A stretch of 54,867 nt of DNA from IMG/VR virus record IMGVR_UViG_3300043434_000561, positions 1 to 54,867 of that record; one strand, given 5' to 3'. Below are positions 1 to 54,867 of this stretch, piece by piece. Within the stretch, counting starts at the first letter, position 1, and each line of letters begins with the position of its first letter. The DNA comes from a virus. Taxonomy: Duplodnaviria; Caudoviricetes. The notes beneath the pieces are model-generated. The model saw nothing but the letters and a program-made list of their open reading frames with translations. It searched no databases and was not told the DNA's origin. A program made the position numbers and the translations under genes.

Positions 1-80
1 TTGGCCCGCCACTTCTGGACGGTCCGTGTGCTGATCCCCCAACGCTCGGCCAATTCCTTTTCTGTCAGTCTTTTGGTCAT
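1..80 (-). CDS. HTH DNA-binding protein (excisionase/AlpA-like), truncated by window edge
   Basis: ATG at 80 reads MTKRLTEKELAERWGISTRTVQKWRA, a typical HTH_17/MerR-like motif; lies directly downstream of recT. Confidence 0.7.
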   Translation of the reverse strand, partial: MTKRLTEKELAERWGISTRTVQKWRA

Positions 81-84
81 GGCG

Positions 85-969
85 TCACTCCGCAGCCTCG
101 AGGGGCTGCTCGATCTCGGCAGCCTCGACCGGCACCGGCTCAGGGGCGACGCCGCTGGCCTGGATGATGCTGTGCAGGCGGGACGGACGCGACTTCGGCG
201 CCTCGATCTGCTGGACGGCCTGCCCGGCAGTCGCCTGGCTGGCATCGACTCCGCGCTGATTGAAGTCGAAGCCCATGGCCTCGTTGTCGCTCTGAATGAC
301 GCGATCCAGGCGTTCGGAGCTTGTGGGCAGGAGCTTGGCGACCCGCTTGATGACGCCCTTGATGGCCATCTGGTCGTACCACTTGTTCCAAGGGCTGTTT
401 TCCTTGTCGGCGCTCTTGGAGGCGGCTCGCACCTTCTCGATGTCGCGCCGTGGCATGACCTCGCGCTGAACCTCGCCATTGGACAGGCGCACGATCACGT
501 AGGCCGCGATGATCTGGCCGGGATCGTCGGCGCCGAGATAGGGCTCATGCTCGATCCTTGGATCGTCGCCGCGCTTGAACGCGAAATGATCCTTCTCGTA
601 GACGGCGGCTGCATCGACGCTGGCCACGCCTCCCGTGTTGCGCAGGGTCTTGAGGATACCGCGCACCATTGGAAGGTACTGAACCATGGGCACCCACTCG
701 TCGCGCACCTTGGTCTTGTAGATGTTGAGAACCGCCTCGCGTCCGTCGGGCATGAGGCCATCGGAGGCGGCCTTCATGCAGGCCGCAAACAGGCTGCGCC
801 GGTCGGCGTAGAGAAGGTCCGGGTTCATCTGGACCACGGTGACGACGGTGCGGATAAAGCGCTCCGGATCGATGTCCTTGGGCAGCGCCTTGGCGATCTC
901 GGCCCGCATGGGGCCTTCGAGAGTCGAGCGAAGCTGCTGCATGGGGTTGGCTTGGACTTCATTGCTCAC
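85..969 (-). CDS. recT: RecT-family single-strand annealing recombinase
   Basis: ALPKDIDPERFIRTV, GLMPDGREA and WYDQMAIKGVIKR motifs; adjacent to a YqaJ exonuclease. Confidence 0.93.
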   Translation of the reverse strand: MSNEVQANPMQQLRSTLEGPMRAEIAKALPKDIDPERFIRTVVTVVQMNPDLLYADRRSLFAACMKAASDGLMPDGREAVLNIYKTKVRDEWVPMVQYLPMVRGILKTLRNTGGVASVDAAAVYEKDHFAFKRGDDPRIEHEPYLGADDPGQIIAAYVIVRLSNGEVQREVMPRRDIEKVRAASKSADKENSPWNKWYDQMAIKGVIKRVAKLLPTSSERLDRVIQSDNEAMGFDFNQRGVDASQATAGQAVQQIEAPKSRPSRLHSIIQASGVAPEPVPVEAAEIEQPLEAAE

Positions 970-1001
970 GGTTTGATCTCCTATGATTTTGAATGGTGCG
1001 A

Positions 1002-1199
1002 TTAGTTGTCGATGTGATCTGTCTTGAGGACATCGTAGATTGCCTCCGGCTGAGCCTCTTGCAGGAGGTGCAAATCCTCAAAGGCGCGTTTCTCGCTGAG
1101 GTAGGACCGCACGACCGACGTAACGACGGCGCGGCCCAGGCTAAGCTCGTTGGCCTCGATGCGCTCTTTCTTGACCAGGATGAAAAGTTCGTAGGTCAT
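1002..1199 (-). CDS. hypothetical protein
   Basis: 65-aa ORF coupled by ATGA overlap to the yqaJ-like gene, with a GGAGG RBS. Confidence 0.65.
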   Translation of the reverse strand: MTYELFILVKKERIEANELSLGRAVVTSVVRSYLSEKRAFEDLHLLQEAQPEAIYDVLKTDHIDN

Positions 1200-2224
1200 G
1201 CTGCCTCCGAGATGCGAACGTCGCGATAGGCCGGGGTGAGGCTCTCAACATTGCCCTCTGGCACGATGGACTTCGTGATCGTCCAGCGCTCTCCAGCCTC
1301 GCGGTGGTAGGCTTTGAAAACCTCTTTGCGGGTTCCGGCGCTGATCTTGTAGCCGTGTGTGGTCACGGTCTTGGCGGCCTGGATGATCGTGAGGATCTCG
1401 GCCTTGGCTGCGGCCTTGCGCTCTTTTGCGTCCTTCTCGTCGGCGGCGGCGGCCTTGTAGTCCTGGCAAAGCTGGATCAGGCGGAAATCTTCGGATAGGT
1501 CGATGCTCGAGCCGTCGTTGTCTACGTAGAGTTTGCCAATGGTATCGGCATCAACAACATAGTCCGGCGTGGGCGGGGTGTTGGTCTCCACCCTGGCCCA
1601 GAAGGCCAAGACGCGCTCGACAATGGCCGCGCCGACCGCACGATCGCGCTCACGAATGACAACCTTCGGCGTGTTGCCTCCCACAAGGGGAGAGATCAGC
1701 GACCAGTTTAGGTCCGCGACTTCAAGCTGGTGCTGAACCTGGAACTCGATGTGCGGCGGAGCCTCAATGCCTTCCGCGCCGTCAAGCCATGACCGCTTGA
1801 ATTGCAGGCCGTCAACGTTCTTGACCTCCATGATCCCGGGGCCATGGCGGCGGAACATCTCGCGGGCGCTCTCGTCGCCTGTAAAGCCATCGACAAGGCC
1901 GACGATCTTGAAGTCGAACGACGATCCCATGCGCAGTTCAGAGACGCGCATGTAAACCTTGAAGGGCTCGACGATGAGGCCGTAGTCCTCTGCGATGCCC
2001 ATGGCGATGGCGCCCTCAAGGCGATTGCCCCATTTCATGCGGTCATTGATTTCAAAGTCGTCTGCCGCGAGCGTTCCGGTCTTGCGGTGGAAAAGCTCAA
2101 ACTCGGTGACGTAGGGCGATGCGCCAAACAGGGCGGCTGCCTCGGTCGAGGTTAAGTCCTGCTTGCGCATCTCGAGCCAATGGGCCTCGGACGCTGGCTG
2201 TAGCGCTTCTCGGGTTAATTGCAT
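1196..2224 (-). CDS. YqaJ-like viral recombinase exonuclease
   Basis: WLEMRKQDLTSTEAAALFG, WGNRLE, MEVKNV and QVQHQLEV lambda-exonuclease motifs; GGAGA RBS. Confidence 0.92.
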   Translation of the reverse strand: MQLTREALQPASEAHWLEMRKQDLTSTEAAALFGASPYVTEFELFHRKTGTLAADDFEINDRMKWGNRLEGAIAMGIAEDYGLIVEPFKVYMRVSELRMGSSFDFKIVGLVDGFTGDESAREMFRRHGPGIMEVKNVDGLQFKRSWLDGAEGIEAPPHIEFQVQHQLEVADLNWSLISPLVGGNTPKVVIRERDRAVGAAIVERVLAFWARVETNTPPTPDYVVDADTIGKLYVDNDGSSIDLSEDFRLIQLCQDYKAAAADEKDAKERKAAAKAEILTIIQAAKTVTTHGYKISAGTRKEVFKAYHREAGERWTITKSIVPEGNVESLTPAYRDVRISEAA

Positions 2225-2266
2225 GGTGTTTTCTCCGTTGGTTTGTCATCTGCCAAATGCGGCAGT

Positions 2267-2303
2267 GATGCGATCATCTCACCAACGGTTCGAAAATGCA
2301 ACC
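2267..2303. promoter_or_regulatory. tandem 17-bp operator pair upstream of the recombination operon
   Basis: GATG-N9-CACC (2267-2283) and GGTT-N9-AACC (2287-2303), 20 bp apart. Confidence 0.7.
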
Positions 2304-2337
2304 ACTCAAGAGCAAAAAAGAGACAAAGGGCGAAAGA

Positions 2338-2928
2338 TCAGTTTCGCGTCATCAGGATCGGTGTCGCCCAATCGAGCGACACGCTTTGGCTCGCGAACGG
2401 CCCTGAGAGGTTGTAGGTGTTGTCCTGATAGCCGCGCCGAACGGCAGCCATGGCGGCCGGGCCATTCTTGACCTTGACGAGGCAAAACCGGCCCAGGAAC
2501 GACGGATCAATGCCGTTGTGCTCGCGAAAGATAAATACCCATCCATCCATCCAGTCCAGAGGCGTACCGGATGTCCTGGCCTGAACGGAGGCCACGTTGT
2601 CCGGCAAATCCTCTGGTGCGATAGTGCGTTCGATCACGCCGACTTGGTGCATGGCCACCGTTCCGTCACCCTGCAAGGCGCCAACCACGGCGATGCGCTT
2701 AGCACCGTTTTGCTTCACCGTAACACCGGCATTCTCGACAATCCTGTGCAGGGGCTCACCGAAGATCTGCGCGAGCTGCGCGGCCTCATCGAGCTGCATC
2801 TTTCTGGCCCCGCTGAACGTGAGGCTTAGCTGAGAGTGGCCGAGGCCCATGCGCTGCGCCAAGCCCCGCAGCGACATCTTCTTGTCGGCCAGCAGGCTCT
2901 CAAAATAGCGGCGGTTTACGTCAGACAT
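2338..2928 (-). CDS. CI-like XRE HTH repressor
   Basis: Start MSDVNRRYF with a GGGGAG RBS; HTH MSLRGLAQRMGLGHSQLSLTFSGARKM; S24-like C-terminal domain; divergent from a Cro-position gene. Confidence 0.85.
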   Translation of the reverse strand: MSDVNRRYFESLLADKKMSLRGLAQRMGLGHSQLSLTFSGARKMQLDEAAQLAQIFGEPLHRIVENAGVTVKQNGAKRIAVVGALQGDGTVAMHQVGVIERTIAPEDLPDNVASVQARTSGTPLDWMDGWVFIFREHNGIDPSFLGRFCLVKVKNGPAAMAAVRRGYQDNTYNLSGPFASQSVSLDWATPILMTRN

Positions 2929-2943
2929 GCTACTCCCCGATGC

Positions 2944-3035
2944 GGTTATCATTTTGCACCGAAGGGCTTTCAATGCAACCATCATCGTGGGTATAATGGT
3001 TTTGTTTTCAAACCATTCGGGTATTCTGGGCAACC
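2944..3035. promoter_or_regulatory. divergent immunity control region with four operators and a TATAAT -10
   Basis: Operators at 2944-2960, 2964-2980, 2998-3014 and 3019-3035; TATAAT at 2992-2997. Confidence 0.75.
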
Positions 3036-3061
3036 GGGAAGCCTGATTCGACAGGGGATCT

Positions 3062-3418
3062 ATGAAGATTGAGACAGAGAAGGACGTAACCGGAGAGGCC
3101 GCCAAGTACCTGCGCGAGCAGTCCGGCCTTACGCAAAAGGTGTTTTGGTCGTCCATTGGGCTGACCCAATCAGGCGGGTGCCGGTACGAGAATGGCCAAT
3201 CCGTACCCAAGCCCGTCCGCATCTTGATTTTCGCCAACTACGTGGCGGGGTTCAAGATCGACGCCACCACACCCGATGGTGTCTGCGGCCTTCTGCGCCT
3301 GGCCAAGATCCAAGCCAGCCAGTCGGCTCAAGAGGCCGAAAAGATCGGGGCGAAGATGGCGGAGGCCATGAGCGCGGTGCGCCAAGTCAATAAGCTCTTG
3401 GCCAACATAAGCGGCTGA
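3062..3418 (+). CDS. Cro-position XRE HTH regulator, RsaL-like
   Basis: TQKVFWSSIGLTQSGGCRYENG resembles the RsaL-type XRE signature (FWSRxGxxQSxGSRyExG). Confidence 0.8.
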   Translation: MKIETEKDVTGEAAKYLREQSGLTQKVFWSSIGLTQSGGCRYENGQSVPKPVRILIFANYVAGFKIDATTPDGVCGLLRLAKIQASQSAQEAEKIGAKMAEAMSAVRQVNKLLANISG

Positions 3419-3450
3419 GCCTGTGAGAGAATTTCCCAACATTTTTTTAC

Positions 3451-3475
3451 ACCGCCTATTCCGGGCGGTTTTTTA
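3451..3475 (+). terminator. rho-independent terminator
   Basis: ACCGCC-TATTCCG-GGCGGT hairpin followed by a T-run. Confidence 0.65.
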
Positions 3476-3504
3476 ACGCGCAACGCGCAACCAAAGGAGA
3501 AGCC

Positions 3505-3945
3505 ATGCACTTACACGGACTTGCAAGACTCGGACGGGATATTGAACTGAGGGTGACACAAGACGGCACGCCCGTCGGTAATCTCGCCCTTGCTTTCAAC
3601 TATGGCCGCAAAGGCCAGGACGGCAAACGGCCAACGCAGTGGATCGACGCCTCGCTCTGGGGTGATCGGGTCGAGAAGCTCCAAAGCTACCTCGTCAAGG
3701 GTACGCAGATCAGCGTGATCCTGTCCGATCCGCACGTTGAAACCTACGAGAAAAAGGACGGCGGCACCGGCGTCAAGCTCGTGGCCCGGGTTGATGGTCT
3801 CGAGTTTGCATCCTCGCCAAGGGAAGCCGGCGAGCAGCGCTCTGCGGCAGGCGACTACCAGGCAGCCAGAGAAACCCGCGCACCGGCACCAAAGCCTGCG
3901 GCAAAGGCGGACTTTTCCGACCTCGACTCTGACATACCTTTTTAA
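3505..3945 (+). CDS. ssb: single-stranded DNA-binding protein
   Basis: OB-fold motifs (RLGRDIELR, WIDASLWG), acidic DSDIPF C-terminal tip, AAGGAG RBS. Confidence 0.95.
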   Translation: MHLHGLARLGRDIELRVTQDGTPVGNLALAFNYGRKGQDGKRPTQWIDASLWGDRVEKLQSYLVKGTQISVILSDPHVETYEKKDGGTGVKLVARVDGLEFASSPREAGEQRSAAGDYQAARETRAPAPKPAAKADFSDLDSDIPF

Positions 3946-3990
3946 GATGTATTCCGTTGTATAATCCACGGCAACTAAGAAAGGACTGCT

Positions 3991-4434
3991 ATGAAAGCCT
4001 GTAGTTGCTGTGGTGTTGTCAAGGAACCAACCGAATTTCAGGTTAGAAGGGCAAGCGCGGACGGGCTCACTGCATCTTGTAAAGCCTGCCTAAAAATACG
4101 AGACGCCACTCGTTACTTGAAGGAAAAGCCATACCGATCTTTGATGGCTAAGGCTTACAAAAAAACCGAGAACGGAAAGGCCGCTCACGCCAGAGCCGTC
4201 AAGGCTTGGAAGGAAAAGAACGCTTTGCGGAGGGCGGCACACGTAATTCTTGGCAATGCTGTTCGTGATGGGCGCGTCGCGCCGTTGCCGTGTCTTATTT
4301 GCGGCGAGAAAGCAGAAGCCCACCACCCAGACTATGACAGTCCGCTTAATGTCGTGTGGCTCTGCACGTCTCATCACAATGAGACGCACGCCATGGCGCG
4401 AAAACTAATGATGGGGGAAACCATAAGTGGCTGA
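3991..4434 (+). CDS. HNH-like zinc-finger endonuclease
   Basis: CSCC...CKAC finger and CLICG...EAHHPDYDSPLNVVWLCTSHH; lower GC; own TGTATAAT and AAGGA upstream. Confidence 0.75.
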   Translation: MKACSCCGVVKEPTEFQVRRASADGLTASCKACLKIRDATRYLKEKPYRSLMAKAYKKTENGKAAHARAVKAWKEKNALRRAAHVILGNAVRDGRVAPLPCLICGEKAEAHHPDYDSPLNVVWLCTSHHNETHAMARKLMMGETISG

Positions 4435-4639
4435 CGAAGCAGACAAGGCTAACGACCACATGGAGCGCGAGCTCGCCCTGCGGATCAGGGCGGCACGCTC
4501 TGTTCAGGCGGTTGACACGACGGGCGCATGCTTTTTTTGCGGCGAGGATGTCGGGTCCGGAGTGCGGTTTTGTTCCAAGGATTGCGCCGACGACTGGGAG
4601 CGCGAGCACGAGATCCGCAGAAAGCAGGGGTTGAGATGA
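4427..4639 (+). CDS. DksA/TraR-like C4 zinc-finger protein
   Basis: MADEADKAND N-terminus; CFFC...FCSKDCADDWE. Confidence 0.75.
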   Translation: MADEADKANDHMERELALRIRAARSVQAVDTTGACFFCGEDVGSGVRFCSKDCADDWEREHEIRRKQGLR

Positions 4640-4980
4640 ACCAGGACACGGAAGTTAACATCTTTCGCGCCCTGGATTTCATCAGGGACCATGCACCCGC
4701 CTACGCCAAGGCAAAAGCCGAGCGCATCTATCTCGAGGAATGGCGCAAATCCAAAAAGGCGCTGTGCATGCAAACTGCCCTGGCCAAGGGCTTTGAGGCA
4801 GCGAACGCCCAGGAGCGCGAAGCCTACGCAGATCCGGATTACATCGAGATCTTGCATGCGTTGAGGTCTGCGGTCGAAGAAGAAGAACGGCTGCGGTGGC
4901 TGATCGTTGGGGCGCAAGCCAAGATCGAAGTCTGGCGCACCCTCGAGGCCAATCGAAGGGTTGAGGCAAAGACCCTGTGA
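4636..4980 (+). CDS. conserved phage hypothetical protein (coiled coil)
   Basis: ATGA/GTGA-coupled on both sides; AQEREAYADPDY motif. Confidence 0.75.
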   Translation: MNQDTEVNIFRALDFIRDHAPAYAKAKAERIYLEEWRKSKKALCMQTALAKGFEAANAQEREAYADPDYIEILHALRSAVEEEERLRWLIVGAQAKIEVWRTLEANRRVEAKTL

Positions 4981-5264
4981 GCAAAGCCGCCAAACGTCAC
5001 TTGGGCCGGGTTGCCGACATCGGCTGTATCCTGTGCCAGCATCTCGGGTACGAGCCAAGCCCTGCGGAAGTTCACCACATCCGGGAGGGCCAGGGCGGGG
5101 CGCAGCGGGCTTCCGACTTCCTGACAGTCCCTCTTTGCCCGGAACATCACCGTGGGGCCTCTGGGGTTCACGGATTGGGCACCAAGGGGCTCTACACGCG
5201 ATACAGGCTGTCCGAGCTCGACCTGCTGGCCATGACCATCGAGCGCCTGGCGGAGTCGGCATGA
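4977..5264 (+). CDS. Ref/DUF968-family HNH-like recombination-enhancement nuclease
   Basis: GCILC...AEVHHIREG...VPLCPEHHRG...GVH. Confidence 0.8.
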   Translation: MSKAAKRHLGRVADIGCILCQHLGYEPSPAEVHHIREGQGGAQRASDFLTVPLCPEHHRGASGVHGLGTKGLYTRYRLSELDLLAMTIERLAESA

Positions 5265-5629
5265 AGCTGAGCCTACCGTTTCCGCCGAGCGTGAATTCCT
5301 ACTGGCGGCATCCAACCAAGGGGAAGCTGGCCGGACGCCACCTCATCAGCGAGGCCGGACGGGCTTACCGTGTTGCCGTCTTGGCCTCTGTCCTCGAGCA
5401 ACGCGCCAGGCGCACCAGTGGCCGGTTGGCTGTCCGGATATTCGCCTACCCGCCGGACCGCAGGCGACGCGATCTCGACAACCTGCTCAAGGCGTCTCTC
5501 GACGCGCTGACCCATGCCGGGATGTGGGAGGACGACAGCAACATCGACGCCATCGACATTCAGCGCCGCGACGTGGTGCCTGGCGGCAGGCTTGACGTTG
5601 AAATTCTTGCCATTGGTGGTTCGATTTGA
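5261..5629 (+). CDS. rusA: RusA Holliday junction resolvase
   Basis: LPFPPSVNSYWR and PPDRRRRDLDNLLKASLDAL...WEDDSNI. Confidence 0.93.
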   Translation: MKLSLPFPPSVNSYWRHPTKGKLAGRHLISEAGRAYRVAVLASVLEQRARRTSGRLAVRIFAYPPDRRRRDLDNLLKASLDALTHAGMWEDDSNIDAIDIQRRDVVPGGRLDVEILAIGGSI

Positions 5630-5651
5630 AAACCGATGGTATGATTTGTAT

Positions 5652-5783
5652 GCGAATCGAATTCGCTGCCCTTGGAGGGGCATTTTTGAAGGCGGCCTTG
5701 GCCGCGTGTCTGCTGGTTCCTTCGCCAGTCCTCCAACACCTTCGGGTGAGACACGCGACCAAGGCTTTTTCATTGGAGGCCGT
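5652..5783 (+). ncRNA. putative structured leader RNA / attenuator of the replication operon
   Basis: Stem 5695-5711/5749-5765 (one mismatch) with an internal UUCG hairpin and following U-tract; CCTCCAA complementary to two TTGGAGG sites. Confidence 0.55.
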
Positions 5784-6005
5784 ATGAGCAAGACCCAATC
5801 CGAAATGATCCTGTCCCATCTCAAAAGCAAGAAGGCGATCACGCCGCTCGAGGCTCTCACCAAGTACGGATGCCTGCGCCTGGCGGCCAGAATCCGCGAC
5901 CTGCGAGATAGCGGTCACACCATCCTCACGGAAAACGTGACAGCGAATGGCAAGCGGTTTGCCAAGTACCGCCTCATGCAGGGGAGAAAAGCGGGGGCGG
6001 CATGA
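5784..6005 (+). CDS. small winged-HTH protein
   Basis: ITPLEALTKYGCLRLAARIRDLRDSGHTI; GGAGG RBS. Confidence 0.85.
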   Translation: MSKTQSEMILSHLKSKKAITPLEALTKYGCLRLAARIRDLRDSGHTILTENVTANGKRFAKYRLMQGRKAGAA

Positions 6006-6535
6006 AAATAAACTACGCGCAAAAGCTTCTTGATCCTCGATGGCAGAAAAAGCGCCTCGAGGTGTTGGAGTCGGCAGAATGGTCTTGTGAGATGTGCGGT
6101 GACTCTCAATCGACACTGCACGTCCACCACAAGCAGTACATCAAGGGCCGCGATCCGTGGGAGTACAGCCGTGGCCAGCTCACTGTCTTGTGCCGGTCGT
6201 GCCATGGAAGCCATCACGACAAAGGAGAGGATGTTCTTTCTTTGGTTTCCTCATTCGCCGGAATGGATGGTCCTAAAAGCCGGAATGAGTGCGCCATGCT
6301 ATTGGCAGGGTTTCTCGGCCTCGACGGATTTGAGAACGAGAGCCCGGCAGCGTTGGCGATGTTAAAGATTGGAAAGCTCGCTTCCGAGATGGCGAAATTG
6401 AGGGGAGGAAGAACAATCACAGGCCAAGAAATTGCGGCTTTTTTTAAAGGCGAAATGGATGATCTAGCCAAGGCTTTTTCTTACGAACATCACGAAGTTC
6501 TTGAGTGGTTTTCGCGAAATATGTCGACGACGTGA
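6002..6535 (+). CDS. HNH-domain protein
   Basis: LLDPRWQKKRLEVLE...CEMCG...LHVHHKQY...LCRSCH. Confidence 0.8.
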   Translation: MKINYAQKLLDPRWQKKRLEVLESAEWSCEMCGDSQSTLHVHHKQYIKGRDPWEYSRGQLTVLCRSCHGSHHDKGEDVLSLVSSFAGMDGPKSRNECAMLLAGFLGLDGFENESPAALAMLKIGKLASEMAKLRGGRTITGQEIAAFFKGEMDDLAKAFSYEHHEVLEWFSRNMSTT

Positions 6536-6543
6536 GGCAACCG

Positions 6544-7305
6544 ATGAGCACAAAAATCTGGATGCCTCTCTACATCGCGGATTACCTGGCAGACACCACC
6601 AGGCTGACCACTGAGCAGCATGGCGCTTACATGCTGTTGATAATGGACTACTGGCGAAACGGCCCGCTGCCGAACGATGATGAAGCTCTTGCCAACATCA
6701 CAAGGTTGTCCACTGCTGCATGGAAAAAGCATCGAGCCGCGATGCTAAGGTTCTTCGATGAAAGCGGAGATCAGCTACGCCATGGACGCATCGACAAGGA
6801 ACTAAAAGACGCCTCCGAGAATGCCGAGAAGCATGCCGAGCGAGCAAGAAAAGCAGCCGCAAAACGGTGGGGCAAGGACACCACAAGCAATGCTACAAGC
6901 AATGCTACAAGCACACCCCAAGCAGTGCTTGATGAATGCCCTTCACCTTCACCTTCATCTAGTTCTATTCCTAACGGAATAGAAACACCTAACGCGAGCG
7001 AAATCCTGTTCGACCGTTTTTGGAAGGCTTACCCGAAGAAGGTCGGCAAAGAGGCGGCCAGGAAAGCCTTTTCCAAGGTCAAGCGACCGACCGAAACGAT
7101 CGAGATGATTACGGAAGCATTGGCGTGGCAAACCAAGTCCGAGCAATGGGTTCGTGACGGCGGTCAGTACATCCCGAACCCGGCCACATACCTGAACCAG
7201 GCCAGATGGATGGACGAGCCGCAGGCGTCGACAGCCCGCAAGGTTCCGGCGCGGGAAAACTTCGCCACAGCGGACTATGGCGAGCCTGGAGTGCATGACC
7301 TATGA
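6544..7305 (+). CDS. replication initiator (YdaU/DUF1376 family)
   Basis: WMPLYIADYLADTTRLTTEQHGAYMLLIMDYW; C-terminal FDRFWKAYPKKVGK...PNPATYLNQARW. Confidence 0.88.
   Translation: MSTKIWMPLYIADYLADTTRLTTEQHGAYMLLIMDYWRNGPLPNDDEALANITRLSTAAWKKHRAAMLRFFDESGDQLRHGRIDKELKDASENAEKHAERARKAAAKRWGKDTTSNATSNATSTPQAVLDECPSPSPSSSSIPNGIETPNASEILFDRFWKAYPKKVGKEAARKAFSKVKRPTETIEMITEALAWQTKSEQWVRDGGQYIPNPATYLNQARWMDEPQASTARKVPARENFATADYGEPGVHDL
6883..6931 (+). repeat. iterons / putative replication origin inside the initiator gene
   Basis: ACAAGCAATGCT x2 plus ACAAGCA and the palindrome CAAGCAGTGCTTG; lambdoid ori position. Confidence 0.65.
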
Positions 7306-8063
7306 GCCTGCAAATTCACGCCACGCCCAAGATCCGACAGGACCAGTGCGAGACGCATGGTGCCTTCGAGGCAAAATGCTTTCTCGGGGATGTCTGGACC
7401 CGGTGCCCACATTGCGCGGAAGAAGCGGAGAAGCGCGAGCAGGCCGAGGCTGAGCTCGCTGAGCGCAAGGCCCGGCAACTGGCCTGGCAGAACAAGATCG
7501 GAAACTCCGGCATTCCCGACAGGTTCCGCGACCGCACGCTCGAGAATTTCGAGGCCCGGACCGAGGATCAGCAATTCGCGCTCGAGTTTGCCCGCGACTT
7601 TGCCGAGCGCTTCGACGACGTGCTCAAGACCGGCCGCAGCGCCATGTTCATCGGCAAGCCTGGAACCGGCAAGACGCACCTGGCCGCAGGGATCGGGTTG
7701 CATGTCATGGCCCAGGGCCGTGTGGTGCTGTTCACCACCGTCATGCGGGCCATTCGCAGGGTCAAGGACACCTGGAACCGGGAGAGCCGCGAGTCGGAAA
7801 CGCAGGCGATCTCCGCGATGGTCTATCCGGATCTCCTGATCCTCGATGAGGTCGGCGTGCAGTTTGGATCGGACTTCGAGCGCAACATGCTTTTCGACGT
7901 GCTCAACGAGCGCTACGAGCGCCGCAAGCCGACGCTGCTGCTCTCGAACCTGCCGGCCGATGAGGTCACGGCGTTCCTTGGCGAGCGCATTGTGGACCGG
8001 CTGCGCGAGGACGGCGGCAAGCTCATCAAGTTCACGTGGGAGAGCCGCCGTGGGAAAAAATAG
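7302..8063 (+). CDS. DnaC/IstB-like AAA+ helicase loader
   Basis: Walker A GKPGTGKT, Walker B LLILDEVG, GERIVDRL. Confidence 0.92.
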   Translation: MSLQIHATPKIRQDQCETHGAFEAKCFLGDVWTRCPHCAEEAEKREQAEAELAERKARQLAWQNKIGNSGIPDRFRDRTLENFEARTEDQQFALEFARDFAERFDDVLKTGRSAMFIGKPGTGKTHLAAGIGLHVMAQGRVVLFTTVMRAIRRVKDTWNRESRESETQAISAMVYPDLLILDEVGVQFGSDFERNMLFDVLNERYERRKPTLLLSNLPADEVTAFLGERIVDRLREDGGKLIKFTWESRRGKK

Positions 8064-8177
8064 AGGCCGCCTATTGCGTGCTCTGCTTTGATTGAAACAA
8101 AGTAATAGACGAGAATTTTAAACCTGACCGAGAATTACAACATCATCAGTTCGATGATAAATGAATAGGAGAACAAA

Positions 8178-8426
8178 ATGCTTAGAGATGGAAACTATTT
8201 GCGCGAGCCAAAACCCGTGATCGGCCGCGCCTACCAGCGAGACACCCGTTACATTCGCATGACGAGCGGGGCCGAAATGATCCAGCGCAGCGTCATGCGC
8301 GACTACGCCAGGCGCGACACCTTCTGGGGCCATAAAGAGGACAGCCCCTTTGAGCTCGCAATCCTGGCCATCATCGCTCCAATTGCTGTCGTGGTCCTGA
8401 TGTTCCTGCCGGAGATGATGCGATGA
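8178..8426 (+). CDS. hypothetical protein with C-terminal TM helix
   Basis: AGGAG RBS; hydrophobic LAILAIIAPIAVVVLMFL. Confidence 0.7.
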   Translation: MLRDGNYLREPKPVIGRAYQRDTRYIRMTSGAEMIQRSVMRDYARRDTFWGHKEDSPFELAILAIIAPIAVVVLMFLPEMMR

Positions 8427-8632
8427 AAAGAACCCGCACTGAAGCCTGGGCGCTCAAAACCCGACACGGACAGTTCGCAAGCCGGGGGGCATTTGCCTTT
8501 CAGGATGGATTGCCGACGGCTCTGTTCAAGACCAAACGCAATGCCATGGCCATGGCTGAGGACATCGATCCAAAGGGGGTGATGGTCCAGCCTGTGAAGG
8601 TCTACGTCACGATCACGGAGGTCGGAATATGA
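8423..8632 (+). CDS. hypothetical protein
   Basis: ATGA-coupled ORF. Confidence 0.65.
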   Translation: MKRTRTEAWALKTRHGQFASRGAFAFQDGLPTALFKTKRNAMAMAEDIDPKGVMVQPVKVYVTITEVGI

Positions 8633-8748
8633 CCGCTCTGATCGGCACGCAATCCGTGACCGGACCGATGGGCCCTGCCGGGTTCCTTTTCTTCATCCTC
8701 GGCGTGGTTGTCGTCGCGATCTGGTGGTCGCAAAGGAACGAACCATGA
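8629..8748 (+). CDS. 39-aa membrane peptide (not in ORF track)
   Basis: GGAGG RBS; ATGA overlaps at both ends; MTALIGTQSVTGPMGPAGFLFFILGVVVVAIWWSQRNEP. Confidence 0.6.
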   Translation: MTALIGTQSVTGPMGPAGFLFFILGVVVVAIWWSQRNEP

Positions 8749-9077
8749 CAATAAGCGCAACACAAGCACTACGCCAAGCACTAGCGCAGGATGCCTTGAG
8801 GAAACTTGCAGAGATAGACCACGAGTTGGGTTTATATATTGATGACGTAAACACATCGCAAAAACGTGTCGATAAAACTGCAAAATGTAAACATGAGACT
8901 GGCGTGTGTCAGCACAGCCGATATTCTGTCGATGTGCATGAGCAGACTGGCAATTGCTACGACTGCGGGGCAGCGGGACGCATGAAGTTTGTTGTTGATG
9001 ACACCGCACCCCCAAAGCGTGAATGCTGCACCCACGACTGCAACGAAGGGCGCGACTGCCCAAACCGAAACAAATGA
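8745..9077 (+). CDS. hypothetical Cys/His-rich protein
   Basis: AAGGA RBS; ATGA coupling; CQH...CYDC...CTHDCNEGRDCP. Confidence 0.65.
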   Translation: MTISATQALRQALAQDALRKLAEIDHELGLYIDDVNTSQKRVDKTAKCKHETGVCQHSRYSVDVHEQTGNCYDCGAAGRMKFVVDDTAPPKRECCTHDCNEGRDCPNRNK

Positions 9078-9244
9078 CAAAGCCAGAACCAGCCTCCCTC
9101 CATCCGTCCGGCCTGACCTGGGAGCGCTGGAACTGGCCATTAAAGACCGAAGCCGAGCGAATGATGGTCGCTAGGTACTATCGAAAAACCCGCCTGAGCA
9201 CTTTCGACCAGGCAATGCAGGACGTTGGACCAGCGCTTTTATAA
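9074..9244 (+). CDS. hypothetical protein
   Basis: ATGA-coupled; MTKPEPASLHPSGLTWERWNWP. Confidence 0.55.
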   Translation: MTKPEPASLHPSGLTWERWNWPLKTEAERMMVARYYRKTRLSTFDQAMQDVGPALL

Positions 9245-9267
9245 GCTGCCCCTACAATGGGGCCAGG

Positions 9268-9361
9268 GGAGGCGTGACAGAGTGGTTGATCGTGGCTGCT
9301 TTGAACGCAGCAGGGGAGCCGCAGGGTTCCTTCGGGGGTTCGAATCCCCCCGCCTCCGCCA
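9268..9361 (+). tRNA. tRNA-Ser (anticodon UGA)
   Basis: Acceptor GGAGGCG/CGCCTCC, G discriminator plus CCA; anticodon stem GCTGC/GCAGC with loop TTTGAAC; long variable arm; T-arm GGGGG-TTCGAAT-CCCCC. Confidence 0.93.
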
Positions 9362-9362
9362 G

Positions 9363-9704
9363 CTAGATCCTGCAATAGGCCACAACCTCAAAGGTCTCGT
9401 CGTCAATCGCCCTGGCGCAGGCGTAAACCTTGCAATCGTCGGGCAGTTCCATCCCAAGCATCGAAACGGCATCCTTCGTTAGGCAGCGCAACTGGTCAAA
9501 ACACGGAAGAAACGAAGTTACGCAACCAGGCAGGCCGAACAGGGAGCAGGCGTCATCGGCGGACAGCAAATCGTGAGTGTCGATCCTTTGTACGCCGTTC
9601 CTCATGTCCTTGACTGTGAAACGGACCCCGTAGGCACTCTGGGACCCATCGGACGGAAAACTGGGCGGCACGCTACAACTGGAACTCCCTTCATTTTTAG
9701 GCAT
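9363..9704 (-). CDS. hypothetical protein (start uncertain, 9704 or 9605)
   Basis: GGGGAG RBS before MPKNEG; convergent with the tRNA. Confidence 0.5.
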   Translation of the reverse strand: MPKNEGSSSCSVPPSFPSDGSQSAYGVRFTVKDMRNGVQRIDTHDLLSADDACSLFGLPGCVTSFLPCFDQLRCLTKDAVSMLGMELPDDCKVYACARAIDDETFEVVAYCRI

Positions 9705-9877
9705 GGATCTCCCCGGGCAGTGGAATTCTGTTGCTATCTTGGCTGGAATGGCTGTGGTACCATAGGCATGCAAATCGCACCACAAACATGTCACCCAGAT
9801 TCGGTCATTCGTAAAGCGACTCAAACCGCAAAGCTATGATCTGAATCAAAGGCTGGTACTTTAACGAGGTCCCAAGC

Positions 9878-10405
9878 GTGTCACAAAAGCACAAGGCAGC
9901 GACAACCGGGAAGCGGGCGCCAAAGCAGGCTGCACCGAAAGCCAAGACAGGTCGGCCTAGCACGTACTCTCCTGCCATTGCCGACGTTATCTGCGCTCGA
10001 GTCGCATCCGGAGAAGCGCTGTACCGCATTTGCCAAGAAGAAGGCATGCCTTGCCTGACTGCGGTTTACTCGTGGCTTCGGAAAAACGACGCCTTTGCGC
10101 AGAATTACGCACGCGCGAAGGAGGATCTGGCCGACACCATGGCCTCGCGCATCCAGGCCATCATCGACGAGCAGCCGGACCGCACGATGGAGGGGAAAGT
10201 CGATAACGGTTGGGTTCAGTATCAGCGGCTCAAGGTGGACACGCTCAAATGGCAGGCCGGTAAGCTAAAACCCAAGGTTTATGGCGAAAAGGTCGATGTC
10301 AATCACGGCGGCCAGGTCGAGAACCCGGTTCAGATGCTCTTGCAGCAGGTCTCGGGAACGGCGCTTCCGGTTGTGAATGACGCCGAGGACGAGCCTGGCA
10401 AGTAA
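9878..10405 (+). CDS. terS: terminase small subunit (Sf6 gp1-like)
   Basis: GRPSTYSPAIADVICARVASGEALYRIC...KWQAGKLKPKVYG; directly upstream of terL. Confidence 0.88.
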   Translation: MSQKHKAATTGKRAPKQAAPKAKTGRPSTYSPAIADVICARVASGEALYRICQEEGMPCLTAVYSWLRKNDAFAQNYARAKEDLADTMASRIQAIIDEQPDRTMEGKVDNGWVQYQRLKVDTLKWQAGKLKPKVYGEKVDVNHGGQVENPVQMLLQQVSGTALPVVNDAEDEPGK

Positions 10406-10409
10406 GCCG

Positions 10410-12740
10410 ATGACTCAGGAACCGCAGCTCACGGAGGCGGACCTCAAGGCGATCCTCAGCGATCCGGTGAAACGGATCAGCACGCTCTACAAGATCATGA
10501 TTAAGGGCGATGACGGGCAGGACGATCTCGTCATCCAGTTCAAGCCCAACCGGGCGCAGCGCCGGTTCATTGCCCGGCTGCACCATCGGAACATCATCTT
10601 GAAAGCCAGGCAGCTCGGGTTTTGTGTCTCGCCAGAAACTCGAGTTTTGACTGCCGATCTTCGATGGGTTCGGATCGACAGCCTTAAGGCCGGTGACGAC
10701 GTTGTGGCCGTCGATGAGCATCCGCCAGGCGGGCGCGGCAAGTCTAGGCGAATGCGTACAGCGACAGTGCAGGCTGCGGCCAAAGTGCATCGTATGGCTT
10801 ACCGCATCACGTTCGACGACGGGCGCCAAGTTGTCTGCACCGACCGTCATCCGTGGCTGTCCAAAAAGGCTGGCGACCTGGCTGAGTGGCGCAGTCTAAG
10901 TGGCCAGGGCAATAGCGTCGTTGGAAGGCTAAAAGTTGGGACAAAGGTTCGATGGATTACAAAGCCTTGGGGCGATCCGACGTTTGAGGATGGCTGGATG
11001 GGCGGCATGCTGGACGGAGAAGGCAGCATGGCGCAGCACAAAGGATCAGGCGCGGAGATCAACGTTAGCCAGGTCGAAGGACCGGCGTTTGGCCGGATGG
11101 AAATGTATCTGGCAATGCGAGGATATCGCTACCGCACCGAAACAGATGAGGCTAGCAGGCTAAGCAAGTTCGGGCGCACGCCCGTCAACAAGCTGTGTGT
11201 AAGCCGCTTGGACGAAGTGTTCCGACTGCTCGGCCAGACGAGACCAATACGGTTCCTTGGTCGTAGGTTTTGGGAAGGCAAGGAGCTACCAGGAAAGCGA
11301 AACGGAGATGTCGGCTGGTCCGCTATCACGAACATTGAGCCTCTTGGTGAGCAGACTATGATCGACCTGCAAACATCGACTGGCACTTATATTGCCGAGG
11401 GCTTTGTCTCGCACAACACGACCCTGATTGCGATTGTCTGGCTCGATCACGCCCTGTTCAACGCCAATGTGCGTTGCGGCATCATCGCCCAGGACCGGGA
11501 AGCCGCCGAGGCGATCTTCCGCGACAAGGTGAAATTCGCCTACGAAAACCTGCCGCCTGCGCTCAAAGCGGCCATGCCGCTGGCCAGAGACAGCGCGACC
11601 GAGCTTCTCTTTGCCCACAACAACTCGTCGATCCGGGTGGCAACCTCAATGCGATCGGGCACCATTCACCGCCTGCATGTGTCTGAGTTCGGGAAAATCT
11701 GCGCCAAGTTCCCCGACAAAGCCCAGGAAGTCGTGACGGGCTCGATCCCGGCAGTGCCCAAGAACGGGATTTTGGTGATCGAGTCCACGGCCGAGGGCAG
11801 GGAAGGGGAGTTCTACGAGATGACGCAGCGCGCGATAGCGCTGCACCAGACCGGCAAGCCGCTCACCGAGCGCGACTACCGCTTTCACTTCTTCCCCTGG
11901 TTTGATGAACCGAACTACCGCATGGACGAGGCCTCGGTCATCGTCACGGACAAGGACCACGAGTATTTCAACCAGGTCGAGGCCAAGATGGCCGTCACCA
12001 TCGCGCCGGAGCAACGCGCCTGGTACGTGGCCACCCGTGAGGCGGACTTCCCCACCAAGCCCGAGCGCATGTGGCAGGAGTACCCTTCGACGCCCGAGGA
12101 AGCCTTCCAGAAGTCCACCGAGGGCTGCTACTACGTCAACGAGCTTGCGCTGGCCCGCAAAGAGAACCGCATTACCGTCGTGCCGTGGGAAAAGGCGATT
12201 CCGGTCAACACCTTCTGGGACATCGGCCTCAATGACGAAATGGCGATCTGGTTTCACCAGAGGATCGGCGCTCAGAACCGCTTTATCCGCTACTACGAGA
12301 ACGCCGGCGAGACGTTTTCGCATTACGTCGCCTACATGCAGGCTCAGGGCTACGTCTGGGGCAAGCATTACCTCCCGCACGACGGCGACACCAAGCGCCT
12401 CGGCATCGAGAAGAACTGGACGCCCAGGCAGATGCTCGAGGATCTGGGCTTGAGGAACGTCGAGATCGTGCCCCGCATCGACCGGGTGCAGACCGGCATC
12501 CAGATGGTCCGGGACGTTTTCGGATCGTGTTGGTTCGACGAGAACCACTGCAAGACTGGTATCGTGCGCCTCGAGAGCTACCGCAAGGAATGGGACAAGC
12601 GCCTGGCGGTGTGGAAAGACGAGCCCAGGCACGACCAGGCATCAAACGGAGCCGACGCCTTCAGGGGCTTTGCTCAGGGATACGAGCCGTCAACCGGCGG
12701 CACGTGGAAACGCAAATCAACCAACTGGCGAACAGCCTAA
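10410..12740 (+). CDS. terL: terminase large subunit containing an intein
   Basis: ILKARQLGF^TT Walker A, LHVSEFGK Walker B, IESTAEG, FWDIG, HYLPHDG, ADAFR. Confidence 0.93.
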   Translation: MTQEPQLTEADLKAILSDPVKRISTLYKIMIKGDDGQDDLVIQFKPNRAQRRFIARLHHRNIILKARQLGFCVSPETRVLTADLRWVRIDSLKAGDDVVAVDEHPPGGRGKSRRMRTATVQAAAKVHRMAYRITFDDGRQVVCTDRHPWLSKKAGDLAEWRSLSGQGNSVVGRLKVGTKVRWITKPWGDPTFEDGWMGGMLDGEGSMAQHKGSGAEINVSQVEGPAFGRMEMYLAMRGYRYRTETDEASRLSKFGRTPVNKLCVSRLDEVFRLLGQTRPIRFLGRRFWEGKELPGKRNGDVGWSAITNIEPLGEQTMIDLQTSTGTYIAEGFVSHNTTLIAIVWLDHALFNANVRCGIIAQDREAAEAIFRDKVKFAYENLPPALKAAMPLARDSATELLFAHNNSSIRVATSMRSGTIHRLHVSEFGKICAKFPDKAQEVVTGSIPAVPKNGILVIESTAEGREGEFYEMTQRAIALHQTGKPLTERDYRFHFFPWFDEPNYRMDEASVIVTDKDHEYFNQVEAKMAVTIAPEQRAWYVATREADFPTKPERMWQEYPSTPEEAFQKSTEGCYYVNELALARKENRITVVPWEKAIPVNTFWDIGLNDEMAIWFHQRIGAQNRFIRYYENAGETFSHYVAYMQAQGYVWGKHYLPHDGDTKRLGIEKNWTPRQMLEDLGLRNVEIVPRIDRVQTGIQMVRDVFGSCWFDENHCKTGIVRLESYRKEWDKRLAVWKDEPRHDQASNGADAFRGFAQGYEPSTGGTWKRKSTNWRTA
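10623..11417 (+). mobile_element. intein (265 aa) with LAGLIDADG-type endonuclease motif
   Basis: Starts CVSPETRVLTAD, has block B CTDRHPW and WMGGMLDGEGS, ends YIAEGFVSHN followed by Thr +1. Confidence 0.92.
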
Positions 12741-12754
12741 CCCAAGGAGAAGCT

Positions 12755-12985
12755 ATGAAATTCAGGAAAAAACCCGTCGTCATCGAGGCAACGCAGTGGT
12801 TCAAGGACGGAGACCACCCCAAGGTCATGAAATGGGGCGAACAGGAATACAGGATCGAGACCCTCGAGGGCTTCATGGTCGTTTCGGTCGGAGACTGGAT
12901 CATTGAAGGCGTGGCCGGTGAGTTTTATCCCTGCAAGCCAGGGATCTTCGCCCAGACCTATGAGCTTGTGGGAGACGCAGCATGA
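12755..12985 (+). CDS. conserved small phage protein (KKPV...TLEG...GDWII...FYPCKP family)
   Basis: AAGGAG RBS; recognisable widespread motif. Confidence 0.8.
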   Translation: MKFRKKPVVIEATQWFKDGDHPKVMKWGEQEYRIETLEGFMVVSVGDWIIEGVAGEFYPCKPGIFAQTYELVGDAA

Positions 12986-13410
12986 GCCAATACGCCCTCG
13001 ACCTGACCCGGTACCACTTCAAGCGCGACGTTCACGACCTGACGATCTACGGAACCTGGCTCTACAACGAGGACCAGGAGGACACCGAGCCAGCGCTGGT
13101 CATCGTCCCGCGTTATCGAATGAATGGTGTCGCACCAATCGCTATAGCACTATCGAGCGCCTTCAAGTACAATGATCCCCGTTACCTGGCGCGGACCGCA
13201 GGGTATTTTGCGAGAAAATTGGGCTTTGACGACAGCATCGTGACGGCGCACCGCATGGCCTCGCTGATCGATGACAACCTCAACGACCTTCTCACAATGC
13301 CCGTTGACCCGACCCAGGCAGTGCAAGTCGGTGAGGCCGTGGTCAACCTGGGCAACGGCAACCGGCAAACCGTGGGGCTGATGGACTATGAGCAGATCAA
13401 GCAGTCGTAA
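12982..13410 (+). CDS. hypothetical protein
   Basis: ATGA-coupled with GGAG RBS; between terL and portal. Confidence 0.8.
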   Translation: MSQYALDLTRYHFKRDVHDLTIYGTWLYNEDQEDTEPALVIVPRYRMNGVAPIAIALSSAFKYNDPRYLARTAGYFARKLGFDDSIVTAHRMASLIDDNLNDLLTMPVDPTQAVQVGEAVVNLGNGNRQTVGLMDYEQIKQS

Positions 13411-13543
13411 CCTCTTGGATTGGCTGATCCTGGCCCCGCTGTGCGTTCTGGGCTGCTTTGTTGTCGTAGCATTAGGTGTCGTGGCCATGGCGAAGGTGAT
13501 TGCCGTGACCTTATGGGACATCCGTAAACCAGTCAGGGAGTGA
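13388..13543 (+). CDS. 51-aa membrane peptide (not in ORF track)
   Basis: MSRSSSRNLLDWLILAPLCVLGCFVVVALGVVAMAKVIAVTLWDIRKPVRE fills the gap before the portal gene. Confidence 0.5.
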   Translation: MSRSSSRNLLDWLILAPLCVLGCFVVVALGVVAMAKVIAVTLWDIRKPVRE

Positions 13544-13545
13544 CG

Positions 13546-15804
13546 ATGTTCGATATAAATGACCCAAGCAGCACCAGGATAAAGAAAGACACTCCCATTG
13601 ACCGGCTGCCGAGCGCCAAAGAGGCGGACGAGGCCAAGCCAAACCACGAACTCGACAGCGACGAGAACCACGAGCGCCACTCGATGCTGTTGTCGTACTA
13701 CCGGCAGGAGTTGGACCGTCAGGGCGAGAACCGCTACCAGATGGCCATCGACGAGGACTATTACGACAACGATCAGTGGACGCCCGAGGAAGCCAACGAG
13801 CTCAAGGAGCGCGGGCAGCAGCCGACCGTCTACAACGTCATCGCCACCTCGGTTGACTGGATCATCGGCTCTGAAAAGCGCGGGCGCACCGATTTCAAGA
13901 TCCTACCCAGGGGCAAGGAGGATGCCAAGCCGGCCGAGGCCAAGACCAAGTTTCTCAAGTACCTCTCGGACGTGAACCGTTCGCCCTTCCACCGCAGCCG
14001 GGCCTTTGAGGATGCCGTCAAGGTCGGCATTGGCTGGCTTGAGTCGGGAGCCCAGGACGAGGACGACGGCGAGCCGATCTACACCCGCTATGAGTCGTGG
14101 CGCAACATCCTGTGGGACAGTGCTTCGACCGAGATGGACGGGTCGGACATGCGCTATGTGTTTCGTTCCAAATGGGTGGACGAGGATATCGCCAAGAAGC
14201 TGTTTCCGCAGCGGGCCGACGTGGTGGAGCTTTCCGTCATCGACTCGACCCTCTATGGCAGCTTCGACATGGTGGATGGCGACATTGCCATGGACCTGGC
14301 GGAATTCGAGCGCGAGCACAACGGCATTTACGGAACGATTGTCACGCACAAGCGGCGCCGGGTTCGCCTGATCGAGGCCTGGTACCGGGTGCCCGAAAAG
14401 GTCAAGCGCCTGCGCGGAGGCCGCTTTACCGGCGAGATCTACGACGACAAAGACCCACGGCACACGGAATCGGTCAAGATGGGCGAAAGCGCCGTGATCG
14501 AGAAGGTCATGATGCGCACCCGGGTTGCCGTCATGACGACGACCGGCCTGCTGTTTGATGGCGCAAGCCCGTATCGGCACAACAAATTCAAGTTCATTCC
14601 GATCTGGGGATACCGACGCGGCAAGGATGGTTTGCCCTATGGCGTCATTCGCCGCATGCGCGACATTCAGGACGGCGTAAACAAGCGGGCCTCGAAGGCG
14701 CTGCACATTCTCTCGACCAACAAGGTCATTATGGACGAGGGTGCCGTTGACGACATCGACGAGTTTGCCAAAGAAGTCGCCCGGCCGGACGCCATTATCG
14801 TCAAGAAGCCGGGCAAGGCCCTCGATCTGAACGTGGACCGCGAGCTTGCCGCGCCTCACCTCGAGCTGATGAGCCGCGACATCAACATGATCCAGCAGGT
14901 CGGCGGCGTCTCCGATGAGCTTTTGGGCCGCACAACCAATGCCGTGTCCGGTGTCGCTGTGCAGCGCCGCCAGGAGCAGGGCAGTCTCGCGACCTCCAAA
15001 TTTTTTGATAATCTTCGCTTTGCCGAGCAGCTTCGCGGGGAGATCGAGCTATCCATGATTGAGCAGTTTGTGACCGAGGAAAAACAATTCCGCATCACCA
15101 ACATGCGCGGTACGCCCGATTTCGTAGTGGTCAACGACGGATTGCCGGAAAACGACATCACCCGCACCAAGGCGGATTTCGTGATTTCCGAAGCCGACTG
15201 GCGGGCCACCATGCGACAGGCTGCCGTGGATCAGCTTTCGGAGATGCTCAAGAACATGCCGGGCGAAATAGCTCTATCGATGCTGGATCTTTTGGTCGAG
15301 GACATGGACCTGCCGAACCGCGAGGAACTCGTGAAGCGGATCAGGGCGGTCAATGGCCAGAAAGACCCGGACGCAACAGAGCCTACGCCAGAGGACATTC
15401 AGCGCGAGCAAGCAGCCGCACAGGCCAATGCTATCCAGCAGGCCATGGTCGAGGCTGATCTGCGCGAAAAGAACGCCAAGGCAGCCAAGGCCGAGGCCGA
15501 CGCAGAGCGCGTCAAGCGCATGGGTATCGGGGACAGCGTTTCGGCAACCGAATCGGCCATGCGGGCAGCCCAGGCCGTCATTACCATGCCGACGATTGCC
15601 AAGGTAGCCGACAACATTCTGGCCGAAGCCGGTTGGCAGCAGGCTCACCCGCCGGCCCAAGGATTGCCACAGCAGCAAATGCCGCCACCGGACGCAATGC
15701 CGCCCGAAATGGCTCAACAGATGCCTCCGCAAGAGGCAGCCCCCGAGGCTATCGCACCAAACGGTATGGTGCAGCCAATGGATCAACCACCAGAAGGAGT
15801 CTGA
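13546..15804 (+). CDS. portal protein (P22-like)
   Basis: DEDYYDNDQW...VYNVI, YGVIRRMRDIQD, SGVAVQRRQEQG; long Q/P-rich C-terminal barrel. Confidence 0.9.
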   Translation: MFDINDPSSTRIKKDTPIDRLPSAKEADEAKPNHELDSDENHERHSMLLSYYRQELDRQGENRYQMAIDEDYYDNDQWTPEEANELKERGQQPTVYNVIATSVDWIIGSEKRGRTDFKILPRGKEDAKPAEAKTKFLKYLSDVNRSPFHRSRAFEDAVKVGIGWLESGAQDEDDGEPIYTRYESWRNILWDSASTEMDGSDMRYVFRSKWVDEDIAKKLFPQRADVVELSVIDSTLYGSFDMVDGDIAMDLAEFEREHNGIYGTIVTHKRRRVRLIEAWYRVPEKVKRLRGGRFTGEIYDDKDPRHTESVKMGESAVIEKVMMRTRVAVMTTTGLLFDGASPYRHNKFKFIPIWGYRRGKDGLPYGVIRRMRDIQDGVNKRASKALHILSTNKVIMDEGAVDDIDEFAKEVARPDAIIVKKPGKALDLNVDRELAAPHLELMSRDINMIQQVGGVSDELLGRTTNAVSGVAVQRRQEQGSLATSKFFDNLRFAEQLRGEIELSMIEQFVTEEKQFRITNMRGTPDFVVVNDGLPENDITRTKADFVISEADWRATMRQAAVDQLSEMLKNMPGEIALSMLDLLVEDMDLPNREELVKRIRAVNGQKDPDATEPTPEDIQREQAAAQANAIQQAMVEADLREKNAKAAKAEADAERVKRMGIGDSVSATESAMRAAQAVITMPTIAKVADNILAEAGWQQAHPPAQGLPQQQMPPPDAMPPEMAQQMPPQEAAPEAIAPNGMVQPMDQPPEGV

Positions 15805-15805
15805 T

Positions 15806-16705
15806 ATGACCACTGAAAAAGAGCACGACGACGGCTTGACCGAAGAAGAACGCGCCGCCTTGCAAGAGGACGACGGCGCCAACAACACTGACAGCCAGGG
15901 AGACGAAGGCAATGACCCCGACGACCAAGATAGCAAGGACGGCGACGGCGACGGCGATAATTCTAACGCTGCCGACGCTGGTGGTGACGATGGCGCTGAC
16001 GCAAAAGCATCCGCCGATACCCCGTCAAGAGATGACGGTGAAGGCAACAAAGAGCAGGAAATGGCAGCCCAACAAGGGGCTCCGATCCTCGTAGTCGAGC
16101 CTCCGGCCGACGCCGACGACAAGCTCAAAGAGATTTCGACCAAGAAAGAGGAACTGATTACCCAGTTTGACGACGGCGACATCACCGCCAAGGAGTATCA
16201 GCAGCAGCTTGATGCGCTTTCCAAGCAGGAGCGCGAGATCGAGCGAGCCCTCGAGCGGGCTACGCTGGCCGCTGAGATGGAGCAGCAGCGCCTCAAGAAC
16301 GAATGGCTCACCACGGTCAACGCCTTTATCGATGCCAATCCGGTCTACAAGGACAACCAGCGCCTTTATCGCGCTCTCGATCAGGAAGTCCGGGACGTGG
16401 CCAACAGCGAGGAAGGCAAGACCCTTACCGGCGCCAAGATCCTGGCCAAGGCGCACGAGAACCTCGCCGCGGCTTTCAACCTGGCAAAGCCTGAGCCTCA
16501 GAAGGACGTCAAGCCTGACGCCAAGCCGCCCAAGGCCGATCTTCCGCCGAGCATCCACAACGTACCGGCAGCCGACGCCAATGACGTGACGGGCGGCAAG
16601 TACGCAGCTTTGGACCGCCTGGCCCAGACCAACCCGCTCGCCTACGAGGAAGCTCTGATGAAGCTCCCCGAGGAAGAACGCAATTCCTACCTGGCATCGG
16701 CATAA
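15806..16705 (+). CDS. capsid scaffolding protein (putative)
   Basis: Acidic N-terminus and coiled coil; between portal and major capsid; AAGGAG RBS. Confidence 0.75.
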   Translation: MTTEKEHDDGLTEEERAALQEDDGANNTDSQGDEGNDPDDQDSKDGDGDGDNSNAADAGGDDGADAKASADTPSRDDGEGNKEQEMAAQQGAPILVVEPPADADDKLKEISTKKEELITQFDDGDITAKEYQQQLDALSKQEREIERALERATLAAEMEQQRLKNEWLTTVNAFIDANPVYKDNQRLYRALDQEVRDVANSEEGKTLTGAKILAKAHENLAAAFNLAKPEPQKDVKPDAKPPKADLPPSIHNVPAADANDVTGGKYAALDRLAQTNPLAYEEALMKLPEEERNSYLASA

Positions 16706-16714
16706 GGGGACGAC

Positions 16715-16984
16715 ATGAACGACCTTTTGAATTTTGGCGACGCTCTGGCCCTTCTCAAGAAGGGCGCTCAGGTGGCCCGGCTTGGATGGAACGGCAGGGG
16801 CATGTTTTTGCGCCTGGAAAACTGGAATCAGGCTCCGACGGTTAAGTTCGAGCACAAGGGCCACGGCTATGAAGTCCTGCCCTTCATCGTCATGAAAACG
16901 GCGGACAACAAGCTTGTGCCATGGCTTGCAAGCCAGACCGACATGCTGAGCGATGATTGGGTGCTCGTGGGAGAGCAGCCATGA
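16715..16984 (+). CDS. DUF2829 / Tad2-like nucleotide-signal sponge
   Basis: NFGDALALLKKGAQVARLGWNGRGMF...VPWLASQTDMLSDDW. Confidence 0.85.
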   Translation: MNDLLNFGDALALLKKGAQVARLGWNGRGMFLRLENWNQAPTVKFEHKGHGYEVLPFIVMKTADNKLVPWLASQTDMLSDDWVLVGEQP

Positions 16985-17334
16985 AGGTTATCGACATGAA
17001 CCAGAAACTCGACGGACGGCTTGGCGACGCCAAGATTGAGGAAGCCATCCAGGCGAAGGGGCTTACCGCCCCTCGCGTCACGCCAGAGCAGGTCAATGCC
17101 CTGGTGGACAGCCTGATCTTTCAAACACACCGCTTTCCCGGCACGACGAGCACCGTGGCCGCGGCCATCCTGCCCAATGGGTTTGTGGTGGCCGTCGGAC
17201 ACTCGGCAGCCGCAAGCCGGGAAAACTTCGACGCTGAGATCGGTGAAGCCATCGCGATCAGCAACGCCAAGACCGAGGCTCGCAAGAAACTGTGGGAGCT
17301 CGAGGGCTACGTTCTAAAAAAGGCCATTGGCTAG
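16981..17334 (+). CDS. N4 Gp49 / Sf6 gp66-family protein
   Basis: APRVTPEQV...LPNGFVVAVGHSAAASRENFDAEIG...KLWELEGYVLK. Confidence 0.82.
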   Translation: MKVIDMNQKLDGRLGDAKIEEAIQAKGLTAPRVTPEQVNALVDSLIFQTHRFPGTTSTVAAAILPNGFVVAVGHSAAASRENFDAEIGEAIAISNAKTEARKKLWELEGYVLKKAIG

Positions 17335-17341
17335 GGATCGC

Positions 17342-17533
17342 ATGCTCAAGATCGAGCTCAAACCTGGCGAAAGTGTCTCAATAGGCAGTCTGGCCGTTAT
17401 TACGCTCGAGGAAAAGTCAGGCAAGATCGCCCGGATTGCCATTGACGCCGACAAGTCGGTGCCGGTGATCCGGGTTGCCAGGCCAACCACAGCGCAATTT
17501 GCAGCCTCGGGGGGCATTACCGGCAAGCCATAG
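17342..17533 (+). CDS. CsrA-like small beta protein
   Basis: MLKIELKPGESVSIG...IARIAIDADKSVPVIR resembles the CsrA fold. Confidence 0.65.
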   Translation: MLKIELKPGESVSIGSLAVITLEEKSGKIARIAIDADKSVPVIRVARPTTAQFAASGGITGKP

Positions 17534-17554
17534 CTTTATTCAATTGCGTAAACT

Positions 17555-17591
17555 GGTTGCATAATCTAACCGTATGGTGGAAAATAGAACC
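17555..17591. promoter_or_regulatory. operator pair upstream of the capsid gene
   Basis: GGTT-N9-AACC (17555-17571) and TGGT-N9-AACC (17575-17591); CATAAT inside the first. Confidence 0.65.
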
Positions 17592-17653
17592 GTCTGCGCA
17601 GGAGTGCCGACACAGAGGGTTAATTTCATCAATCTTTATGAGGGCACTCCAAC

Positions 17654-18754
17654 ATGGGAACTACCGTCGTAGCCTTTGGCGATCCAAAGGCACAAAAGAA
17701 GTGGAGCGCGAACCTTGCGGTTGATACCCGCAAGAAATCGTACTTCGAGAATCGTTTTATCGGCACCGACGACAACAGCATCATCCAGCGCAAGACTGAG
17801 CTGGAAGGTGACGCTGGCGACCGGATCTCTTTCGACCTCTGCGTTCAGATGCGCAACAAGCCTACGTATGGCGACAGCCGCCTCGAGGGCAAAGAGGAAA
17901 GCCTCAAGTTCTACACTGACGAAGTGATTATCGACCAGGTGCGTCACGCCGCGTCTGCCGGTGGCAAGATGAGCCGTAAGCGCACCGCTCACGATATGCG
18001 AGCCATCGCTAAGTCGCGTCTCGGTGACTACTTCGCCCGCCTGATGGACGAGTTGTTCTTCATGTACCTCTCCGGTGCCCGTGGCATCAACGAGGACTTC
18101 ATCGAGGACACGACCTACACCGGCTTTGCAGGCAACGCCTTCCAGGCTCCCGATGCAGACCACATCATCTTCGCTGGCGCCGCAACCTCCAAGGGTTCGC
18201 TCACCGCCAACGACAAGATGGTGAAGGCTACCATCGAGAAGGCCTTGAACAAGGCCGAGATGATGCAGGCCCGCAATCCTCAGACTGCCAACATGGTGCC
18301 CGTGATGAACGGCTCCGAGGAGCAGTACGTGGTCCTGATGAACCCAGACCAGGCTTATGACCTGCGCGTGGCTGACACGACCGGCTGGCTTGACATCCAG
18401 AAGGCCGCTGCCGGCGCCGAAGGCCGCAACAACCCGATCTTCAAGGGTGGCTTGGGCATGATCGGTGGCGCAGTGCTTCACAAGCACCGCAACGTGATCC
18501 GCTTTGGCAATTACGGTTCGGGCAACAACGTGAACGCAGCTCGCGCTCTGCTTTTGGGTCGCCAGGCCGCAGTGGTGGCTTTCGGTACCTCGGGTGGCCT
18601 TCGCTACTCTTGGGAAGAAAACACCAAGGACTACGGCAACGAGCCCACAGTCGCCTCCGGTTTCATTGGTGGCATCAAGAAAACTCGGTTCAATGGCAAG
18701 GACTTCGGTGTGATTAGCATCGATTCCGCGTCCAAAGATCCGAACGCAGCCTAA
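17654..18754 (+). CDS. major capsid protein (N4-gp56 / DUF4043 family)
   Basis: GDRISFDL...LEGKEESL...IDQVRHA...NPIFKGGLG...GIKKTRFNGKDFGVI. Confidence 0.9.
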   Translation: MGTTVVAFGDPKAQKKWSANLAVDTRKKSYFENRFIGTDDNSIIQRKTELEGDAGDRISFDLCVQMRNKPTYGDSRLEGKEESLKFYTDEVIIDQVRHAASAGGKMSRKRTAHDMRAIAKSRLGDYFARLMDELFFMYLSGARGINEDFIEDTTYTGFAGNAFQAPDADHIIFAGAATSKGSLTANDKMVKATIEKALNKAEMMQARNPQTANMVPVMNGSEEQYVVLMNPDQAYDLRVADTTGWLDIQKAAAGAEGRNNPIFKGGLGMIGGAVLHKHRNVIRFGNYGSGNNVNAARALLLGRQAAVVAFGTSGGLRYSWEENTKDYGNEPTVASGFIGGIKKTRFNGKDFGVISIDSASKDPNAA

Positions 18755-18767
18755 TAGGGGGTACTAA

Positions 18768-19250
18768 ATGGCTATCCTTGCATCGAAGTTCACTAAGTAC
18801 ACCACCACCGCCGTAACCGGCGAGTGCGCTGGTGACGTCATCACCAACGATTACTTCGTTGACGTGACGGCGGCCCAGATCGTTCTGAACGACATCATCG
18901 ACATCGGCATTCTGCCCGCCAACCATACGGTTGTGGACGCGATTCTGATCCCCGACGATCTCGATACGAACGTGTCTCCCACCATCGCCCTGGATGTCGG
19001 CATCATGTCCGGCACGCCTGGCGATACGGAAACCGCACGCACCTGCGGCAGCGAGCTCTTTGCAGCCTCGACCGCAGCTCAGGGCGGCACGCCTACCCGC
19101 ATGTCGAAGAAGGACGGCTTCTTGATCAAGCCGACCGCCGCCGACCGATCGATTGGCGTGAAGTTCCAAGCTGCTGCCGCCACGGCTGCCGCAGGCCGCA
19201 TTCGCCTGCGCGTGTTCATGGACGCTGCTGATCCCGAAGTCCAGTTCTAA
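18768..19250 (+). CDS. virion (capsid decoration-like) protein
   Basis: Follows the major capsid gene and precedes a terminator; LPANHTVVDAIL..DDLDT. Confidence 0.7.
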   Translation: MAILASKFTKYTTTAVTGECAGDVITNDYFVDVTAAQIVLNDIIDIGILPANHTVVDAILIPDDLDTNVSPTIALDVGIMSGTPGDTETARTCGSELFAASTAAQGGTPTRMSKKDGFLIKPTAADRSIGVKFQAAAATAAAGRIRLRVFMDAADPEVQF

Positions 19251-19271
19251 GCGGGTTAGCTGACTGAAGTA

Positions 19272-19300
19272 CGGGGGGAGCCTTCGGGTTCCTCCCGCTT
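19272..19300 (+). terminator. hairpin terminator / processing site after the capsid genes
   Basis: GGGGGGAGCC-TTCG-GGTTCCTCCC stem, short T tail. Confidence 0.6.
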
Positions 19301-19313
19301 AAAAGGAGAGACC

Positions 19314-19634
19314 ATGAAAATCGAGTGCATCTTGAAGCGGCCGGGTGGCACAAAGGCCGACATTGACGGAATTGAATACCACTTTGCGCCTCAACCCGAC
19401 GGCGCTCATGTCGCAGAAGTCACCAAAAACGAACACATCCAGCGTTTCCTGTCGATTGATGACGCCTACCGCATCTATGGCGAACCCGCCACAATCGAAG
19501 ATCTCGACAAAGACGGAGACGTGGACACCAAAGACGAGCGCCTGGCGCTGTCCGAACAGTACAAAGAGAAATTTGGCAAGGCTCCGCACCACAAGCTGAG
19601 TCTCGACGCGATCCGGCAAAAGCTGGCGGAGTAA
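19314..19634 (+). CDS. hypothetical virion-associated protein
   Basis: AAGGAG RBS; YKEKFGKAPHHKL C-terminal motif. Confidence 0.75.
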   Translation: MKIECILKRPGGTKADIDGIEYHFAPQPDGAHVAEVTKNEHIQRFLSIDDAYRIYGEPATIEDLDKDGDVDTKDERLALSEQYKEKFGKAPHHKLSLDAIRQKLAE

Positions 19635-19637
19635 TCC

Positions 19638-20291
19638 ATGCTGCCGGTGGCCGACGTTCTCACGAGGACCGACGATCTGCTGACAGATCCGGATCGCATC
19701 CGCTGGACAGCTAGTGAGCGCATCCGGTGGATGAACGAAGCCATGGGGGCAATTCTTACCCGTAAGCCATCGGCGTTTTCCAAGAGCGTAGTCTTAACCC
19801 TCATTGAGGGCACAAAGCAGGCCATTCCTGCCTCGGGGTCTATGCTTCTCGACGTCGTGCGCAACATTGGCGCCAATAATGCGCCCGGCAAAGCCGTTCG
19901 CCGCACAGACAGGCAGCTTCTCGACGACACCGACCCCGATTGGCACACGAGCAAGAAGAAGGCCGAGATTAAGCATTACACCTTCGATGATCGCGCGCCG
20001 AGCATCTTCTATTGCTACCCGCCCGCGCTGGCCGGAACCAAGGTTGAGATCCTGCATGCAGAGCTACCCAGTGCCATAGCCGAGACGGCGATCACTGGCA
20101 CTCTTGATATCGGCATGGAGTACCTCGAGCCCGTCGTGAACTACGTCGCCTATCGCTGCAACAGCAAAGACAGCGAGTACGCTGCTCCGGCCGTTGCCGC
20201 CGCCTTCTACCAGGCGTTCGAGGCGTCGCTCGGCGTCAAGAACCAGTCAGAAGCCGCTTCCTCCCCAAACCAGCCCACGAATAGCGTATGA
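19638..20291 (+). CDS. head-tail adaptor-like protein
   Basis: IRWTASERIRWMNEA; position after the capsid genes. Confidence 0.7.
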   Translation: MLPVADVLTRTDDLLTDPDRIRWTASERIRWMNEAMGAILTRKPSAFSKSVVLTLIEGTKQAIPASGSMLLDVVRNIGANNAPGKAVRRTDRQLLDDTDPDWHTSKKKAEIKHYTFDDRAPSIFYCYPPALAGTKVEILHAELPSAIAETAITGTLDIGMEYLEPVVNYVAYRCNSKDSEYAAPAVAAAFYQAFEASLGVKNQSEAASSPNQPTNSV

Positions 20292-20908
20292 AAAGCCTCG
20301 ACGACTTCTCCGCGAACATCAAGCTTTATGCGCCGGGCTGTGCGGACCCGACGATGTACTTCGCGCTTAGGCAGGCTGCCATCGAGTTTTGCGAGCGCAC
20401 CCGGCTGTGGCGATACGAGGACGAGTTTCAGGCGTCGGCAAGCGATTGCGAGGCTATTTTTGCGCCGGCATCCTCAGAAATCCATGAGATCGAGGCCGTG
20501 TTCTTCAATGGCCAAAAGCTTGATCCGGCCACGACGTCGTGGCTCGACGATCACATGCGCGGCTGGCGCTCCGGAGAGTTATCCGGGTTGCCCAAGTACG
20601 TCACTCAGATCGAGCCCAACACGATCCGCCTGGTGCCTCAAGAAGCAGGCGCCGTCAAAGTGGACCTGTGGCTCAAGCCATCTCATGACGCCGACGAAGT
20701 TCCGGATTGGATGGTCGATCAGCACCGCGAAACCATCGCCTATGGCGCTCTTGGTCGCGTCCTTCTGATCCCCAACCAGTCATTCACTAATCCCGAGCTC
20801 GGCGCGGCCTTTGGGTCTGCCTTCCAGGCAAAGCTCGACAAACTTTCGTCCAAGGGTCTGACCGGCCAGCAACGCGCACCGGCAAGAACCAAGGCAACTG
20901 TCTTTTAA
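20288..20908 (+). CDS. head-tail adaptor-like protein 2
   Basis: ALRQAAIEFCERTRLWR; ATGA coupling. Confidence 0.7.
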   Translation: MKSLDDFSANIKLYAPGCADPTMYFALRQAAIEFCERTRLWRYEDEFQASASDCEAIFAPASSEIHEIEAVFFNGQKLDPATTSWLDDHMRGWRSGELSGLPKYVTQIEPNTIRLVPQEAGAVKVDLWLKPSHDADEVPDWMVDQHRETIAYGALGRVLLIPNQSFTNPELGAAFGSAFQAKLDKLSSKGLTGQQRAPARTKATVF

Positions 20909-20917
20909 GAGGCCACT

Positions 20918-21325
20918 ATGTCTAACGCGACCAATTATTTAGAGCAGCAGATCATCAACACCTTCTTGCGAGGGCAAGCGACCTACGTTGCTCTGGCCAC
21001 GGCCAACCCAACCGACACCGGCTCAAACGAGGTCACAACCGGCGATTTTCCGGCCTACCTTCGGCAGGCCGCCGACGGAGCGGGCGCTGCGGGCAGCGGA
21101 TGGTCCGATCCTGGCTCTACGGCCGGCGTTACAACCAACGCCAACAAACTCACCTTCCCGGCCTATGACGGCACAGCGGATCTTACCGTGACGCATTTCA
21201 TCGTGTTTACCGACAGTACTGGTGGCAACGCACTTGTCCACGCGCCACTATCGGCATCGCGAACACTGCGCCCAGGCGATCGGCTCATTTTTGACATCGG
21301 CTCATTGACGGTCACAGTAGCCTGA
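20918..21325 (+). CDS. tail/fibre structural protein
   Basis: SNATNYLEQQIIN...YVALATANPTD...THFIVFTDSTGGN. Confidence 0.7.
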   Translation: MSNATNYLEQQIINTFLRGQATYVALATANPTDTGSNEVTTGDFPAYLRQAADGAGAAGSGWSDPGSTAGVTTNANKLTFPAYDGTADLTVTHFIVFTDSTGGNALVHAPLSASRTLRPGDRLIFDIGSLTVTVA

Positions 21326-21336
21326 CAAGGTAAATC

Positions 21337-22155
21337 GTGAGCGGCTCTTTTAACTCGTTTGCAATCAACGGGGCCGCAATCAACGGCTCTGCTGGATCAG
21401 ATTTTTTTGCCGAAAGCTCGGCATCGATTGCTGTTGCTTCCGAAGCAATCCCTAAAGCCGAGTTTTTTTCGGCAGGTAACGCAACCATTGCCGCGCTATC
21501 GTCTGGATCAGTATTCTTAGAGTCGTTTTTGTCTGGATCTGCTGTAGCAATTATTCTTTCAGATGGATTGGCAGAAATTGAAGTCGCTGCTGACAGCGCG
21601 GCTAGTGTCGCCGTCCTGGCTTCCGGTGCGCCCTACAGCGAGCTTTATGCAATCACCTCCGCAGCGATTGGCGTGTCATCGCAGGCCACGGCCTATTCCG
21701 AGCTCATGCCGCGTGGTGAATCTGACATCTTGCTTACGGCTGCGGGGTCCGGTGTTGTTGATTTATCTGGCTCGGGCGCATCAAGCATTGACGTCACGGC
21801 GCTTTCGTCCGGCTACCAGATCGAGATTGAGGCTTTTGGCTCGCCATTGATTGCGCTGAGCGCACTGGGCCTTGGCTACCTCGAGATGAAGCAAAGCGGG
21901 GACAGTGTAATTGTCATTGCAGTGGACGGTTTGGGACGGATCTACACCATCGCTCCAGCAGAAAGAAGGCTGATTGCTTATCGCGAAAGTCGTGACTTTG
22001 TGGTAAAAAAGAGAGCATCAGCCTTTGTCGCGCCCGAGGAAGATTTGGACCGGACGCAGACATTCATTGTCGGAGCCAGAAACAACAGATTCGTGGTTCC
22101 CGAAAACCTGCGCGACATGAGCCGTCGTCGTGAATCGAGAGAGTTGGAGGCGTAA
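21337..22155 (+). CDS. Ala/Ser-rich repetitive structural protein
   Basis: GTG start with AAGG RBS; periodic S/A-rich beta repeats. Confidence 0.65.
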   Translation: MSGSFNSFAINGAAINGSAGSDFFAESSASIAVASEAIPKAEFFSAGNATIAALSSGSVFLESFLSGSAVAIILSDGLAEIEVAADSAASVAVLASGAPYSELYAITSAAIGVSSQATAYSELMPRGESDILLTAAGSGVVDLSGSGASSIDVTALSSGYQIEIEAFGSPLIALSALGLGYLEMKQSGDSVIVIAVDGLGRIYTIAPAERRLIAYRESRDFVVKKRASAFVAPEEDLDRTQTFIVGARNNRFVVPENLRDMSRRRESRELEA

Positions 22156-22430
22156 TGCTTGGCATAGCGGAAAAACAACCAGTCGAGGTCCTTGATTACG
22201 ACATCGACTTTGAGCGCTGGCTCGTGGACGACCAGATCACCTCGGCCGAGGCGGCCGTCACGCCTACCGGGTCACTGACCGTCCAGACAATCGATGTTGA
22301 CCCTGCCCTCGTCAAGGTCTGGCTCGCCGGAGGCACGACCGGCATTACCTACAAAGTCGAAGTCACGGTTGAAACTACTGGGGGCCGCACCGGCCAGGTT
22401 GAATTCAAAGTTCGCGTAAGGGACAAATAA
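22155..22430 (+). CDS. fibre-tail adaptor protein
   Basis: KQPVEVLDYDIDF...VKVWLAGGT..G.TYKV. Confidence 0.75.
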   Translation: MLGIAEKQPVEVLDYDIDFERWLVDDQITSAEAAVTPTGSLTVQTIDVDPALVKVWLAGGTTGITYKVEVTVETTGGRTGQVEFKVRVRDK

Positions 22431-23089
22431 TGGGACTCAAACTCACCAACAACGCCATTGGTCGGCTGGCGTCAAACCGATCAAGTTCAGACACCACGTT
22501 TATTCTGACTACCGGAGACGGATCAAGGTTTCCGGCGCTTAGCGCGGGAGATTTCTCCTTTGCGACCATCATCAGGGCCTCAGACGCGGCCATTGAGATC
22601 GTCAAGATCACGGCTCGATCATCGGACACTCTGACTGTTCAGCGCGCCCAAGAAGGAACGCAGGCACTAACGCTTCTGGCGGGAGACAGAGTTGAGATCC
22701 GGTACACAGCCGGATCATTTATGGAGGAATTTGAAAGCATACGATCAGAGGTAGACGCGGCAAACGCAACGGCCGACGCAGCCCTACAAAGATCAGGCGG
22801 CACGATGACGGGGCCTATAACGCTGGCAGATGACCCGGAAACCGATCTGGAAGCCGCAACAAAGCGCTATGTAGACGATACCGTCGATGCCGTGGTCACA
22901 GCCAATGGCGAAACAAAGGCGGATAAAACGCTTGTTTTGACCGCTGGCGCTGGACTAACAGGCGGCGGGGATTTGTCTGGAAACCGGACTTTTGCAATCG
23001 CGTCCGGAAGTAACGGCTTTGGAACGCGTACTGTCTCTACCAGCGCACCATCTGGCGGTAACGACGGCGATATTTGGTACCAATACTAA
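22430..23089 (+). CDS. tail fibre 1 (shared N-terminal anchor domain)
   Basis: LTNNAIGRLAS...EIVKITARSSDTLTVQRAQEGT; GGTMTG; ends GDIWYQY. Confidence 0.8.
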   Translation: MGLKLTNNAIGRLASNRSSSDTTFILTTGDGSRFPALSAGDFSFATIIRASDAAIEIVKITARSSDTLTVQRAQEGTQALTLLAGDRVEIRYTAGSFMEEFESIRSEVDAANATADAALQRSGGTMTGPITLADDPETDLEAATKRYVDDTVDAVVTANGETKADKTLVLTAGAGLTGGGDLSGNRTFAIASGSNGFGTRTVSTSAPSGGNDGDIWYQY

Positions 23090-23766
23090 TGGGAAAGCTC
23101 TACGTCAACGTCAACGGCATTTGGCGGCCGGTCAAAGTAATCGCGCCCAAAATCAATGGGATTGCTCGCGCCATAAAAGCTGCGTGGATCAAACACGAAG
23201 GCGAGTGGCGATTGTTTTACGGCGGAATGTCGGGAACCCAGAACTTTACAAGCCCAGGCCTGAATTTTTGGACTGTGCCTGACGGCGTTTACTCGATCAC
23301 TGTCACCGGCTGCGGCGGTGGAGGCCAGGGCGGTAACGGCGATGGCGGCGCCAACAACGATGGCCGGGGCGGCGGTGGCGGAGGCTCAAACCTCATAACA
23401 AGCACTTACGGCGTAACGCCTGGACAGGTCCTTGAGGTCACCGTTGGCGCCGGCGGCGCAAACAATGCCGGAGACGGAGAGAATGGATTTCCATCGACGG
23501 TTACAGGAACCGGGGTCAGCTTTTCTGCTGCCGGCGGCCAAGGAGGCGGTGGACGTAGTGGCTGGAACGGCGGAACCGGCGCTCGCGTCGGGCTTGGCGC
23601 CAATGGGGCTAATTACACGGCGAGTTTTACAGGGTTTTCTAGTTCAGGCGGAACGTCAACAAACGGCGGAGCTAATGGTGGCGATGGAGGTCCTTACAGC
23701 CGTGGAGATGCGGCGGCACGCGTGGGTTCGCCTGGGCAAAATGGAAAAATCGCCATCAGTTATTGA
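23089..23766 (+). CDS. glycine-rich fibre tip / adhesin-like protein
   Basis: TAATG-coupled; WTVPDGV...GGGGQGG...VTPGQVLEVTVGAGG glycine-rich domain. Confidence 0.78.
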   Translation: MGKLYVNVNGIWRPVKVIAPKINGIARAIKAAWIKHEGEWRLFYGGMSGTQNFTSPGLNFWTVPDGVYSITVTGCGGGGQGGNGDGGANNDGRGGGGGGSNLITSTYGVTPGQVLEVTVGAGGANNAGDGENGFPSTVTGTGVSFSAAGGQGGGGRSGWNGGTGARVGLGANGANYTASFTGFSSSGGTSTNGGANGGDGGPYSRGDAAARVGSPGQNGKIAISY

Positions 23767-23810
23767 GGCCATCAATTGCGACCAGCACCTACTAACCGGA
23801 AAGACTGACA

Positions 23811-24458
23811 ATGCCATCATCACTTCGCCTAGCCAATAACGGAACCAGCAGGCTTGCGGCCTTGCTGTCTGATTCCGCGACATCGCTTTCCGTGTTGTCT
23901 GGCGACGGCGCAAAATTCCCGTCGTTGAGCGCTGGCCAGTTTTTTCCGGCAACGATTGTTCGTTCCTCCGACCAGGCCATAGAGATTGTCCGGGTCACGG
24001 CAAGATCATCCGACACCTTCACGATCACCCGGGCCCAGGAAGGCACCACGGCTCTTGCCTTTGCCGCGAATGACCTGATCGAGCTCAGGCTTACTGCCTC
24101 GACTTTTGCCGACGAGGTTCAGCGGGTCGAGGACGGTGCCCTGCAAAAAGCCGGCATCAACGAAACCGTGTTTACGATTACCGACGGCGCAAGCGTTGAC
24201 CTGAACCCGGCCAACGGAACCGTTCAACTGTGGACGCTTGGCGCTAACCGCACGCCGACAGCCACGAGTTTTGCCGCTGGCCAGTCCATGACGCTCATGG
24301 TTGACGACGGCACTGCCAGAACGATCACATGGACAACGATTGGCGTTGTTTGGGTTGGCGGCTCTGCGCCAACTTTGCCTACTTCTGGCTATGGCGTGAT
24401 TGAACTTTGGAAAGTAAGTACGACGATTTACGGTGCTTACGTAGGGGCGGTGGCGTAA
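23811..24458 (+). CDS. tail fibre 2 (shared N-terminal anchor domain)
   Basis: LANNGTSRLAA...EIVRVTARSSDTFTITRAQEGT. Confidence 0.8.
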   Translation: MPSSLRLANNGTSRLAALLSDSATSLSVLSGDGAKFPSLSAGQFFPATIVRSSDQAIEIVRVTARSSDTFTITRAQEGTTALAFAANDLIELRLTASTFADEVQRVEDGALQKAGINETVFTITDGASVDLNPANGTVQLWTLGANRTPTATSFAAGQSMTLMVDDGTARTITWTTIGVVWVGGSAPTLPTSGYGVIELWKVSTTIYGAYVGAVA

Positions 24459-25135
24459 TGTTGCTTACTCATGGGTTAAGGGCTGCGGTTCCAAAAGAAA
24501 GCCCAATTCAGTATATTGGCTCGGTTACTAAAGCAGTAAACAACGCCGGTAGCTGGGACACATCAGATGAAGCGCTCGATGTCTTGTCTGTTGCTACTGT
24601 CGGTGACCTAGTAGTTATTGCGTTTAGTTTCGATAGTAACATCGACTCCACTTGGTCGTGGGTCGGGATGAATTTTACTTCGATAAATAACCAAACGGGG
24701 GATGACGGCCCAGGTGCCTATGTTGGGTATCGTTTTGTTCAACCCGGCGACACAAACCCTTATGTTCTTAATGTTGGTACAACTAGTTGGCGAGCTTTAT
24801 CTATCGTTGCTTCCGTATTTAGAAACGTAAATAGTTATGTAAGCGCGGCTTCCGCAGCAGGAGCTTCAGGATTACCTAACGCCCCGAGTCTTATTGCTGC
24901 GGGTAAATTATGGGTAGCAACAGGGCATTTAGATGACGATGCAGTCTCTACTTGGGTAGCGCCAACAAACTATACACTTGCATCTTTTACCTCAAGAACA
25001 ACCAATGAAGGAGATGCAACGTCATCTACAGTCGTTGCTTACCGTATTGCTACACTTTCTTCTGATGATCCGGGAGCTTTTACCGCTTCTTCTGGAAGCG
25101 ACGAGTGGCGAGCCACAACATTAGCATTTGCATAA
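24458..25135 (+). CDS. putative receptor-binding domain protein, AT-rich
   Basis: TAATG-coupled; T/A-ending codons; GDLVVIA beta-sandwich-like. Confidence 0.72.
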   Translation: MLLTHGLRAAVPKESPIQYIGSVTKAVNNAGSWDTSDEALDVLSVATVGDLVVIAFSFDSNIDSTWSWVGMNFTSINNQTGDDGPGAYVGYRFVQPGDTNPYVLNVGTTSWRALSIVASVFRNVNSYVSAASAAGASGLPNAPSLIAAGKLWVATGHLDDDAVSTWVAPTNYTLASFTSRTTNEGDATSSTVVAYRIATLSSDDPGAFTASSGSDEWRATTLAFA

Positions 25136-25146
25136 AGGACTAACAA

Positions 25147-25554
25147 ATGTACGCACTATTAAACTCAGAAGGACAAATCCAGACCTACCCGTATTCGGTC
25201 AGCCAGCTTCGTGCGGACAATACTGGTACATCTTTCCCGGACCAGATGCCCGATGAGCGGCTTGCCGACTGGAATGTCGTTCCGGTCGAGCCGACGCCGC
25301 AGCCCAATGTGACCTACGCCCAGGACGTGACCGAAGGCCAGCCGGTCAACGAGGCCGGTTCCTGGAAACAGGCCTGGATCGTTACCGACAAGAGTCCAGA
25401 GGACATTGACGCCATACGCAAGCAGCTTCGCGCCCAGGCTTACCGCGAAGAATCCGACCCGTTATTCTTCAAAGCGCAGCGCGGCGAGGCAACCATGGAC
25501 GAGTGGCAAGCCAAGGTAGCCGAAATTCGCGCACGATACCCAGACATCGTATAA
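25147..25554 (+). CDS. tail fibre assembly-like protein
   Basis: YPYSVSQLRADN..TSFP; RAQAYREESDPLFF...EIRARYP. Confidence 0.75.
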   Translation: MYALLNSEGQIQTYPYSVSQLRADNTGTSFPDQMPDERLADWNVVPVEPTPQPNVTYAQDVTEGQPVNEAGSWKQAWIVTDKSPEDIDAIRKQLRAQAYREESDPLFFKAQRGEATMDEWQAKVAEIRARYPDIV

Positions 25555-25647
25555 TCCAGGTCATGCAACTGTTCCCCATTCCCCATCGATCACGAGACGG
25601 CAGCGCACAGGCGTCTGTCAGTCTCGTTCGATCACTATGGGGGTTTT

Positions 25648-26610
25648 ATGGGAATCAAGTTTGCAAACAATTCAGTGTCCCGCCTGGCGGGAAACATCAC
25701 CAGCTCTAACACGACAATCAACCTGGTTTCGGGAGAGGGTGCGCTTTTTCCTTCTCTGCTGGCAGGCGATTGGTTCCCTTGCACGATTATCAACAGCGCA
25801 GGCGCCTTTGAAATCGTCAAGGTCACGGCCAGAAGCGGCGACACATTCACCGTTGAACGATGTCAAGAAGGGACGCTTGCGAGCCCTTTCTTGGCAGGAG
25901 ATCGCATCGAGCTTCGCATGACGGCCGGAGCGATTTCCGAAATTGCTTTGCCGCCTGGCACAGGCCCTTTGCCTTGGTCCTTGCCGACTGAGCCGGCGGG
26001 CTGGATTTTTTGCGACGGGCGTACGCTGTTGTCGAACACGCCTTACGGTGCCCTGAGGGCGGCTTACGTTGCGGCCGGCTTTCCCTATGGCCAGGACGGT
26101 AGCGGAAACCCAAACATCCCGGACATGCGCGGCAGGGTTCCGGCAGGCGTCGATAACATGGGCGGATCGGCGGCCAATCGATTGACGGCCGTAGCCTCCG
26201 GGATCGCTGGAACGACGCTTGGCGCGGCAGGTGGCGCAGAAACGCATACGCTGACAAGCGGCCAGATGCCAACCCACGCTCACGGTATCAACGATCCTAC
26301 GCACGCGCACGCCGTCTATGATCCTGGGCACGCGCATACCGCCAGCCAGCCAAATCATAACCACAGCTACACGCGCCCGAATGTGACGGTCAATGTTGCG
26401 GCCGGCGCCAACTACGGGGTCTATGGCCAGGGGTTTGGCACGCTCAACACGGGAAGCGACGGCAACGACGCCGTGACGGTAAATGGGGCTGTGACAAATA
26501 TCGGTATCTACGGCGCATACACCGGCATTTCGATCCAGAACGCAGGCTCGGGAGGGGCCCACAACAACGCGCAGCCGACCCTGATCGTGAACTACATCGT
26601 CAAAACGTGA
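25648..26610 (+). CDS. tail fibre 3 with tail-collar domain
   Basis: Shared N-terminal anchor; PAGWIFCDG...NIPDMRGRVPAG...His-rich HxH repeats...HNNAQPTLIVNYIVK. Confidence 0.85.
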   Translation: MGIKFANNSVSRLAGNITSSNTTINLVSGEGALFPSLLAGDWFPCTIINSAGAFEIVKVTARSGDTFTVERCQEGTLASPFLAGDRIELRMTAGAISEIALPPGTGPLPWSLPTEPAGWIFCDGRTLLSNTPYGALRAAYVAAGFPYGQDGSGNPNIPDMRGRVPAGVDNMGGSAANRLTAVASGIAGTTLGAAGGAETHTLTSGQMPTHAHGINDPTHAHAVYDPGHAHTASQPNHNHSYTRPNVTVNVAAGANYGVYGQGFGTLNTGSDGNDAVTVNGAVTNIGIYGAYTGISIQNAGSGGAHNNAQPTLIVNYIVKT

Positions 26611-26741
26611 TCCGCAAATACTTTCTGTACCCGCGATCACCGGTGCCTTCATAGCGGCGCTGCCGCTTGGCATGGCGCTAAAATGCCTTGGTTTCGTGCC
26701 GTTTGGTGCGATACAATGGGCACATTCTTGTCGAGGTGTTC

Positions 26742-28484
26742 ATGACGACACTTAAGCTCATCCAGTTTTCGGGGGAAGTCCCACGCCTTTTGCCGCGGCT
26801 GCTGCCTGATGGCGGAGCTCAACGCGCAGAGAACGTCCGCTTAGATGACGGCGGCCTGACGCCAATACGCAAGAAACGGCCGGTCCATTCGGTCACAGGC
26901 GTCGAAGGCGATGTTAAGACCATCTACAAGTTTGGCTCAACTTGGCTGGCATGGAGCTCGGTGGTCAACGCAGTTCCGGGCCCGGTCGCAGACGACCGTC
27001 TTTATTACACTGGCGATGGCGTGCCTAAAATGCGCGTCGGCAACACGGTCTACAACCTGGCTGTTCCGGCGCCAACAACGGCATTGACAGCAACCATGGG
27101 CGGGTCTGGGACTGGAGACGTCATTACCCGCATTTACGTCTACACTTTTGTTACCTCCTTTGGCGAAGAATCGGAGCCGTGTCCTGTCTCTAATGAGATT
27201 GATTGGCAGTCCGGCAACACGGTCACGCTGTCTGGGTTTGCCAATGCCCCATCTGGCAGGGCTATCACCAAGCAGCGCATCTACCGCTCGCAATCAAGCC
27301 TGTCGTCAGGAACCGATTTCTTCCTGATCGCGGAGCGCAACGCGTCGAATGCCAACTTTACAGACGACGTTGGAATTGACGATTTTGCCGAGCCGCTTCC
27401 GTCTAAAGAATGGAACCCTCCGCCGGACGGCCTAACAGGCTTGATCTCGCTGCCAAACGGCATGATGGCCGGGTTTGTCGGCAAAGAGCTTTGTTTCTGC
27501 GAGCCATACCGCCCTCATGCCTGGCCCGAAAAGTACAGGCTGACAACGGATTACACGATTGTAGCCATCGGAGCCTACGGCATAACCATTGTCGTGGCTA
27601 CGGACGGCCAGCCCTACATCGTGTCAGGAACGGCGCCAGAGAACATGCAGCAGGAGAAGATGGAAAAGAACCTTCCATGCGTTAACGCCCGGGGCATGGT
27701 CGATCTTGGTTACGCCGTGGCCTATCCGTCCAAAGACGGTCTTGTCGTCGCAAGCGGCGTGACCGCCGATGTTGCTACTCAAGCGCTCATGACACGCAAC
27801 GATTGGCTTAAGACGTCGCCGGAAAGCTTTGTGGCAGGGCAGTTTTCGGGGCGCTATTTCGCTAGTTTTGAATACCTCGAGGCCAATGGAGAGCCGGAAG
27901 TCGGCACCTTCATTTTTGACATCACCACGGCCACGCCATTCATATTGCGAGGCTCCGTCAAGGCCAGCGCTTGTTATTACGACATCAAAGACAGCGCCCT
28001 CTACATGCTTGTAGACAATGTGATCTACGAGTGGGACGCCTTTGGGGAAGTGAACGAGATTATGACCTGGCGGTCAAAGCAGTTTGTCTACCCCGCTCCG
28101 GCCACCTTTGGGTGCATCCTTATTGAAGGCCGAAAGGTGCTGACGCCAGAGGAAGAAGCTGCCCAGGAAGCCGAGCGCGAAGCCACTATTGCGTCAAATG
28201 CGCTTTTGTTTGCAAATACATCTATTGGCGGCGAAATCAACGGATCGACCTACAACAGCTATCCTGTCAATGGCGATCAGCTTGAACGCATCTTTGCCAA
28301 GCAATTTACGTCGGTCGAAGTGTTTGCCGACGGCGGCTTGATTGCGACCGTGGACAAGATCAACACTGCGGTTCGGCTGCCGGCAACGCCCAAAGCCCGC
28401 AACTGGGAGCTTCAAGTGAACGGAACCGAACAGATTGACCAGATCACGATGGCTACGAGCCCGAGGGAGCTCAACGCGGTATGA
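26742..28484 (+). CDS. tail hub/nozzle (P22 gp10-like) protein
   Basis: FSGEVPRL..., YVYTFVTSFGEESEP, FCEPYRPHAWP; size and position. Confidence 0.75.
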   Translation: MTTLKLIQFSGEVPRLLPRLLPDGGAQRAENVRLDDGGLTPIRKKRPVHSVTGVEGDVKTIYKFGSTWLAWSSVVNAVPGPVADDRLYYTGDGVPKMRVGNTVYNLAVPAPTTALTATMGGSGTGDVITRIYVYTFVTSFGEESEPCPVSNEIDWQSGNTVTLSGFANAPSGRAITKQRIYRSQSSLSSGTDFFLIAERNASNANFTDDVGIDDFAEPLPSKEWNPPPDGLTGLISLPNGMMAGFVGKELCFCEPYRPHAWPEKYRLTTDYTIVAIGAYGITIVVATDGQPYIVSGTAPENMQQEKMEKNLPCVNARGMVDLGYAVAYPSKDGLVVASGVTADVATQALMTRNDWLKTSPESFVAGQFSGRYFASFEYLEANGEPEVGTFIFDITTATPFILRGSVKASACYYDIKDSALYMLVDNVIYEWDAFGEVNEIMTWRSKQFVYPAPATFGCILIEGRKVLTPEEEAAQEAEREATIASNALLFANTSIGGEINGSTYNSYPVNGDQLERIFAKQFTSVEVFADGGLIATVDKINTAVRLPATPKARNWELQVNGTEQIDQITMATSPRELNAV

Positions 28485-28753
28485 TCGATCGCGGCACACT
28501 TCGACAGTTTGAGCGCCTGCGCGAGCAGGTTGAGCTTATGACCGGGGAGCGGGGAGCGTCCAACAGGGCCAAGACTGCTGTGCGGCGCGGGGAGCTTAGG
28601 CCATTGGCCAGCCTCACTCTTAAATCCAGCCAGATCTCGGGCACGCCAACGGCCGATGACTACAACAAGCTCCAAGAGGACGTCGCGGCCGTTTATTCGG
28701 CCTTTGTGCTGATCTCGAACCTGCTTGGAAACGCCAAAATCCCAAAGATCTAA
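28481..28753 (+). CDS. small tail protein
   Basis: ATGA-coupled; PTADDYNKLQEDV coiled coil. Confidence 0.7.
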   Translation: MIDRGTLRQFERLREQVELMTGERGASNRAKTAVRRGELRPLASLTLKSSQISGTPTADDYNKLQEDVAAVYSAFVLISNLLGNAKIPKI

Positions 28754-28816
28754 ATGTGGCAGTTTGGTTCCGGAGTGGCTACAATGGACGTATTATCGAA
28801 CCAGTGTGGCCAGCGG

Positions 28817-29245
28817 ATGAGTTCAAAGCTGATTTATGGTGAGGAAAACCGTCTCCTGCCTTGGGCTCAGGAACGCATTGGCGTGTCTTTCCGACGTGAC
28901 GCCTACACCATTGGCCTTGAACGGGACGGCGAGATCGTGGCCGTTGTGGTCTACGACAGTTTTTCAGAGGCCGACTGCTGCATGCACATTGCCAGTGATG
29001 GCACCGGGAAGTGGATGAACAAGTCGCTTCTTGTTGCTGCTTTTGCCTACCCTTTTGTTCAACTTCAACTTCGGAGAGTCACCGGGATGGTGCCGGCCAA
29101 AAACGTGGCGGCGCTTAATTTTGATGAACACCTTGGCTTTGTGCGTGAAGGTTATCACCCCAACGCGCTGCCTGACGATGACCTTGTAAGCCTTGGCATG
29201 CTTCGCGAGGATTGCCGATTTCTCCCTGGGGGGAACCAGCCATGA
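28817..29245 (+). CDS. GNAT-fold protein (P22 gp14 position)
   Basis: FAYPFVQLQLRRVTGMVPAKNVAALNFDEHLGFVREG. Confidence 0.85.
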   Translation: MSSKLIYGEENRLLPWAQERIGVSFRRDAYTIGLERDGEIVAVVVYDSFSEADCCMHIASDGTGKWMNKSLLVAAFAYPFVQLQLRRVTGMVPAKNVAALNFDEHLGFVREGYHPNALPDDDLVSLGMLREDCRFLPGGNQP

Positions 29246-30222
29246 TGGATAGTTACGATTTCTGGTCCGAAGCAGAAAGCTTCGAGCGCTTTAACGAGCT
29301 TGCGCCGCGCCACGTGAAGCGCATGATGCACCGCAAGGGCATCGACCGCAGGCTTGCCGTCATTGAAATGGGTCGAAGCATTTGCTTTGGCGGCGGCAAA
29401 GGCGGCAGCAGTGCGCCAGCCCCAGACCCTCGGATCGGCATAGCGGCCATCATGAACGCTCAGCTTGGCGAAGACTGGTTGGACTTCGCGAAGCGGCAGT
29501 TTGCGGAAGGCAACATTCGCCAAGAGGAAATGGACGCTTTGACGTCCAGGGTCATCGAGCAGCAGCTTGCCACCCAAGACCAGACAAACGCTTGGGCCCA
29601 AGAGGACAGGCAGCGCACCAAGGATGTATTCCAGCCGCTTCAAGATGAATTCATTAAGACCGCCAAGGAATACGACAGCCCGGAAAAGCAAGCTCAGGCG
29701 GCGTCGGAAGCCAAGGCGGATGTTCTAAAGTCGTCCAGCCTACAAAGCCAGATTAACGCCAGGAACATGGCCAGCATGGGTATTAACCCTGCTTCTGGTC
29801 GATTTGCAGGCATGTCTCGCGCAACTGGCATCGATACAGCGCTAGCCTCGGCGGGAGCCCAAAATGCGGCTCGCACGATGGTCAAGGACAAAGCGCTGGC
29901 GCTCAGAGCTGACGCCATCAACATGGGGTCTGGACTGCCATCCTCGACCGCTGCGGCTTACGGCATTGGCCTAAACGCTGGTAACTCTGCGGTTGGCAAC
30001 CAAGGCGCGGCAAACGCCAACTTCTATCAGAACCAAAGCATCATGAATCAAGGCTATGGTGGCGCCATGCAGGGCTACGCCAACCAGGGCAACATCCTCA
30101 ACAATCTCTACGGCAATCAGGTCCAGGCGTGGTCGGCGCAGCAACAGGCCAACGCAACGAGCTCGGCAGGCATTGGATCAATGGTTGGAACAATCGCGGG
30201 CGCAGGCATCACCGCATACTAG
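29242..30222 (+). CDS. internal virion / ejection protein (P22 gp7-like)
   Basis: Leader followed by GGGKGGSSAPAPDP; A/Q/N/G-rich; hydrophobic Gly-rich C-terminus. Confidence 0.75.
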   Translation: MMDSYDFWSEAESFERFNELAPRHVKRMMHRKGIDRRLAVIEMGRSICFGGGKGGSSAPAPDPRIGIAAIMNAQLGEDWLDFAKRQFAEGNIRQEEMDALTSRVIEQQLATQDQTNAWAQEDRQRTKDVFQPLQDEFIKTAKEYDSPEKQAQAASEAKADVLKSSSLQSQINARNMASMGINPASGRFAGMSRATGIDTALASAGAQNAARTMVKDKALALRADAINMGSGLPSSTAAAYGIGLNAGNSAVGNQGAANANFYQNQSIMNQGYGGAMQGYANQGNILNNLYGNQVQAWSAQQQANATSSAGIGSMVGTIAGAGITAY

Positions 30223-30229
30223 GACAGGC

Positions 30230-30955
30230 ATGCACGACATCATTGAACGCCATCAAAACATTGCGCTGCAACTTTCGGGAGGCAAGGATTCGCTGGCCTG
30301 CCTGTTCTTGATGAAGCCATATCTCGACAAGATCACGGTCTACTGGTGCAACACCGGAGCGGCCTATCCAGAGACGGTAGATCTCATGGAGCAGATCCGC
30401 TCCTGGGTTCCAAACTTCGTGGAGATTGAGGGCCAGCAGCCAGCCGTGATCCGGGAATTTGGCATCCCGACGGACATCCTCCCGGCAAGCCGCACGCCCA
30501 TGGGTGTAGCAGCAACAGGCAACGAAGCGCACACGATGCAAGACCGTTATTCGTGCTGCCTGCGCTCGTTTATGCTGCCGATGCACGAACGCATGGTGTC
30601 CGACGGCATCACGCTGATTATTCGCGGCCAAAAAAATTCAGACAAGCTCAAGGGCCCGCTGCGCTCTGGCCAGGTGGACGGCGGCATCGAGTACCTGTTC
30701 CCAATCGAGGATTGGACCAGCGAACAGGTCATGGCCTACCTGCGCGAGCAGAAAGCGCCGATCCCGCGTTTTTATGAGGTTCTCGATTCGGCTCCCGACT
30801 GCGTGACATGCTCGGCGTACTGGGAAGAAGGCGCGGTTAAATATCTCAAGCGGTATCACTACCAGCAGTATCAAGAGGTCCAACACCGGCTCGCCATCAT
30901 TAGCGAGGCGGTCAGCGATCACATCGCTAACTTCAATGTCGAGGTGAACACATGA
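30230..30955 (+). CDS. PAPS reductase-family (PP-loop) protein
   Basis: LSGGKDSLA, NTGAAYPET, SCC, FPIEDWT, DCVTC. Confidence 0.85.
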   Translation: MHDIIERHQNIALQLSGGKDSLACLFLMKPYLDKITVYWCNTGAAYPETVDLMEQIRSWVPNFVEIEGQQPAVIREFGIPTDILPASRTPMGVAATGNEAHTMQDRYSCCLRSFMLPMHERMVSDGITLIIRGQKNSDKLKGPLRSGQVDGGIEYLFPIEDWTSEQVMAYLREQKAPIPRFYEVLDSAPDCVTCSAYWEEGAVKYLKRYHYQQYQEVQHRLAIISEAVSDHIANFNVEVNT

Positions 30956-32283
30956 ACTGGGGCGGATTTGGAGCAGGGTTCTCGCAGGGTTTCAATAACG
31001 GCGTGAACATTGGCAAGACCTTTGCCGAAGCCATGAAGCAGAAGAAAATCTCCGATCTTGCCAAGCAGGGCATTGCAGAGGCTCATGGCGCCAGGCAGGC
31101 TGATATCGACAAGCAAATTCAGGAGAATCCGCCAGCCCAGGACGCGACCCCTCCCAAAGATGTCGAGGTCGCGCCAATCGAGGCGCCGCAAGCCAAGGTA
31201 AGCGAGATCACGCCGCAGGGCGAAATCGTGCCGACGCAGACGCCACAAGCGGCTGCCGCACCGCAGACGACCACCCCGCAGGCTGCGCCGGTCGGCATGC
31301 CCCAAATAGCGGCGTCGGAAGGCGTCGCGCCGCGCAAACGCTTCTCGGTTGGCGATCAGCAATTCGACACCCGCGAGGAAGCCGCCAAAGCCGCAGAAAA
31401 GAAAGTTGGCTCGATCCAGGATTATCAGACCGGCACGATCTTCCCTAAGATGCAGCAGTTTTACATAGAGCAAGGAGACGTAGCTACGGCGCAAAAATAT
31501 GCTGAGTTTGCGGAAAGCCAGCGCGGGAAATCCGCGATCAAGCTGCACAGCCAGGCTCTTGGCCAGCTCATGTTTGGCGGCGACGTGGACAAGGGCATCA
31601 AGCTATTGGGCGATTACTACAACAAGTACATCGACGACGGAGTTGATTTTGTCGGCGGCAAGGCCAACGCGGACGGAACCTACAACATCACGACCAAAAC
31701 CAAGGACGGCAAGACCAACGACATGCAGGTCGATAAGAAGCAGATCATGGCAATGGCCATGGCCTACGATCCGTCTAAACTGGTTCAAATGGGCATGGAT
31801 CAGGTCAAATCCGATGAAGCGGCAAAGGCTGAGAGGGCCAAAGAGGATAGAGCCTTCAATCGCGAAATCGAGAAAATGACGATTAAGGCGCAGCTCGACG
31901 ATGCCGGCGCTACCGCCAAGGTGAAACGCGAAGTCAATGCCAAGGTCAAGTTTTTGAAAGAGGCCGGCTACTCGGACGCCTTCATCAATGAGGCACTGCC
32001 GGGCATCATTGGCATTGGCGATTACAAGAAAAAGACAAGCCCCGAGGAAGCCCGTCGCTTGGCGTTCTCGGACCGCATGAAAACTGATCCGACCTTCGGC
32101 AAAAAGCCGCCTGCCGATCAGCAAAGAATTCTCGATCAGGACATGAAACTGATCTACGGCGGCGTCGATCCAAAGGCAGCGCCAGCATCAAACGGATTGC
32201 CTGCGCAGCCAGGGCAGCCAGGTCAACCAAAGCGTGGCGTTCCGGTCTACGACACCAAGACAGGGCAGATCATTTACAAATGA
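30952..32283 (+). CDS. internal virion / ejection protein (gp20-like position)
   Basis: MNWGGFGAGFSQGFNNG amphipathic N-terminus; GAGG RBS; ATGA coupling. Confidence 0.72.
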   Translation: MNWGGFGAGFSQGFNNGVNIGKTFAEAMKQKKISDLAKQGIAEAHGARQADIDKQIQENPPAQDATPPKDVEVAPIEAPQAKVSEITPQGEIVPTQTPQAAAAPQTTTPQAAPVGMPQIAASEGVAPRKRFSVGDQQFDTREEAAKAAEKKVGSIQDYQTGTIFPKMQQFYIEQGDVATAQKYAEFAESQRGKSAIKLHSQALGQLMFGGDVDKGIKLLGDYYNKYIDDGVDFVGGKANADGTYNITTKTKDGKTNDMQVDKKQIMAMAMAYDPSKLVQMGMDQVKSDEAAKAERAKEDRAFNREIEKMTIKAQLDDAGATAKVKREVNAKVKFLKEAGYSDAFINEALPGIIGIGDYKKKTSPEEARRLAFSDRMKTDPTFGKKPPADQQRILDQDMKLIYGGVDPKAAPASNGLPAQPGQPGQPKRGVPVYDTKTGQIIYK

Positions 32284-32287
32284 TCCG

Positions 32288-32311
32288 ACGGGGCCGCGAG
32301 CCCCGTTTTTT
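32288..32311 (+). terminator. rho-independent terminator
   Basis: ACGGGGC-CGCGA-GCCCCGT followed by a T-run. Confidence 0.75.
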
Positions 32312-32381
32312 ATGGCCTGAGTGGTTCTGAAAACCATCCAATTGAGATAAAATCGCACCATCACAAGAGGCGAGGCAACCC

Positions 32382-35300
32382 GTGGCGAAAAATTCCTTCT
32401 TGCAGTCCCCGTTCGACAACATCACGCCTGCGGAGACGCTTCCAGGCCAGCAGACCCAAACGCCGCAAGAGCTACCGGAAATCCAGCAGACACCGGCTGC
32501 GGACACGCGCCAGCCCACCAAGGTCAACAACTTTCTGCCACCGGCAGACGTTCGGCCCATCTTCGAGGCGGCTGCCCAAGAGTTCGATGTTCCGGTCAAC
32601 GTGCTTATGGCGCTTGGCCACCAGGAGTCGCGCTACAACGCACAGGCCATTGGCCCGACAACCCAGTGGGGCCGCGCCAAGGGCATGATGCAATATCTCG
32701 ACAGCACCGCAAAGGGCATGGGCATTAACCCATTTGCTCCCGAGGAAGCTATCCCCGCCGCTGCCAAACAGATCCGCGAGCGCCTCGACAAGGGCTACTC
32801 GATGGAGGATGCCGTCAAGGAGCACTTTGCCGGGCCTGATCGCAAGCTGTGGGGGCCAAAAACCGACGCCTATGGCCGCGAGGTCATGCAAAAAGTCGGG
32901 ATGATTGGTGAAGCTCTTGGTACCGGAGAGGCCGGTGCGCCACAGCGCAACCTGCAAGCCGAATTGGATGCCGAGGAACCAGGCCGCTACCGCGTCATAA
33001 ACCCGGCTGACGACCGCCTTCTGTTCAGGCTGCAAGAGAATTTCGACGCCGAACAGATCGCCAAGAACGGGCTGCCGAAGCCGGAAGCCGCCAAAGCGCC
33101 GGAAGGGTTCATTGACCGCTCGAGCCAGGCTCTCAGCCGAGGCTACGACAACACGGTGCAAAACCTTGCGACGGCTCGCTTTGCCATTGGCGCCGGCGGT
33201 GACTCGGCTGAGCTCTCCGAAGCCCTGGCCAAGAAGTTTGCCGAAGAACAAAAGCGCACCAAGACAGCGGGCGAGAAAGAGATCGACGACGCTTTCCAGC
33301 GCGTCACGGACGCCAAGGGCGCATGGAACACAACCGTCGAGGGCTTGAAAGCCATTGGAACGGCGATCACGAACCCTGAAGATCTTGCCGTCGGAATCAT
33401 CGAGCAGACTCCCAACATGCTCCCCACTCTGGGCGCTGGTGCCGCAGGTGCCGGTGGCGGCGCTGCCGTCGGTGGCGTTATTGCCAATGTCCCGGGAGCA
33501 ATTACAGGCGCCATCATTGGTGGCCGCACCGGTATGGCGACAGGCACGACGGCAACCGAGCTTGGTGCCGAAGTCGAGCAGATGATCCTCGAGCGCCTGG
33601 GCGAAGCCAAGCAGGCTCCGACGGCTGCCAACATCAAGTCGCTTCTGGATGACAAGACGTTTCAATCCGAGGCTCTCGAGCGCGGATTGAAGAAGGGTTT
33701 GACGGTTGCTGCCGTCGATCAGATTTTCTTCGGCCTGACCGGGAAGGTGGCCGGGAAAGCGGCAACTGCGACGACAATCCCGAAGAAGATCGGCCTTGGC
33801 ACTGGGGCTGTCGCGCTCGATGCCACGGGTGAGGTTGCCGGTGAGGCAGCTTCGCAGAAGGTTGCACGAGGCGAGGTTGATGCCGGTGATGCGCTGCGCG
33901 AAGGCGTCTATGGCCTTGGCCAGTCCGTTGTCGAAACGGGTATCAGCGCTGCCGCACGCAGCGCCAAAGCCGCTGCCAACACTTTGCGCGGCGAGCCTGG
34001 TGCGCCTGCCCCCACATCCGACCCCACATCCACTCCACCAACCGCTACCGCACCGACGGCAACTCCGGCTCCTGCCGCCCCGGCTCCGCGCTCTGCCGCA
34101 TCCGGGCCGCTATCGCGCTCGATTGAGAACGCCGCCGAGAACAGCACTGCCGAGCAAGCACCGCCTCGTGTCACCGTCACGGCGCCGGAAGGTCAGATCA
34201 CCGGCTTCATGGAGTCGTACCAGGAGGACGGGCAGGGCGGTTTTGCCGCCCGCGTTCTGGGCGATGACGGCCAGGTGTACCAGTTCACCAGCGCCGATCA
34301 GGTTACGATTTCCCAGGAGCCAGCCGCGCCGCAGGCCGGTCCGCTGACGCAGGCGGTTGAAAAGGCCGCAGACGAGACAGTCGTTGCGCCCGTTCAGCCA
34401 GAGCCAACACAGACAGCACCGGCAGCACCGGCGGTTCAGATCGACAACAGCGCCGAGCGACTGGCCGAGATGACCGAGCCGCAACTCCGCGAGCGCCTCA
34501 AGTACATTGCCGACCAGGCCAAAGCCTCTGGCGGCTGGAACAAGCTGTTCGTGACTGAGCGCAAAAAAGTGGAGCGCGAGATCAACAGCCGCGCAAAGCC
34601 TGTCGAGCAAGCCGCCGATGTCATCCGCTTTAATGAGGGTAAACCCGAAGCCACCGCACTGCCAAAGGATTTGGCCGGAGCAAAGCCGCGTTACAGCTAC
34701 GGCAGCAAGCAATTCGACCTGACATTTGCCTCAGACTTTGACCGGGCCGCGTTCATCACCGCTCAGAAAGACCCGAGCTCGCGCAATGCCGACTATCTGA
34801 ACTTTGCCATGCAGGCGTCCGGTCTTAGCGAAGCCGAGGTGCGTGCCCATGGCCAGGCCGTAAAAGACGCCATCAAGTCGCAGGCCAAGGATGCCGAGCC
34901 CGGCACGCTGAACGTGCCAGAAATCGCTCGAGGCGCAGCCGCGCCAGAAGCGACGACGCAGGCCGAGCCTGCCCGCGACGAGCAAGCTGGCAAGTGGTTC
35001 GGCAGCCGCGAAAAGGCCGACGCCTACATTGCCAAGAAGAATATCAACGCAACGCACGAGATCGTGCAGACCGGCAAAGCACGTTTTGAAATTAAGCCCA
35101 AGGAGATCACCGATGGCAACAACCAACGTACCGTCGGGCAGCCCGATGGCGCAGAAGAAACACTCCAACAAGCCGATGCAGGACAAGCCCAGGGAGCCGC
35201 TGTTCAATCCGCTGTTGGACAGGATGAAGGACAAGCCGAAGTCGGCGTAACGTCCAATGTGGCCGAGCGCGAGAAACCTGAAACCCAAGAGGAACCGACC

Positions 35301-38300
35301 GATGGCACTCAAGCCACTCAAACCGAGCAAGCAGAAGCGCAAGGACAGGAAGCGCCTGCCAACACAAGCGTAACGCAAAGTCCGTTAAATCCTGAGTGGA
35401 ATCGCTTTACTTACAAAAGCGTTACGGTCGATTTTGCAACATCGCCAAACAACAAAGCTATTTCCGTTTACGACATAATTTCGTCAAGCCGCAGGTCTGG
35501 TGAAGCTAGAGAGGCTTTGCTCGAGCTAAAAAAGCGATACGAAACACTGCAAGCTGAGGGTGTGGTGGAGGATTCTGCCGAGGCAATCGCGTTCTGGCAG
35601 AGAATGTTAGACGAAGGCATAGCCGACAAGGCTGTGTTAACCGATGGCCGAACACTCGAGAAGGCACGTACACCCGCAGAGCTACAGCCAACTCAGACCG
35701 CCGCTGCCGTCAACGCACAATTTTCAAACAACAAGATCTTCACGGCCGACAAGGTTGAGGCCGCCCGCGCTCGCCTGAAATCCAAGCTGTCGCAGCTAAA
35801 CAGCGGAATCGACCCCGAGGTGATGATCGACGGCATGACGATTGCCGGAGCCTACATCGAGGGAGGCGTGCGCGAGTTCTCGGCATACGCCAAGGCGATG
35901 GTCGCGGACTTTGGCGACGCCATCAAGCCCTACCTGCTGTCGTTCTACGAGGGCGCCCGCAACTACCCTGGTTTGAACACGGAAGGCATGTCGAGCGTGG
36001 ATGACGCCAAGCGCATGCACTCCGGAATGATTACGCCTGCCGACACGCAGATCGAGGCAGTGGGCGAGATTGCCCAGAAGCCCGCCAAGCGCACCAAGAA
36101 AACCGGCGCGAAATCCGACATGACGCTGACCCAGGATTGGGGCGTCGATGCGATCAACGGATACAGCGACGACTACAACCGCGAGACCGGCAACACCGTC
36201 AAGGATGCTTTCCTCAAAGAGGCACGATCCTATCTGACCGCAGTAGCCGGTGTGCTGACAGAGCAGGGCTACACGCCTTACACGGACGCCAAGGGCCGAC
36301 CGGAAAAGATGGTGTCGGTCAACGAAAGCGGCATTGCCGGCAGTGGCGAGGTTACCCTGACTCTGGCCGGGCCCGATGGAATTGGCGCTTATGTCCACAT
36401 CTCCGAGTCCTCGCTTCGCGGTGTCGTGCCCACGACGCCAAGCGGCATTGCCATCATGTTCCGCGCTGCCAAGGAAGGCGACAAATTTGGTGGCAAAGGC
36501 CAGAACCGTTGGGCACCCGTTGACCTATCGGCAGCGGACCTCGCCGCGCTGGTAGATAAAACCGTCAAGGCAGAGGTGGCAAATGCCGCCAGACAGCCTA
36601 CAATCCCGCAAGGAGAACCGAGAAATGCAAACACTCCACAACCCGAAGGCGTACCCGCCGGAGATCCGCGAGGCGCTCAAGACAATGCCGCCGTTGGCGA
36701 TAGAAATCGCGAACAGATGGATCTTGGGCTGGCCGCAGGCGGTCAAGGAACTACTGAAAGCGGGCAGGTACCTGGAAGCGCTCAAGGCGCAGGAACGGGA
36801 GGAACGGGACGTGCTCAGCAGGCCGGGCAACAGCCACCTGGCGAGACACGAGATCGTGCAGGAGTACGGGCTGAGTCTGAGCCCACCGGAAGTGACACCG
36901 ACTTCGTAATCGACGCCGAGGACATCGGCAAAGGCGGTCTCACCAAAAAGTACCGCGACAACGTAGGCGCCATTCGCATCCTCAAGGCCATGGAAGCCGA
37001 GGGCAGGGTGGCGACCCCGGACGAGCGCAAGCAGCTTGCCAAGTATGTCGGATGGGGCGCCATGAAAGGCCCGTTCGACCCAGACAATAAGCAGTGGGCC
37101 AAGCAGCATGCCGAGCTCAAGGAGCTTTTAACGGACGCCGAATTTCGGGCCGCCCGCAAATCGACGCTTGACGCGCATTACACCAGCCCGATTGCCGTCG
37201 GCGCGATGTATGACGCCATGGCACGCCTGGGCTTTAACGGCGGTCGCGTGCTCGAGCCTTCCGTCGGTGTCGGCAACTTCTTTGGCCTGATGCCGGCCGC
37301 GATGCGCAATGCCTCGCAGCTTTTTGGTGTCGAGCTTGACTCGCTCACAAGCCGCATGGTGGCGGCGCTCTACCCCAAGGCCAACGTCGCCAAGGCCATC
37401 GGCTTTGAGGACTTCCAGATCCCGTCCGGCTATTTCGATGCCGTGATCGGCAATCCCCCCTTCGGCAGCCAGCCGCTTGTGGACTCCGAGCGCAGCCCGT
37501 ATTCGGGTTTCTCGATCCACAATTACTTCCTGGCCAAGGGCATCGACAAGCTGCGGCCAGGCGGCATCATGCAGGTTGTTGTGTCTCACAACTTCCTCGA
37601 TGCCAACGATGGACGCGCCCGCAAGTGGATCTCCGAGCGTGCCGACCTGATTGCAGGCGTGCGACTGCCCAACACGGCTTTCCAGGAAAACGCCGGAACG
37701 CAGGTTGTCACCGATATCTTGATCTTTCAAAAGCGCGAGCCTGGCGCAGCCGCCAAAAATTTATCGTGGGTCAATGTCGGCAACCAGACCAACACCAACC
37801 CCAAGACGGGCGAGACGGCCACTCACAAGGTCAATCAGTTCTTTATCGCCAATCCGCAGTTTGTCCTCGGCACCCCGTCGGCTGGCGGCACCATGTACAC
37901 AGCCAACGAGTACACGGTCGAGCCCAGTGGCGACTTGAAAGAGCAGCTTTCCGGGTGGGTCAAAACCATCCCTGAGAACGTCTATGCGCCGGTCGAGCGC
38001 AAGCCGGAAGCCATCACCGATATGGCCGTCCCGGACGGCATCAAGGTCGGATCGTTCTACGTGGACGCCAGCGGCGAGATCATGCAGCGCGGCGAAGATG
38101 TCATGGGCAACAAGACCACAAACCCATGGACCGCGCCAAACGCCAAAGCAGCCGAGCGCATGAAGGGCCTGATCGCTTTGCGCGAAGCCCTGCGCACGCA
38201 GATGCGCCTCGAGCGCTCGCTGGACTCGACGGAGGCCGCCATCGAGGCCAACCGGGCCGACTTGAACCGGCTCTATGACGCCTTCCTGAAAGCGCATGGC

Positions 38301-41300
38301 CACATCAACAGCCAGATGAACCGCAGGATCTTCCTCGACGATACGGAAGCCCAACTCGTTCAAGCGCTTGAGTTCGACTACGACAAGGGCATCAGCAAGG
38401 CCGTAGCCGAGCGTGAAGGCATCGAGCCCCGGGAGCCGAGCGCCACCAAGGCCGACATCTTCCAGCGCCGTGTCGCGTTCCCGCCGCAGGACTTTTTGAC
38501 CGTCAGCACCGCAAAAGACGCCTTGCTCGCCTCGTTGAACTATCGCGGCAAGGTGGACATGGCCTACATGGCCGAGGTCTACGGCAAGACCGACAAGGAG
38601 ATCTTCGACGAGCTCGGAGACGTTGTGTACGACGATCCGCTCTCGGGCATTGTGACGGCAGACGAGTATCTGTCGGGCGACGTTAAAACCAAGCTGGCCG
38701 AGGCGAAAGCCGCCGGAGCGAAATACCAGCGCAACGTCGAGGCGCTCGAGAAGGTCATCCCGGTAGACAAGAAGCCCTCCGAAATCTCGGTGAGCATCGG
38801 CGCGGCCTTTGTGCCGGCCGATGTCTATGAGCAGTTCGTCAAGCATATCTCGGGTGGCGAGGCCAAAGCGGCCTACGTGAAGGCGACCGGCCAGTGGGTC
38901 ATGTCGTTTACCGGCCAGACCGAGCCAGCGCTCAATGTCGGCAAGTTTGGCACCGATCAACTCTCGGCCCAGGATCTATTCCAGCTCAGCATGTTGGGCC
39001 GTGGCGCCGTGGTCAAGAAAACCATTCGCAATGCGGACGGTTCGACAACCACGATCCTCTTGGAAAAGGAAACCGAGGCCGCCCGCGAGAAGCAAAACGC
39101 CATTAAGGCCGAGTGGCAGTCCTGGCTTTGGAACGATGCAGCCCGCGCCGACCTGATCGCTTCGACCTACAACGACAAGATGAACCGGATTGTCGAGCGC
39201 AAGTATGACGGCTCGCACATGACGTTCCCAGGCATGAACCAGGCCATCAAGCTGTTGGAGCACCAGAAGAACGGTGTTTGGCGTGGGTTGCAGTCCTACC
39301 AGGTTCTCTACGATCACGTGGTTGGCGCCGGTAAGACCTTCGAGATGGCGACCCTCGCCATGGAGATGCGCCGCTTAGGCATTGCCCGCAAGCCTGTATT
39401 TGTGGTGCCGAACCACCTGACCCTGCAATGGCGCAGCGAGTTCACGCGCCTGTATCCGGGCTCCAACGTCCTGGCCGCAACGCCGGAGGATTTCTCCAAG
39501 GACAACCGCGAGCGCCTGTTCTCCAAGATCATCACCGGCGACTGGGATGCTGTCGTGATCGGCCATTCCTCGCTTAAGAAGATCGGCCTGCCGGAGGCAA
39601 CCGAGAAGGCTGTGCTGCAAGAGCAGATCGACGAGGTTGCTGCGGCCATCGAGGACATGAAGCGCCAGCGCGGCGACCGCAATATCATCCGCGATATGGA
39701 GGGCATCAGATCCCGGCTTGAAGCCCGGATGAAGGAGAAGCTCTCGGCTATCGGCAAGCGCTCGAAGGTCGTGACCTTCGATGAGCTCGGCCTCGATGCC
39801 ATGTTTGTGGACGAGATGCACGAGTTCAAAAACCTGTCCTACAACTCGACGATGGACCGCAACCCAGGCATGGGCAACCCGAACGGATCGGCCAAGGCTT
39901 TCGACCTGTTCGTAAAGGTCCGTTGGCTGTTCGACACCTTTGGCGAAAAGACGCCATTCATCACGGCGACCGGCACGCCAGTCTCGAATTCGCTGGTCGA
40001 GATGTACAACATGCAGCGCTACATGCAGTACCCAACCCTCAAGCGCGAGGGCCTGCATGTGTTCGATGCCTGGGCCAAACAGTTTGGCAGCGTCGAGAAC
40101 GTCTACGAGGTTGCGCCTTCCGGCAGCGGCTACCGCCAATCGACCCGGTTTGCCAAGTTCACCAACCTGCCGGGATTGATGAGCCTTTATAACTCCTTTG
40201 CCGACACGATCACGCTGGACGATCTCAAGGCTCAGGAAGAAGCCCAGGGCAAACGCTTTCCGGTTCCCAAAATGGTTGGCGGAAAGCCCCAGATCGTCGT
40301 GGCACAGCGTTCGCCTGCCGTCTCGAACCTGATGGGCGTTCCTACGGCCGAGACCGACGAAGCCGGAAATATCAAGTTCCTGGCCGATTTGAACGGCCAA
40401 ATCCTGATCGAGCAGAAGCCCGACACCGGCAAGTGGACCGCCAAGGTGGGCGAGTCTTATCTCGGGGAGTTTGAGACCGAGCAGGACGCCCGCATGAAGA
40501 TCGTCGAGCGGGCTGTGACGCCAGAGGTCAAGGTCGATCCCGAGTCGATCCTGGGCCGCTTTGGACGCCTGCGCGAGCTCACCAAGGAAACCAAGGGCAA
40601 GGTCAACGCCTTGTCGCTAACGGGCGAGGCCAACAAGGCCGGTCTCGACTATCGCCTGGTCAACCCTGCCGCGCCTGACTTCCCTGGCTCGAAGATCAAC
40701 CTGGCCGTGGATAACATGGTCCGGATTTACAAGCAGTGGGCCGGCGACAAGGGCACCCAACTGGTGTTCTGCGACCTGTCGATTCCGCTGTCTGCCCGCG
40801 CCAGCTATTCCAGCAAGGCCCGTCGCCTGTATGTGCGTGACGATGCCGGTTCGCTTGAGATGAAGCGCGGCACCATGCACACGCTCGAGGGGCAGGAGAG
40901 CCTGCCGTACTTCGTGGTGCAGCGGGGCGAGAAAGACCTCAAGCGGTTTGACGTTTACGACGCCGCCTCGGGCCGCCTGGTGGGCCGCGACTTCCGCGCC
41001 AAGCAAGATGCCATCGACGACGCCAACGCCAGGTTGGCCGACGAGAACCGCCGCCAGGCCTGGATCAACCAGCGCGAAACCGCTGGCGAGATCACGCAGG
41101 AAGCAATCGACGAGTACAACAACGACAACGACATCGAGGCCGACGGCATCGAGGCGTTTACCCGCGAGGACATTGCGGGCGTGTCGGGCGCCGCAAAATT
41201 CTCGGTCTACGATGACATCAAGGCCAAGCTGATCGCCAAGGGCATCCCCGAGCGCGAGATCGCTTTTATTCACGACTATTCGACACCCGCCGCCAAGGAC

Positions 41301-44300
41301 AAGCTATTCAAGGCCGTCAATTCCGGCGAGATCCGCTTCCTCTTGGGCTCCACTCCCAAAATGGGAGCCGGTACGAACGTCCAGAAGCGCCTGGTTGGCC
41401 TGCATCACATCGATGCGCCCTGGCGTCCAAGCGATCTTGAGCAGCGCGAAGGCCGGATCATTCGCCGCGGCAACGAGCTCTACGAGCGCAACCCCGACGG
41501 GTTTGAAGTGTTCATTGGCCGCTATGCTACTGAACAGACCTACGACACCCGCCGCTGGCAGATCCTCGAGCACAAGGCCCGTGGCATCGAGCAGCTTCGA
41601 AACTTCGACGGCTCAATTAACGAGATCGACGACATCGAGGGCGAGGCCGCCAACGCAGCCGACATGAAGGCGGCCGCTTCCGGCGATCCGCTGATCCTCG
41701 AGGAAACCCGCCTCAAGAACGACGTGCGCCGCCTCGAGCAGTTGCAGGCCGCTCACGCCGATGACGTTCTGGCCATGAACCGCAAGGCCAAGAGCGCCGA
41801 CGAATACGCCAAGGTCTCGGGTCCGCGCCAGTTGAAAGAGGTTAATGAGCTGATCGAGACGGTCAAAAAGAACCCCCTCGACAAGGAAGGGTTTGCACCC
41901 ATTACCGTGGACGGCAAGAAGTTTGCCGACAAGGAGAGCGCCCAGAAGGAAATCTTCGATGCGATGTCGCTGGTCCGGTCCAATCTGCGCCGCGAAGCAT
42001 CGATTGTTTACCGTGGCATCGAGTTCAATCTCTCGATTGGCTACGGAACGACGGTTGTTGCCGACTCTCCCACCGGAAACATCGGAACGTGGACCGCAGC
42101 CGAACCATTCTCGTCGAGCGGCTTTGTGCAGCGGATGGCCAACTACGCCAACCGCCTTCCATCGATGGCCGATAGCGTCAAGGACAACATCGAGAAATCC
42201 GCCCGTGACGCGGTAGCGCTGCGCGAGCAGGCCAAGGCTCCCTTCCAGCAAGCCGCAGATCTTGAAGCCACCCGCGAGGAATACAAGAAAGTGCAGCGTG
42301 CGCTCTTGGCCAAGGGTCCGGCAGTGCCGGAAAGCCAAAAGCCTGCGGTTGCCGCCGGTATCCAGGCCCAGAAGGCAAGGCTCGAGGCTCTCGGCTTTGG
42401 CGAGCAGCTCCGCGAGTTCTTCGACAACACCGAGGGCGAGGTTCGCTACTCGGTGCGAGACGACGGCTTGACCGAGGCTGAGTTTGGCCCGGTTTACACT
42501 GGACTTGACACTCCGGCAGCGATTGACCGCCTGATGGGCAATCAGTCGGGCGAGGCGATTGTCTCCCGTCCCGACCTTGGCGAGATCAGCTTGGTCTACG
42601 GCAACGGTAATGCCGGGTTGAAACACATCACCGCCCGCCATGGAAACGACATTCTGAACCGCCTGCCTGACCTTCTCGCCAACGGCAAGGTCTACACCAA
42701 GGACGGCCAGGCAAACCGGGTCTTTATTGGCAACGAGCGCGACGAGGCCGTGATTCGCCTCGACTGGAACGGCCAGGCTAAGACCTGGCTCCTGTCGGCT
42801 TACGAGAAATACCCCAACCTGAAAGCAGGGCAGGGGGCCGAAGTCTCCCGCCGTTCGCAGACAGTGGCCGAGCGCACGTCGGCTGGCTTGACGGCGGCAG
42901 GCGCCCGCCAGGCCGTGACGACCGGCATTGTCGGCCCCGTCATTAGCCGCCTGATCGACAACGGAAGTATCGTGCTGCACCAAACCACCAAGACCCTGCC
43001 GAAGGGAATTGGCGGCAACGTGCGCGGCATCCAAGCTGTCACGACACCAGACGGCAAGGTTCACCTGGTCGCCAGTGCCGTGACCCAACAGACGGCCCGC
43101 GCCGTTATGCTGCACGAGATGTTCCACAAGGGCGGCGAGCGACTGATCGGTTCGGTCGAGTGGAGCAAGCTCATGGGCCGCCTCGGCACACTCTACCGCC
43201 AGAGCGAGCAATCGACCGGACGCGCCCGTGAATTCTTTGACCGGGCCAGAGCCCGCGTGGCAGCCGCCAAGCGTCAGGGTGCCGTTGCGACCCGCATGGA
43301 GGTTGAGGAATTCGCAGCCTACGCCATCGAGGAATACGAGCGTGCGCCTCAAAGCCTGCCCGCTGCGATCCGCAAATGGGTTGAGGACTTAATCGGGCTG
43401 GTCAAGTCCTGGATGGTCAAGAGCTACGGCAAGCAGCTTGGCCAAGTGACGCCGGCGCAGTTGGCAGCCTTCGCCAAGTTCGCCGTCATGGACATGGCCG
43501 CCGAAAGGCGAAAGGAGATGTTTGGCCCGGTCGGGATGATGTTCTCCGCTGCCGATCCGATCAATTCTCCGGCCTTCAAGCGCTGGTTTGGTAAATCGAA
43601 GGTGGTGGACGCCAATGGCAAGCCGCTTGTGGTTTATCACGGCAGCCCGAGCGAGTTTTACAAGTTCGACCCCTATGCCTCAATGGACGGCGGCTTCTAC
43701 TTCACAGGAGACCGACGCCTTGCAGAGTCGTTTTCCAAGGACGAAGCCGGCGAGCGCATTACCCTGCATGAGGTGTACCTGAGTCTACAGAACCCCAAGA
43801 CAATTGACCTGCGCGGCGAGCAGCAGCCAGACCAAGACGCCATGCGCTCCATGTTTGAGCAGGCCAAGTCGGATGGGCATGACGGAGTTGTGTTGCTCAA
43901 TGTGCGCGAGTTTAACGGCACTGGAACGCAATACGTCGCCTTCCGCCCCGAGCAGATCAAATCCGCCATCGGCAACGACGGCAGCTTTGACCCGACGAAC
44001 CCAGACATTCGCTATTCGGTGAGCCCTGAGCAGGCCGACGCCATGATCGACGAGGCAAGCAAGGCGCTCGACGAGACCGGCCCGGCTGCCAAGGAGGACT
44101 ATATCGGGCGCGTGGTGGGCGACATGTCCCTGGGTGCCCGCCTGATTGTGCATCCAAGAACGGTTGCCGCTGTTCACCCGGAGTTCACGCCGGTCTACCG
44201 CACCGCCATCTCGCAGATGGAAACCCGTGACGAGATCATTGCGGACCTAGGCAAAGACGTAACGGCCTACCACCAGCTTCCGCAGGCCAGCAAAGAGAAT

Positions 44301-47021
44301 GTCAACAAGGCGCTTGAGCTTGGACGCCTGACCTCGACGGTGTTCTCGAAAGAGGCGCTGGCCGGTGGCGTGACCAATACCGGCACGCGCAAGGTTGTCG
44401 TCATTGACGAGAAAGGCAAACCGAAAACCGCAGAGGTTCCGGTCAATGCGCTTCTGTCCGTCAAAGGCGAGATTATCAAGCTCACCGACGCAGAGATCGC
44501 CGCATACCAAGACCTGCGCTCGATGTTTGATCGTGCTCTGGACCTGATGCGCGACCAGACGCTCGAGGAACTGGGCTTTGCCGAGTTCATCAATCAGCCA
44601 AACGCCGCCAAGGCGATCCGTGAGCTAATTACCGACCAGACCCCGGCCGACCAGGCCGAACGGCTGAGCAACATCGCAAGCTTTGTCGCTGAGATCGAGC
44701 AGGCCAAGCGGGCCGGATATGTGCCGTTTGCCCGGTATGGCGATTACGTCGTAACGGTCAAAGAGAAGATTGCCGATCTCGAGTACGCCGAGGACAGCGC
44801 CTCTCACCTGATCGTGACGAACGCGCCCGAGTCGTTTGCCGATGAAATGCTGTCTCTCGGTGCCGAGCAGACCAAAGAGGGATGGCGGATCAAGAAGTCT
44901 CAAAAGAAGGACGTTGAGCGCCTGACCGAGCAGACCGTCTATTCCGCCAAGGTCGAAACCGGCCTCACGGACTTCATGGCCGAGCGACGCGCTCAGAACG
45001 TGGACGACATTCCGGCCGTCAAGGCAGCGATTGAAAAGGCCCGCACCGAGCATGTCGGGAATAACCCTCGCCGTCGGATCGTAGCCTTTAAGACCCGCGA
45101 GAAGAAGGCAGACACCCAGGTTCGGCTCTCCGATGTCGATGCCTTGGCCGAGGTGGCCTCGATTGACAACGCGACGTGGGATGCCGTTCGCGACAAGCTG
45201 GCCGACGCCATCAAGGCCCGCAGCTTCCGCAAGCACTTCTTTCATTCCGACAACGTGCCCGGATACACCGGAGACTTTGAGCGATCGATCTCGGACTACG
45301 TGATCGGCATGGCCGGCTACCTTTCGCGCCGCCAGCACATGAAGCGGTGGGATAACACGGTGTCGGCGGTTGAGGCAAAGCCCAAGCTGTTCCAGTACGC
45401 CTCGAAATACCGGGAGTATGTGAACAACCCGCAGGAAGAACTGGCGATGGTGCGCCAGATCGGTTTCTTCTCGTACATCGCCGGTGTCATGGCCACGGCC
45501 TTTGCCAACCTGACGCAGGTGCCGCTCATGACGGTGCCGACCCTTTCTCAGGTTGCCCCGGTCCCGCTGGTCGTCAAGGAAACCGTCAGGGCGTACAAAG
45601 ACGCCATCGCCATGTTGGGCAAGCCGTCTCGCGTTGGGCTCGATATGTTCGATCCCAACAAGGCTCCGGCAGACGTGCGCGAGGCTCTGAAAGAGGCCTG
45701 GGCCGAAGGGGCTTTCGTTCCGCTCGAAACCTTCGACCTGATGATGACGGCCCGGCAGCGCAACGTCGGTACTCGAAAAGGCGTCAAGGCGTTCAACACG
45801 GCAACCCAGGTTGTCGCGGTGGCCTTCACGTTTGCCGAGCGCATGAACCGCCTGGTGACGTTCATCGCGGCCGCACGCCTGGCCGATAAGCGGGCTGTCC
45901 GGGAGAGTGCAACCAAGACCCTTGGCGGCGATGCGCTTGCCCGCCAGACGGTCCTGGGACGCAACTGGACGCCGAAAAACTTTGCCGAATGGGCCATTGA
46001 CGAGTCGCAATACCGCATGGGCAAGGCCAACCGCCCGACCATGATGCGTGGCGTCGGCTCCGCCATCATGCAGTTTAAGGGCTTCATGCTTCAGACCTTT
46101 GAAGCCTGGTACCGCATGACGGCCCTGCATGGTCGCTCCGGCAAGTTTGCGGCGGCATCCTCGATCATGGCCCTTTACGCAATGGCCGGTCTTTGGGGAT
46201 TGCCTGGTGCGGAGGATCTTCGCAAGCTGCTCGAGGCGATCTACAAGCAGATCACCAAGAAGGATCTCGATCTCAAGACCGAGCTTCGCGCCTGGATTGC
46301 CAGAACGTCGGGCAGCAACGCCATCGGGCAGATCGTCTCCAAGGGCGTGAGCTACCCGCTTGGCGTGGACATGACGCGGGTTGGTATGGGCAATGTGGTG
46401 CCGGATTCGCCACTCGCCGCAGCCGGTATCCCGTTCGATATGCTGATCGGCCGCCCGACACGAGCGTTTGAGAAGGGGTCGTCCGGGGATTACGCGGGAG
46501 CCGTGGCGGAGTTTACGCCAAACTTCATGAAGAACATGATCGTGTCCGGTGGCTGGAAGGTTGATGGCGTCAGGGACAAGCAGGGCAACCGCATCCTTGC
46601 GCCGGAGGACTTATCGGGGGCCGACCTGGCCATGCGGGCAACCGGCTTCCAGCCGTCGATTGTGACGGACGTGCGCGATTATGAGTACGCGCAGCGCCGC
46701 CAGGAGACAGCCGTTGACGGGTTGAAGCGCAGCTACACCAACAAGATCGCCAAAACCATTGCCGAGATGGATCGGACTGAAGATCCCGAGAAGCTCAGGG
46801 AGCTCGATCAGCGCCTCGACGAAATCTATGCCGACATCGACGAGCACAACGCCAAGGCCGATCCCGAGCAGGTTATCAAGATCGGCGTGCGGGCGATCCG
46901 CAACCGCGTGGCGCGTGAAATGGAAGGCGTTAAATCGACGTGGGGCCAGGAGCGCAAGGCTGCCAGGGGCTCGGCTGAGGAACTGCGCGGCGTGTTCGGG
47001 CTAGATGAGGACGATGAGTAG
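32382..47021 (+). CDS. giant DarB-like polyvalent virion protein (SLT, N6-adenine MTase, SNF2 helicase, RNase-like, HExxH peptidase, ART-like, PLxRFG)
   Basis: HQESRYN/GMMQ (SLT); VLEPSVGVGNF and NPPF (MTase); HVVGAGKT, DEMH, PWRPSDLEQREGR (SF2); GLKHITARH..WLLSAY; LHEMFH; VYHGS..FYFT; YVPFARYG. Confidence 0.92.
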   Translation: MAKNSFLQSPFDNITPAETLPGQQTQTPQELPEIQQTPAADTRQPTKVNNFLPPADVRPIFEAAAQEFDVPVNVLMALGHQESRYNAQAIGPTTQWGRAKGMMQYLDSTAKGMGINPFAPEEAIPAAAKQIRERLDKGYSMEDAVKEHFAGPDRKLWGPKTDAYGREVMQKVGMIGEALGTGEAGAPQRNLQAELDAEEPGRYRVINPADDRLLFRLQENFDAEQIAKNGLPKPEAAKAPEGFIDRSSQALSRGYDNTVQNLATARFAIGAGGDSAELSEALAKKFAEEQKRTKTAGEKEIDDAFQRVTDAKGAWNTTVEGLKAIGTAITNPEDLAVGIIEQTPNMLPTLGAGAAGAGGGAAVGGVIANVPGAITGAIIGGRTGMATGTTATELGAEVEQMILERLGEAKQAPTAANIKSLLDDKTFQSEALERGLKKGLTVAAVDQIFFGLTGKVAGKAATATTIPKKIGLGTGAVALDATGEVAGEAASQKVARGEVDAGDALREGVYGLGQSVVETGISAAARSAKAAANTLRGEPGAPAPTSDPTSTPPTATAPTATPAPAAPAPRSAASGPLSRSIENAAENSTAEQAPPRVTVTAPEGQITGFMESYQEDGQGGFAARVLGDDGQVYQFTSADQVTISQEPAAPQAGPLTQAVEKAADETVVAPVQPEPTQTAPAAPAVQIDNSAERLAEMTEPQLRERLKYIADQAKASGGWNKLFVTERKKVEREINSRAKPVEQAADVIRFNEGKPEATALPKDLAGAKPRYSYGSKQFDLTFASDFDRAAFITAQKDPSSRNADYLNFAMQASGLSEAEVRAHGQAVKDAIKSQAKDAEPGTLNVPEIARGAAAPEATTQAEPARDEQAGKWFGSREKADAYIAKKNINATHEIVQTGKARFEIKPKEITDGNNQRTVGQPDGAEETLQQADAGQAQGAAVQSAVGQDEGQAEVGVTSNVAEREKPETQEEPTDGTQATQTEQAEAQGQEAPANTSVTQSPLNPEWNRFTYKSVTVDFATSPNNKAISVYDIISSSRRSGEAREALLELKKRYETLQAEGVVEDSAEAIAFWQRMLDEGIADKAVLTDGRTLEKARTPAELQPTQTAAAVNAQFSNNKIFTADKVEAARARLKSKLSQLNSGIDPEVMIDGMTIAGAYIEGGVREFSAYAKAMVADFGDAIKPYLLSFYEGARNYPGLNTEGMSSVDDAKRMHSGMITPADTQIEAVGEIAQKPAKRTKKTGAKSDMTLTQDWGVDAINGYSDDYNRETGNTVKDAFLKEARSYLTAVAGVLTEQGYTPYTDAKGRPEKMVSVNESGIAGSGEVTLTLAGPDGIGAYVHISESSLRGVVPTTPSGIAIMFRAAKEGDKFGGKGQNRWAPVDLSAADLAALVDKTVKAEVANAARQPTIPQGEPRNANTPQPEGVPAGDPRGAQDNAAVGDRNREQMDLGLAAGGQGTTESGQVPGSAQGAGTGGTGRAQQAGQQPPGETRDRAGVRAESEPTGSDTDFVIDAEDIGKGGLTKKYRDNVGAIRILKAMEAEGRVATPDERKQLAKYVGWGAMKGPFDPDNKQWAKQHAELKELLTDAEFRAARKSTLDAHYTSPIAVGAMYDAMARLGFNGGRVLEPSVGVGNFFGLMPAAMRNASQLFGVELDSLTSRMVAALYPKANVAKAIGFEDFQIPSGYFDAVIGNPPFGSQPLVDSERSPYSGFSIHNYFLAKGIDKLRPGGIMQVVVSHNFLDANDGRARKWISERADLIAGVRLPNTAFQENAGTQVVTDILIFQKREPGAAAKNLSWVNVGNQTNTNPKTGETATHKVNQFFIANPQFVLGTPSAGGTMYTANEYTVEPSGDLKEQLSGWVKTIPENVYAPVERKPEAITDMAVPDGIKVGSFYVDASGEIMQRGEDVMGNKTTNPWTAPNAKAAERMKGLIALREALRTQMRLERSLDSTEAAIEANRADLNRLYDAFLKAHGHINSQMNRRIFLDDTEAQLVQALEFDYDKGISKAVAEREGIEPREPSATKADIFQRRVAFPPQDFLTVSTAKDALLASLNYRGKVDMAYMAEVYGKTDKEIFDELGDVVYDDPLSGIVTADEYLSGDVKTKLAEAKAAGAKYQRNVEALEKVIPVDKKPSEISVSIGAAFVPADVYEQFVKHISGGEAKAAYVKATGQWVMSFTGQTEPALNVGKFGTDQLSAQDLFQLSMLGRGAVVKKTIRNADGSTTTILLEKETEAAREKQNAIKAEWQSWLWNDAARADLIASTYNDKMNRIVERKYDGSHMTFPGMNQAIKLLEHQKNGVWRGLQSYQVLYDHVVGAGKTFEMATLAMEMRRLGIARKPVFVVPNHLTLQWRSEFTRLYPGSNVLAATPEDFSKDNRERLFSKIITGDWDAVVIGHSSLKKIGLPEATEKAVLQEQIDEVAAAIEDMKRQRGDRNIIRDMEGIRSRLEARMKEKLSAIGKRSKVVTFDELGLDAMFVDEMHEFKNLSYNSTMDRNPGMGNPNGSAKAFDLFVKVRWLFDTFGEKTPFITATGTPVSNSLVEMYNMQRYMQYPTLKREGLHVFDAWAKQFGSVENVYEVAPSGSGYRQSTRFAKFTNLPGLMSLYNSFADTITLDDLKAQEEAQGKRFPVPKMVGGKPQIVVAQRSPAVSNLMGVPTAETDEAGNIKFLADLNGQILIEQKPDTGKWTAKVGESYLGEFETEQDARMKIVERAVTPEVKVDPESILGRFGRLRELTKETKGKVNALSLTGEANKAGLDYRLVNPAAPDFPGSKINLAVDNMVRIYKQWAGDKGTQLVFCDLSIPLSARASYSSKARRLYVRDDAGSLEMKRGTMHTLEGQESLPYFVVQRGEKDLKRFDVYDAASGRLVGRDFRAKQDAIDDANARLADENRRQAWINQRETAGEITQEAIDEYNNDNDIEADGIEAFTREDIAGVSGAAKFSVYDDIKAKLIAKGIPEREIAFIHDYSTPAAKDKLFKAVNSGEIRFLLGSTPKMGAGTNVQKRLVGLHHIDAPWRPSDLEQREGRIIRRGNELYERNPDGFEVFIGRYATEQTYDTRRWQILEHKARGIEQLRNFDGSINEIDDIEGEAANAADMKAAASGDPLILEETRLKNDVRRLEQLQAAHADDVLAMNRKAKSADEYAKVSGPRQLKEVNELIETVKKNPLDKEGFAPITVDGKKFADKESAQKEIFDAMSLVRSNLRREASIVYRGIEFNLSIGYGTTVVADSPTGNIGTWTAAEPFSSSGFVQRMANYANRLPSMADSVKDNIEKSARDAVALREQAKAPFQQAADLEATREEYKKVQRALLAKGPAVPESQKPAVAAGIQAQKARLEALGFGEQLREFFDNTEGEVRYSVRDDGLTEAEFGPVYTGLDTPAAIDRLMGNQSGEAIVSRPDLGEISLVYGNGNAGLKHITARHGNDILNRLPDLLANGKVYTKDGQANRVFIGNERDEAVIRLDWNGQAKTWLLSAYEKYPNLKAGQGAEVSRRSQTVAERTSAGLTAAGARQAVTTGIVGPVISRLIDNGSIVLHQTTKTLPKGIGGNVRGIQAVTTPDGKVHLVASAVTQQTARAVMLHEMFHKGGERLIGSVEWSKLMGRLGTLYRQSEQSTGRAREFFDRARARVAAAKRQGAVATRMEVEEFAAYAIEEYERAPQSLPAAIRKWVEDLIGLVKSWMVKSYGKQLGQVTPAQLAAFAKFAVMDMAAERRKEMFGPVGMMFSAADPINSPAFKRWFGKSKVVDANGKPLVVYHGSPSEFYKFDPYASMDGGFYFTGDRRLAESFSKDEAGERITLHEVYLSLQNPKTIDLRGEQQPDQDAMRSMFEQAKSDGHDGVVLLNVREFNGTGTQYVAFRPEQIKSAIGNDGSFDPTNPDIRYSVSPEQADAMIDEASKALDETGPAAKEDYIGRVVGDMSLGARLIVHPRTVAAVHPEFTPVYRTAISQMETRDEIIADLGKDVTAYHQLPQASKENVNKALELGRLTSTVFSKEALAGGVTNTGTRKVVVIDEKGKPKTAEVPVNALLSVKGEIIKLTDAEIAAYQDLRSMFDRALDLMRDQTLEELGFAEFINQPNAAKAIRELITDQTPADQAERLSNIASFVAEIEQAKRAGYVPFARYGDYVVTVKEKIADLEYAEDSASHLIVTNAPESFADEMLSLGAEQTKEGWRIKKSQKKDVERLTEQTVYSAKVETGLTDFMAERRAQNVDDIPAVKAAIEKARTEHVGNNPRRRIVAFKTREKKADTQVRLSDVDALAEVASIDNATWDAVRDKLADAIKARSFRKHFFHSDNVPGYTGDFERSISDYVIGMAGYLSRRQHMKRWDNTVSAVEAKPKLFQYASKYREYVNNPQEELAMVRQIGFFSYIAGVMATAFANLTQVPLMTVPTLSQVAPVPLVVKETVRAYKDAIAMLGKPSRVGLDMFDPNKAPADVREALKEAWAEGAFVPLETFDLMMTARQRNVGTRKGVKAFNTATQVVAVAFTFAERMNRLVTFIAAARLADKRAVRESATKTLGGDALARQTVLGRNWTPKNFAEWAIDESQYRMGKANRPTMMRGVGSAIMQFKGFMLQTFEAWYRMTALHGRSGKFAAASSIMALYAMAGLWGLPGAEDLRKLLEAIYKQITKKDLDLKTELRAWIARTSGSNAIGQIVSKGVSYPLGVDMTRVGMGNVVPDSPLAAAGIPFDMLIGRPTRAFEKGSSGDYAGAVAEFTPNFMKNMIVSGGWKVDGVRDKQGNRILAPEDLSGADLAMRATGFQPSIVTDVRDYEYAQRRQETAVDGLKRSYTNKIAKTIAEMDRTEDPEKLRELDQRLDEIYADIDEHNAKADPEQVIKIGVRAIRNRVAREMEGVKSTWGQERKAARGSAEELRGVFGLDEDDE
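35113..35250 (+). CDS. nested +1-frame ORF A (45 aa)
   Basis: AAGGAG RBS; MATTNVPSGSPMAQKKHSNKPMQDKPREPLFNPLLDRMKDKPKSA. Confidence 0.5.
   Translation: MATTNVPSGSPMAQKKHSNKPMQDKPREPLFNPLLDRMKDKPKSA
35302..35373 (+). CDS. nested +1-frame ORF B (23 aa, very basic)
   Basis: GAGGA RBS; MALKPLKPSKQKRKDRKRLPTQA. Confidence 0.4.
   Translation: MALKPLKPSKQKRKDRKRLPTQA
36625..36909 (+). CDS. nested +1-frame ORF C (94 aa, globular)
   Basis: AAGGAG RBS (alternative in-frame start at 36583 with GAGGTG); G/C-ending codons in the nested frame; protein-like composition AIEIANRWILGWP. Confidence 0.72.
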   Translation: MQTLHNPKAYPPEIREALKTMPPLAIEIANRWILGWPQAVKELLKAGRYLEALKAQEREERDVLSRPGNSHLARHEIVQEYGLSLSPPEVTPTS

Positions 47022-47147
47022 GACCAGCGCGACGTAGGCGATGATGTAGAGGACACCGAGCCGGGCAATCCTGGCTCGGGCTGTCCGCGATGTCTGCGCC
47101 GGGAACTGAAACGCGATCTCGATGTCGCGGATGGGTTTATCGCTCAT
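47001..47147 (-). CDS. 48-aa tail-anchored membrane peptide (not in ORF track)
   Basis: AGGA RBS; MSDKPIRDIEIAFQFP...LGVLYIIAYVALVLLIVLI; overlaps the darB-like 3' end by 21 nt. Confidence 0.55.
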   Translation of the reverse strand: MSDKPIRDIEIAFQFPAQTSRTARARIARLGVLYIIAYVALVLLIVLI

Positions 47148-47159
47148 GGTGTGATCCTA

Positions 47160-47438
47160 TCATTCCTTGCCCATGCGCTTCACGGCTTCGCGCACCCGCA
47201 GGGCCCGCTTTATTTCTTCCTCGGCGGCCTTTGACACCACCTCGCGAATAAAAGACGCCTTCGAGAAAATCACCTTGTTCTCGATAAGCCAGTCCAATTG
47301 CAGCATCAGCGGCTCCGGAATCGGGGTGTTCAAGCCGATCTTGCGCGTGGGATCTCCCTTGGACCAGGGCGCGCCATCCGCTTTCTTGCGTGGTTTTTGG
47401 TCCGGGCGCACCTTCCGGCGTGGGGTGATGTTAACCAT
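47160..47438 (-). CDS. ribbon-helix-helix-like DNA-binding protein
   Basis: APW...KIGLNTPIPEPLMLQLDWL...SKASFIREVV pattern. Confidence 0.65.
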   Translation of the reverse strand: MVNITPRRKVRPDQKPRKKADGAPWSKGDPTRKIGLNTPIPEPLMLQLDWLIENKVIFSKASFIREVVSKAAEEEIKRALRVREAVKRMGKE

Positions 47439-47532
47439 CCGCGTCTCCCGTTTCGCACCAATCAGTACCGCATTGCACTAATGACCTTGACATGGATTGA
47501 CGCAAACCGGGAGGCGATTATGGAAATTTTGT

Positions 47533-47636
47533 GGTTCCAAACTATAACCACTAGAGGTAAAATCTCACCATGTCAGTTGAGGGTGGGTCATCACTATGAA
47601 AAAAAGCAACGCGCCGGATGGTTCAGATCTCCCACC
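47533..47636. promoter_or_regulatory. operators in the divergent RHH / lysis intergenic region
   Basis: GGTT-N9-AACC 47533-47549, AGAG-N9-CACC 47553-47569, GGTT-N9-CACC 47620-47636. Confidence 0.65.
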
Positions 47637-47698
47637 GTCCCCTTATTCATTTATTACCCGCGTTTGGGTGTGGATTTTATCGGTTCTGGGGTGTCGGC

Positions 47699-48037
47699 AT
47701 GGCAAATGACCCCAGATCTCCGTTTCAAGATCCGACACTTGCGATCCTGAACCATCGTGTCGAGGCAATGCACGATGATGTTTCCGAGCTGCGTGCAGTC
47801 CTCAAAGAGCTATCGGTCGCCATCACCAGACTAGCCCTCGTTGAAGAACGCCAGGGGCAATCCGCAGAAGCCCAGGAACGTGCTTTCAAGGTTCTCGAAA
47901 CCCTTGAGAGACGAGTCACCGCCCTGGAAAACCGTGTTCCCGAGACCGATCGCACAAAGATTTGGATGGATAGAGCCGTTCTGGCCATCATTTTTTCTGT
48001 GTTCGTCTTTGTCGCAAAGAAGGTTGGACTGCTGTGA
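47699..48037 (+). CDS. coiled-coil plus TM protein (holin/antiholin-associated)
   Basis: Coiled coil followed by AVLAIIFSVFVFV; first gene of the lysis cassette. Confidence 0.7.
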   Translation: MANDPRSPFQDPTLAILNHRVEAMHDDVSELRAVLKELSVAITRLALVEERQGQSAEAQERAFKVLETLERRVTALENRVPETDRTKIWMDRAVLAIIFSVFVFVAKKVGLL

Positions 48038-48240
48038 AGTTGAACGGTAACTGGCGTGACATCATCAAGAAGGCATGGAGCGTCCGCTTCATTGCTCTCG
48101 CCGGATTTCTCTCCGGCCTCGAGGCCATCCTCCCATTCTTCCATCGCTCATTCCCGCCTGGCGTCTTTGCCGGGCTCAGTTTCTTTGCCGTCGCCGGTGC
48201 CTTCGTCGCCCGGATCGTCGCTCAGAAAGACCTGCCATGA
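48034..48240 (+). CDS. putative holin (2 TM)
   Basis: NWRDIIKKAWSVRF...ARIVAQKDL; immediately upstream of the endolysin. Confidence 0.78.
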   Translation: MKLNGNWRDIIKKAWSVRFIALAGFLSGLEAILPFFHRSFPPGVFAGLSFFAVAGAFVARIVAQKDLP

Positions 48241-48743
48241 AGCACCCGAAGATTGCCATTGCGGCTTTGTCGCTGTCCGCTGCTGGCCTTGTGACCATGG
48301 CCGTCAATGAGGGCTTTACCGACCGCGCCATCATCCCGACCAAAGGCGATGTGCCGACCTATGGCTTTGGCTCCACGACCAGGCCCGACGGCAGCGCGGT
48401 TCAGATGGGCGACAAGATTACCCCGGTGGCCGCGCTCGTGCGCAAGATGGATTACGTCCAGAAGGGCGAGGCCAGGATGAAGCAATGCGTCCGGGCACCG
48501 CTGTCGCAGCAAGAGTATGATGTCTACGTGGATATGTTCTACAACATCGGGCCGGGCGCGTTCTGTTCGAGCACCATGGTCAAGCGCTTAAACGCAGGCG
48601 ACTACAAGGGCGCCTGTGACGCCATCTTGCTGTTCAAAAGGGTAGGGCAGCAGGACTGCTCGATTGCCGGCAACAAGATCTGTTGGGGCCTGTGGGAGCG
48701 CCGCCTGGCGAGCCACAAGAAGTGCATGGAGGCGCAGCAGTGA
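48237..48743 (+). CDS. SAR endolysin, GH24 lysozyme
   Basis: N-terminal SAR IAIAALSLSAAGLV; E-x10-D-x2-T-like NEGF...GDVPTYGFGST; YNIGPGAFCSST; GLWERR. Confidence 0.9.
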   Translation: MKHPKIAIAALSLSAAGLVTMAVNEGFTDRAIIPTKGDVPTYGFGSTTRPDGSAVQMGDKITPVAALVRKMDYVQKGEARMKQCVRAPLSQQEYDVYVDMFYNIGPGAFCSSTMVKRLNAGDYKGACDAILLFKRVGQQDCSIAGNKICWGLWERRLASHKKCMEAQQ

Positions 48744-49225
48744 TCGCCGCAAGGCAGATCGTCATGCTTGCGTCCGCTGCGGCTCTGATCGCGATTTTGG
48801 GCGTCACTCATGGCTTTGCCTACCGCCACGGCAAGGCAGTGGTCCAGGCCAGGCTCGATGCCGAGATCATCCGGCAGTCGCAAGCCGCCATCAAGGCCGA
48901 GCAGGAAGCCCGCGCCAAGGAGCAATCCCTTCAAGAAGCCAAACAGAAAGCCGAGGCCGAATATGCCGAAACCAAAAAGAAAGCGGCTTCTGATGCCGCT
49001 CTTGCTAACTCTGAGCTTGAGCGCTTGCGCGACGCACTCGCCTCCCGTGATCGTGCAGCCAGCCAAGATCCCGCCACCGAGCGCAGAGCTTATGGAGCCA
49101 CCGTCGAAAGAAAGTTATTCGGAGAATGTGCGCAAGCGCTTGTTGGAATGGCAAGCGATGCTCAGATAATCAAGGACAGGCTTGTTGGTTTGCAGAGTTA
49201 CGTAAGGAATGTCTGCCTCAAATAA
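48740..49225 (+). CDS. i-spanin (Rz-like)
   Basis: N-terminal TM, coiled coil, C-terminal GLQSYVRNVC. Confidence 0.85.
   Translation: MIAARQIVMLASAAALIAILGVTHGFAYRHGKAVVQARLDAEIIRQSQAAIKAEQEARAKEQSLQEAKQKAEAEYAETKKKAASDAALANSELERLRDALASRDRAASQDPATERRAYGATVERKLFGECAQALVGMASDAQIIKDRLVGLQSYVRNVCLK
48963..49169 (+). CDS. o-spanin (Rz1-like lipoprotein) embedded in +1 frame
   Basis: Signal peptide with lipobox LSAC, proline-rich mature region. Confidence 0.82.
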   Translation: MPKPKRKRLLMPLLLTLSLSACATHSPPVIVQPAKIPPPSAELMEPPSKESYSENVRKRLLEWQAMLR

Positions 49226-49227
49226 TT

Positions 49228-49656
49228 ATGGATGACCGAAAAGACACCAACCCCAAAGACGCGATAGGAATTCGCAAGTCTCCACTCTCGACCGTACCGG
49301 CCAACGTGATTGCCGAAATCGGCGTGGCCATGCTGGAAGGAAGCTGCAAGTACGGCAGGCACAACTACCGCGCCTCCGGCGTCCGCGCCTCCGTCTACTA
49401 CGATGCCGCCATGCGCCACCTGATGTCGTGGTGGGAGGGCGAGGACATCGACCGGGATTCGGGTTTGTCCCATATCACCAAGCTGCTTGCCTGCATGACG
49501 GTCCTGCGCGACGCCATGCACCAGGGGATGCTCACCGATGACAGGCCGCCGCGCTCCGAGACGTTCTATGACGCGCTCAACGCGCTCTCGGCCGAGATTA
49601 TCGACCGTTACGCCGACAAGACGCCGCGCCACTACACCATCGAGGACTCGAAGTGA
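49228..49656 (+). CDS. dATP/dGTP diphosphohydrolase-domain protein (DUF5664-like)
   Basis: NPKDAIGIRK...GSCKYGRHNYR...AAMRHL..WWEGEDID.DSGLSH. Confidence 0.82.
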   Translation: MDDRKDTNPKDAIGIRKSPLSTVPANVIAEIGVAMLEGSCKYGRHNYRASGVRASVYYDAAMRHLMSWWEGEDIDRDSGLSHITKLLACMTVLRDAMHQGMLTDDRPPRSETFYDALNALSAEIIDRYADKTPRHYTIEDSK

Positions 49657-49952
49657 GCCTATTGACGGCGCTCGGCCTGGCGTCGTTGCTCTTTGTGGTG
49701 GGGTTTACCTGGCACGCCTGCATGAGCAGCAACCAGGGGGCAGGGCAGACCCGTAAGCAGTCGATGATCGAGGCCTGGACCAACATCGTCATCGGGTTCT
49801 CGGTCAACTATGTGGCCAACTACCTGTTTCTGCCGCTCGTCGGCGCGAGCTTCACGATGGCCGAGAATTTCTGGATCGGCTGGCTCTACACCGCCGTGTC
49901 CATCATCCGTCAGTACGTCATTCGCCGGTTCTACAACCGGCGCCACCGCTAG
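49653..49952 (+). CDS. small membrane protein
   Basis: QTRKQSMIEAWTNIVIGF...SIIRQYVIRRFYN; about 3 TM segments. Confidence 0.75.
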   Translation: MSLLTALGLASLLFVVGFTWHACMSSNQGAGQTRKQSMIEAWTNIVIGFSVNYVANYLFLPLVGASFTMAENFWIGWLYTAVSIIRQYVIRRFYNRRHR

Positions 49953-51188
49953 TTATTTCCAGCTAATCCAGGCCGAGTCCTTCTTCCCCGGCAACCGATC
50001 GACGAGCACCGGCGCCGAAAAGGTAATGCCGTGGGTTGGGTGCGTGATCCAGAGCGCCTGGCGCGGCGGCTCGAAGCCGAAATTGTTTTGATAAGCGTAC
50101 TCGTCGTACCCCTTGAGGCTGCCGTTTACGATCAGCCGTTGAAGCTGGATGAGCTGGTGCCAGTGTCCGAGCAGAAGGGTGTCGTATTCCATGTCGATCT
50201 GGGCGTTGCGTGATCGCTTTTTGTGGTCGCCGCGAATGATGGGGCCAAGCGCTCCGATCATTCCATCTCCGCCTCTGAACTGGTCCCCATGCGTAAGCAC
50301 GTATTTGTGGCCGTAGATCTGGTAATGGGCGTCCGATCCGTCCGGAATTAGGAACCGCACCCGCTTGTCGTTCTCAAAACGCTTGGCCAGAAATTGATAG
50401 CAGAGCCAGTCGAATGACGTGAAATTGCGCCCCTTGGCGCGGATCTTGTGGGTGTTCCGGCCGTGATTGCCGCTGACGCAGGGCACAAACACAGCGCCGA
50501 ATTCGTCGGCCAGCGTCTCGATGCACCAGACCAGCGTAGCCCACAGGTCGATGACCGTGGGCATGATCTCTTTTTCATTGGTGGCGCTGAGTTCCTCGTG
50601 GATGTCGCCGCTGACCATATCGCCGCCAAGGGCAAACACGATGCCCGGATAGTTCTTGTGGGCGATGTGGTTCTTGAGCAGATCGACTGCGACCTCGATC
50701 ATGGTCCTGGCCCGCTGCCGGGCGATGGCGATGTTGTAATCGTTGACCCCGTTGACCTGGTTGGGGTCCACGACCTCGCCCCAGTGCCAGTCCGATGCCA
50801 GAAGGGTAGGGACGCCGGTGACATTCGAGCCTTTGGGTTCCCGCACCAGCCATTCCGGCGGCTCGACCTTTTTCTCGGCCAACTTGAAAATCTTGCGCTT
50901 GATGAATTCCTCGCTCAGGCCTTCCTTGTGCTGCGTATGGATCTGAAGGTTCAATTGCCTGACCTGATCGCGCAGGATCGAGAGCTCGAGCGCCTGATTT
51001 TTTTTGGCGTCTTTCTGAAGCTCATCGGAAGGCTTGATGTTGAGTCGCTGCGCGGTATCAAGTCTGGCCCTCAACGTGTTCGCCGGAATGCCGAGCTCTC
51101 GAGCGGCTCGCTCTTTGTTTGAGCCGACCTTGTAATAGGTATCCACTGCCTGCTGCAAAATATGCGTTGGAACTGGTTTTTGCGCCAT
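49953..51188 (-). CDS. calcineurin-like metallophosphoesterase with N-terminal HTH
   Basis: SDWHWG, GGDMVSGDIH, GNHGR, THGD, GHWH; N-terminal NKERAARELGIPANTL. Confidence 0.85.
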   Translation of the reverse strand: MAQKPVPTHILQQAVDTYYKVGSNKERAARELGIPANTLRARLDTAQRLNIKPSDELQKDAKKNQALELSILRDQVRQLNLQIHTQHKEGLSEEFIKRKIFKLAEKKVEPPEWLVREPKGSNVTGVPTLLASDWHWGEVVDPNQVNGVNDYNIAIARQRARTMIEVAVDLLKNHIAHKNYPGIVFALGGDMVSGDIHEELSATNEKEIMPTVIDLWATLVWCIETLADEFGAVFVPCVSGNHGRNTHKIRAKGRNFTSFDWLCYQFLAKRFENDKRVRFLIPDGSDAHYQIYGHKYVLTHGDQFRGGDGMIGALGPIIRGDHKKRSRNAQIDMEYDTLLLGHWHQLIQLQRLIVNGSLKGYDEYAYQNNFGFEPPRQALWITHPTHGITFSAPVLVDRLPGKKDSAWISWK

Positions 51189-51196
51189 TTTTCCCC

Positions 51197-51610
51197 CTAA
51201 AGTTTTTTGCGCCAGTACAGGCTGTAGCCGTAGGCCCACGGCTTCGACGGATCGAAAAGCCGGTAGCCCCTGGCGATCAGACTATTGGAACTGGCTGGAT
51301 TGTTGGTGGTGTCGGTCAGCGACCAGACGAAGCCTTTGCGCCTGGCAAACCGCTCGCGCAGGCCGATCATGCGCTTTTGCAGGCCCATGCCCCGGTATTC
51401 AGGGATTACGCCTGCTCTGGCCAGGTAAACGGTGTCGCTCCACCGCAAGGACGGAGAGACGACACAAAAAGCCACAGGCTTTTCGCCGTCATATCCGATC
51501 CAGTACCAGCCTGCTGCAAAGTAAGGTTTGTCGTGAGGCAGGCAGATCTTCTGCAAGCGCTCAAGTGCCGCCCTGTGTCTCTGCTGAGATACACGGCAAA
51601 AGGAGATCAT
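51197..51610 (-). CDS. GNAT acetyltransferase
   Basis: GVIPEYRGMGLQKRMI; NPASSNSLIARGY. Confidence 0.85.
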   Translation of the reverse strand: MISFCRVSQQRHRAALERLQKICLPHDKPYFAAGWYWIGYDGEKPVAFCVVSPSLRWSDTVYLARAGVIPEYRGMGLQKRMIGLRERFARRKGFVWSLTDTTNNPASSNSLIARGYRLFDPSKPWAYGYSLYWRKKL

Positions 51611-51722
51611 GACGAAGTGCTAGTCTTGTCCATGTCTCCGATCATATCAAAGAACTATTGATAGGTGATAGAATTACATCTGGCTATGATGTCTCCTCCT
51701 GGCGAGCTCACTCGCCGCCATT

Positions 51723-51753
51723 GCCCCTGCCATCGCGGCGGGGGCTTTTTTTT
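51723..51753 (+). terminator. rho-independent terminator
   Basis: GCCCCTGCC...GGCGGGGGC followed by T8. Confidence 0.7.
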
Positions 51754-51769
51754 GCCTGGCGGGTTAGAC

Positions 51770-51935
51770 TTACGCTGTTGGCCGAGTTTCGGGCTTTTCT
51801 CGGCTTGACCTCCAGCGGACGGTGAGCAACATCCGCAGCCGTAGCGGGCTTACCGCATGGGATCTCCGGCTCGTGATACGGTGGACACCCCGGAAAGACG
51901 GGGGTTATTCACTCCCAATCCGTGTCACAGCGTCT
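51770..51935 (+). ncRNA. putative multi-stem structured RNA
   Basis: Five nested stems closed by ACGCTGT/ACAGCGT; strand inferred. Confidence 0.45.
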
Positions 51936-51943
51936 CACTGTCT

Positions 51944-52188
51944 TGCTGGTCAATTTGGTGGTCAATGGCTGACCGACAATCCAAAAAATGAAGGTAGATC
52001 AGAGGCTTATGCCAAAAGAAAGGAAGCCTCCTCCGCTACCAAGCCCCCTTCCCAAGGGGTTTTATTTTGTCCCAATCGGACCGGCTCGCCCTGGATTTCC
52101 AATGACTTAGCGTTCTAGGCGGTGCCAGACGGTCCCGAAGCGTCGCCATTTGCTGTTGGTCACGATGCTGGTTAATTTCTGCTGGTCA
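51944..52188 (+). other. attP: tRNA-3'-end core flanked by integrase arm repeats
   Basis: Core CCTCCTCCGCTACCA 52027-52041; TG(C/G/T)TGGT(C/T)A repeats at 51944, 51956, 52154, 52166 and 52180. Confidence 0.78.
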
Positions 52189-52212
52189 GCGACCAACGCC
52201 GGATTGACCAGC

Positions 52213-53376
52213 ATGCCCCTCAGCGAAGCCAAGTGCCGGAACGAGAAGCCCGGCGAGAAGCAAAAGAAACTCAGTGACGGCGGCGGGCTGTACCTGCTGG
52301 TTTTGCCGACGGGCGGCAAATCCTGGCGGCTTGGCTATCGGTTCGGCGGCAAGCAGAAGGCCATCTCGTTTGGCCCCTATCCGGCGGTGTCATTGTCCGA
52401 GGCCCGAGGCAAGCGAGACGACGCCAAGAAGCTCTTGGCTGCCGGCAAAGATCCTGGCGTCAGGCAGGAGCCGAAGCCCGGCAACACCTTCGAGGACATC
52501 GCCCGGCGCTGGCACGACAACGAAAAGAGCGGGTGGGTCAAGGCTCATGCCGATCGCGTCTTAAGCCGCATCGAGCGCGACGTATTTCCGCAGATCGGCT
52601 CAAAGCCGATAACCGAGATCGAAGCCCCTGAAATCCTCGAGCTGTTGCGCAAGGTCGAGGCACGCGGCGCTCTCGACATCTCGAAGCGGCTGCGCCAGTC
52701 GATTGGCTCCGTGTTCCGGTTTGCGATTGCCGAGGGAAAGGCCAGGCACAACCCGGCCGCCGACGTGGGTGACGCGCTCAAACCAAAGCCCAAGGTCAAG
52801 CACTTTGCTTCCCTCAAAGCGGCCGACATCCCGGCCCTCATCGAGACCATCAACGCCTACGACGGCGAGCATCAGACCCGGCTCGCCCTGCTGTTGACCC
52901 TGCATACCTTCGTGCGCACGTCGGAAACCCGGTATGCGGCCTGGCCGGAATTCGAGGGTCTCGACGGGCCGGAGCCGCTTTGGCGGATTCCCAAAGAGCG
53001 CATGAAGATGGGGCGGGAGCATCTTGTCCCGCTCTCGCCGCAGGCGGTTGCGATCTTGCGCGAGATCCGGGCGCTGAACGACGCTTTCTATTTGTTCCCA
53101 GGCGCCAATGGCCGGGGCGTCATGAGTCAGAACACGATGATCTTTGCCCTGTATCGCATGGGCTATCACTCAAAGCTCACGGTTCACGGGTTCCGCAGCA
53201 TGGCCTCGACCATCCTGAACGAGGCGCATTTCAACCGCGATTGGATTGAGCGGCAACTGGCCCACGTCGAGGACAACGAGGTGCGGGGCGCATACAACGC
53301 GGCCGAATGGCTGCCAAGCAGGCGGGACATGATGATCTGGTGGTCGAACTATCTCGACGCTAGGCGGCCCGGGTAA
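52213..53376 (+). CDS. int: P4-family tyrosine integrase with Arm-DNA-binding domain
   Basis: LSDGGGLYL; R (FVRTSE), HGFR, QLAH, AYN catalytic motifs. Confidence 0.95.
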   Translation: MPLSEAKCRNEKPGEKQKKLSDGGGLYLLVLPTGGKSWRLGYRFGGKQKAISFGPYPAVSLSEARGKRDDAKKLLAAGKDPGVRQEPKPGNTFEDIARRWHDNEKSGWVKAHADRVLSRIERDVFPQIGSKPITEIEAPEILELLRKVEARGALDISKRLRQSIGSVFRFAIAEGKARHNPAADVGDALKPKPKVKHFASLKAADIPALIETINAYDGEHQTRLALLLTLHTFVRTSETRYAAWPEFEGLDGPEPLWRIPKERMKMGREHLVPLSPQAVAILREIRALNDAFYLFPGANGRGVMSQNTMIFALYRMGYHSKLTVHGFRSMASTILNEAHFNRDWIERQLAHVEDNEVRGAYNAAEWLPSRRDMMIWWSNYLDARRPG

Positions 53377-53539
53377 GGGCTGCCATCCATTGATTGATCT
53401 CGGACTCCCGCCAGCGGACGGATTGGCCGCCGACGCTGACGGGTGCCGGGAAAAGGCCTTGGGCGATCTTCCGGTAGACGGTGGACTTGCCCATGCCGGT
53501 GCGGTCCATAACGTCACGAAGTCTCAAGAGGCGATCCAT
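53360..53539 (-). CDS. AlpA-family excisionase
   Basis: LLRLRDVMDRTGMGKSTVYRKIAQGLFPAPV...VRWRESEI. Confidence 0.9.
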   Translation of the reverse strand: MDRLLRLRDVMDRTGMGKSTVYRKIAQGLFPAPVSVGGQSVRWRESEINQWMAALTRAA

Positions 53540-53565
53540 GCTGATGCTCCGAATCGGTCTGCTAT

Positions 53566-53602
53566 GGGACCATAAAATCACCAGTGGTTCGATTTGGCAA
53601 CC
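53566..53602. promoter_or_regulatory. operator pair upstream of the excisionase
   Basis: GGGA-N9-CACC 53566-53582 and GGTT-N9-AACC 53586-53602. Confidence 0.68.
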
Positions 53603-53605
53603 AGT

Positions 53606-53830
53606 CTAGGCCGAGGAACCCCTTGCTCGGATTGCGGCGGCTATCTTGTCCGTTATTGCCGTGTCCCATTCTCCAACCAACTTCGCACACGCTTCACGCT
53701 CGGCTGCGGCGACTAGGTTGGCAAAGCGTTCGAGGCGGCGCACGATCATGTTCTCGGTTCCAGGTGTTCTCGGGTTGCCGCTGTACAAGCCAGCTTCCAC
53801 CGCCATGCGGATAATGTCGTCGCGGTTCAT
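53606..53830 (-). CDS. hypothetical protein
   Basis: MNRDDIIRMA...AAAEREACAK...AAAIRARG, a common phage early ORF. Confidence 0.78.
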   Translation of the reverse strand: MNRDDIIRMAVEAGLYSGNPRTPGTENMIVRRLERFANLVAAAEREACAKLVGEWDTAITDKIAAAIRARGSSA

Positions 53831-54027
53831 AGGTTTGGGTCTATCCAGAATCCCGCGCCAAAGATCAGCGGGATGGGGTCATAGTCGTCGCCCTCTGCGT
53901 CTTTGATCTGGCGTTGCAGCGAAGTGCATTTTTCCTGCAAATCCATGACTTTGGCATAGGCGTCCTGGCCTTCAGCCATAAGGCGGTTGTGCTCTTTTTT
54001 CAGGTCGTTAATTTCTTTTGGTGTCAT
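53827..54027 (-). CDS. hypothetical protein
   Basis: ATGA-coupled coiled-coil ORF. Confidence 0.65.
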   Translation of the reverse strand: MTPKEINDLKKEHNRLMAEGQDAYAKVMDLQEKCTSLQRQIKDAEGDDYDPIPLIFGAGFWIDPNL

Positions 54028-54152
54028 TGCGGTTTTTCCTCGTCGTTAAAATCCATTTCGGGGGGATGCGGTATGTCGTCGTGCACAATCACGCCGCTCT
54101 CATTTGCCTCAATGAACCTGCCGCACACTACACAGTAGTAACCTTCGTTCAT
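54024..54152 (-). CDS. 42-aa CxxC/His peptide (not in ORF track)
   Basis: MNEGYYCVVCGRFIEANESGVIVHDDIPHPPEMDFNDEEKPQ; coupled on both sides. Confidence 0.6.
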   Translation of the reverse strand: MNEGYYCVVCGRFIEANESGVIVHDDIPHPPEMDFNDEEKPQ

Positions 54153-54364
54153 GCGTTCTTCTCCAATCGTTTCTTGATTTCGTTGATTACAGTTTCGCGG
54201 GTGATCGTCTCACTGCGCTTCATCTCGATCACGGCCAACATGGCCTTGGCCGCCTCCCGGTTCGGCCTGGCGCTCAGCACCAGGCGAACGCAGCACTCGA
54301 GGCAATTCAGGCGGTAATGCCCTGATACTGCCTGTTGTGCGCGTTTGCAGGCATCGCAGGCCAT
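54149..54364 (-). CDS. hypothetical zinc-binding protein
   Basis: CDAC...CLECC. Confidence 0.65.
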   Translation of the reverse strand: MACDACKRAQQAVSGHYRLNCLECCVRLVLSARPNREAAKAMLAVIEMKRSETITRETVINEIKKRLEKNA

Positions 54365-54504
54365 CAGTGGATGTATCCAACGTGGATGAAATAGAGCACA
54401 ATCCAGATGGCCGCGAGGATGCTCAGGCCGATCAGAACCTTGAGCACTTGAAAGGCTCGGTCCATGATTTCGTCAAAGGTCAGCGGTGGTCTTTTGAATT
54501 TCAT
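54364..54504 (-). CDS. small membrane protein
   Basis: AAGGAG RBS; [10 protein letters not shown]...VLIGLSILAAIWIVLYFI. Confidence 0.6.
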   Translation of the reverse strand: MKFKRPPLTFDEIMDRAFQVLKVLIGLSILAAIWIVLYFIHVGYIH

Positions 54505-54686
54505 ACGATCTCCTTGGTTGGTAGTTTGGGTTTGCATTTGCGGTGCGCCTTCGTGAATTCCTTGGTCATGGCCACAAACATCGAGATTGGCGCCGGCAAA
54601 TTCGGAAGGTACGTTGCGCCGCAGTGTTGGCAGCGAAATTCTTGGGTGCGCGTGTCCATTACGACGTGATCGGTGTTTGACTTCAT
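54501..54686 (-). CDS. hypothetical zinc-ribbon protein
   Basis: FRCQHCG...HRKC; ATGA coupling. Confidence 0.65.
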
Positions 54687-54867
54687 GCTGCACCGCCTTT
54701 AACGCGACGGAACTCGACCACCCAGACCCACGGGTTGGCGTCCCAAGTGCCAGGGCCGTTGATGGATTCCCAAAGGTTGCGGTACTCTGCTACGGGATCA
54801 ACGTCGGTGGCGTCGTATTCCCCACACTGCTGGATGCGCGGCAACTTCTCACGCACTACCTGGGCAA
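54683..54867 (-). CDS. conserved phage protein (ASCH/PUA-like C-terminus), truncated
   Basis: [28 protein letters not shown]. Confidence 0.75.

Follow-up and report, generated by a model that had tools for sequence, protein, structure and literature searches.

The 14.6-kb gene of a giant virion protein in a tailed-phage genome raises the question of whether small genes are nested inside it and, if so, what they belong to. The window analysed in this study is the whole stretch of 54,867 nucleotides of the IMG/VR record IMGVR_UViG_3300043434_000561 (Duplodnaviria; Caudoviricetes). It originates from a freshwater metagenome, and the sequencing runs found to contain it are all DNA metagenome runs. 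Three small open reading frames, ORF1, ORF2 and ORF3, lie wholly within the giant gene on the same strand (Table 1), each with a start codon and a ribosome-binding site of its own. The initial annotation had placed all three in the same +1 frame, each behind a well-spaced Shine-Dalgarno motif, and the sequence bears out both points, with spacings of 7, 8 and 9 nt, respectively.

Table 1. Coordinates of the giant gene, its spacers and the nested features in the window
Feature	Position	Strand	Basis
Giant polyvalent virion 'DarB-like' gene, 4879 aa, host of the nested ORFs	32382..47021	+	ORF list
Spacer 1 of the giant protein, acidic, Q/A/E/G/T-rich, under ORF1 and ORF2	35097..35396	+	translation; GC shift by codon position
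Shine-Dalgarno AAGGAG of ORF1, 7 nt ahead of ATG	35100..35105	+	sequence
ORF1, nested +1-frame gene, 45 aa, basic, pI 10.1	35113..35250	+	five homologues, pN/pS
Shine-Dalgarno GAGGA of ORF2, 8 nt ahead of ATG	35289..35293	+	sequence
ORF2, nested +1-frame micro-gene, 23 aa, very basic, pI 11.8, MALKPLKPSKQKRKDRKRLPTQA	35302..35373	+	conserved start, length
Spacer 2 of the giant protein, G/A/Q/P/R-rich, under ORF3	36595..36905	+	translation; GC shift
Shine-Dalgarno AAGGAG of ORF3, 9 nt ahead of ATG	36610..36615	+	sequence
ORF3, nested +1-frame gene, 94 aa, all-helical	36625..36909	+	homologues, dN/dS, AF2 model
N-terminal part of the methyltransferase-helicase module, downstream of ORF3	36879..38078	+	alignment, 22 sequences

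The giant gene and its spacers

The giant gene is preceded by genes for the portal, major head, tail fibre and internal virion proteins, and it is similar to the DarB-like genes of Bcep22-like, Erwinia and Pseudomonas phages. Its product contains the Pfam domains SLT, N6_Mtase/Eco57I, ResIII, Helicase_C, PBECR1 and ART-PolyVal; that is, an N6-adenine methyltransferase, an SNF2/ResIII helicase and further effector domains are joined in one polypeptide encoded in the virion module, as in polyvalent, DarB-like proteins. Translation of the giant frame over the three ORFs gives the low-complexity G/Q/A/E/T linker that had been noticed there initially.

The GC content by codon position of the whole giant gene is 0.63/0.44/0.75. 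Over the nested ORFs, the value climbs to 0.75-0.86 at position 1 and drops to 0.38-0.52 at position 3, and this flip means that the usual GC3 signature of a coding sequence falls in the +1 frame. The openness of that frame is no evidence by itself, because the composition of a T-poor, acidic spacer is enough to leave the +1 frame open. Throughout the giant gene, the +1 frame holds 16 ATG-started ORFs of at least 20 aa with any Shine-Dalgarno-like 4-mer, some of which are alternative starts of one ORF; only ORF1, ORF2 and ORF3 among them combine a location in a spacer with a product that is protein-like or conserved. The same scan of the +2 frame over the whole gene found no such ORF.

ORF3 and its relatives

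Judged from its sequence, ORF3 is a real gene. Its 98 protein relatives are 43-85% identical to it and mostly 89-98 aa long, and a profile search recovers 136 clusters at E ≤ 1e-3, with EIANRWxLGWP and HL..E as the invariant motifs of the family. The AF2 model is confident and has five helices (pLDDT 82, pTM 0.71). ORF3 has no Pfam match at E ≤ 10, and the family as a whole matched no entry in Pfam, PHROG, NCBIfam or PADLOC. All seven loci of a first set and 47 of the 59 loci of a wider set have the relative nested inside a long open frame and read in its +1 frame, and a distant subfamily, marked by ADRW, is nested as well (3/3 viral contigs). In the remaining 12 of the 59 loci, the relatives are standalone genes adjoining membrane proteins, primase-helicases (Toprim, AAA_25, PriCT_2, DUF927), a T5orf172 protein or a topoisomerase, a context of integrative elements without the giant gene. 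In a tree with a midpoint root only, clades of nested copies enclose the standalone ones, which from this placement look derived. Bcep22 has the giant gene, yet the ORF3 search gave no match there.

The Met-Gln start of ORF3 is conserved and is identical in the standalone copies. The aligned start is ATG in nearly every locus listed and GTG in two (L022 and L058). Of 37 distinct nested contexts, 26 have a Shine-Dalgarno-like motif ahead of ORF3 (background, 9.4%); here, as for the ORF2 motifs below, binomial p-values overstate independence because the sequences compared are related. Over 36 distinct sequences (630 pairs), the ORF3 frame has a median dN/dS of 0.35 and an amino acid identity of 58%, whereas the giant frame over the same sequences has 1.69 and 37% and the third frame has a dN/dS of 0.99; standard dN/dS is biased where frames overlap.

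The module downstream of ORF3 and a second family in its slot

The N-terminal part of the methyltransferase-helicase module was aligned for 22 sequences, which are 49-77% identical to the window. A motif of the form '..IGKGG..KYRDN.AAI..LK' lies approximately 10-70 aa past the end of ORF3 in 22/22 loci with enough downstream sequence, the form in L023 being divergent. The domains upstream of ORF3 vary between loci while the methyltransferase module downstream stays, and the position of ORF3 before this module is kept across subfamilies that are only about 35-45% identical. Phage members of the ORF3 family are almost all nested, immediately ahead of the methyltransferase-helicase module. The earlier idea that helper and domain move as one cassette agrees with the position of ORF3 in these 22 loci. 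The standalone relatives without a giant gene speak against a strict helper role, as do two of the seven phages checked for the second family described below.

A second family of small ORFs occupies the slot of ORF3 in 21 phage records, with named members in Erwinia, Klebsiella, Pseudomonas, Agrobacterium, Vibrio, Ochrobactrum and Microcystis phages. This sister ORF is nested in the +1 frame in six of the seven phages checked; in Sinorhizobium phage PBC5 it is in frame with an upstream piece of the giant gene and ends that piece. The domain that follows the sister ORF in Atu_ph08 and PBC5 is nuclease-like and not the methyltransferase. The Pavtok-type sister ORF has a pN/pS of 0.51 in its own frame versus 1.32 in the giant frame.

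The Pavtok-type ORF matches TnpV (Pfam PF14198), a transposon-encoded protein of unknown function whose family is named from conjugative transposons, with an E-value of 1.8e-4 and 21.9 bits, which is under the 27-bit gathering cut-off; 8 of 16 members of the sister family match TnpV, all under the cut-off (best E = 1.2e-4). No established function of TnpV was found in the papers listed by a literature search. TnpV and the nested proteins have in common that they are small (about 90-110 aa), helical and carried by mobile elements; they differ in that ORF3 itself lacks a Pfam match. Comparison of ORF3 with the TnpV-like sister family by hhalign gives a probability of only 1.5% and 10.7%, and reciprocal HMM searches give weak matches in a consistent register (10/16 at E < 0.01, 10-14 bits). 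The predicted helices of the two families come in a similar order and, it seems, in the same register (W-x4-P, G-x-L, a long helix and L-(S/F)-P-P); a remote relationship between them is conceivable.

ORF2 and ORF1

The core pattern of ORF2 matches 72 viral contigs, and ORF2 is also found in phage vB_PaeM_USP_18; several related lineages are without it. In 64 full-length contexts, the start position is GTG in 26, ATG in 22, TTG in 14, ACG in 1, ATA in 1 and CTG in none; thus, ATG, GTG or TTG is present in 62 of the 64 and the start is lost in two (ACG and ATA). The NTG variation at this position amounts to radical changes of the D/G/V type in the giant frame. A Shine-Dalgarno-like motif precedes 56 of the 64 starts (background, 9.4%), the length is 21-28 codons in 57, and a +1-frame stop lies 0-1 codons ahead of the start in 9, while the sequence further upstream is not conserved in these contexts. 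In unrelated contigs from the same metagenomes the alignment is restricted to 35302 to about 35350, and for other phages from those samples the homology starts exactly at the ATG of ORF2, the unrelated sequence ahead of it carrying GGAG-type motifs.

Substitutions in ORF2 fall at third positions of the +1 frame (first positions of the giant frame), and variation is lowest at the giant third position. Since the core pattern allowed wobble solely at +1-frame third positions, only the flanks of ORF2 are an unbiased test; there, the entropies by +1 codon position are 0.83/0.29/1.15 and 0.76/0.95/1.26, a periodicity of +1 codons. The ORF2 region matched no Rfam family, and its RNA fold is unremarkable (z = -0.81).

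ORF1 has homologues of 37-45 aa in five loci (L032, L140, L141, L142 and L144), all with the same start right behind the '...FE(I/V)KPK' domain. The start is ATG in 6/6, and a GGAG-type motif is present in four of the five homologues and in the window. Over 35 codons of five related sequences, the ORF1 frame has a pN/pS of 0.48 and an amino acid identity of 73%, and the giant frame has 1.66 and 57%; the variable columns show no skew by codon position (17/13/17). In these comparisons, conservation goes far beyond chance for ORF3 and ORF2 and moderately so for ORF1.

Interpretation and alternative explanations

We consider it probable, at roughly 80%, that the inter-domain spacers of the gene for a giant virion-packaged protein are overprinted, in the +1 frame, by three genuine small genes, ORF1, ORF2 and ORF3. 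The small frame would be under purifying selection over each ORF, and the giant frame there would need only to stay open and to encode a flexible, low-complexity spacer. Translation of the small proteins would most likely begin internally on the shared late mRNA, at the Shine-Dalgarno motif and start codon of each ORF. The initial annotation had supposed that the nested frame carries the constraint. Comparison of both frames upholds this, the pN/pS or dN/dS of ORF3, ORF1 and the Pavtok-type ORF being 0.35-0.5 in the +1 frame but 1.3-1.7 in the giant one, and the conservation of site and start that it had proposed to look for among relatives is seen in the +1-nested ORF3 loci and the NTG starts of ORF2.

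What ORF3 does is a more tentative matter; neither homology nor fold points to a function. An accessory role tied to the methyltransferase-helicase module or to the giant protein, e.g., in folding, in packaging or in keeping it inactive in the producing cell, is conceivable and is favoured by the inheritance of ORF3 with this module across deep divergence. About equally likely is that ORF3, and perhaps ORF1 and ORF2, are real genes independent of the giant protein: a moron-type accessory gene of mobile elements, such as a regulator or an anti-defence factor, may have lodged in a tolerant spacer or been swallowed in the fusion of two virion genes, and may be kept by tolerance and by expression from the late mRNA. 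Such independence would suit the standalone loci in integrative elements, the weak similarity of the sister family to TnpV of conjugative transposons, the other domain behind the sister ORF in Atu_ph08 and PBC5, and relatives such as Bcep22 that have the giant gene without an ORF3 match. It is harder to reconcile with a slot that is kept before the methyltransferase module in every one of the 22 loci despite changing upstream domains, and with standalone copies that look derived under the midpoint root.

Two other explanations question the ORFs as genes, and we regard both as very improbable. Ribosomes could enter the +1 segments by programmed +1 frameshifting and read them as alternative C-terminal tails, which would give truncated giant isoforms, the Shine-Dalgarno-like motifs acting as stimulators. 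Such motifs do lie upstream of each segment, the sister ORF of PBC5 does continue and end a giant piece, and in many loci the +1 frame is already open some codons ahead of the start. Frameshifting would, however, leave unexplained the specificity for start codons (no CTG in ORF2, nearly always ATG in ORF3), the stops directly ahead of ORF2 in nine contexts and the Met-Gln start of standalone ORF3 proteins; moreover, the motif spacing of 7-9 nt is of the initiation type, no conserved slippery site was found, and conservation starts at the start codon. The least probable explanation is that the ORFs are by-products of an acidic, T-poor, low-complexity spacer, in which K-E and D-G dipeptides of the giant frame accidentally yield AAGGAG and ATG, the +1 frame is open and K/R/P-rich, and conservation reflects the nucleotide level or recent common descent. 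The argument from composition holds for ORF1 and ORF2, whose basic peptides mirror acidic giant-frame spacers in a frame that is stop-poor by nature; in addition, the ORF1 sequences are few, related and without a third-position skew, and ORF2 or ORF1 is missing in several related lineages. Composition cannot explain ORF3 as a structured family with its many clusters, standalone members and contrasting dN/dS values. For ORF2, neither an RNA family nor an RNA structure was found, the start-codon spectrum and length are conserved, and the low variability at the giant third position is opposite to the pattern of a purely giant-frame gene.

Comparison with known systems

The giant protein is of the same kind as the polyvalent proteins (Iyer et al. 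2017, PMC5512222) and the DarB-like gp75 of Bcep22-like phages, with which it shares SLT, N6-methyltransferase, SNF2-type helicase, PBECR1 and ART-PolyVal domains in one virion-associated polypeptide. A term search of the main text of PMC5512222 found no 'overlapping', 'frameshift', 'linker' or 'TnpV', and the passages found of the JC1 paper (PMC9144972) mention no nested genes for gp69. Small proteins that would serve a DarB-type virion protein have a conceptual counterpart in P1 Ulx (17 kDa), to which a table in PMC9024508 gives the role 'Aids DarB localization'. The analogy with Ulx drawn in the initial annotation fails on sequence, where hhalign of ORF3 against Ulx found no similarity (probability 0.65%, 13 aligned columns), and on gene position: ulx is a separate gene downstream of darB, not nested. 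A motif scan of P1 darB found no internal equivalent.

The nested small genes in the spacers of the giant virion gene are a variant of phage gene overprinting of which our literature search found no description. Purifying selection on the nested frame is indicated by the dN/dS of ORF3, the pN/pS of ORF1 in a small sample and the flank periodicity of ORF2. Many related phages keep nested ORFs, so that routine annotation appears to have overlooked a conserved set of small proteins; as had been anticipated, the cultured P. stutzeri phage 8P, which carries ORF3, and the 21 sister-family phage records have only the giant CDS annotated.

Overprinted genes are familiar from lambda, where Rz1 is read in the +1 frame of Rz, and phiX174 provides further examples. 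The ORFs in the window resemble Rz1 as small genes wholly inside a larger one, in another frame and with their own starts. The arrangement differs from Rz/Rz1 in that the host is a 14.6-kb gene for a multi-domain virion protein, that the three nested ORFs come from unrelated families and are confined to disordered spacers with almost no constraint on the host frame, and that a partnership between host and nested products is only conceivable. A passage of a preprint (bioRxiv 10.1101/2022.06.14.493971) describes the o-spanin gene as coded entirely within the i-spanin gene and terms this overprinting. An embedded Rz1-like gene is annotated in Bcep22, a relative of the window.

Organization of the giant gene and its nested reading frames

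The window originates from a freshwater metagenome and represents a temperate phage or prophage, with genes for portal, major head, tail-fibre, and internal virion proteins together with an integrase and recombination exonucleases. The sequencing runs listed as containing it are DNA metagenomes only. Its largest gene encodes a giant protein in which Pfam recognizes SLT transglycosylase, N6-methyltransferase/Eco57I, ResIII, Helicase_C, PBECR1 nuclease, and ART-PolyVal domains, and which is similar to the "DarB-like antirestriction" giants of Bcep22-like, Ralstonia, Erwinia, and Pseudomonas phages. The three small ORFs that the initial annotation placed inside this gene are indeed found at those positions, all in the +1 frame and each behind a well-spaced Shine-Dalgarno (SD) motif (see the table). 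As had also been described, across both stretches that hold them the giant frame encodes a spacer rich in G/Q/A/E/T. Over both spacers the GC content by codon position is flipped, i.e., the gene-wide 0.63/0.44/0.75 pattern sits in the +1 frame. A scan of the whole giant gene for +1 ORFs of at least 20 aa with an ATG start and any SD-like 4-mer returned 16, among which only ORF1, ORF2, and ORF3 lie in spacers and are unlike off-frame noise; the +2 frame scanned likewise contains no such ORF.

Coordinates of the giant gene, the nested ORFs, and neighboring features in the window
Feature	Position	Strand	Description
Giant gene	32382-47021	+	4879 aa; largest gene of the window
ORF1 SD motif	35100-35105	+	AAGGAG, 7 nt upstream of start
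ORF1	35113-35250	+	45 aa, giant frame +1
ORF2 SD motif	35289-35293	+	GAGGA, 8 nt upstream of start
ORF2	35302-35373	+	23 aa, giant frame +1
Segment after spacer 1	35397-35670		first ~90 aa, giant frame
Sigma-70-like site	36576-36604		GTGGCA-17-TACAAT, 9/12
ORF3 SD motif	36610-36615	+	AAGGAG, 9 nt upstream of start
ORF3	36625-36909	+	94 aa, giant frame +1
Antisense ORFs	32472-46130	-	several, 341-579 aa

Three further features of the region were observed. The segment that follows spacer 1 in the giant frame ('WNRFTYKSVTVDF...IADKAV') has a low GC content at all codon positions (0.38-0.58) and is unmatched in related loci, in which similarity begins at approximately residue 76-95 of the segment; it resembles a module gained recently. 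The single sigma-70-like site, just 5' of the ORF3 SD motif, is weak, and one site found against 0.7 expected in the promoter scan is within chance expectation. The long antisense ORFs inside the giant gene resemble the artefacts that commonly arise in GC3-rich genes.

ORF3 is a conserved gene nested in the giant frame

Of 103 candidates, 98 are relatives of the 108-aa open frame of ORF3 at E<=0.01, with identities of 43-85% and lengths of mostly 89-98 aa, and a profile search of 1.84 billion representatives gave 136 clusters (50% identity) at E<=1e-3, 79 of them at <=1e-10. The alignment places a conserved Met-Gln start at window position 36625; in it, the motifs EIANRWxLGWP and HL..E are invariant, and the end reads L-S-P-P. 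Related DNA was drawn from phage records, viral contigs, and genomes. The check for +1 nesting in homologues that had been suggested earlier found it in 7 of 7 loci and then in 47 of 59, including Pseudomonas stutzeri phage 8P (homologue at MT152150 31545-31820) and prophages of Variovorax and Acinetobacter, and the enclosing frame is open for 1.8 to >11 kb; the other 12 have a closed giant frame and a standalone ORF3 relative. These counts cover the relatives recovered as loci.

Some loci are one contig present in two collections; selection was compared on the 36 distinct nested coding sequences, including that of the window (92-column core, 630 pairs). Loci L024, L025, and L029 failed the motif or start rule, L030 is truncated at a contig end, L031 includes an X, and L065 is partial at a contig end; all six were excluded from the later steps. 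The comparison of both frames that had been suggested earlier places the constraint in the nested frame, with a median dN/dS of 0.35 and a mean amino acid identity of 58%, versus 1.69 and 37% in the giant frame and 0.99 and 40% in the third frame. Column entropy by nested codon position is 0.80/0.65/1.15. An SD-like motif precedes the start in 26 of 37 distinct contexts versus 9.4% at other in-frame positions, a comparison whose p-value overstates independence because the sequences are related. The AlphaFold2 model built from the alignment is a confident arrangement of five helices (pLDDT 82, pTM 0.71). We estimate the probability that ORF3 is a real gene at approximately 0.95.

The nested state of ORF3 is old and is tied to one module. 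In a distant subfamily, ADRWAxGWP replaces EIANRWxLGWP, and identity to the first member is 34-52% within alignment A2, which includes this subfamily; its members in three viral contigs are all +1-nested in a giant frame behind an SD-like motif. The N-terminal motif of the methyltransferase module, "..IGKGG..KYRDN.AAI..LK...YVGWG", lies ~10-70 aa past ORF3 in 22 of the 22 loci with at least 1.2 kb downstream (the motif is divergent in L023, and L041 was too short and was left out). These 3' modules are 49-77% identical to that of the window over 400 aa, and the domains 5' of ORF3 vary from locus to locus.

The nine standalone sequences fall at three places within nested clades of a maximum-likelihood tree of 61 rows. 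Because this tree is rooted at its midpoint only and many of its forks are open, we infer rather than observe that the standalone copies are escapes from the nested state. Their neighbors are uncharacterized membrane proteins, primase-helicases (Toprim, AAA_25, PriCT_2, and DUF927), a T5orf172 protein, or topoisomerase III, which is an integrative-element context. Three standalone relatives (L013, L014, and L015) carry an extra acidic C-terminal extension of ~50 aa and are located 3' of a signal-peptide/transmembrane protein of ~335-346 aa without a Pfam family and near a divergently oriented primase-helicase. A search for longer ORF3 fusions gave five proteins of 169-264 aa and no giant in-frame fusion, which is weak evidence.

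A sister family occupies the same slot

In phages without an ORF3 match, the equivalent spacer was inspected and found to contain a +1 ORF of 105 aa in Erwinia phage Pavtok and of 117 aa in Pseudomonas phage vB_PaeM_USP_18. The Pavtok-type family comprises 16 protein clusters. The Pavtok ORF matches Pfam TnpV with an E value of 1.8e-4 and 21.9 bits, below the 27-bit cut-off, and such sub-threshold matches occur in 8 of the 16 members. By tblastn the family is present in 21 phage records, with carriers including Erwinia phages Pavtok, PEp14, and Stean; Klebsiella phages SopranoGao, LASTA, and SJM3; Pseudomonas phage Itty13; Agrobacterium phage Atu_ph08; Vibrio phage VvAW1; Sinorhizobium phage PBC5; Ochrobactrum phage POI1126; and Microcystis phage Mwe-JY07. 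The ORF is +1-nested in 6 of 7 records checked, and among seven sequences (21 pairs) the nested frame has a pN/pS of 0.51 and an identity of 55%, against 1.32 and 37% in the giant frame. In Atu_ph08 and PBC5, a PBECR-like nuclease, not a methyltransferase, follows the sister ORF. ORF3 and the sister family may be homologous: the hhalign probabilities are 1.5% and 10.7%, reciprocal HMM matches are weak (10-14 bits) but in a consistent register, and the order of helices in the two models is similar.

The 117-aa ORF of vB_PaeM_USP_18 (L139, 6290-6643; MNNLQMALKIKAERKK...) is a third kind of +1 nested ORF and lies 5' of the methyltransferase module; it has tblastn matches only in USP_18 and USP_25, no Pfam match, and a profile that matches the ADRW subfamily only weakly (probability 7.9%). 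In PBC5 (L154, NC_003324 24724-27963), two pieces make up the giant gene: the upstream one shares its frame with the TnpV-like segment and terminates with it, and the downstream one opens in the other frame ~270 nt earlier. This reflects either a genuine arrangement for isoforms or an indel in a sequence of early date. In Itty13 (L156, NC_070969 5527-8823), the long frame with the methyltransferase motif and the nested ORF faces two CDS annotated as 'hypothetical protein' on the other strand, and the region is probably annotated on the wrong strand.

The expectation that standard annotation would miss such genes is borne out, as the sister ORF is never separately annotated in the 21 records and is covered only by the giant CDS or, in some, by a "hypothetical protein" CDS. 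To our knowledge, phage annotation pipelines disallow fully nested genes, and a conserved family of small proteins therefore goes unseen in many sequenced phages, among them cultured phages of Erwinia, Klebsiella, Pseudomonas, Agrobacterium, Vibrio, Ochrobactrum, and Microcystis. In addition to the 136 clusters of ORF3 type, this unannotated set includes the sister family and two families of basic peptides. For phage engineering, edits to a spacer that are "silent" in the giant frame may strike hidden genes.

Overprinting as such is well known; what is new here is the gene class, for which the literature searched does not record it. No paper found there connects a DarB-like or polyvalent protein with overlapping or nested genes. 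The main text of the polyvalent-protein paper (PMC5512222) does not contain the words "overlapping", "frameshift", "linker", or "TnpV", and the relevant passages of the JC1 paper (PMC9144972) do not mention nested genes. Lambda Rz/Rz1 is described as an overprinted pair in a passage of bioRxiv 10.1101/2022.06.14.493971.

Possible roles of the nested proteins

Across the nested set, both frames are open, the constraint lies in the small frame, and starts, SD motifs, and lengths are conserved. The observation of genes nested in +1 is confirmed and is more general than proposed; its interpretation, that polyvalent proteins carry their helpers as overprinted genes moving with a domain, is supported in part, in that ORF3 is linked to the methyltransferase-helicase module. 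The set provides a clean natural case of persisting overprinting, in which one frame is informative and the other is merely an open disordered spacer. The spacer of the giant protein may be the evolutionarily younger or freer reading, and the small proteins would be made off the late mRNA of the giant gene via internal initiation.

Searches for function gave no match for ORF1, ORF2, and ORF3 against Pfam, for ORF3 and ORF1 against PHROGs, or for ORF3 and its distant relatives against NCBIfam and PADLOC. A profile search of PDB sequences with ORF3 and its distant relatives found nothing (best E 0.17); the ORF3 model has no Foldseek match in the PDB at E<=0.001, no lead in the wide VIA fold search (best Z 4.8), and no match in BFVD, and the sister-family model has none in the PDB. 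The fold search of the ESM Atlas gave unnamed clusters only, and blastn of the region against a plasmid collection gave no match. Co-folding of ORF3 with the 400-aa methyltransferase N-terminal region scored 0.00, which counts neither for nor against an interaction. The likeness drawn to Ulx, the phage P1 accessory protein that aids DarB localization, is rejected, since P1 Ulx has no sequence homology to ORF3 and its gene is placed differently from the nested slot.

A role tied to the giant protein, to which the constant 3' module points, and an independent role in mobile elements, with which the standalone copies are consistent, have roughly equal odds. In its full form, the first reading holds that injected giants encode out-of-frame controllers in their inter-domain spacers: the products of the TnpV-like/ORF3 superfamily, ORF1, and ORF2 would fold, package, or silence the adjoining domain in the producing cell; domain and controller would recombine among phages as a single indivisible cassette; and integrative elements would have captured such controllers, present as the standalone copies, and use them to disarm the methyltransferase-helicase injected by an incoming phage. 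Taken jointly, we consider this scheme unlikely. The nested proteins are candidates, open to testing, for the unknown factors behind the folding, packaging, or restraint of injected anti-restriction proteins of several thousand residues.

The smaller ORFs ORF2 and ORF1

The ORF2 peptide (MALKPLKPSKQKRKDRKR...) recurs in several loci ascertained through ORF3, with changes mostly at +1 third positions. A degenerate pattern of the ORF2 core, which permitted wobble only at +1 third positions, matched 72 viral contigs; with the window, the 73 matches reduce to 67 distinct contexts, 64 of them full-length, and every match lies inside a giant frame that stays open over 1149 nt or more. The evidence from starts and flanks is outside the searched core. 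Six codons 5' of the core, the start codon is GTG in 26 contexts, ATG in 22, TTG in 14, ACG in 1, and ATA in 1, the start being lost in two; CTG is absent, though the giant frame would then read an ordinary A/S/P/T residue. Flank entropy by +1 codon position is 0.83/0.29/1.15 and 0.76/0.95/1.26 and is flat at ~1.5 farther upstream. Of the 64 contexts, 56 have an SD-like motif, 9 have a +1 stop 0-1 codons ahead of the start, and 57 have a length of 21-28 codons. Contigs of other phages from the same metagenomes align only from 35302-35308 through ~35345-35360, and the unrelated sequence 5' of this alignment bears GGAG-type motifs; contigs from these metagenomes showed no variants. The region has no Rfam family match and folds as RNA no better than shuffles, and blastn of the ORF2 block against phages gave no match, probably owing to the low-complexity filter. 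ORF2 is missing from several related lineages. Among cultured phages, USP_18 carries it as a 36-aa ORF that has an SD-like motif. ORF2 is probably a real gene.

ORF1 was initially found only in the closest relative. Scanning metagenomes with the giant-frame domain that lies upstream, plus one additional pattern scan, yielded five loci (L140 to L144), which together with L032 give six sequences, five of them alignable without gaps. All homologues start with ATG, directly past the "...FE(I/V)KPK" domain or at the equivalent spacer start, and all are basic, with lengths of 37-45 aa. Over 35 codons in this small sample, the both-frames comparison proposed earlier gives a pN/pS of 0.48 and an identity of 73% in the +1 frame versus 1.66 and 57% in the giant frame; the variable columns by codon position (17/13/17) show no skew. 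On balance, we lean slightly toward regarding ORF1 as a real gene. The metagenome contig L142 (~3000-4270) contains one giant gene with ORF2-type and ORF1-type micro-ORFs in two spacers, and the two families are therefore not simple alternatives.

What the first reader, a model, noticed from the sequence alone, without database searches (positions are those of the whole stretch)
36583..36960. 94-aa nested globular protein abutting the methyltransferase domain
Seen: MQTLHNPKAYPPEIREALKTMPPLAIEIANRWILGWPQAVKELLKAGRYLEALKAQEREERDVLSRPGNSHLARHEIVQEYGLSLSPP... has amphipathic helices, aromatic residues and almost no T-ending codons. It has two in-frame RBS-linked starts and stops about 40 nt before the KKYRDNVGAIRILK start of the MTase-helicase module. 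Inference: it is a dedicated partner (inhibitor during synthesis, or loader) of the MTase/SNF2 module. It may once have been a free-standing upstream gene that was engulfed when the module fused into the ejection protein.
Basis: partly seen in the sequence, partly recalled or inferred. Interest (0 to 1): 0.75.

Follow-up and report, generated by a model that had tools for sequence, protein, structure and literature searches.

The report
Small gene nested inside giant phage gene
A conserved 94-residue helical protein is encoded out of frame inside the flexible linker of a giant phage anti-restriction gene, just ahead of its DNA methylase part, and the same hidden-gene layout recurs in many phages and plasmids.

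Summary
Window 36625-36909 (+) is a 94-codon ORF in the +1 frame of a 4879-codon DarB-like polyvalent gene (32382-47021). It is a real gene and not a chance ORF. The normal codon-position GC signature moves into its frame. Purifying selection also switches frame: dN/dS is 0.39 for the nested frame against 1.48 for the giant frame, the reverse of the MTase region. It has a conserved ATG and Shine-Dalgarno, a confident five-helix model, and about 120 homologue clusters that are almost all small proteins. The giant frame is also kept open, reading as a Gly/Ala/Gln/Pro linker.

A +1 nested ORF lies upstream of this MTase module in 79 of 79 phage loci examined, 39 of this family and 40 of a second family. 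The second family links to Pfam TnpV. In Clostridium plasmids the nested ORF is a full TnpV match, and a Campylobacter plasmid has one too. Free-standing copies also exist, away from any MTase, under strong purifying selection.

The function is unknown. My best guess is an accessory partner of the MTase/SNF2 module encoded in cis. The complex prediction gave no answer. I found no description of this layout in print.

The parts
36625..36909 (+). Nested gene: 94 codons plus TAA, in the +1 frame of the giant ORF (protein P0003). Predicted five-helix protein of family A.
   Evidence: Start M1-Q2 is invariant in 28 of 28 homologues. dN/dS is 0.39 in this frame. AF2 pLDDT is 88.4.
36610..36615 (+). 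AAGGAG Shine-Dalgarno-like core, 9 nt upstream of the conserved ATG.
   Evidence: for the sequence. In one search, 55 of 68 distinct homologous start regions carry GGAG/GAGG/AGGA at -18..-5, against 494 of 4556 control windows in MTase coding sequence.
36583..36624 (+). Possible 14-codon N-terminal extension from an upstream in-frame ATG. It is not conserved in homologues.
   Evidence: One of the 27 homologues aligned with the window protein (P0016) has an N-terminal extension, and its sequence differs.
36588..36911 (+). Giant-frame reading of the same DNA: a low-complexity Gly/Ala/Gln/Pro-rich linker, about residues 1403-1510 of the giant protein.
   Evidence: G 19%, A 13%, Q 11%, P 10%; hydrophobic residues 10% against 27% for the whole protein. 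The frame is kept open: 0 of 753 T third bases before AA/AG/GA, and it stays open in only 78 of 2000 synonymous re-draws.
32382..47021 (+). Host gene: a 4879-codon DarB-like polyvalent virion protein with SLT, N6-MTase, SNF2-type helicase, PBECR1 and ART-PolyVal domains.
   Evidence: Pfam domains; phrog_10089, DarB-like antirestriction, E 4.4e-65.
36912..39281 (+). MTase part of the module (790 aa up to the helicase), starting just after the nested stop codon.
   Evidence: The N-terminus IGKGGLTKKYRDN..YVGWGA is conserved in all phage loci aligned.

Best explanation
Window 36625-36909 is a true overlapping gene. It is translated from its own Shine-Dalgarno and ATG in the +1 frame, inside the inter-domain linker of a DarB-like polyvalent virion protein, immediately 5' of the N6-MTase/SNF2 module. 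The product is a small four- to five-helix protein that is neutral to acidic. The same bases read in the giant frame give only a flexible Gly/Ala/Gln/Pro linker.

Shown here:
- Both frames are kept open.
- Selection at the protein level acts on the nested frame.
- The start site is conserved.
- The layout travels with the MTase module whatever domain lies upstream.
- A sister family of nested ORFs links to Pfam TnpV.

Inferred (my estimate about 0.45): the protein is an accessory partner of the MTase/SNF2 module. It would be made from the same mRNA next to the emerging MTase domain and would assist or restrain it, for example by assembly, by holding it inactive in the producer cell, or by targeting it to DNA. 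Nesting it in the module's own leader means that domain shuffling can never separate the two.

I put the existence of the gene at about 0.9 and this function at about 0.45.
For: Frame signature. GC1/2/3 is 0.63/0.44/0.80 in the nested frame and 0.81/0.63/0.44 in the giant frame.

Selection. Amino-acid identity was higher in the nested frame in 275 of 275 pairs among 24 non-redundant loci. Median dN/dS was 0.39 for the nested frame and 1.48 for the giant frame. The control in the MTase region gave the reverse, 0.175 for the giant frame and 1.42 for +1.

Giant frame kept open. No third-position T precedes AA/AG/GA in 0 of 753 cases, against 148 of 2031 elsewhere. Synonymous re-draws keep the giant frame open in 18 to 769 of 2000 trials over 7 loci, and in 78 of 2000 for the window.

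Nesting. 31 of 31 first loci were nested in the same relative frame.

Start site. An SD core was present in 55 of 68 start regions, against 11% of control windows.

Fold. The AF2 model has pLDDT 88.4 and pTM 0.79.

Never an in-frame domain. Among 119 cluster representatives, every real match is a protein of 264 aa or less.

Linkage. In 79 of 79 phage loci with the MTase N-terminus and at least 700 nt upstream, a family A (39) or family B (40) ORF is present, always in frame +1. The upstream domains differ between loci.

Wider range. Nested +1 ORFs occur in SNF2/MTase genes of a Campylobacter plasmid and of C. botulinum and C. perfringens plasmids. The Clostridium one matches TnpV at 91 bits.
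Against: No direct evidence of translation. No RNA run holds the stretch.

Against a dedicated MTase partner:
- 11 of 24 bacterial-genome loci carry the small gene outside any large ORF. No MTase lies within 6 kb of these. The intact copies are under strong purifying selection, median dN/dS 0.13 over 28 pairs. The protein therefore works without the module.
- Annotated free-standing TnpV genes sit in conjugative-element regions with no MTase listed within 5 kb.
- Some MTase/SNF2 genes lack any nested ORF. The Streptococcus element L061 has none. The Ti plasmid and a Vibrio plasmid have no upstream linker at all.

The Pfam TnpV model does not hit the window ORF.
Confidence: 0.45

Rival explanations
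1. It is a real nested gene, but it has an independent function. It would be a small DNA-binding (Xis- or HTH-like) or anti-defence protein that uses the unconstrained linker as spare coding space in a highly expressed gene. Its link to the MTase module would then be historical hitch-hiking and not a physical partnership.
For: Free-standing copies occur away from any MTase and are under strong purifying selection.

Free-standing TnpV genes occur in conjugative elements.

TnpV of Tn4451 has been postulated to be Xis-like (passage read in PMC3158075).

Weak, non-significant HTH-type signals: AlpA 7xya_G at E 0.14 and sigma region-4 chains at Z about 3.

Family B is acidic, median pI 4.7.
Against: The position is constant in 79 of 79 loci, directly 5' of the MTase domain, although these 14-kb genes contain other linkers.

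The same position is kept in distant plasmid genes.
Confidence: 0.4
2. It is the product of a programmed +1 ribosomal frameshift. Ribosomes would leave the giant frame upstream of 36625 and produce a truncated N-terminal protein ending in this helical domain.
For: The ORF is in the +1 frame and is followed by a stop codon.
Against: The ATG and M1-Q2 are invariant.

An SD core lies upstream in 55 of 68 start regions.

The nested frame opens only 69 nt before the ATG in the window, and this distance varies from 6 to over 500 nt elsewhere with no conserved sequence.

Free-standing copies begin at the same ATG.
Confidence: 0.03
3. It is a non-functional relic or a chance open frame in GC-rich DNA.
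For: Alternative-frame ORFs are common at 60% GC (one search lists many).
Against: The nested frame is conserved down to 38% identity with conservative substitutions.

dN/dS reverses between frames.

Long +1 ORFs lie at the same place in low-GC Campylobacter and Clostridium plasmids, where chance ORFs of 119-165 codons are not expected.
Confidence: 0.02

Closest known systems
TnpV (Pfam PF14198), named after the small ORF of Clostridium transposon Tn4451
   Same: Both are small (about 90-120 aa), helical proteins of unknown function carried by mobile elements. The sister family B of nested ORFs matches TnpV: 15 of 16 members at E<=1, and phage locus L141 at 32.5 bits, above the 27-bit cut-off. 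The +1 nested ORF of a C. botulinum plasmid SNF2 gene is a full-length TnpV match at 91 bits. Family A aligns to family B in the same register in three hhalign runs (P 3.6e-4, 2e-3, 6.7e-4), and the predicted helices come in the same order.
   Different: The TnpV model does not detect the window protein or any of 25 family A members. hhalign probabilities are only 14-37%. Family A has an extra N-terminal segment and its own motifs (EIANRWxLGWP, HLARHE). TnpV has been described as a free-standing transposon gene and not as a nested gene (passages read in PMC3158075 and PMC9815147).
comS inside srfAB of Bacillus subtilis, and Rz1 inside Rz of phage lambda (both recalled, no call)
   Same: In each, a small functional protein is encoded out of frame, wholly inside a larger gene on the same strand, and is translated from its own start.
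   Different: Here the host frame is only a disordered inter-domain linker. The nested frame carries the normal codon signature. The pair is spread over phages and plasmids of several phyla. No functional link between the two products has been shown yet, whereas Rz and Rz1 form a complex.
P1 DarB and the Bcep22/JC1-type 'DarB-like antirestriction' giant virion proteins
   Same: The host gene matches phrog_10089 and carries SLT, N6-MTase and helicase domains. JC1 gp69 was found in virions by mass spectrometry (passages read in PMC9144972). Bcep22 gp75 also holds a +1 ORF in the linker before its MTase, with a TnpV match at E 0.045.
   Different: The papers I read do not mention a nested gene. 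From recall, P1 DarB needs separate Dar proteins for packaging. I did not test whether the nested protein plays such a role.

Membership tests
Out-of-frame nested (overlapping) protein-coding gene | Both reading frames are open over the whole overlap, across homologues. | tested here: met
   31 of 31 loci and 79 of 79 loci. No giant-frame stops in 32 nested loci.
Out-of-frame nested (overlapping) protein-coding gene | Purifying selection on the nested frame at the amino-acid level. | tested here: met
   dN/dS is 0.39 for the nested frame and 1.48 for the giant frame. The control region gives the reverse. Free-standing copies give 0.13.
Out-of-frame nested (overlapping) protein-coding gene | Own translation start (start codon plus ribosome-binding site). 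| tested here: met
   ATG at the aligned position 1 in 29 of 31 loci. SD core in 55 of 68 start regions against 11% of control windows.
Out-of-frame nested (overlapping) protein-coding gene | The product is detected (ribosome profiling or peptides). | not testable with these tools
   No RNA run listed. No proteomic data at hand.
Pfam TnpV (PF14198) | HMM score at or above the 27-bit gathering cut-off. | tested here: not met
   No hit for the window ORF at E<=10. 0 of 25 family A members hit. The cut-off is met by phage L141 (32.5 bits) and the C. botulinum plasmid ORF (91 bits).
Pfam TnpV (PF14198) | Remote homology by profile-profile comparison, through family B. | tested here: inconclusive
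   hhalign of A against B gives probability 37%, 14% and 27%, always in the same register. The helix order agrees.
DarB-like polyvalent anti-restriction protein (the host gene) | N6-adenine MTase plus SF2/SNF2 helicase in one giant polypeptide of a phage structural module. | tested here: met
   Pfam N6_Mtase, Eco57I, ResIII and Helicase_C. phrog_10089. Portal, major head and internal virion protein genes lie upstream.
DarB-like polyvalent anti-restriction protein (the host gene) | Virion association and anti-restriction activity. | not testable with these tools
   Known only from relatives in print (JC1 gp69 in virions, PMC9144972 passages).

The most novel reading that the evidence does not exclude
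TnpV-like proteins, including this family A, would be an ancient and obligatory subunit or regulator of the N6-MTase/SNF2 anti-restriction module of phages and conjugative plasmids, encoded in cis. They would be kept as a +1 nested gene in the module's leader across Pseudomonadota, Campylobacterota and Bacillota. That would make this one of the most widespread conserved out-of-frame gene overlaps in dsDNA mobile elements. The free-standing TnpV genes of Tn4451-type elements, and the free-standing family A copies, would then be escapes from this nested state.
Probability: 0.3. Interest if true: 0.9.

Novelty: new variant of a known kind. Interest (0 to 1): 0.8.

Why it matters
1. It is a rare case of a long, out-of-frame, fully nested gene in dsDNA phages and plasmids that is supported by comparative evidence from many lineages. 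It also has a clean internal control, because the selection signature flips between frames.

2. It gives a genomic home to the orphan family TnpV and to a new sister family, and so suggests an experiment: the anti-restriction MTase/SNF2 module.

3. It exposes a systematic annotation blind spot. Gene callers either miss the small gene inside the giant genes or keep it and truncate the MTase gene, as in plasmids pACP4.3 and NZ_CP026547.

4. Phages with these giant proteins (Bcep22-like, PEp14-like, Itty13-like) are being studied for therapy and biocontrol, and they carry an unrecognised gene.

Tried and rejected
Complex prediction. The nested protein (alignment A1) with the 790-aa MTase part (A5) scored 0.29 against a mark of 0.32, so there is no answer either way.

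Fold searches.
- Family A model: no Foldseek match in PDB or BFVD at E<=0.001, and best VIA Z 4.6.
- Family B model: best match 2apl_A at Z 7.2, rmsd 4.0, 75 residues aligned, which is below the level the tool calls meaningful for helical proteins.

Family and sequence searches.
- Pfam and PHROGs on the window protein gave nothing significant.
- The PDB profile search gave AlpA at E 0.14, not significant.
- The ESM Atlas returned only unnamed small-protein clusters.

Expression. No RNA holder was listed among sequencing runs, and read laying was not used.

Ideas rejected.
- In-frame domain displaced by two frameshifts: rejected because no large protein carries the domain. The one long hit, P0114, is a repeat protein that matches only a 22-residue LGWP-type motif.
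- Termination-reinitiation to make a separate MTase protein: rejected because no conserved giant-frame start codon lies near the nested stop.
- The 334-aa neighbour of free-standing copies as a piece of the giant protein: rejected, BLASTP E 0.55.

Literature. Searches for 'polyvalent protein' with 'overlapping gene', for 'Pseudomonas phage 8P', for 'TnpV', and for 'TnpV' with 'SNF2' found no description of the nested layout. The polyvalent-protein paper PMC5512222 contains none of the words overlapping, frameshift or linker (find mode only). Supplementary files were not read.
Full report
WHAT IS THERE. The window is an IMG/VR virus record of 54,867 bp, estimated about 90% complete. It carries terminase-like, portal, major head, internal-virion and endolysin genes. 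One ORF, 32382..47021 (+), encodes 4879 residues. Its Pfam domains are SLT (61-138), N6_Mtase/Eco57I (1623-1807), ResIII (2304-2450), Helicase_C (2954-3030), PBECR1 (3395-3476) and ART-PolyVal (3743-3869). The part just upstream of the finding matches phrog_10089, 'DarB-like antirestriction', at E 4.4e-65.

The printed peptide starts at the second ATG, 36625, giving 94 aa. AAGGAG lies 9 nt upstream of that ATG, and the TAA stop lies 37 nt before the KKYRDN codons. In the giant frame the same bases read as a low-complexity linker: G 19%, A 13%, Q 11%, P 10%, and hydrophobic residues 10% against 27% for the whole protein.

IS IT MORE THAN CHANCE? Yes, on six independent counts.

(1) Codon-position composition. 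Over 36626-36909 the nested frame has GC1/2/3 of 0.63/0.44/0.80, which is the signature of the giant ORF as a whole (0.63/0.44/0.75). The giant frame over the same bases reads 0.81/0.63/0.44. This is the only place in the 14.6-kb gene with such a shift.

(2) Homologues. There are 78 proteins at E<=0.001 among 107 candidates, nearly all 89-95 aa, called as separate small genes in metagenomes. An exhaustive profile search found 119 cluster representatives. Apart from one unrelated 2809-aa repeat protein that matches only a 22-residue motif, all are 264 aa or shorter, and most matches start at or near residue 1. The sequence is therefore never an in-frame domain of a large protein.

(3) Selection. 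Among 24 non-redundant loci (275 pairs below 97% nucleotide identity), amino-acid identity was higher in the nested frame in 275 of 275 pairs, with means of 0.56 and 0.37. Median NG86 dN/dS was 0.39 for the nested frame and 1.48 for the giant frame. The same method on 273 codons of the adjacent MTase region gave the opposite result, 0.175 for the giant frame and 1.42 for +1, over 169 pairs.

(4) Start site. M1 and Q2 are invariant in 28 of 28 aligned proteins. ATG stands at the aligned first position in 29 of 31 loci; L026 has GTG, and in L027 the match starts at residue 8. A GGAG/GAGG/AGGA core lies at -18..-5 in 55 of 68 distinct start regions, against 494 of 4556 control windows inside MTase coding sequence.

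(5) Fold. AlphaFold2 on the 28-row alignment gives pLDDT 88.4 and pTM 0.79, with five helices.

(6) Free-standing copies (see below) have a median dN/dS of 0.13 over 28 pairs.

THE GIANT FRAME IS ALSO MAINTAINED.
- In 32 nested loci no T occupies the nested third position before AA, AG or GA (0 of 753), against 148 of 2031 before other dinucleotides.
- Pooled third-base use in the nested frame is T 4.6% and G 55.9%, against T 10.5% and G 36.9% in the MTase frame. This makes GNN codons (Gly, Ala, Glu, Asp, Val) in the linker.
- Re-drawing synonymous codons of the nested gene from local codon usage leaves the giant frame open in only 78 of 2000 trials for the window, and in 18 to 769 of 2000 for six other loci.
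- So this is a dual-coding stretch: a structured protein in one frame and a flexible linker in the other.

LINKAGE. In the window, phage 8P, two plasmids and 27 IMG/VR loci (31 of 31), the small ORF lies inside a very large same-strand ORF, always in the same relative frame. Downstream of its stop, the MTase N-terminus (IGKGGLTKKYRDN...YVGWGA) is conserved in all phage loci. Upstream, the giant-frame domains fall into at least four unrelated types.

I then asked the reverse question. With the MTase N-terminus as query, viral contigs held 326 relatives, of which the best 80 were kept. Of these, 79 had at least 700 nt upstream. All 79 carried, in frame +1 and in no other forward frame, an ORF matching one of two local HMMs at E<=1e-3. 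Thirty-nine matched family A (this protein) and 40 matched family B (consensus MNLxNWISQAREHWKE...).

Family B first turned up when I inspected phages that have the MTase module but no family A hit. PEp14, Itty13, Atu_ph08 and Bcep22 all show the same drop of giant-frame GC3 and a +1 ORF in the linker.

RELATION TO TnpV.
- Family B members hit Pfam TnpV (PF14198) in 15 of 16 cases at E<=1, best 3.9e-5 and below the 27-bit cut-off. The phage L141 ORF reaches 32.5 bits.
- In C. botulinum plasmid pCDC5900 the SNF2-related gene contains, in frame +1 upstream of its MTase domain, a 118-aa ORF that matches TnpV end to end at 91 bits, E 6e-26.
- Its tblastn relatives lie under SNF2- or helicase-type genes in 9 of 14 plasmid records. 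One lies under a 'pentapeptide repeat' gene, two are annotated as TnpV and two are in unannotated records.
- In a C. perfringens plasmid the match is again in frame +1 of the helicase gene.
- A Campylobacter jejuni plasmid has a 165-codon +1 open frame in the same place, and it hits the family A HMM at E 2.3e-4 in that small search.
- Family A itself is not detected by the TnpV model.
- Family A aligns to family B by hhalign in one register in three runs, with P 3.6e-4, 2e-3 and 6.7e-4 and probabilities of 37%, 14% and 27%.
- The predicted helices follow the same order. Family A has helices 23-35, 37-45, 49-65 and 74-81; family B has 3-17, 19-27, 31-51 and 56-68.
- I regard common ancestry as likely, about 0.65, but not shown.

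RESULTS THAT CUT THE OTHER WAY.
- Of 24 loci found in bacterial genome contigs, 12 are nested in large ORFs, 1 is ambiguous (L054, at a contig end, with an X in the translation), and 11 are not nested.
- Eight of those 11 have an intact small ORF; seven form one clade, and L033 stands apart. Three are truncated or lack the start (L043, L046, L052).
- In L038, L039 and L042 the small ORF follows a conserved 334-aa membrane-protein gene; L035, L036 and L041 keep part of that gene. L039 and L042 also lie near primase-type genes.
- No other part of the giant protein lies within 6 kb of any of the 11.
- The eight intact copies still show a nearly open giant frame (0 stops in 6 of 8, 1 stop in 2) and a raised G3 of 47%. 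Their T3 has risen to 10%. This suggests fairly recent escape from the nested state.
- An annotated free-standing TnpV sits among conjugation genes with no MTase listed within 5 kb.
- Some MTase/SNF2 genes have no nested ORF: a Streptococcus element, and a Ti plasmid and a Vibrio plasmid whose genes start about 200 nt before the MTase N-terminus.
- The MTase N-terminus occurs in 1327 plasmid records. tblastn finds family A in only 2 and family B in only 1. I inspected only a handful of these plasmids, so how general the layout is among plasmids remains open.

HOW IT PROBABLY WORKS.
- Shown: the points listed under Best explanation.
- Inferred: the small protein is made from the giant mRNA at its own SD and ATG. 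Because it keeps one position, immediately 5' of the MTase domain, while everything upstream is shuffled, I favour an accessory role for the MTase/SNF2 module. That role could be assembly, restraint in the producer cell, or DNA targeting. Nesting would guarantee co-inheritance. I put this at about 0.45.
- The main rival, at about 0.40, is an independent function (Xis/HTH-like DNA binding, or anti-defence) that merely rides in an unconstrained linker. The free-standing copies favour this.
- Frameshift-fusion and relic readings are nearly excluded.
- On origin, the nested frame has the ordinary codon signature and the linker frame has a derived, low-complexity one. This fits the small gene being older and the linker being overprinted on it. 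That event belongs to the history of the module and not to this phage.

WHAT IS KNOWN.
- Giant DarB-like proteins of Bcep22-like podoviruses are described as virion proteins. JC1 gp69 was detected by 51 peptides (passages read in PMC9144972).
- TnpV is described as a free-standing ORF postulated to be Xis-like (passage in PMC3158075), and as a gene of elements that insert into Streptococcus suis snf2 genes (passages in PMC9815147).
- None of my searches found the nested layout described. Supplementary files were not seen.
- The comparison with comS/srfA and Rz/Rz1 is from recall.

VERDICT. Novelty: a new variant of a known kind, namely an out-of-frame nested gene, here conserved across phage and plasmid polyvalent MTase/SNF2 genes and linked to the orphan TnpV family. 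Interest 0.8.

Noticed in passing
L057:1130-1444, L058:1124-1444, L059:1127-1447, L060:611-916 (all +): Erwinia phage PEp14, Pseudomonas phage Itty13, Burkholderia phage Bcep22 and Agrobacterium phage Atu_ph08 each hold an unannotated +1 ORF in the linker before the MTase domain of their DarB-like gene. Giant-frame GC3 drops there in the same way. Three of the four pick Pfam TnpV as their best (sub-threshold) hit.
   Followed up: yes
L142:1228-1581 (+), L147 about 2501-2776 (+), L144:1510-1983 (+): Plasmid SNF2/helicase genes of C. botulinum, C. perfringens and Campylobacter jejuni contain +1 nested ORFs upstream of the MTase domain, despite low GC. The C. botulinum one is a full Pfam TnpV match at 91 bits.
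   Followed up: partly
L003 4568-5594 / L055 84-1110; L002 1323-2241: In plasmids pACP4.3 (Acidovorax) and NZ_CP026547 (Cupriavidus) the annotation keeps the small ORF and starts the N-6 methylase gene after it. Yet the methylase frame is open from a conserved MQLDLFGAT... start about 400 nt upstream of the small ORF. The large gene is probably truncated in the annotation.
   Followed up: partly
L035, L036, L038-L042 (small ORF at 643, 6001, 4511, 6001, 4269, 3261, 6001): These are free-standing family A copies in betaproteobacterial MAG contigs. In L038, L039 and L042 the copy directly follows a conserved 334-aa signal-peptide/membrane protein gene (weak phrog 'DNA ejection protein' hit); L035, L036 and L041 keep only part of that gene, and L040 showed no match to it. 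Convergent DUF927/Toprim or PriCT_2/AAA_25 primase genes were seen only in L042 and L039. The kind of element is unknown.
   Followed up: partly
window 35022-35682: A stretch of the giant gene has giant-frame GC3 of only 0.51 but normal GC1 and GC2, and no convincing alternative-frame ORF. It may be a recently acquired, AT-richer segment.
   Followed up: no
L010 / L032 / L097 (same contig), giant frame closes at L010 6752: In this Rubrivivax-binned phage contig the giant frame has a stop about 440 nt after the nested ORF, inside the MTase domain. It could be a split gene, a pseudogene or an assembly error.
   Followed up: no
window 42564-42809 and 43608-43988 (giant residues 3395-3476 and 3743-3869): The giant protein also carries PBECR1 nuclease-like and ART-PolyVal ADP-ribosyltransferase domains downstream of the helicase, as is typical of polyvalent proteins.
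   Followed up: no
literature, PMC9815147: In Streptococcus suis ICEs, mobilisable elements that carry a TnpV gene insert specifically into the snf2 gene. Whether their TnpV descends from a nested copy is an open lead.
   Followed up: no
P0114 (2809 aa): A giant repeat protein has about 8 units that share an 'R..LGWP' motif with family A. It is probably unrelated.
   Followed up: partly
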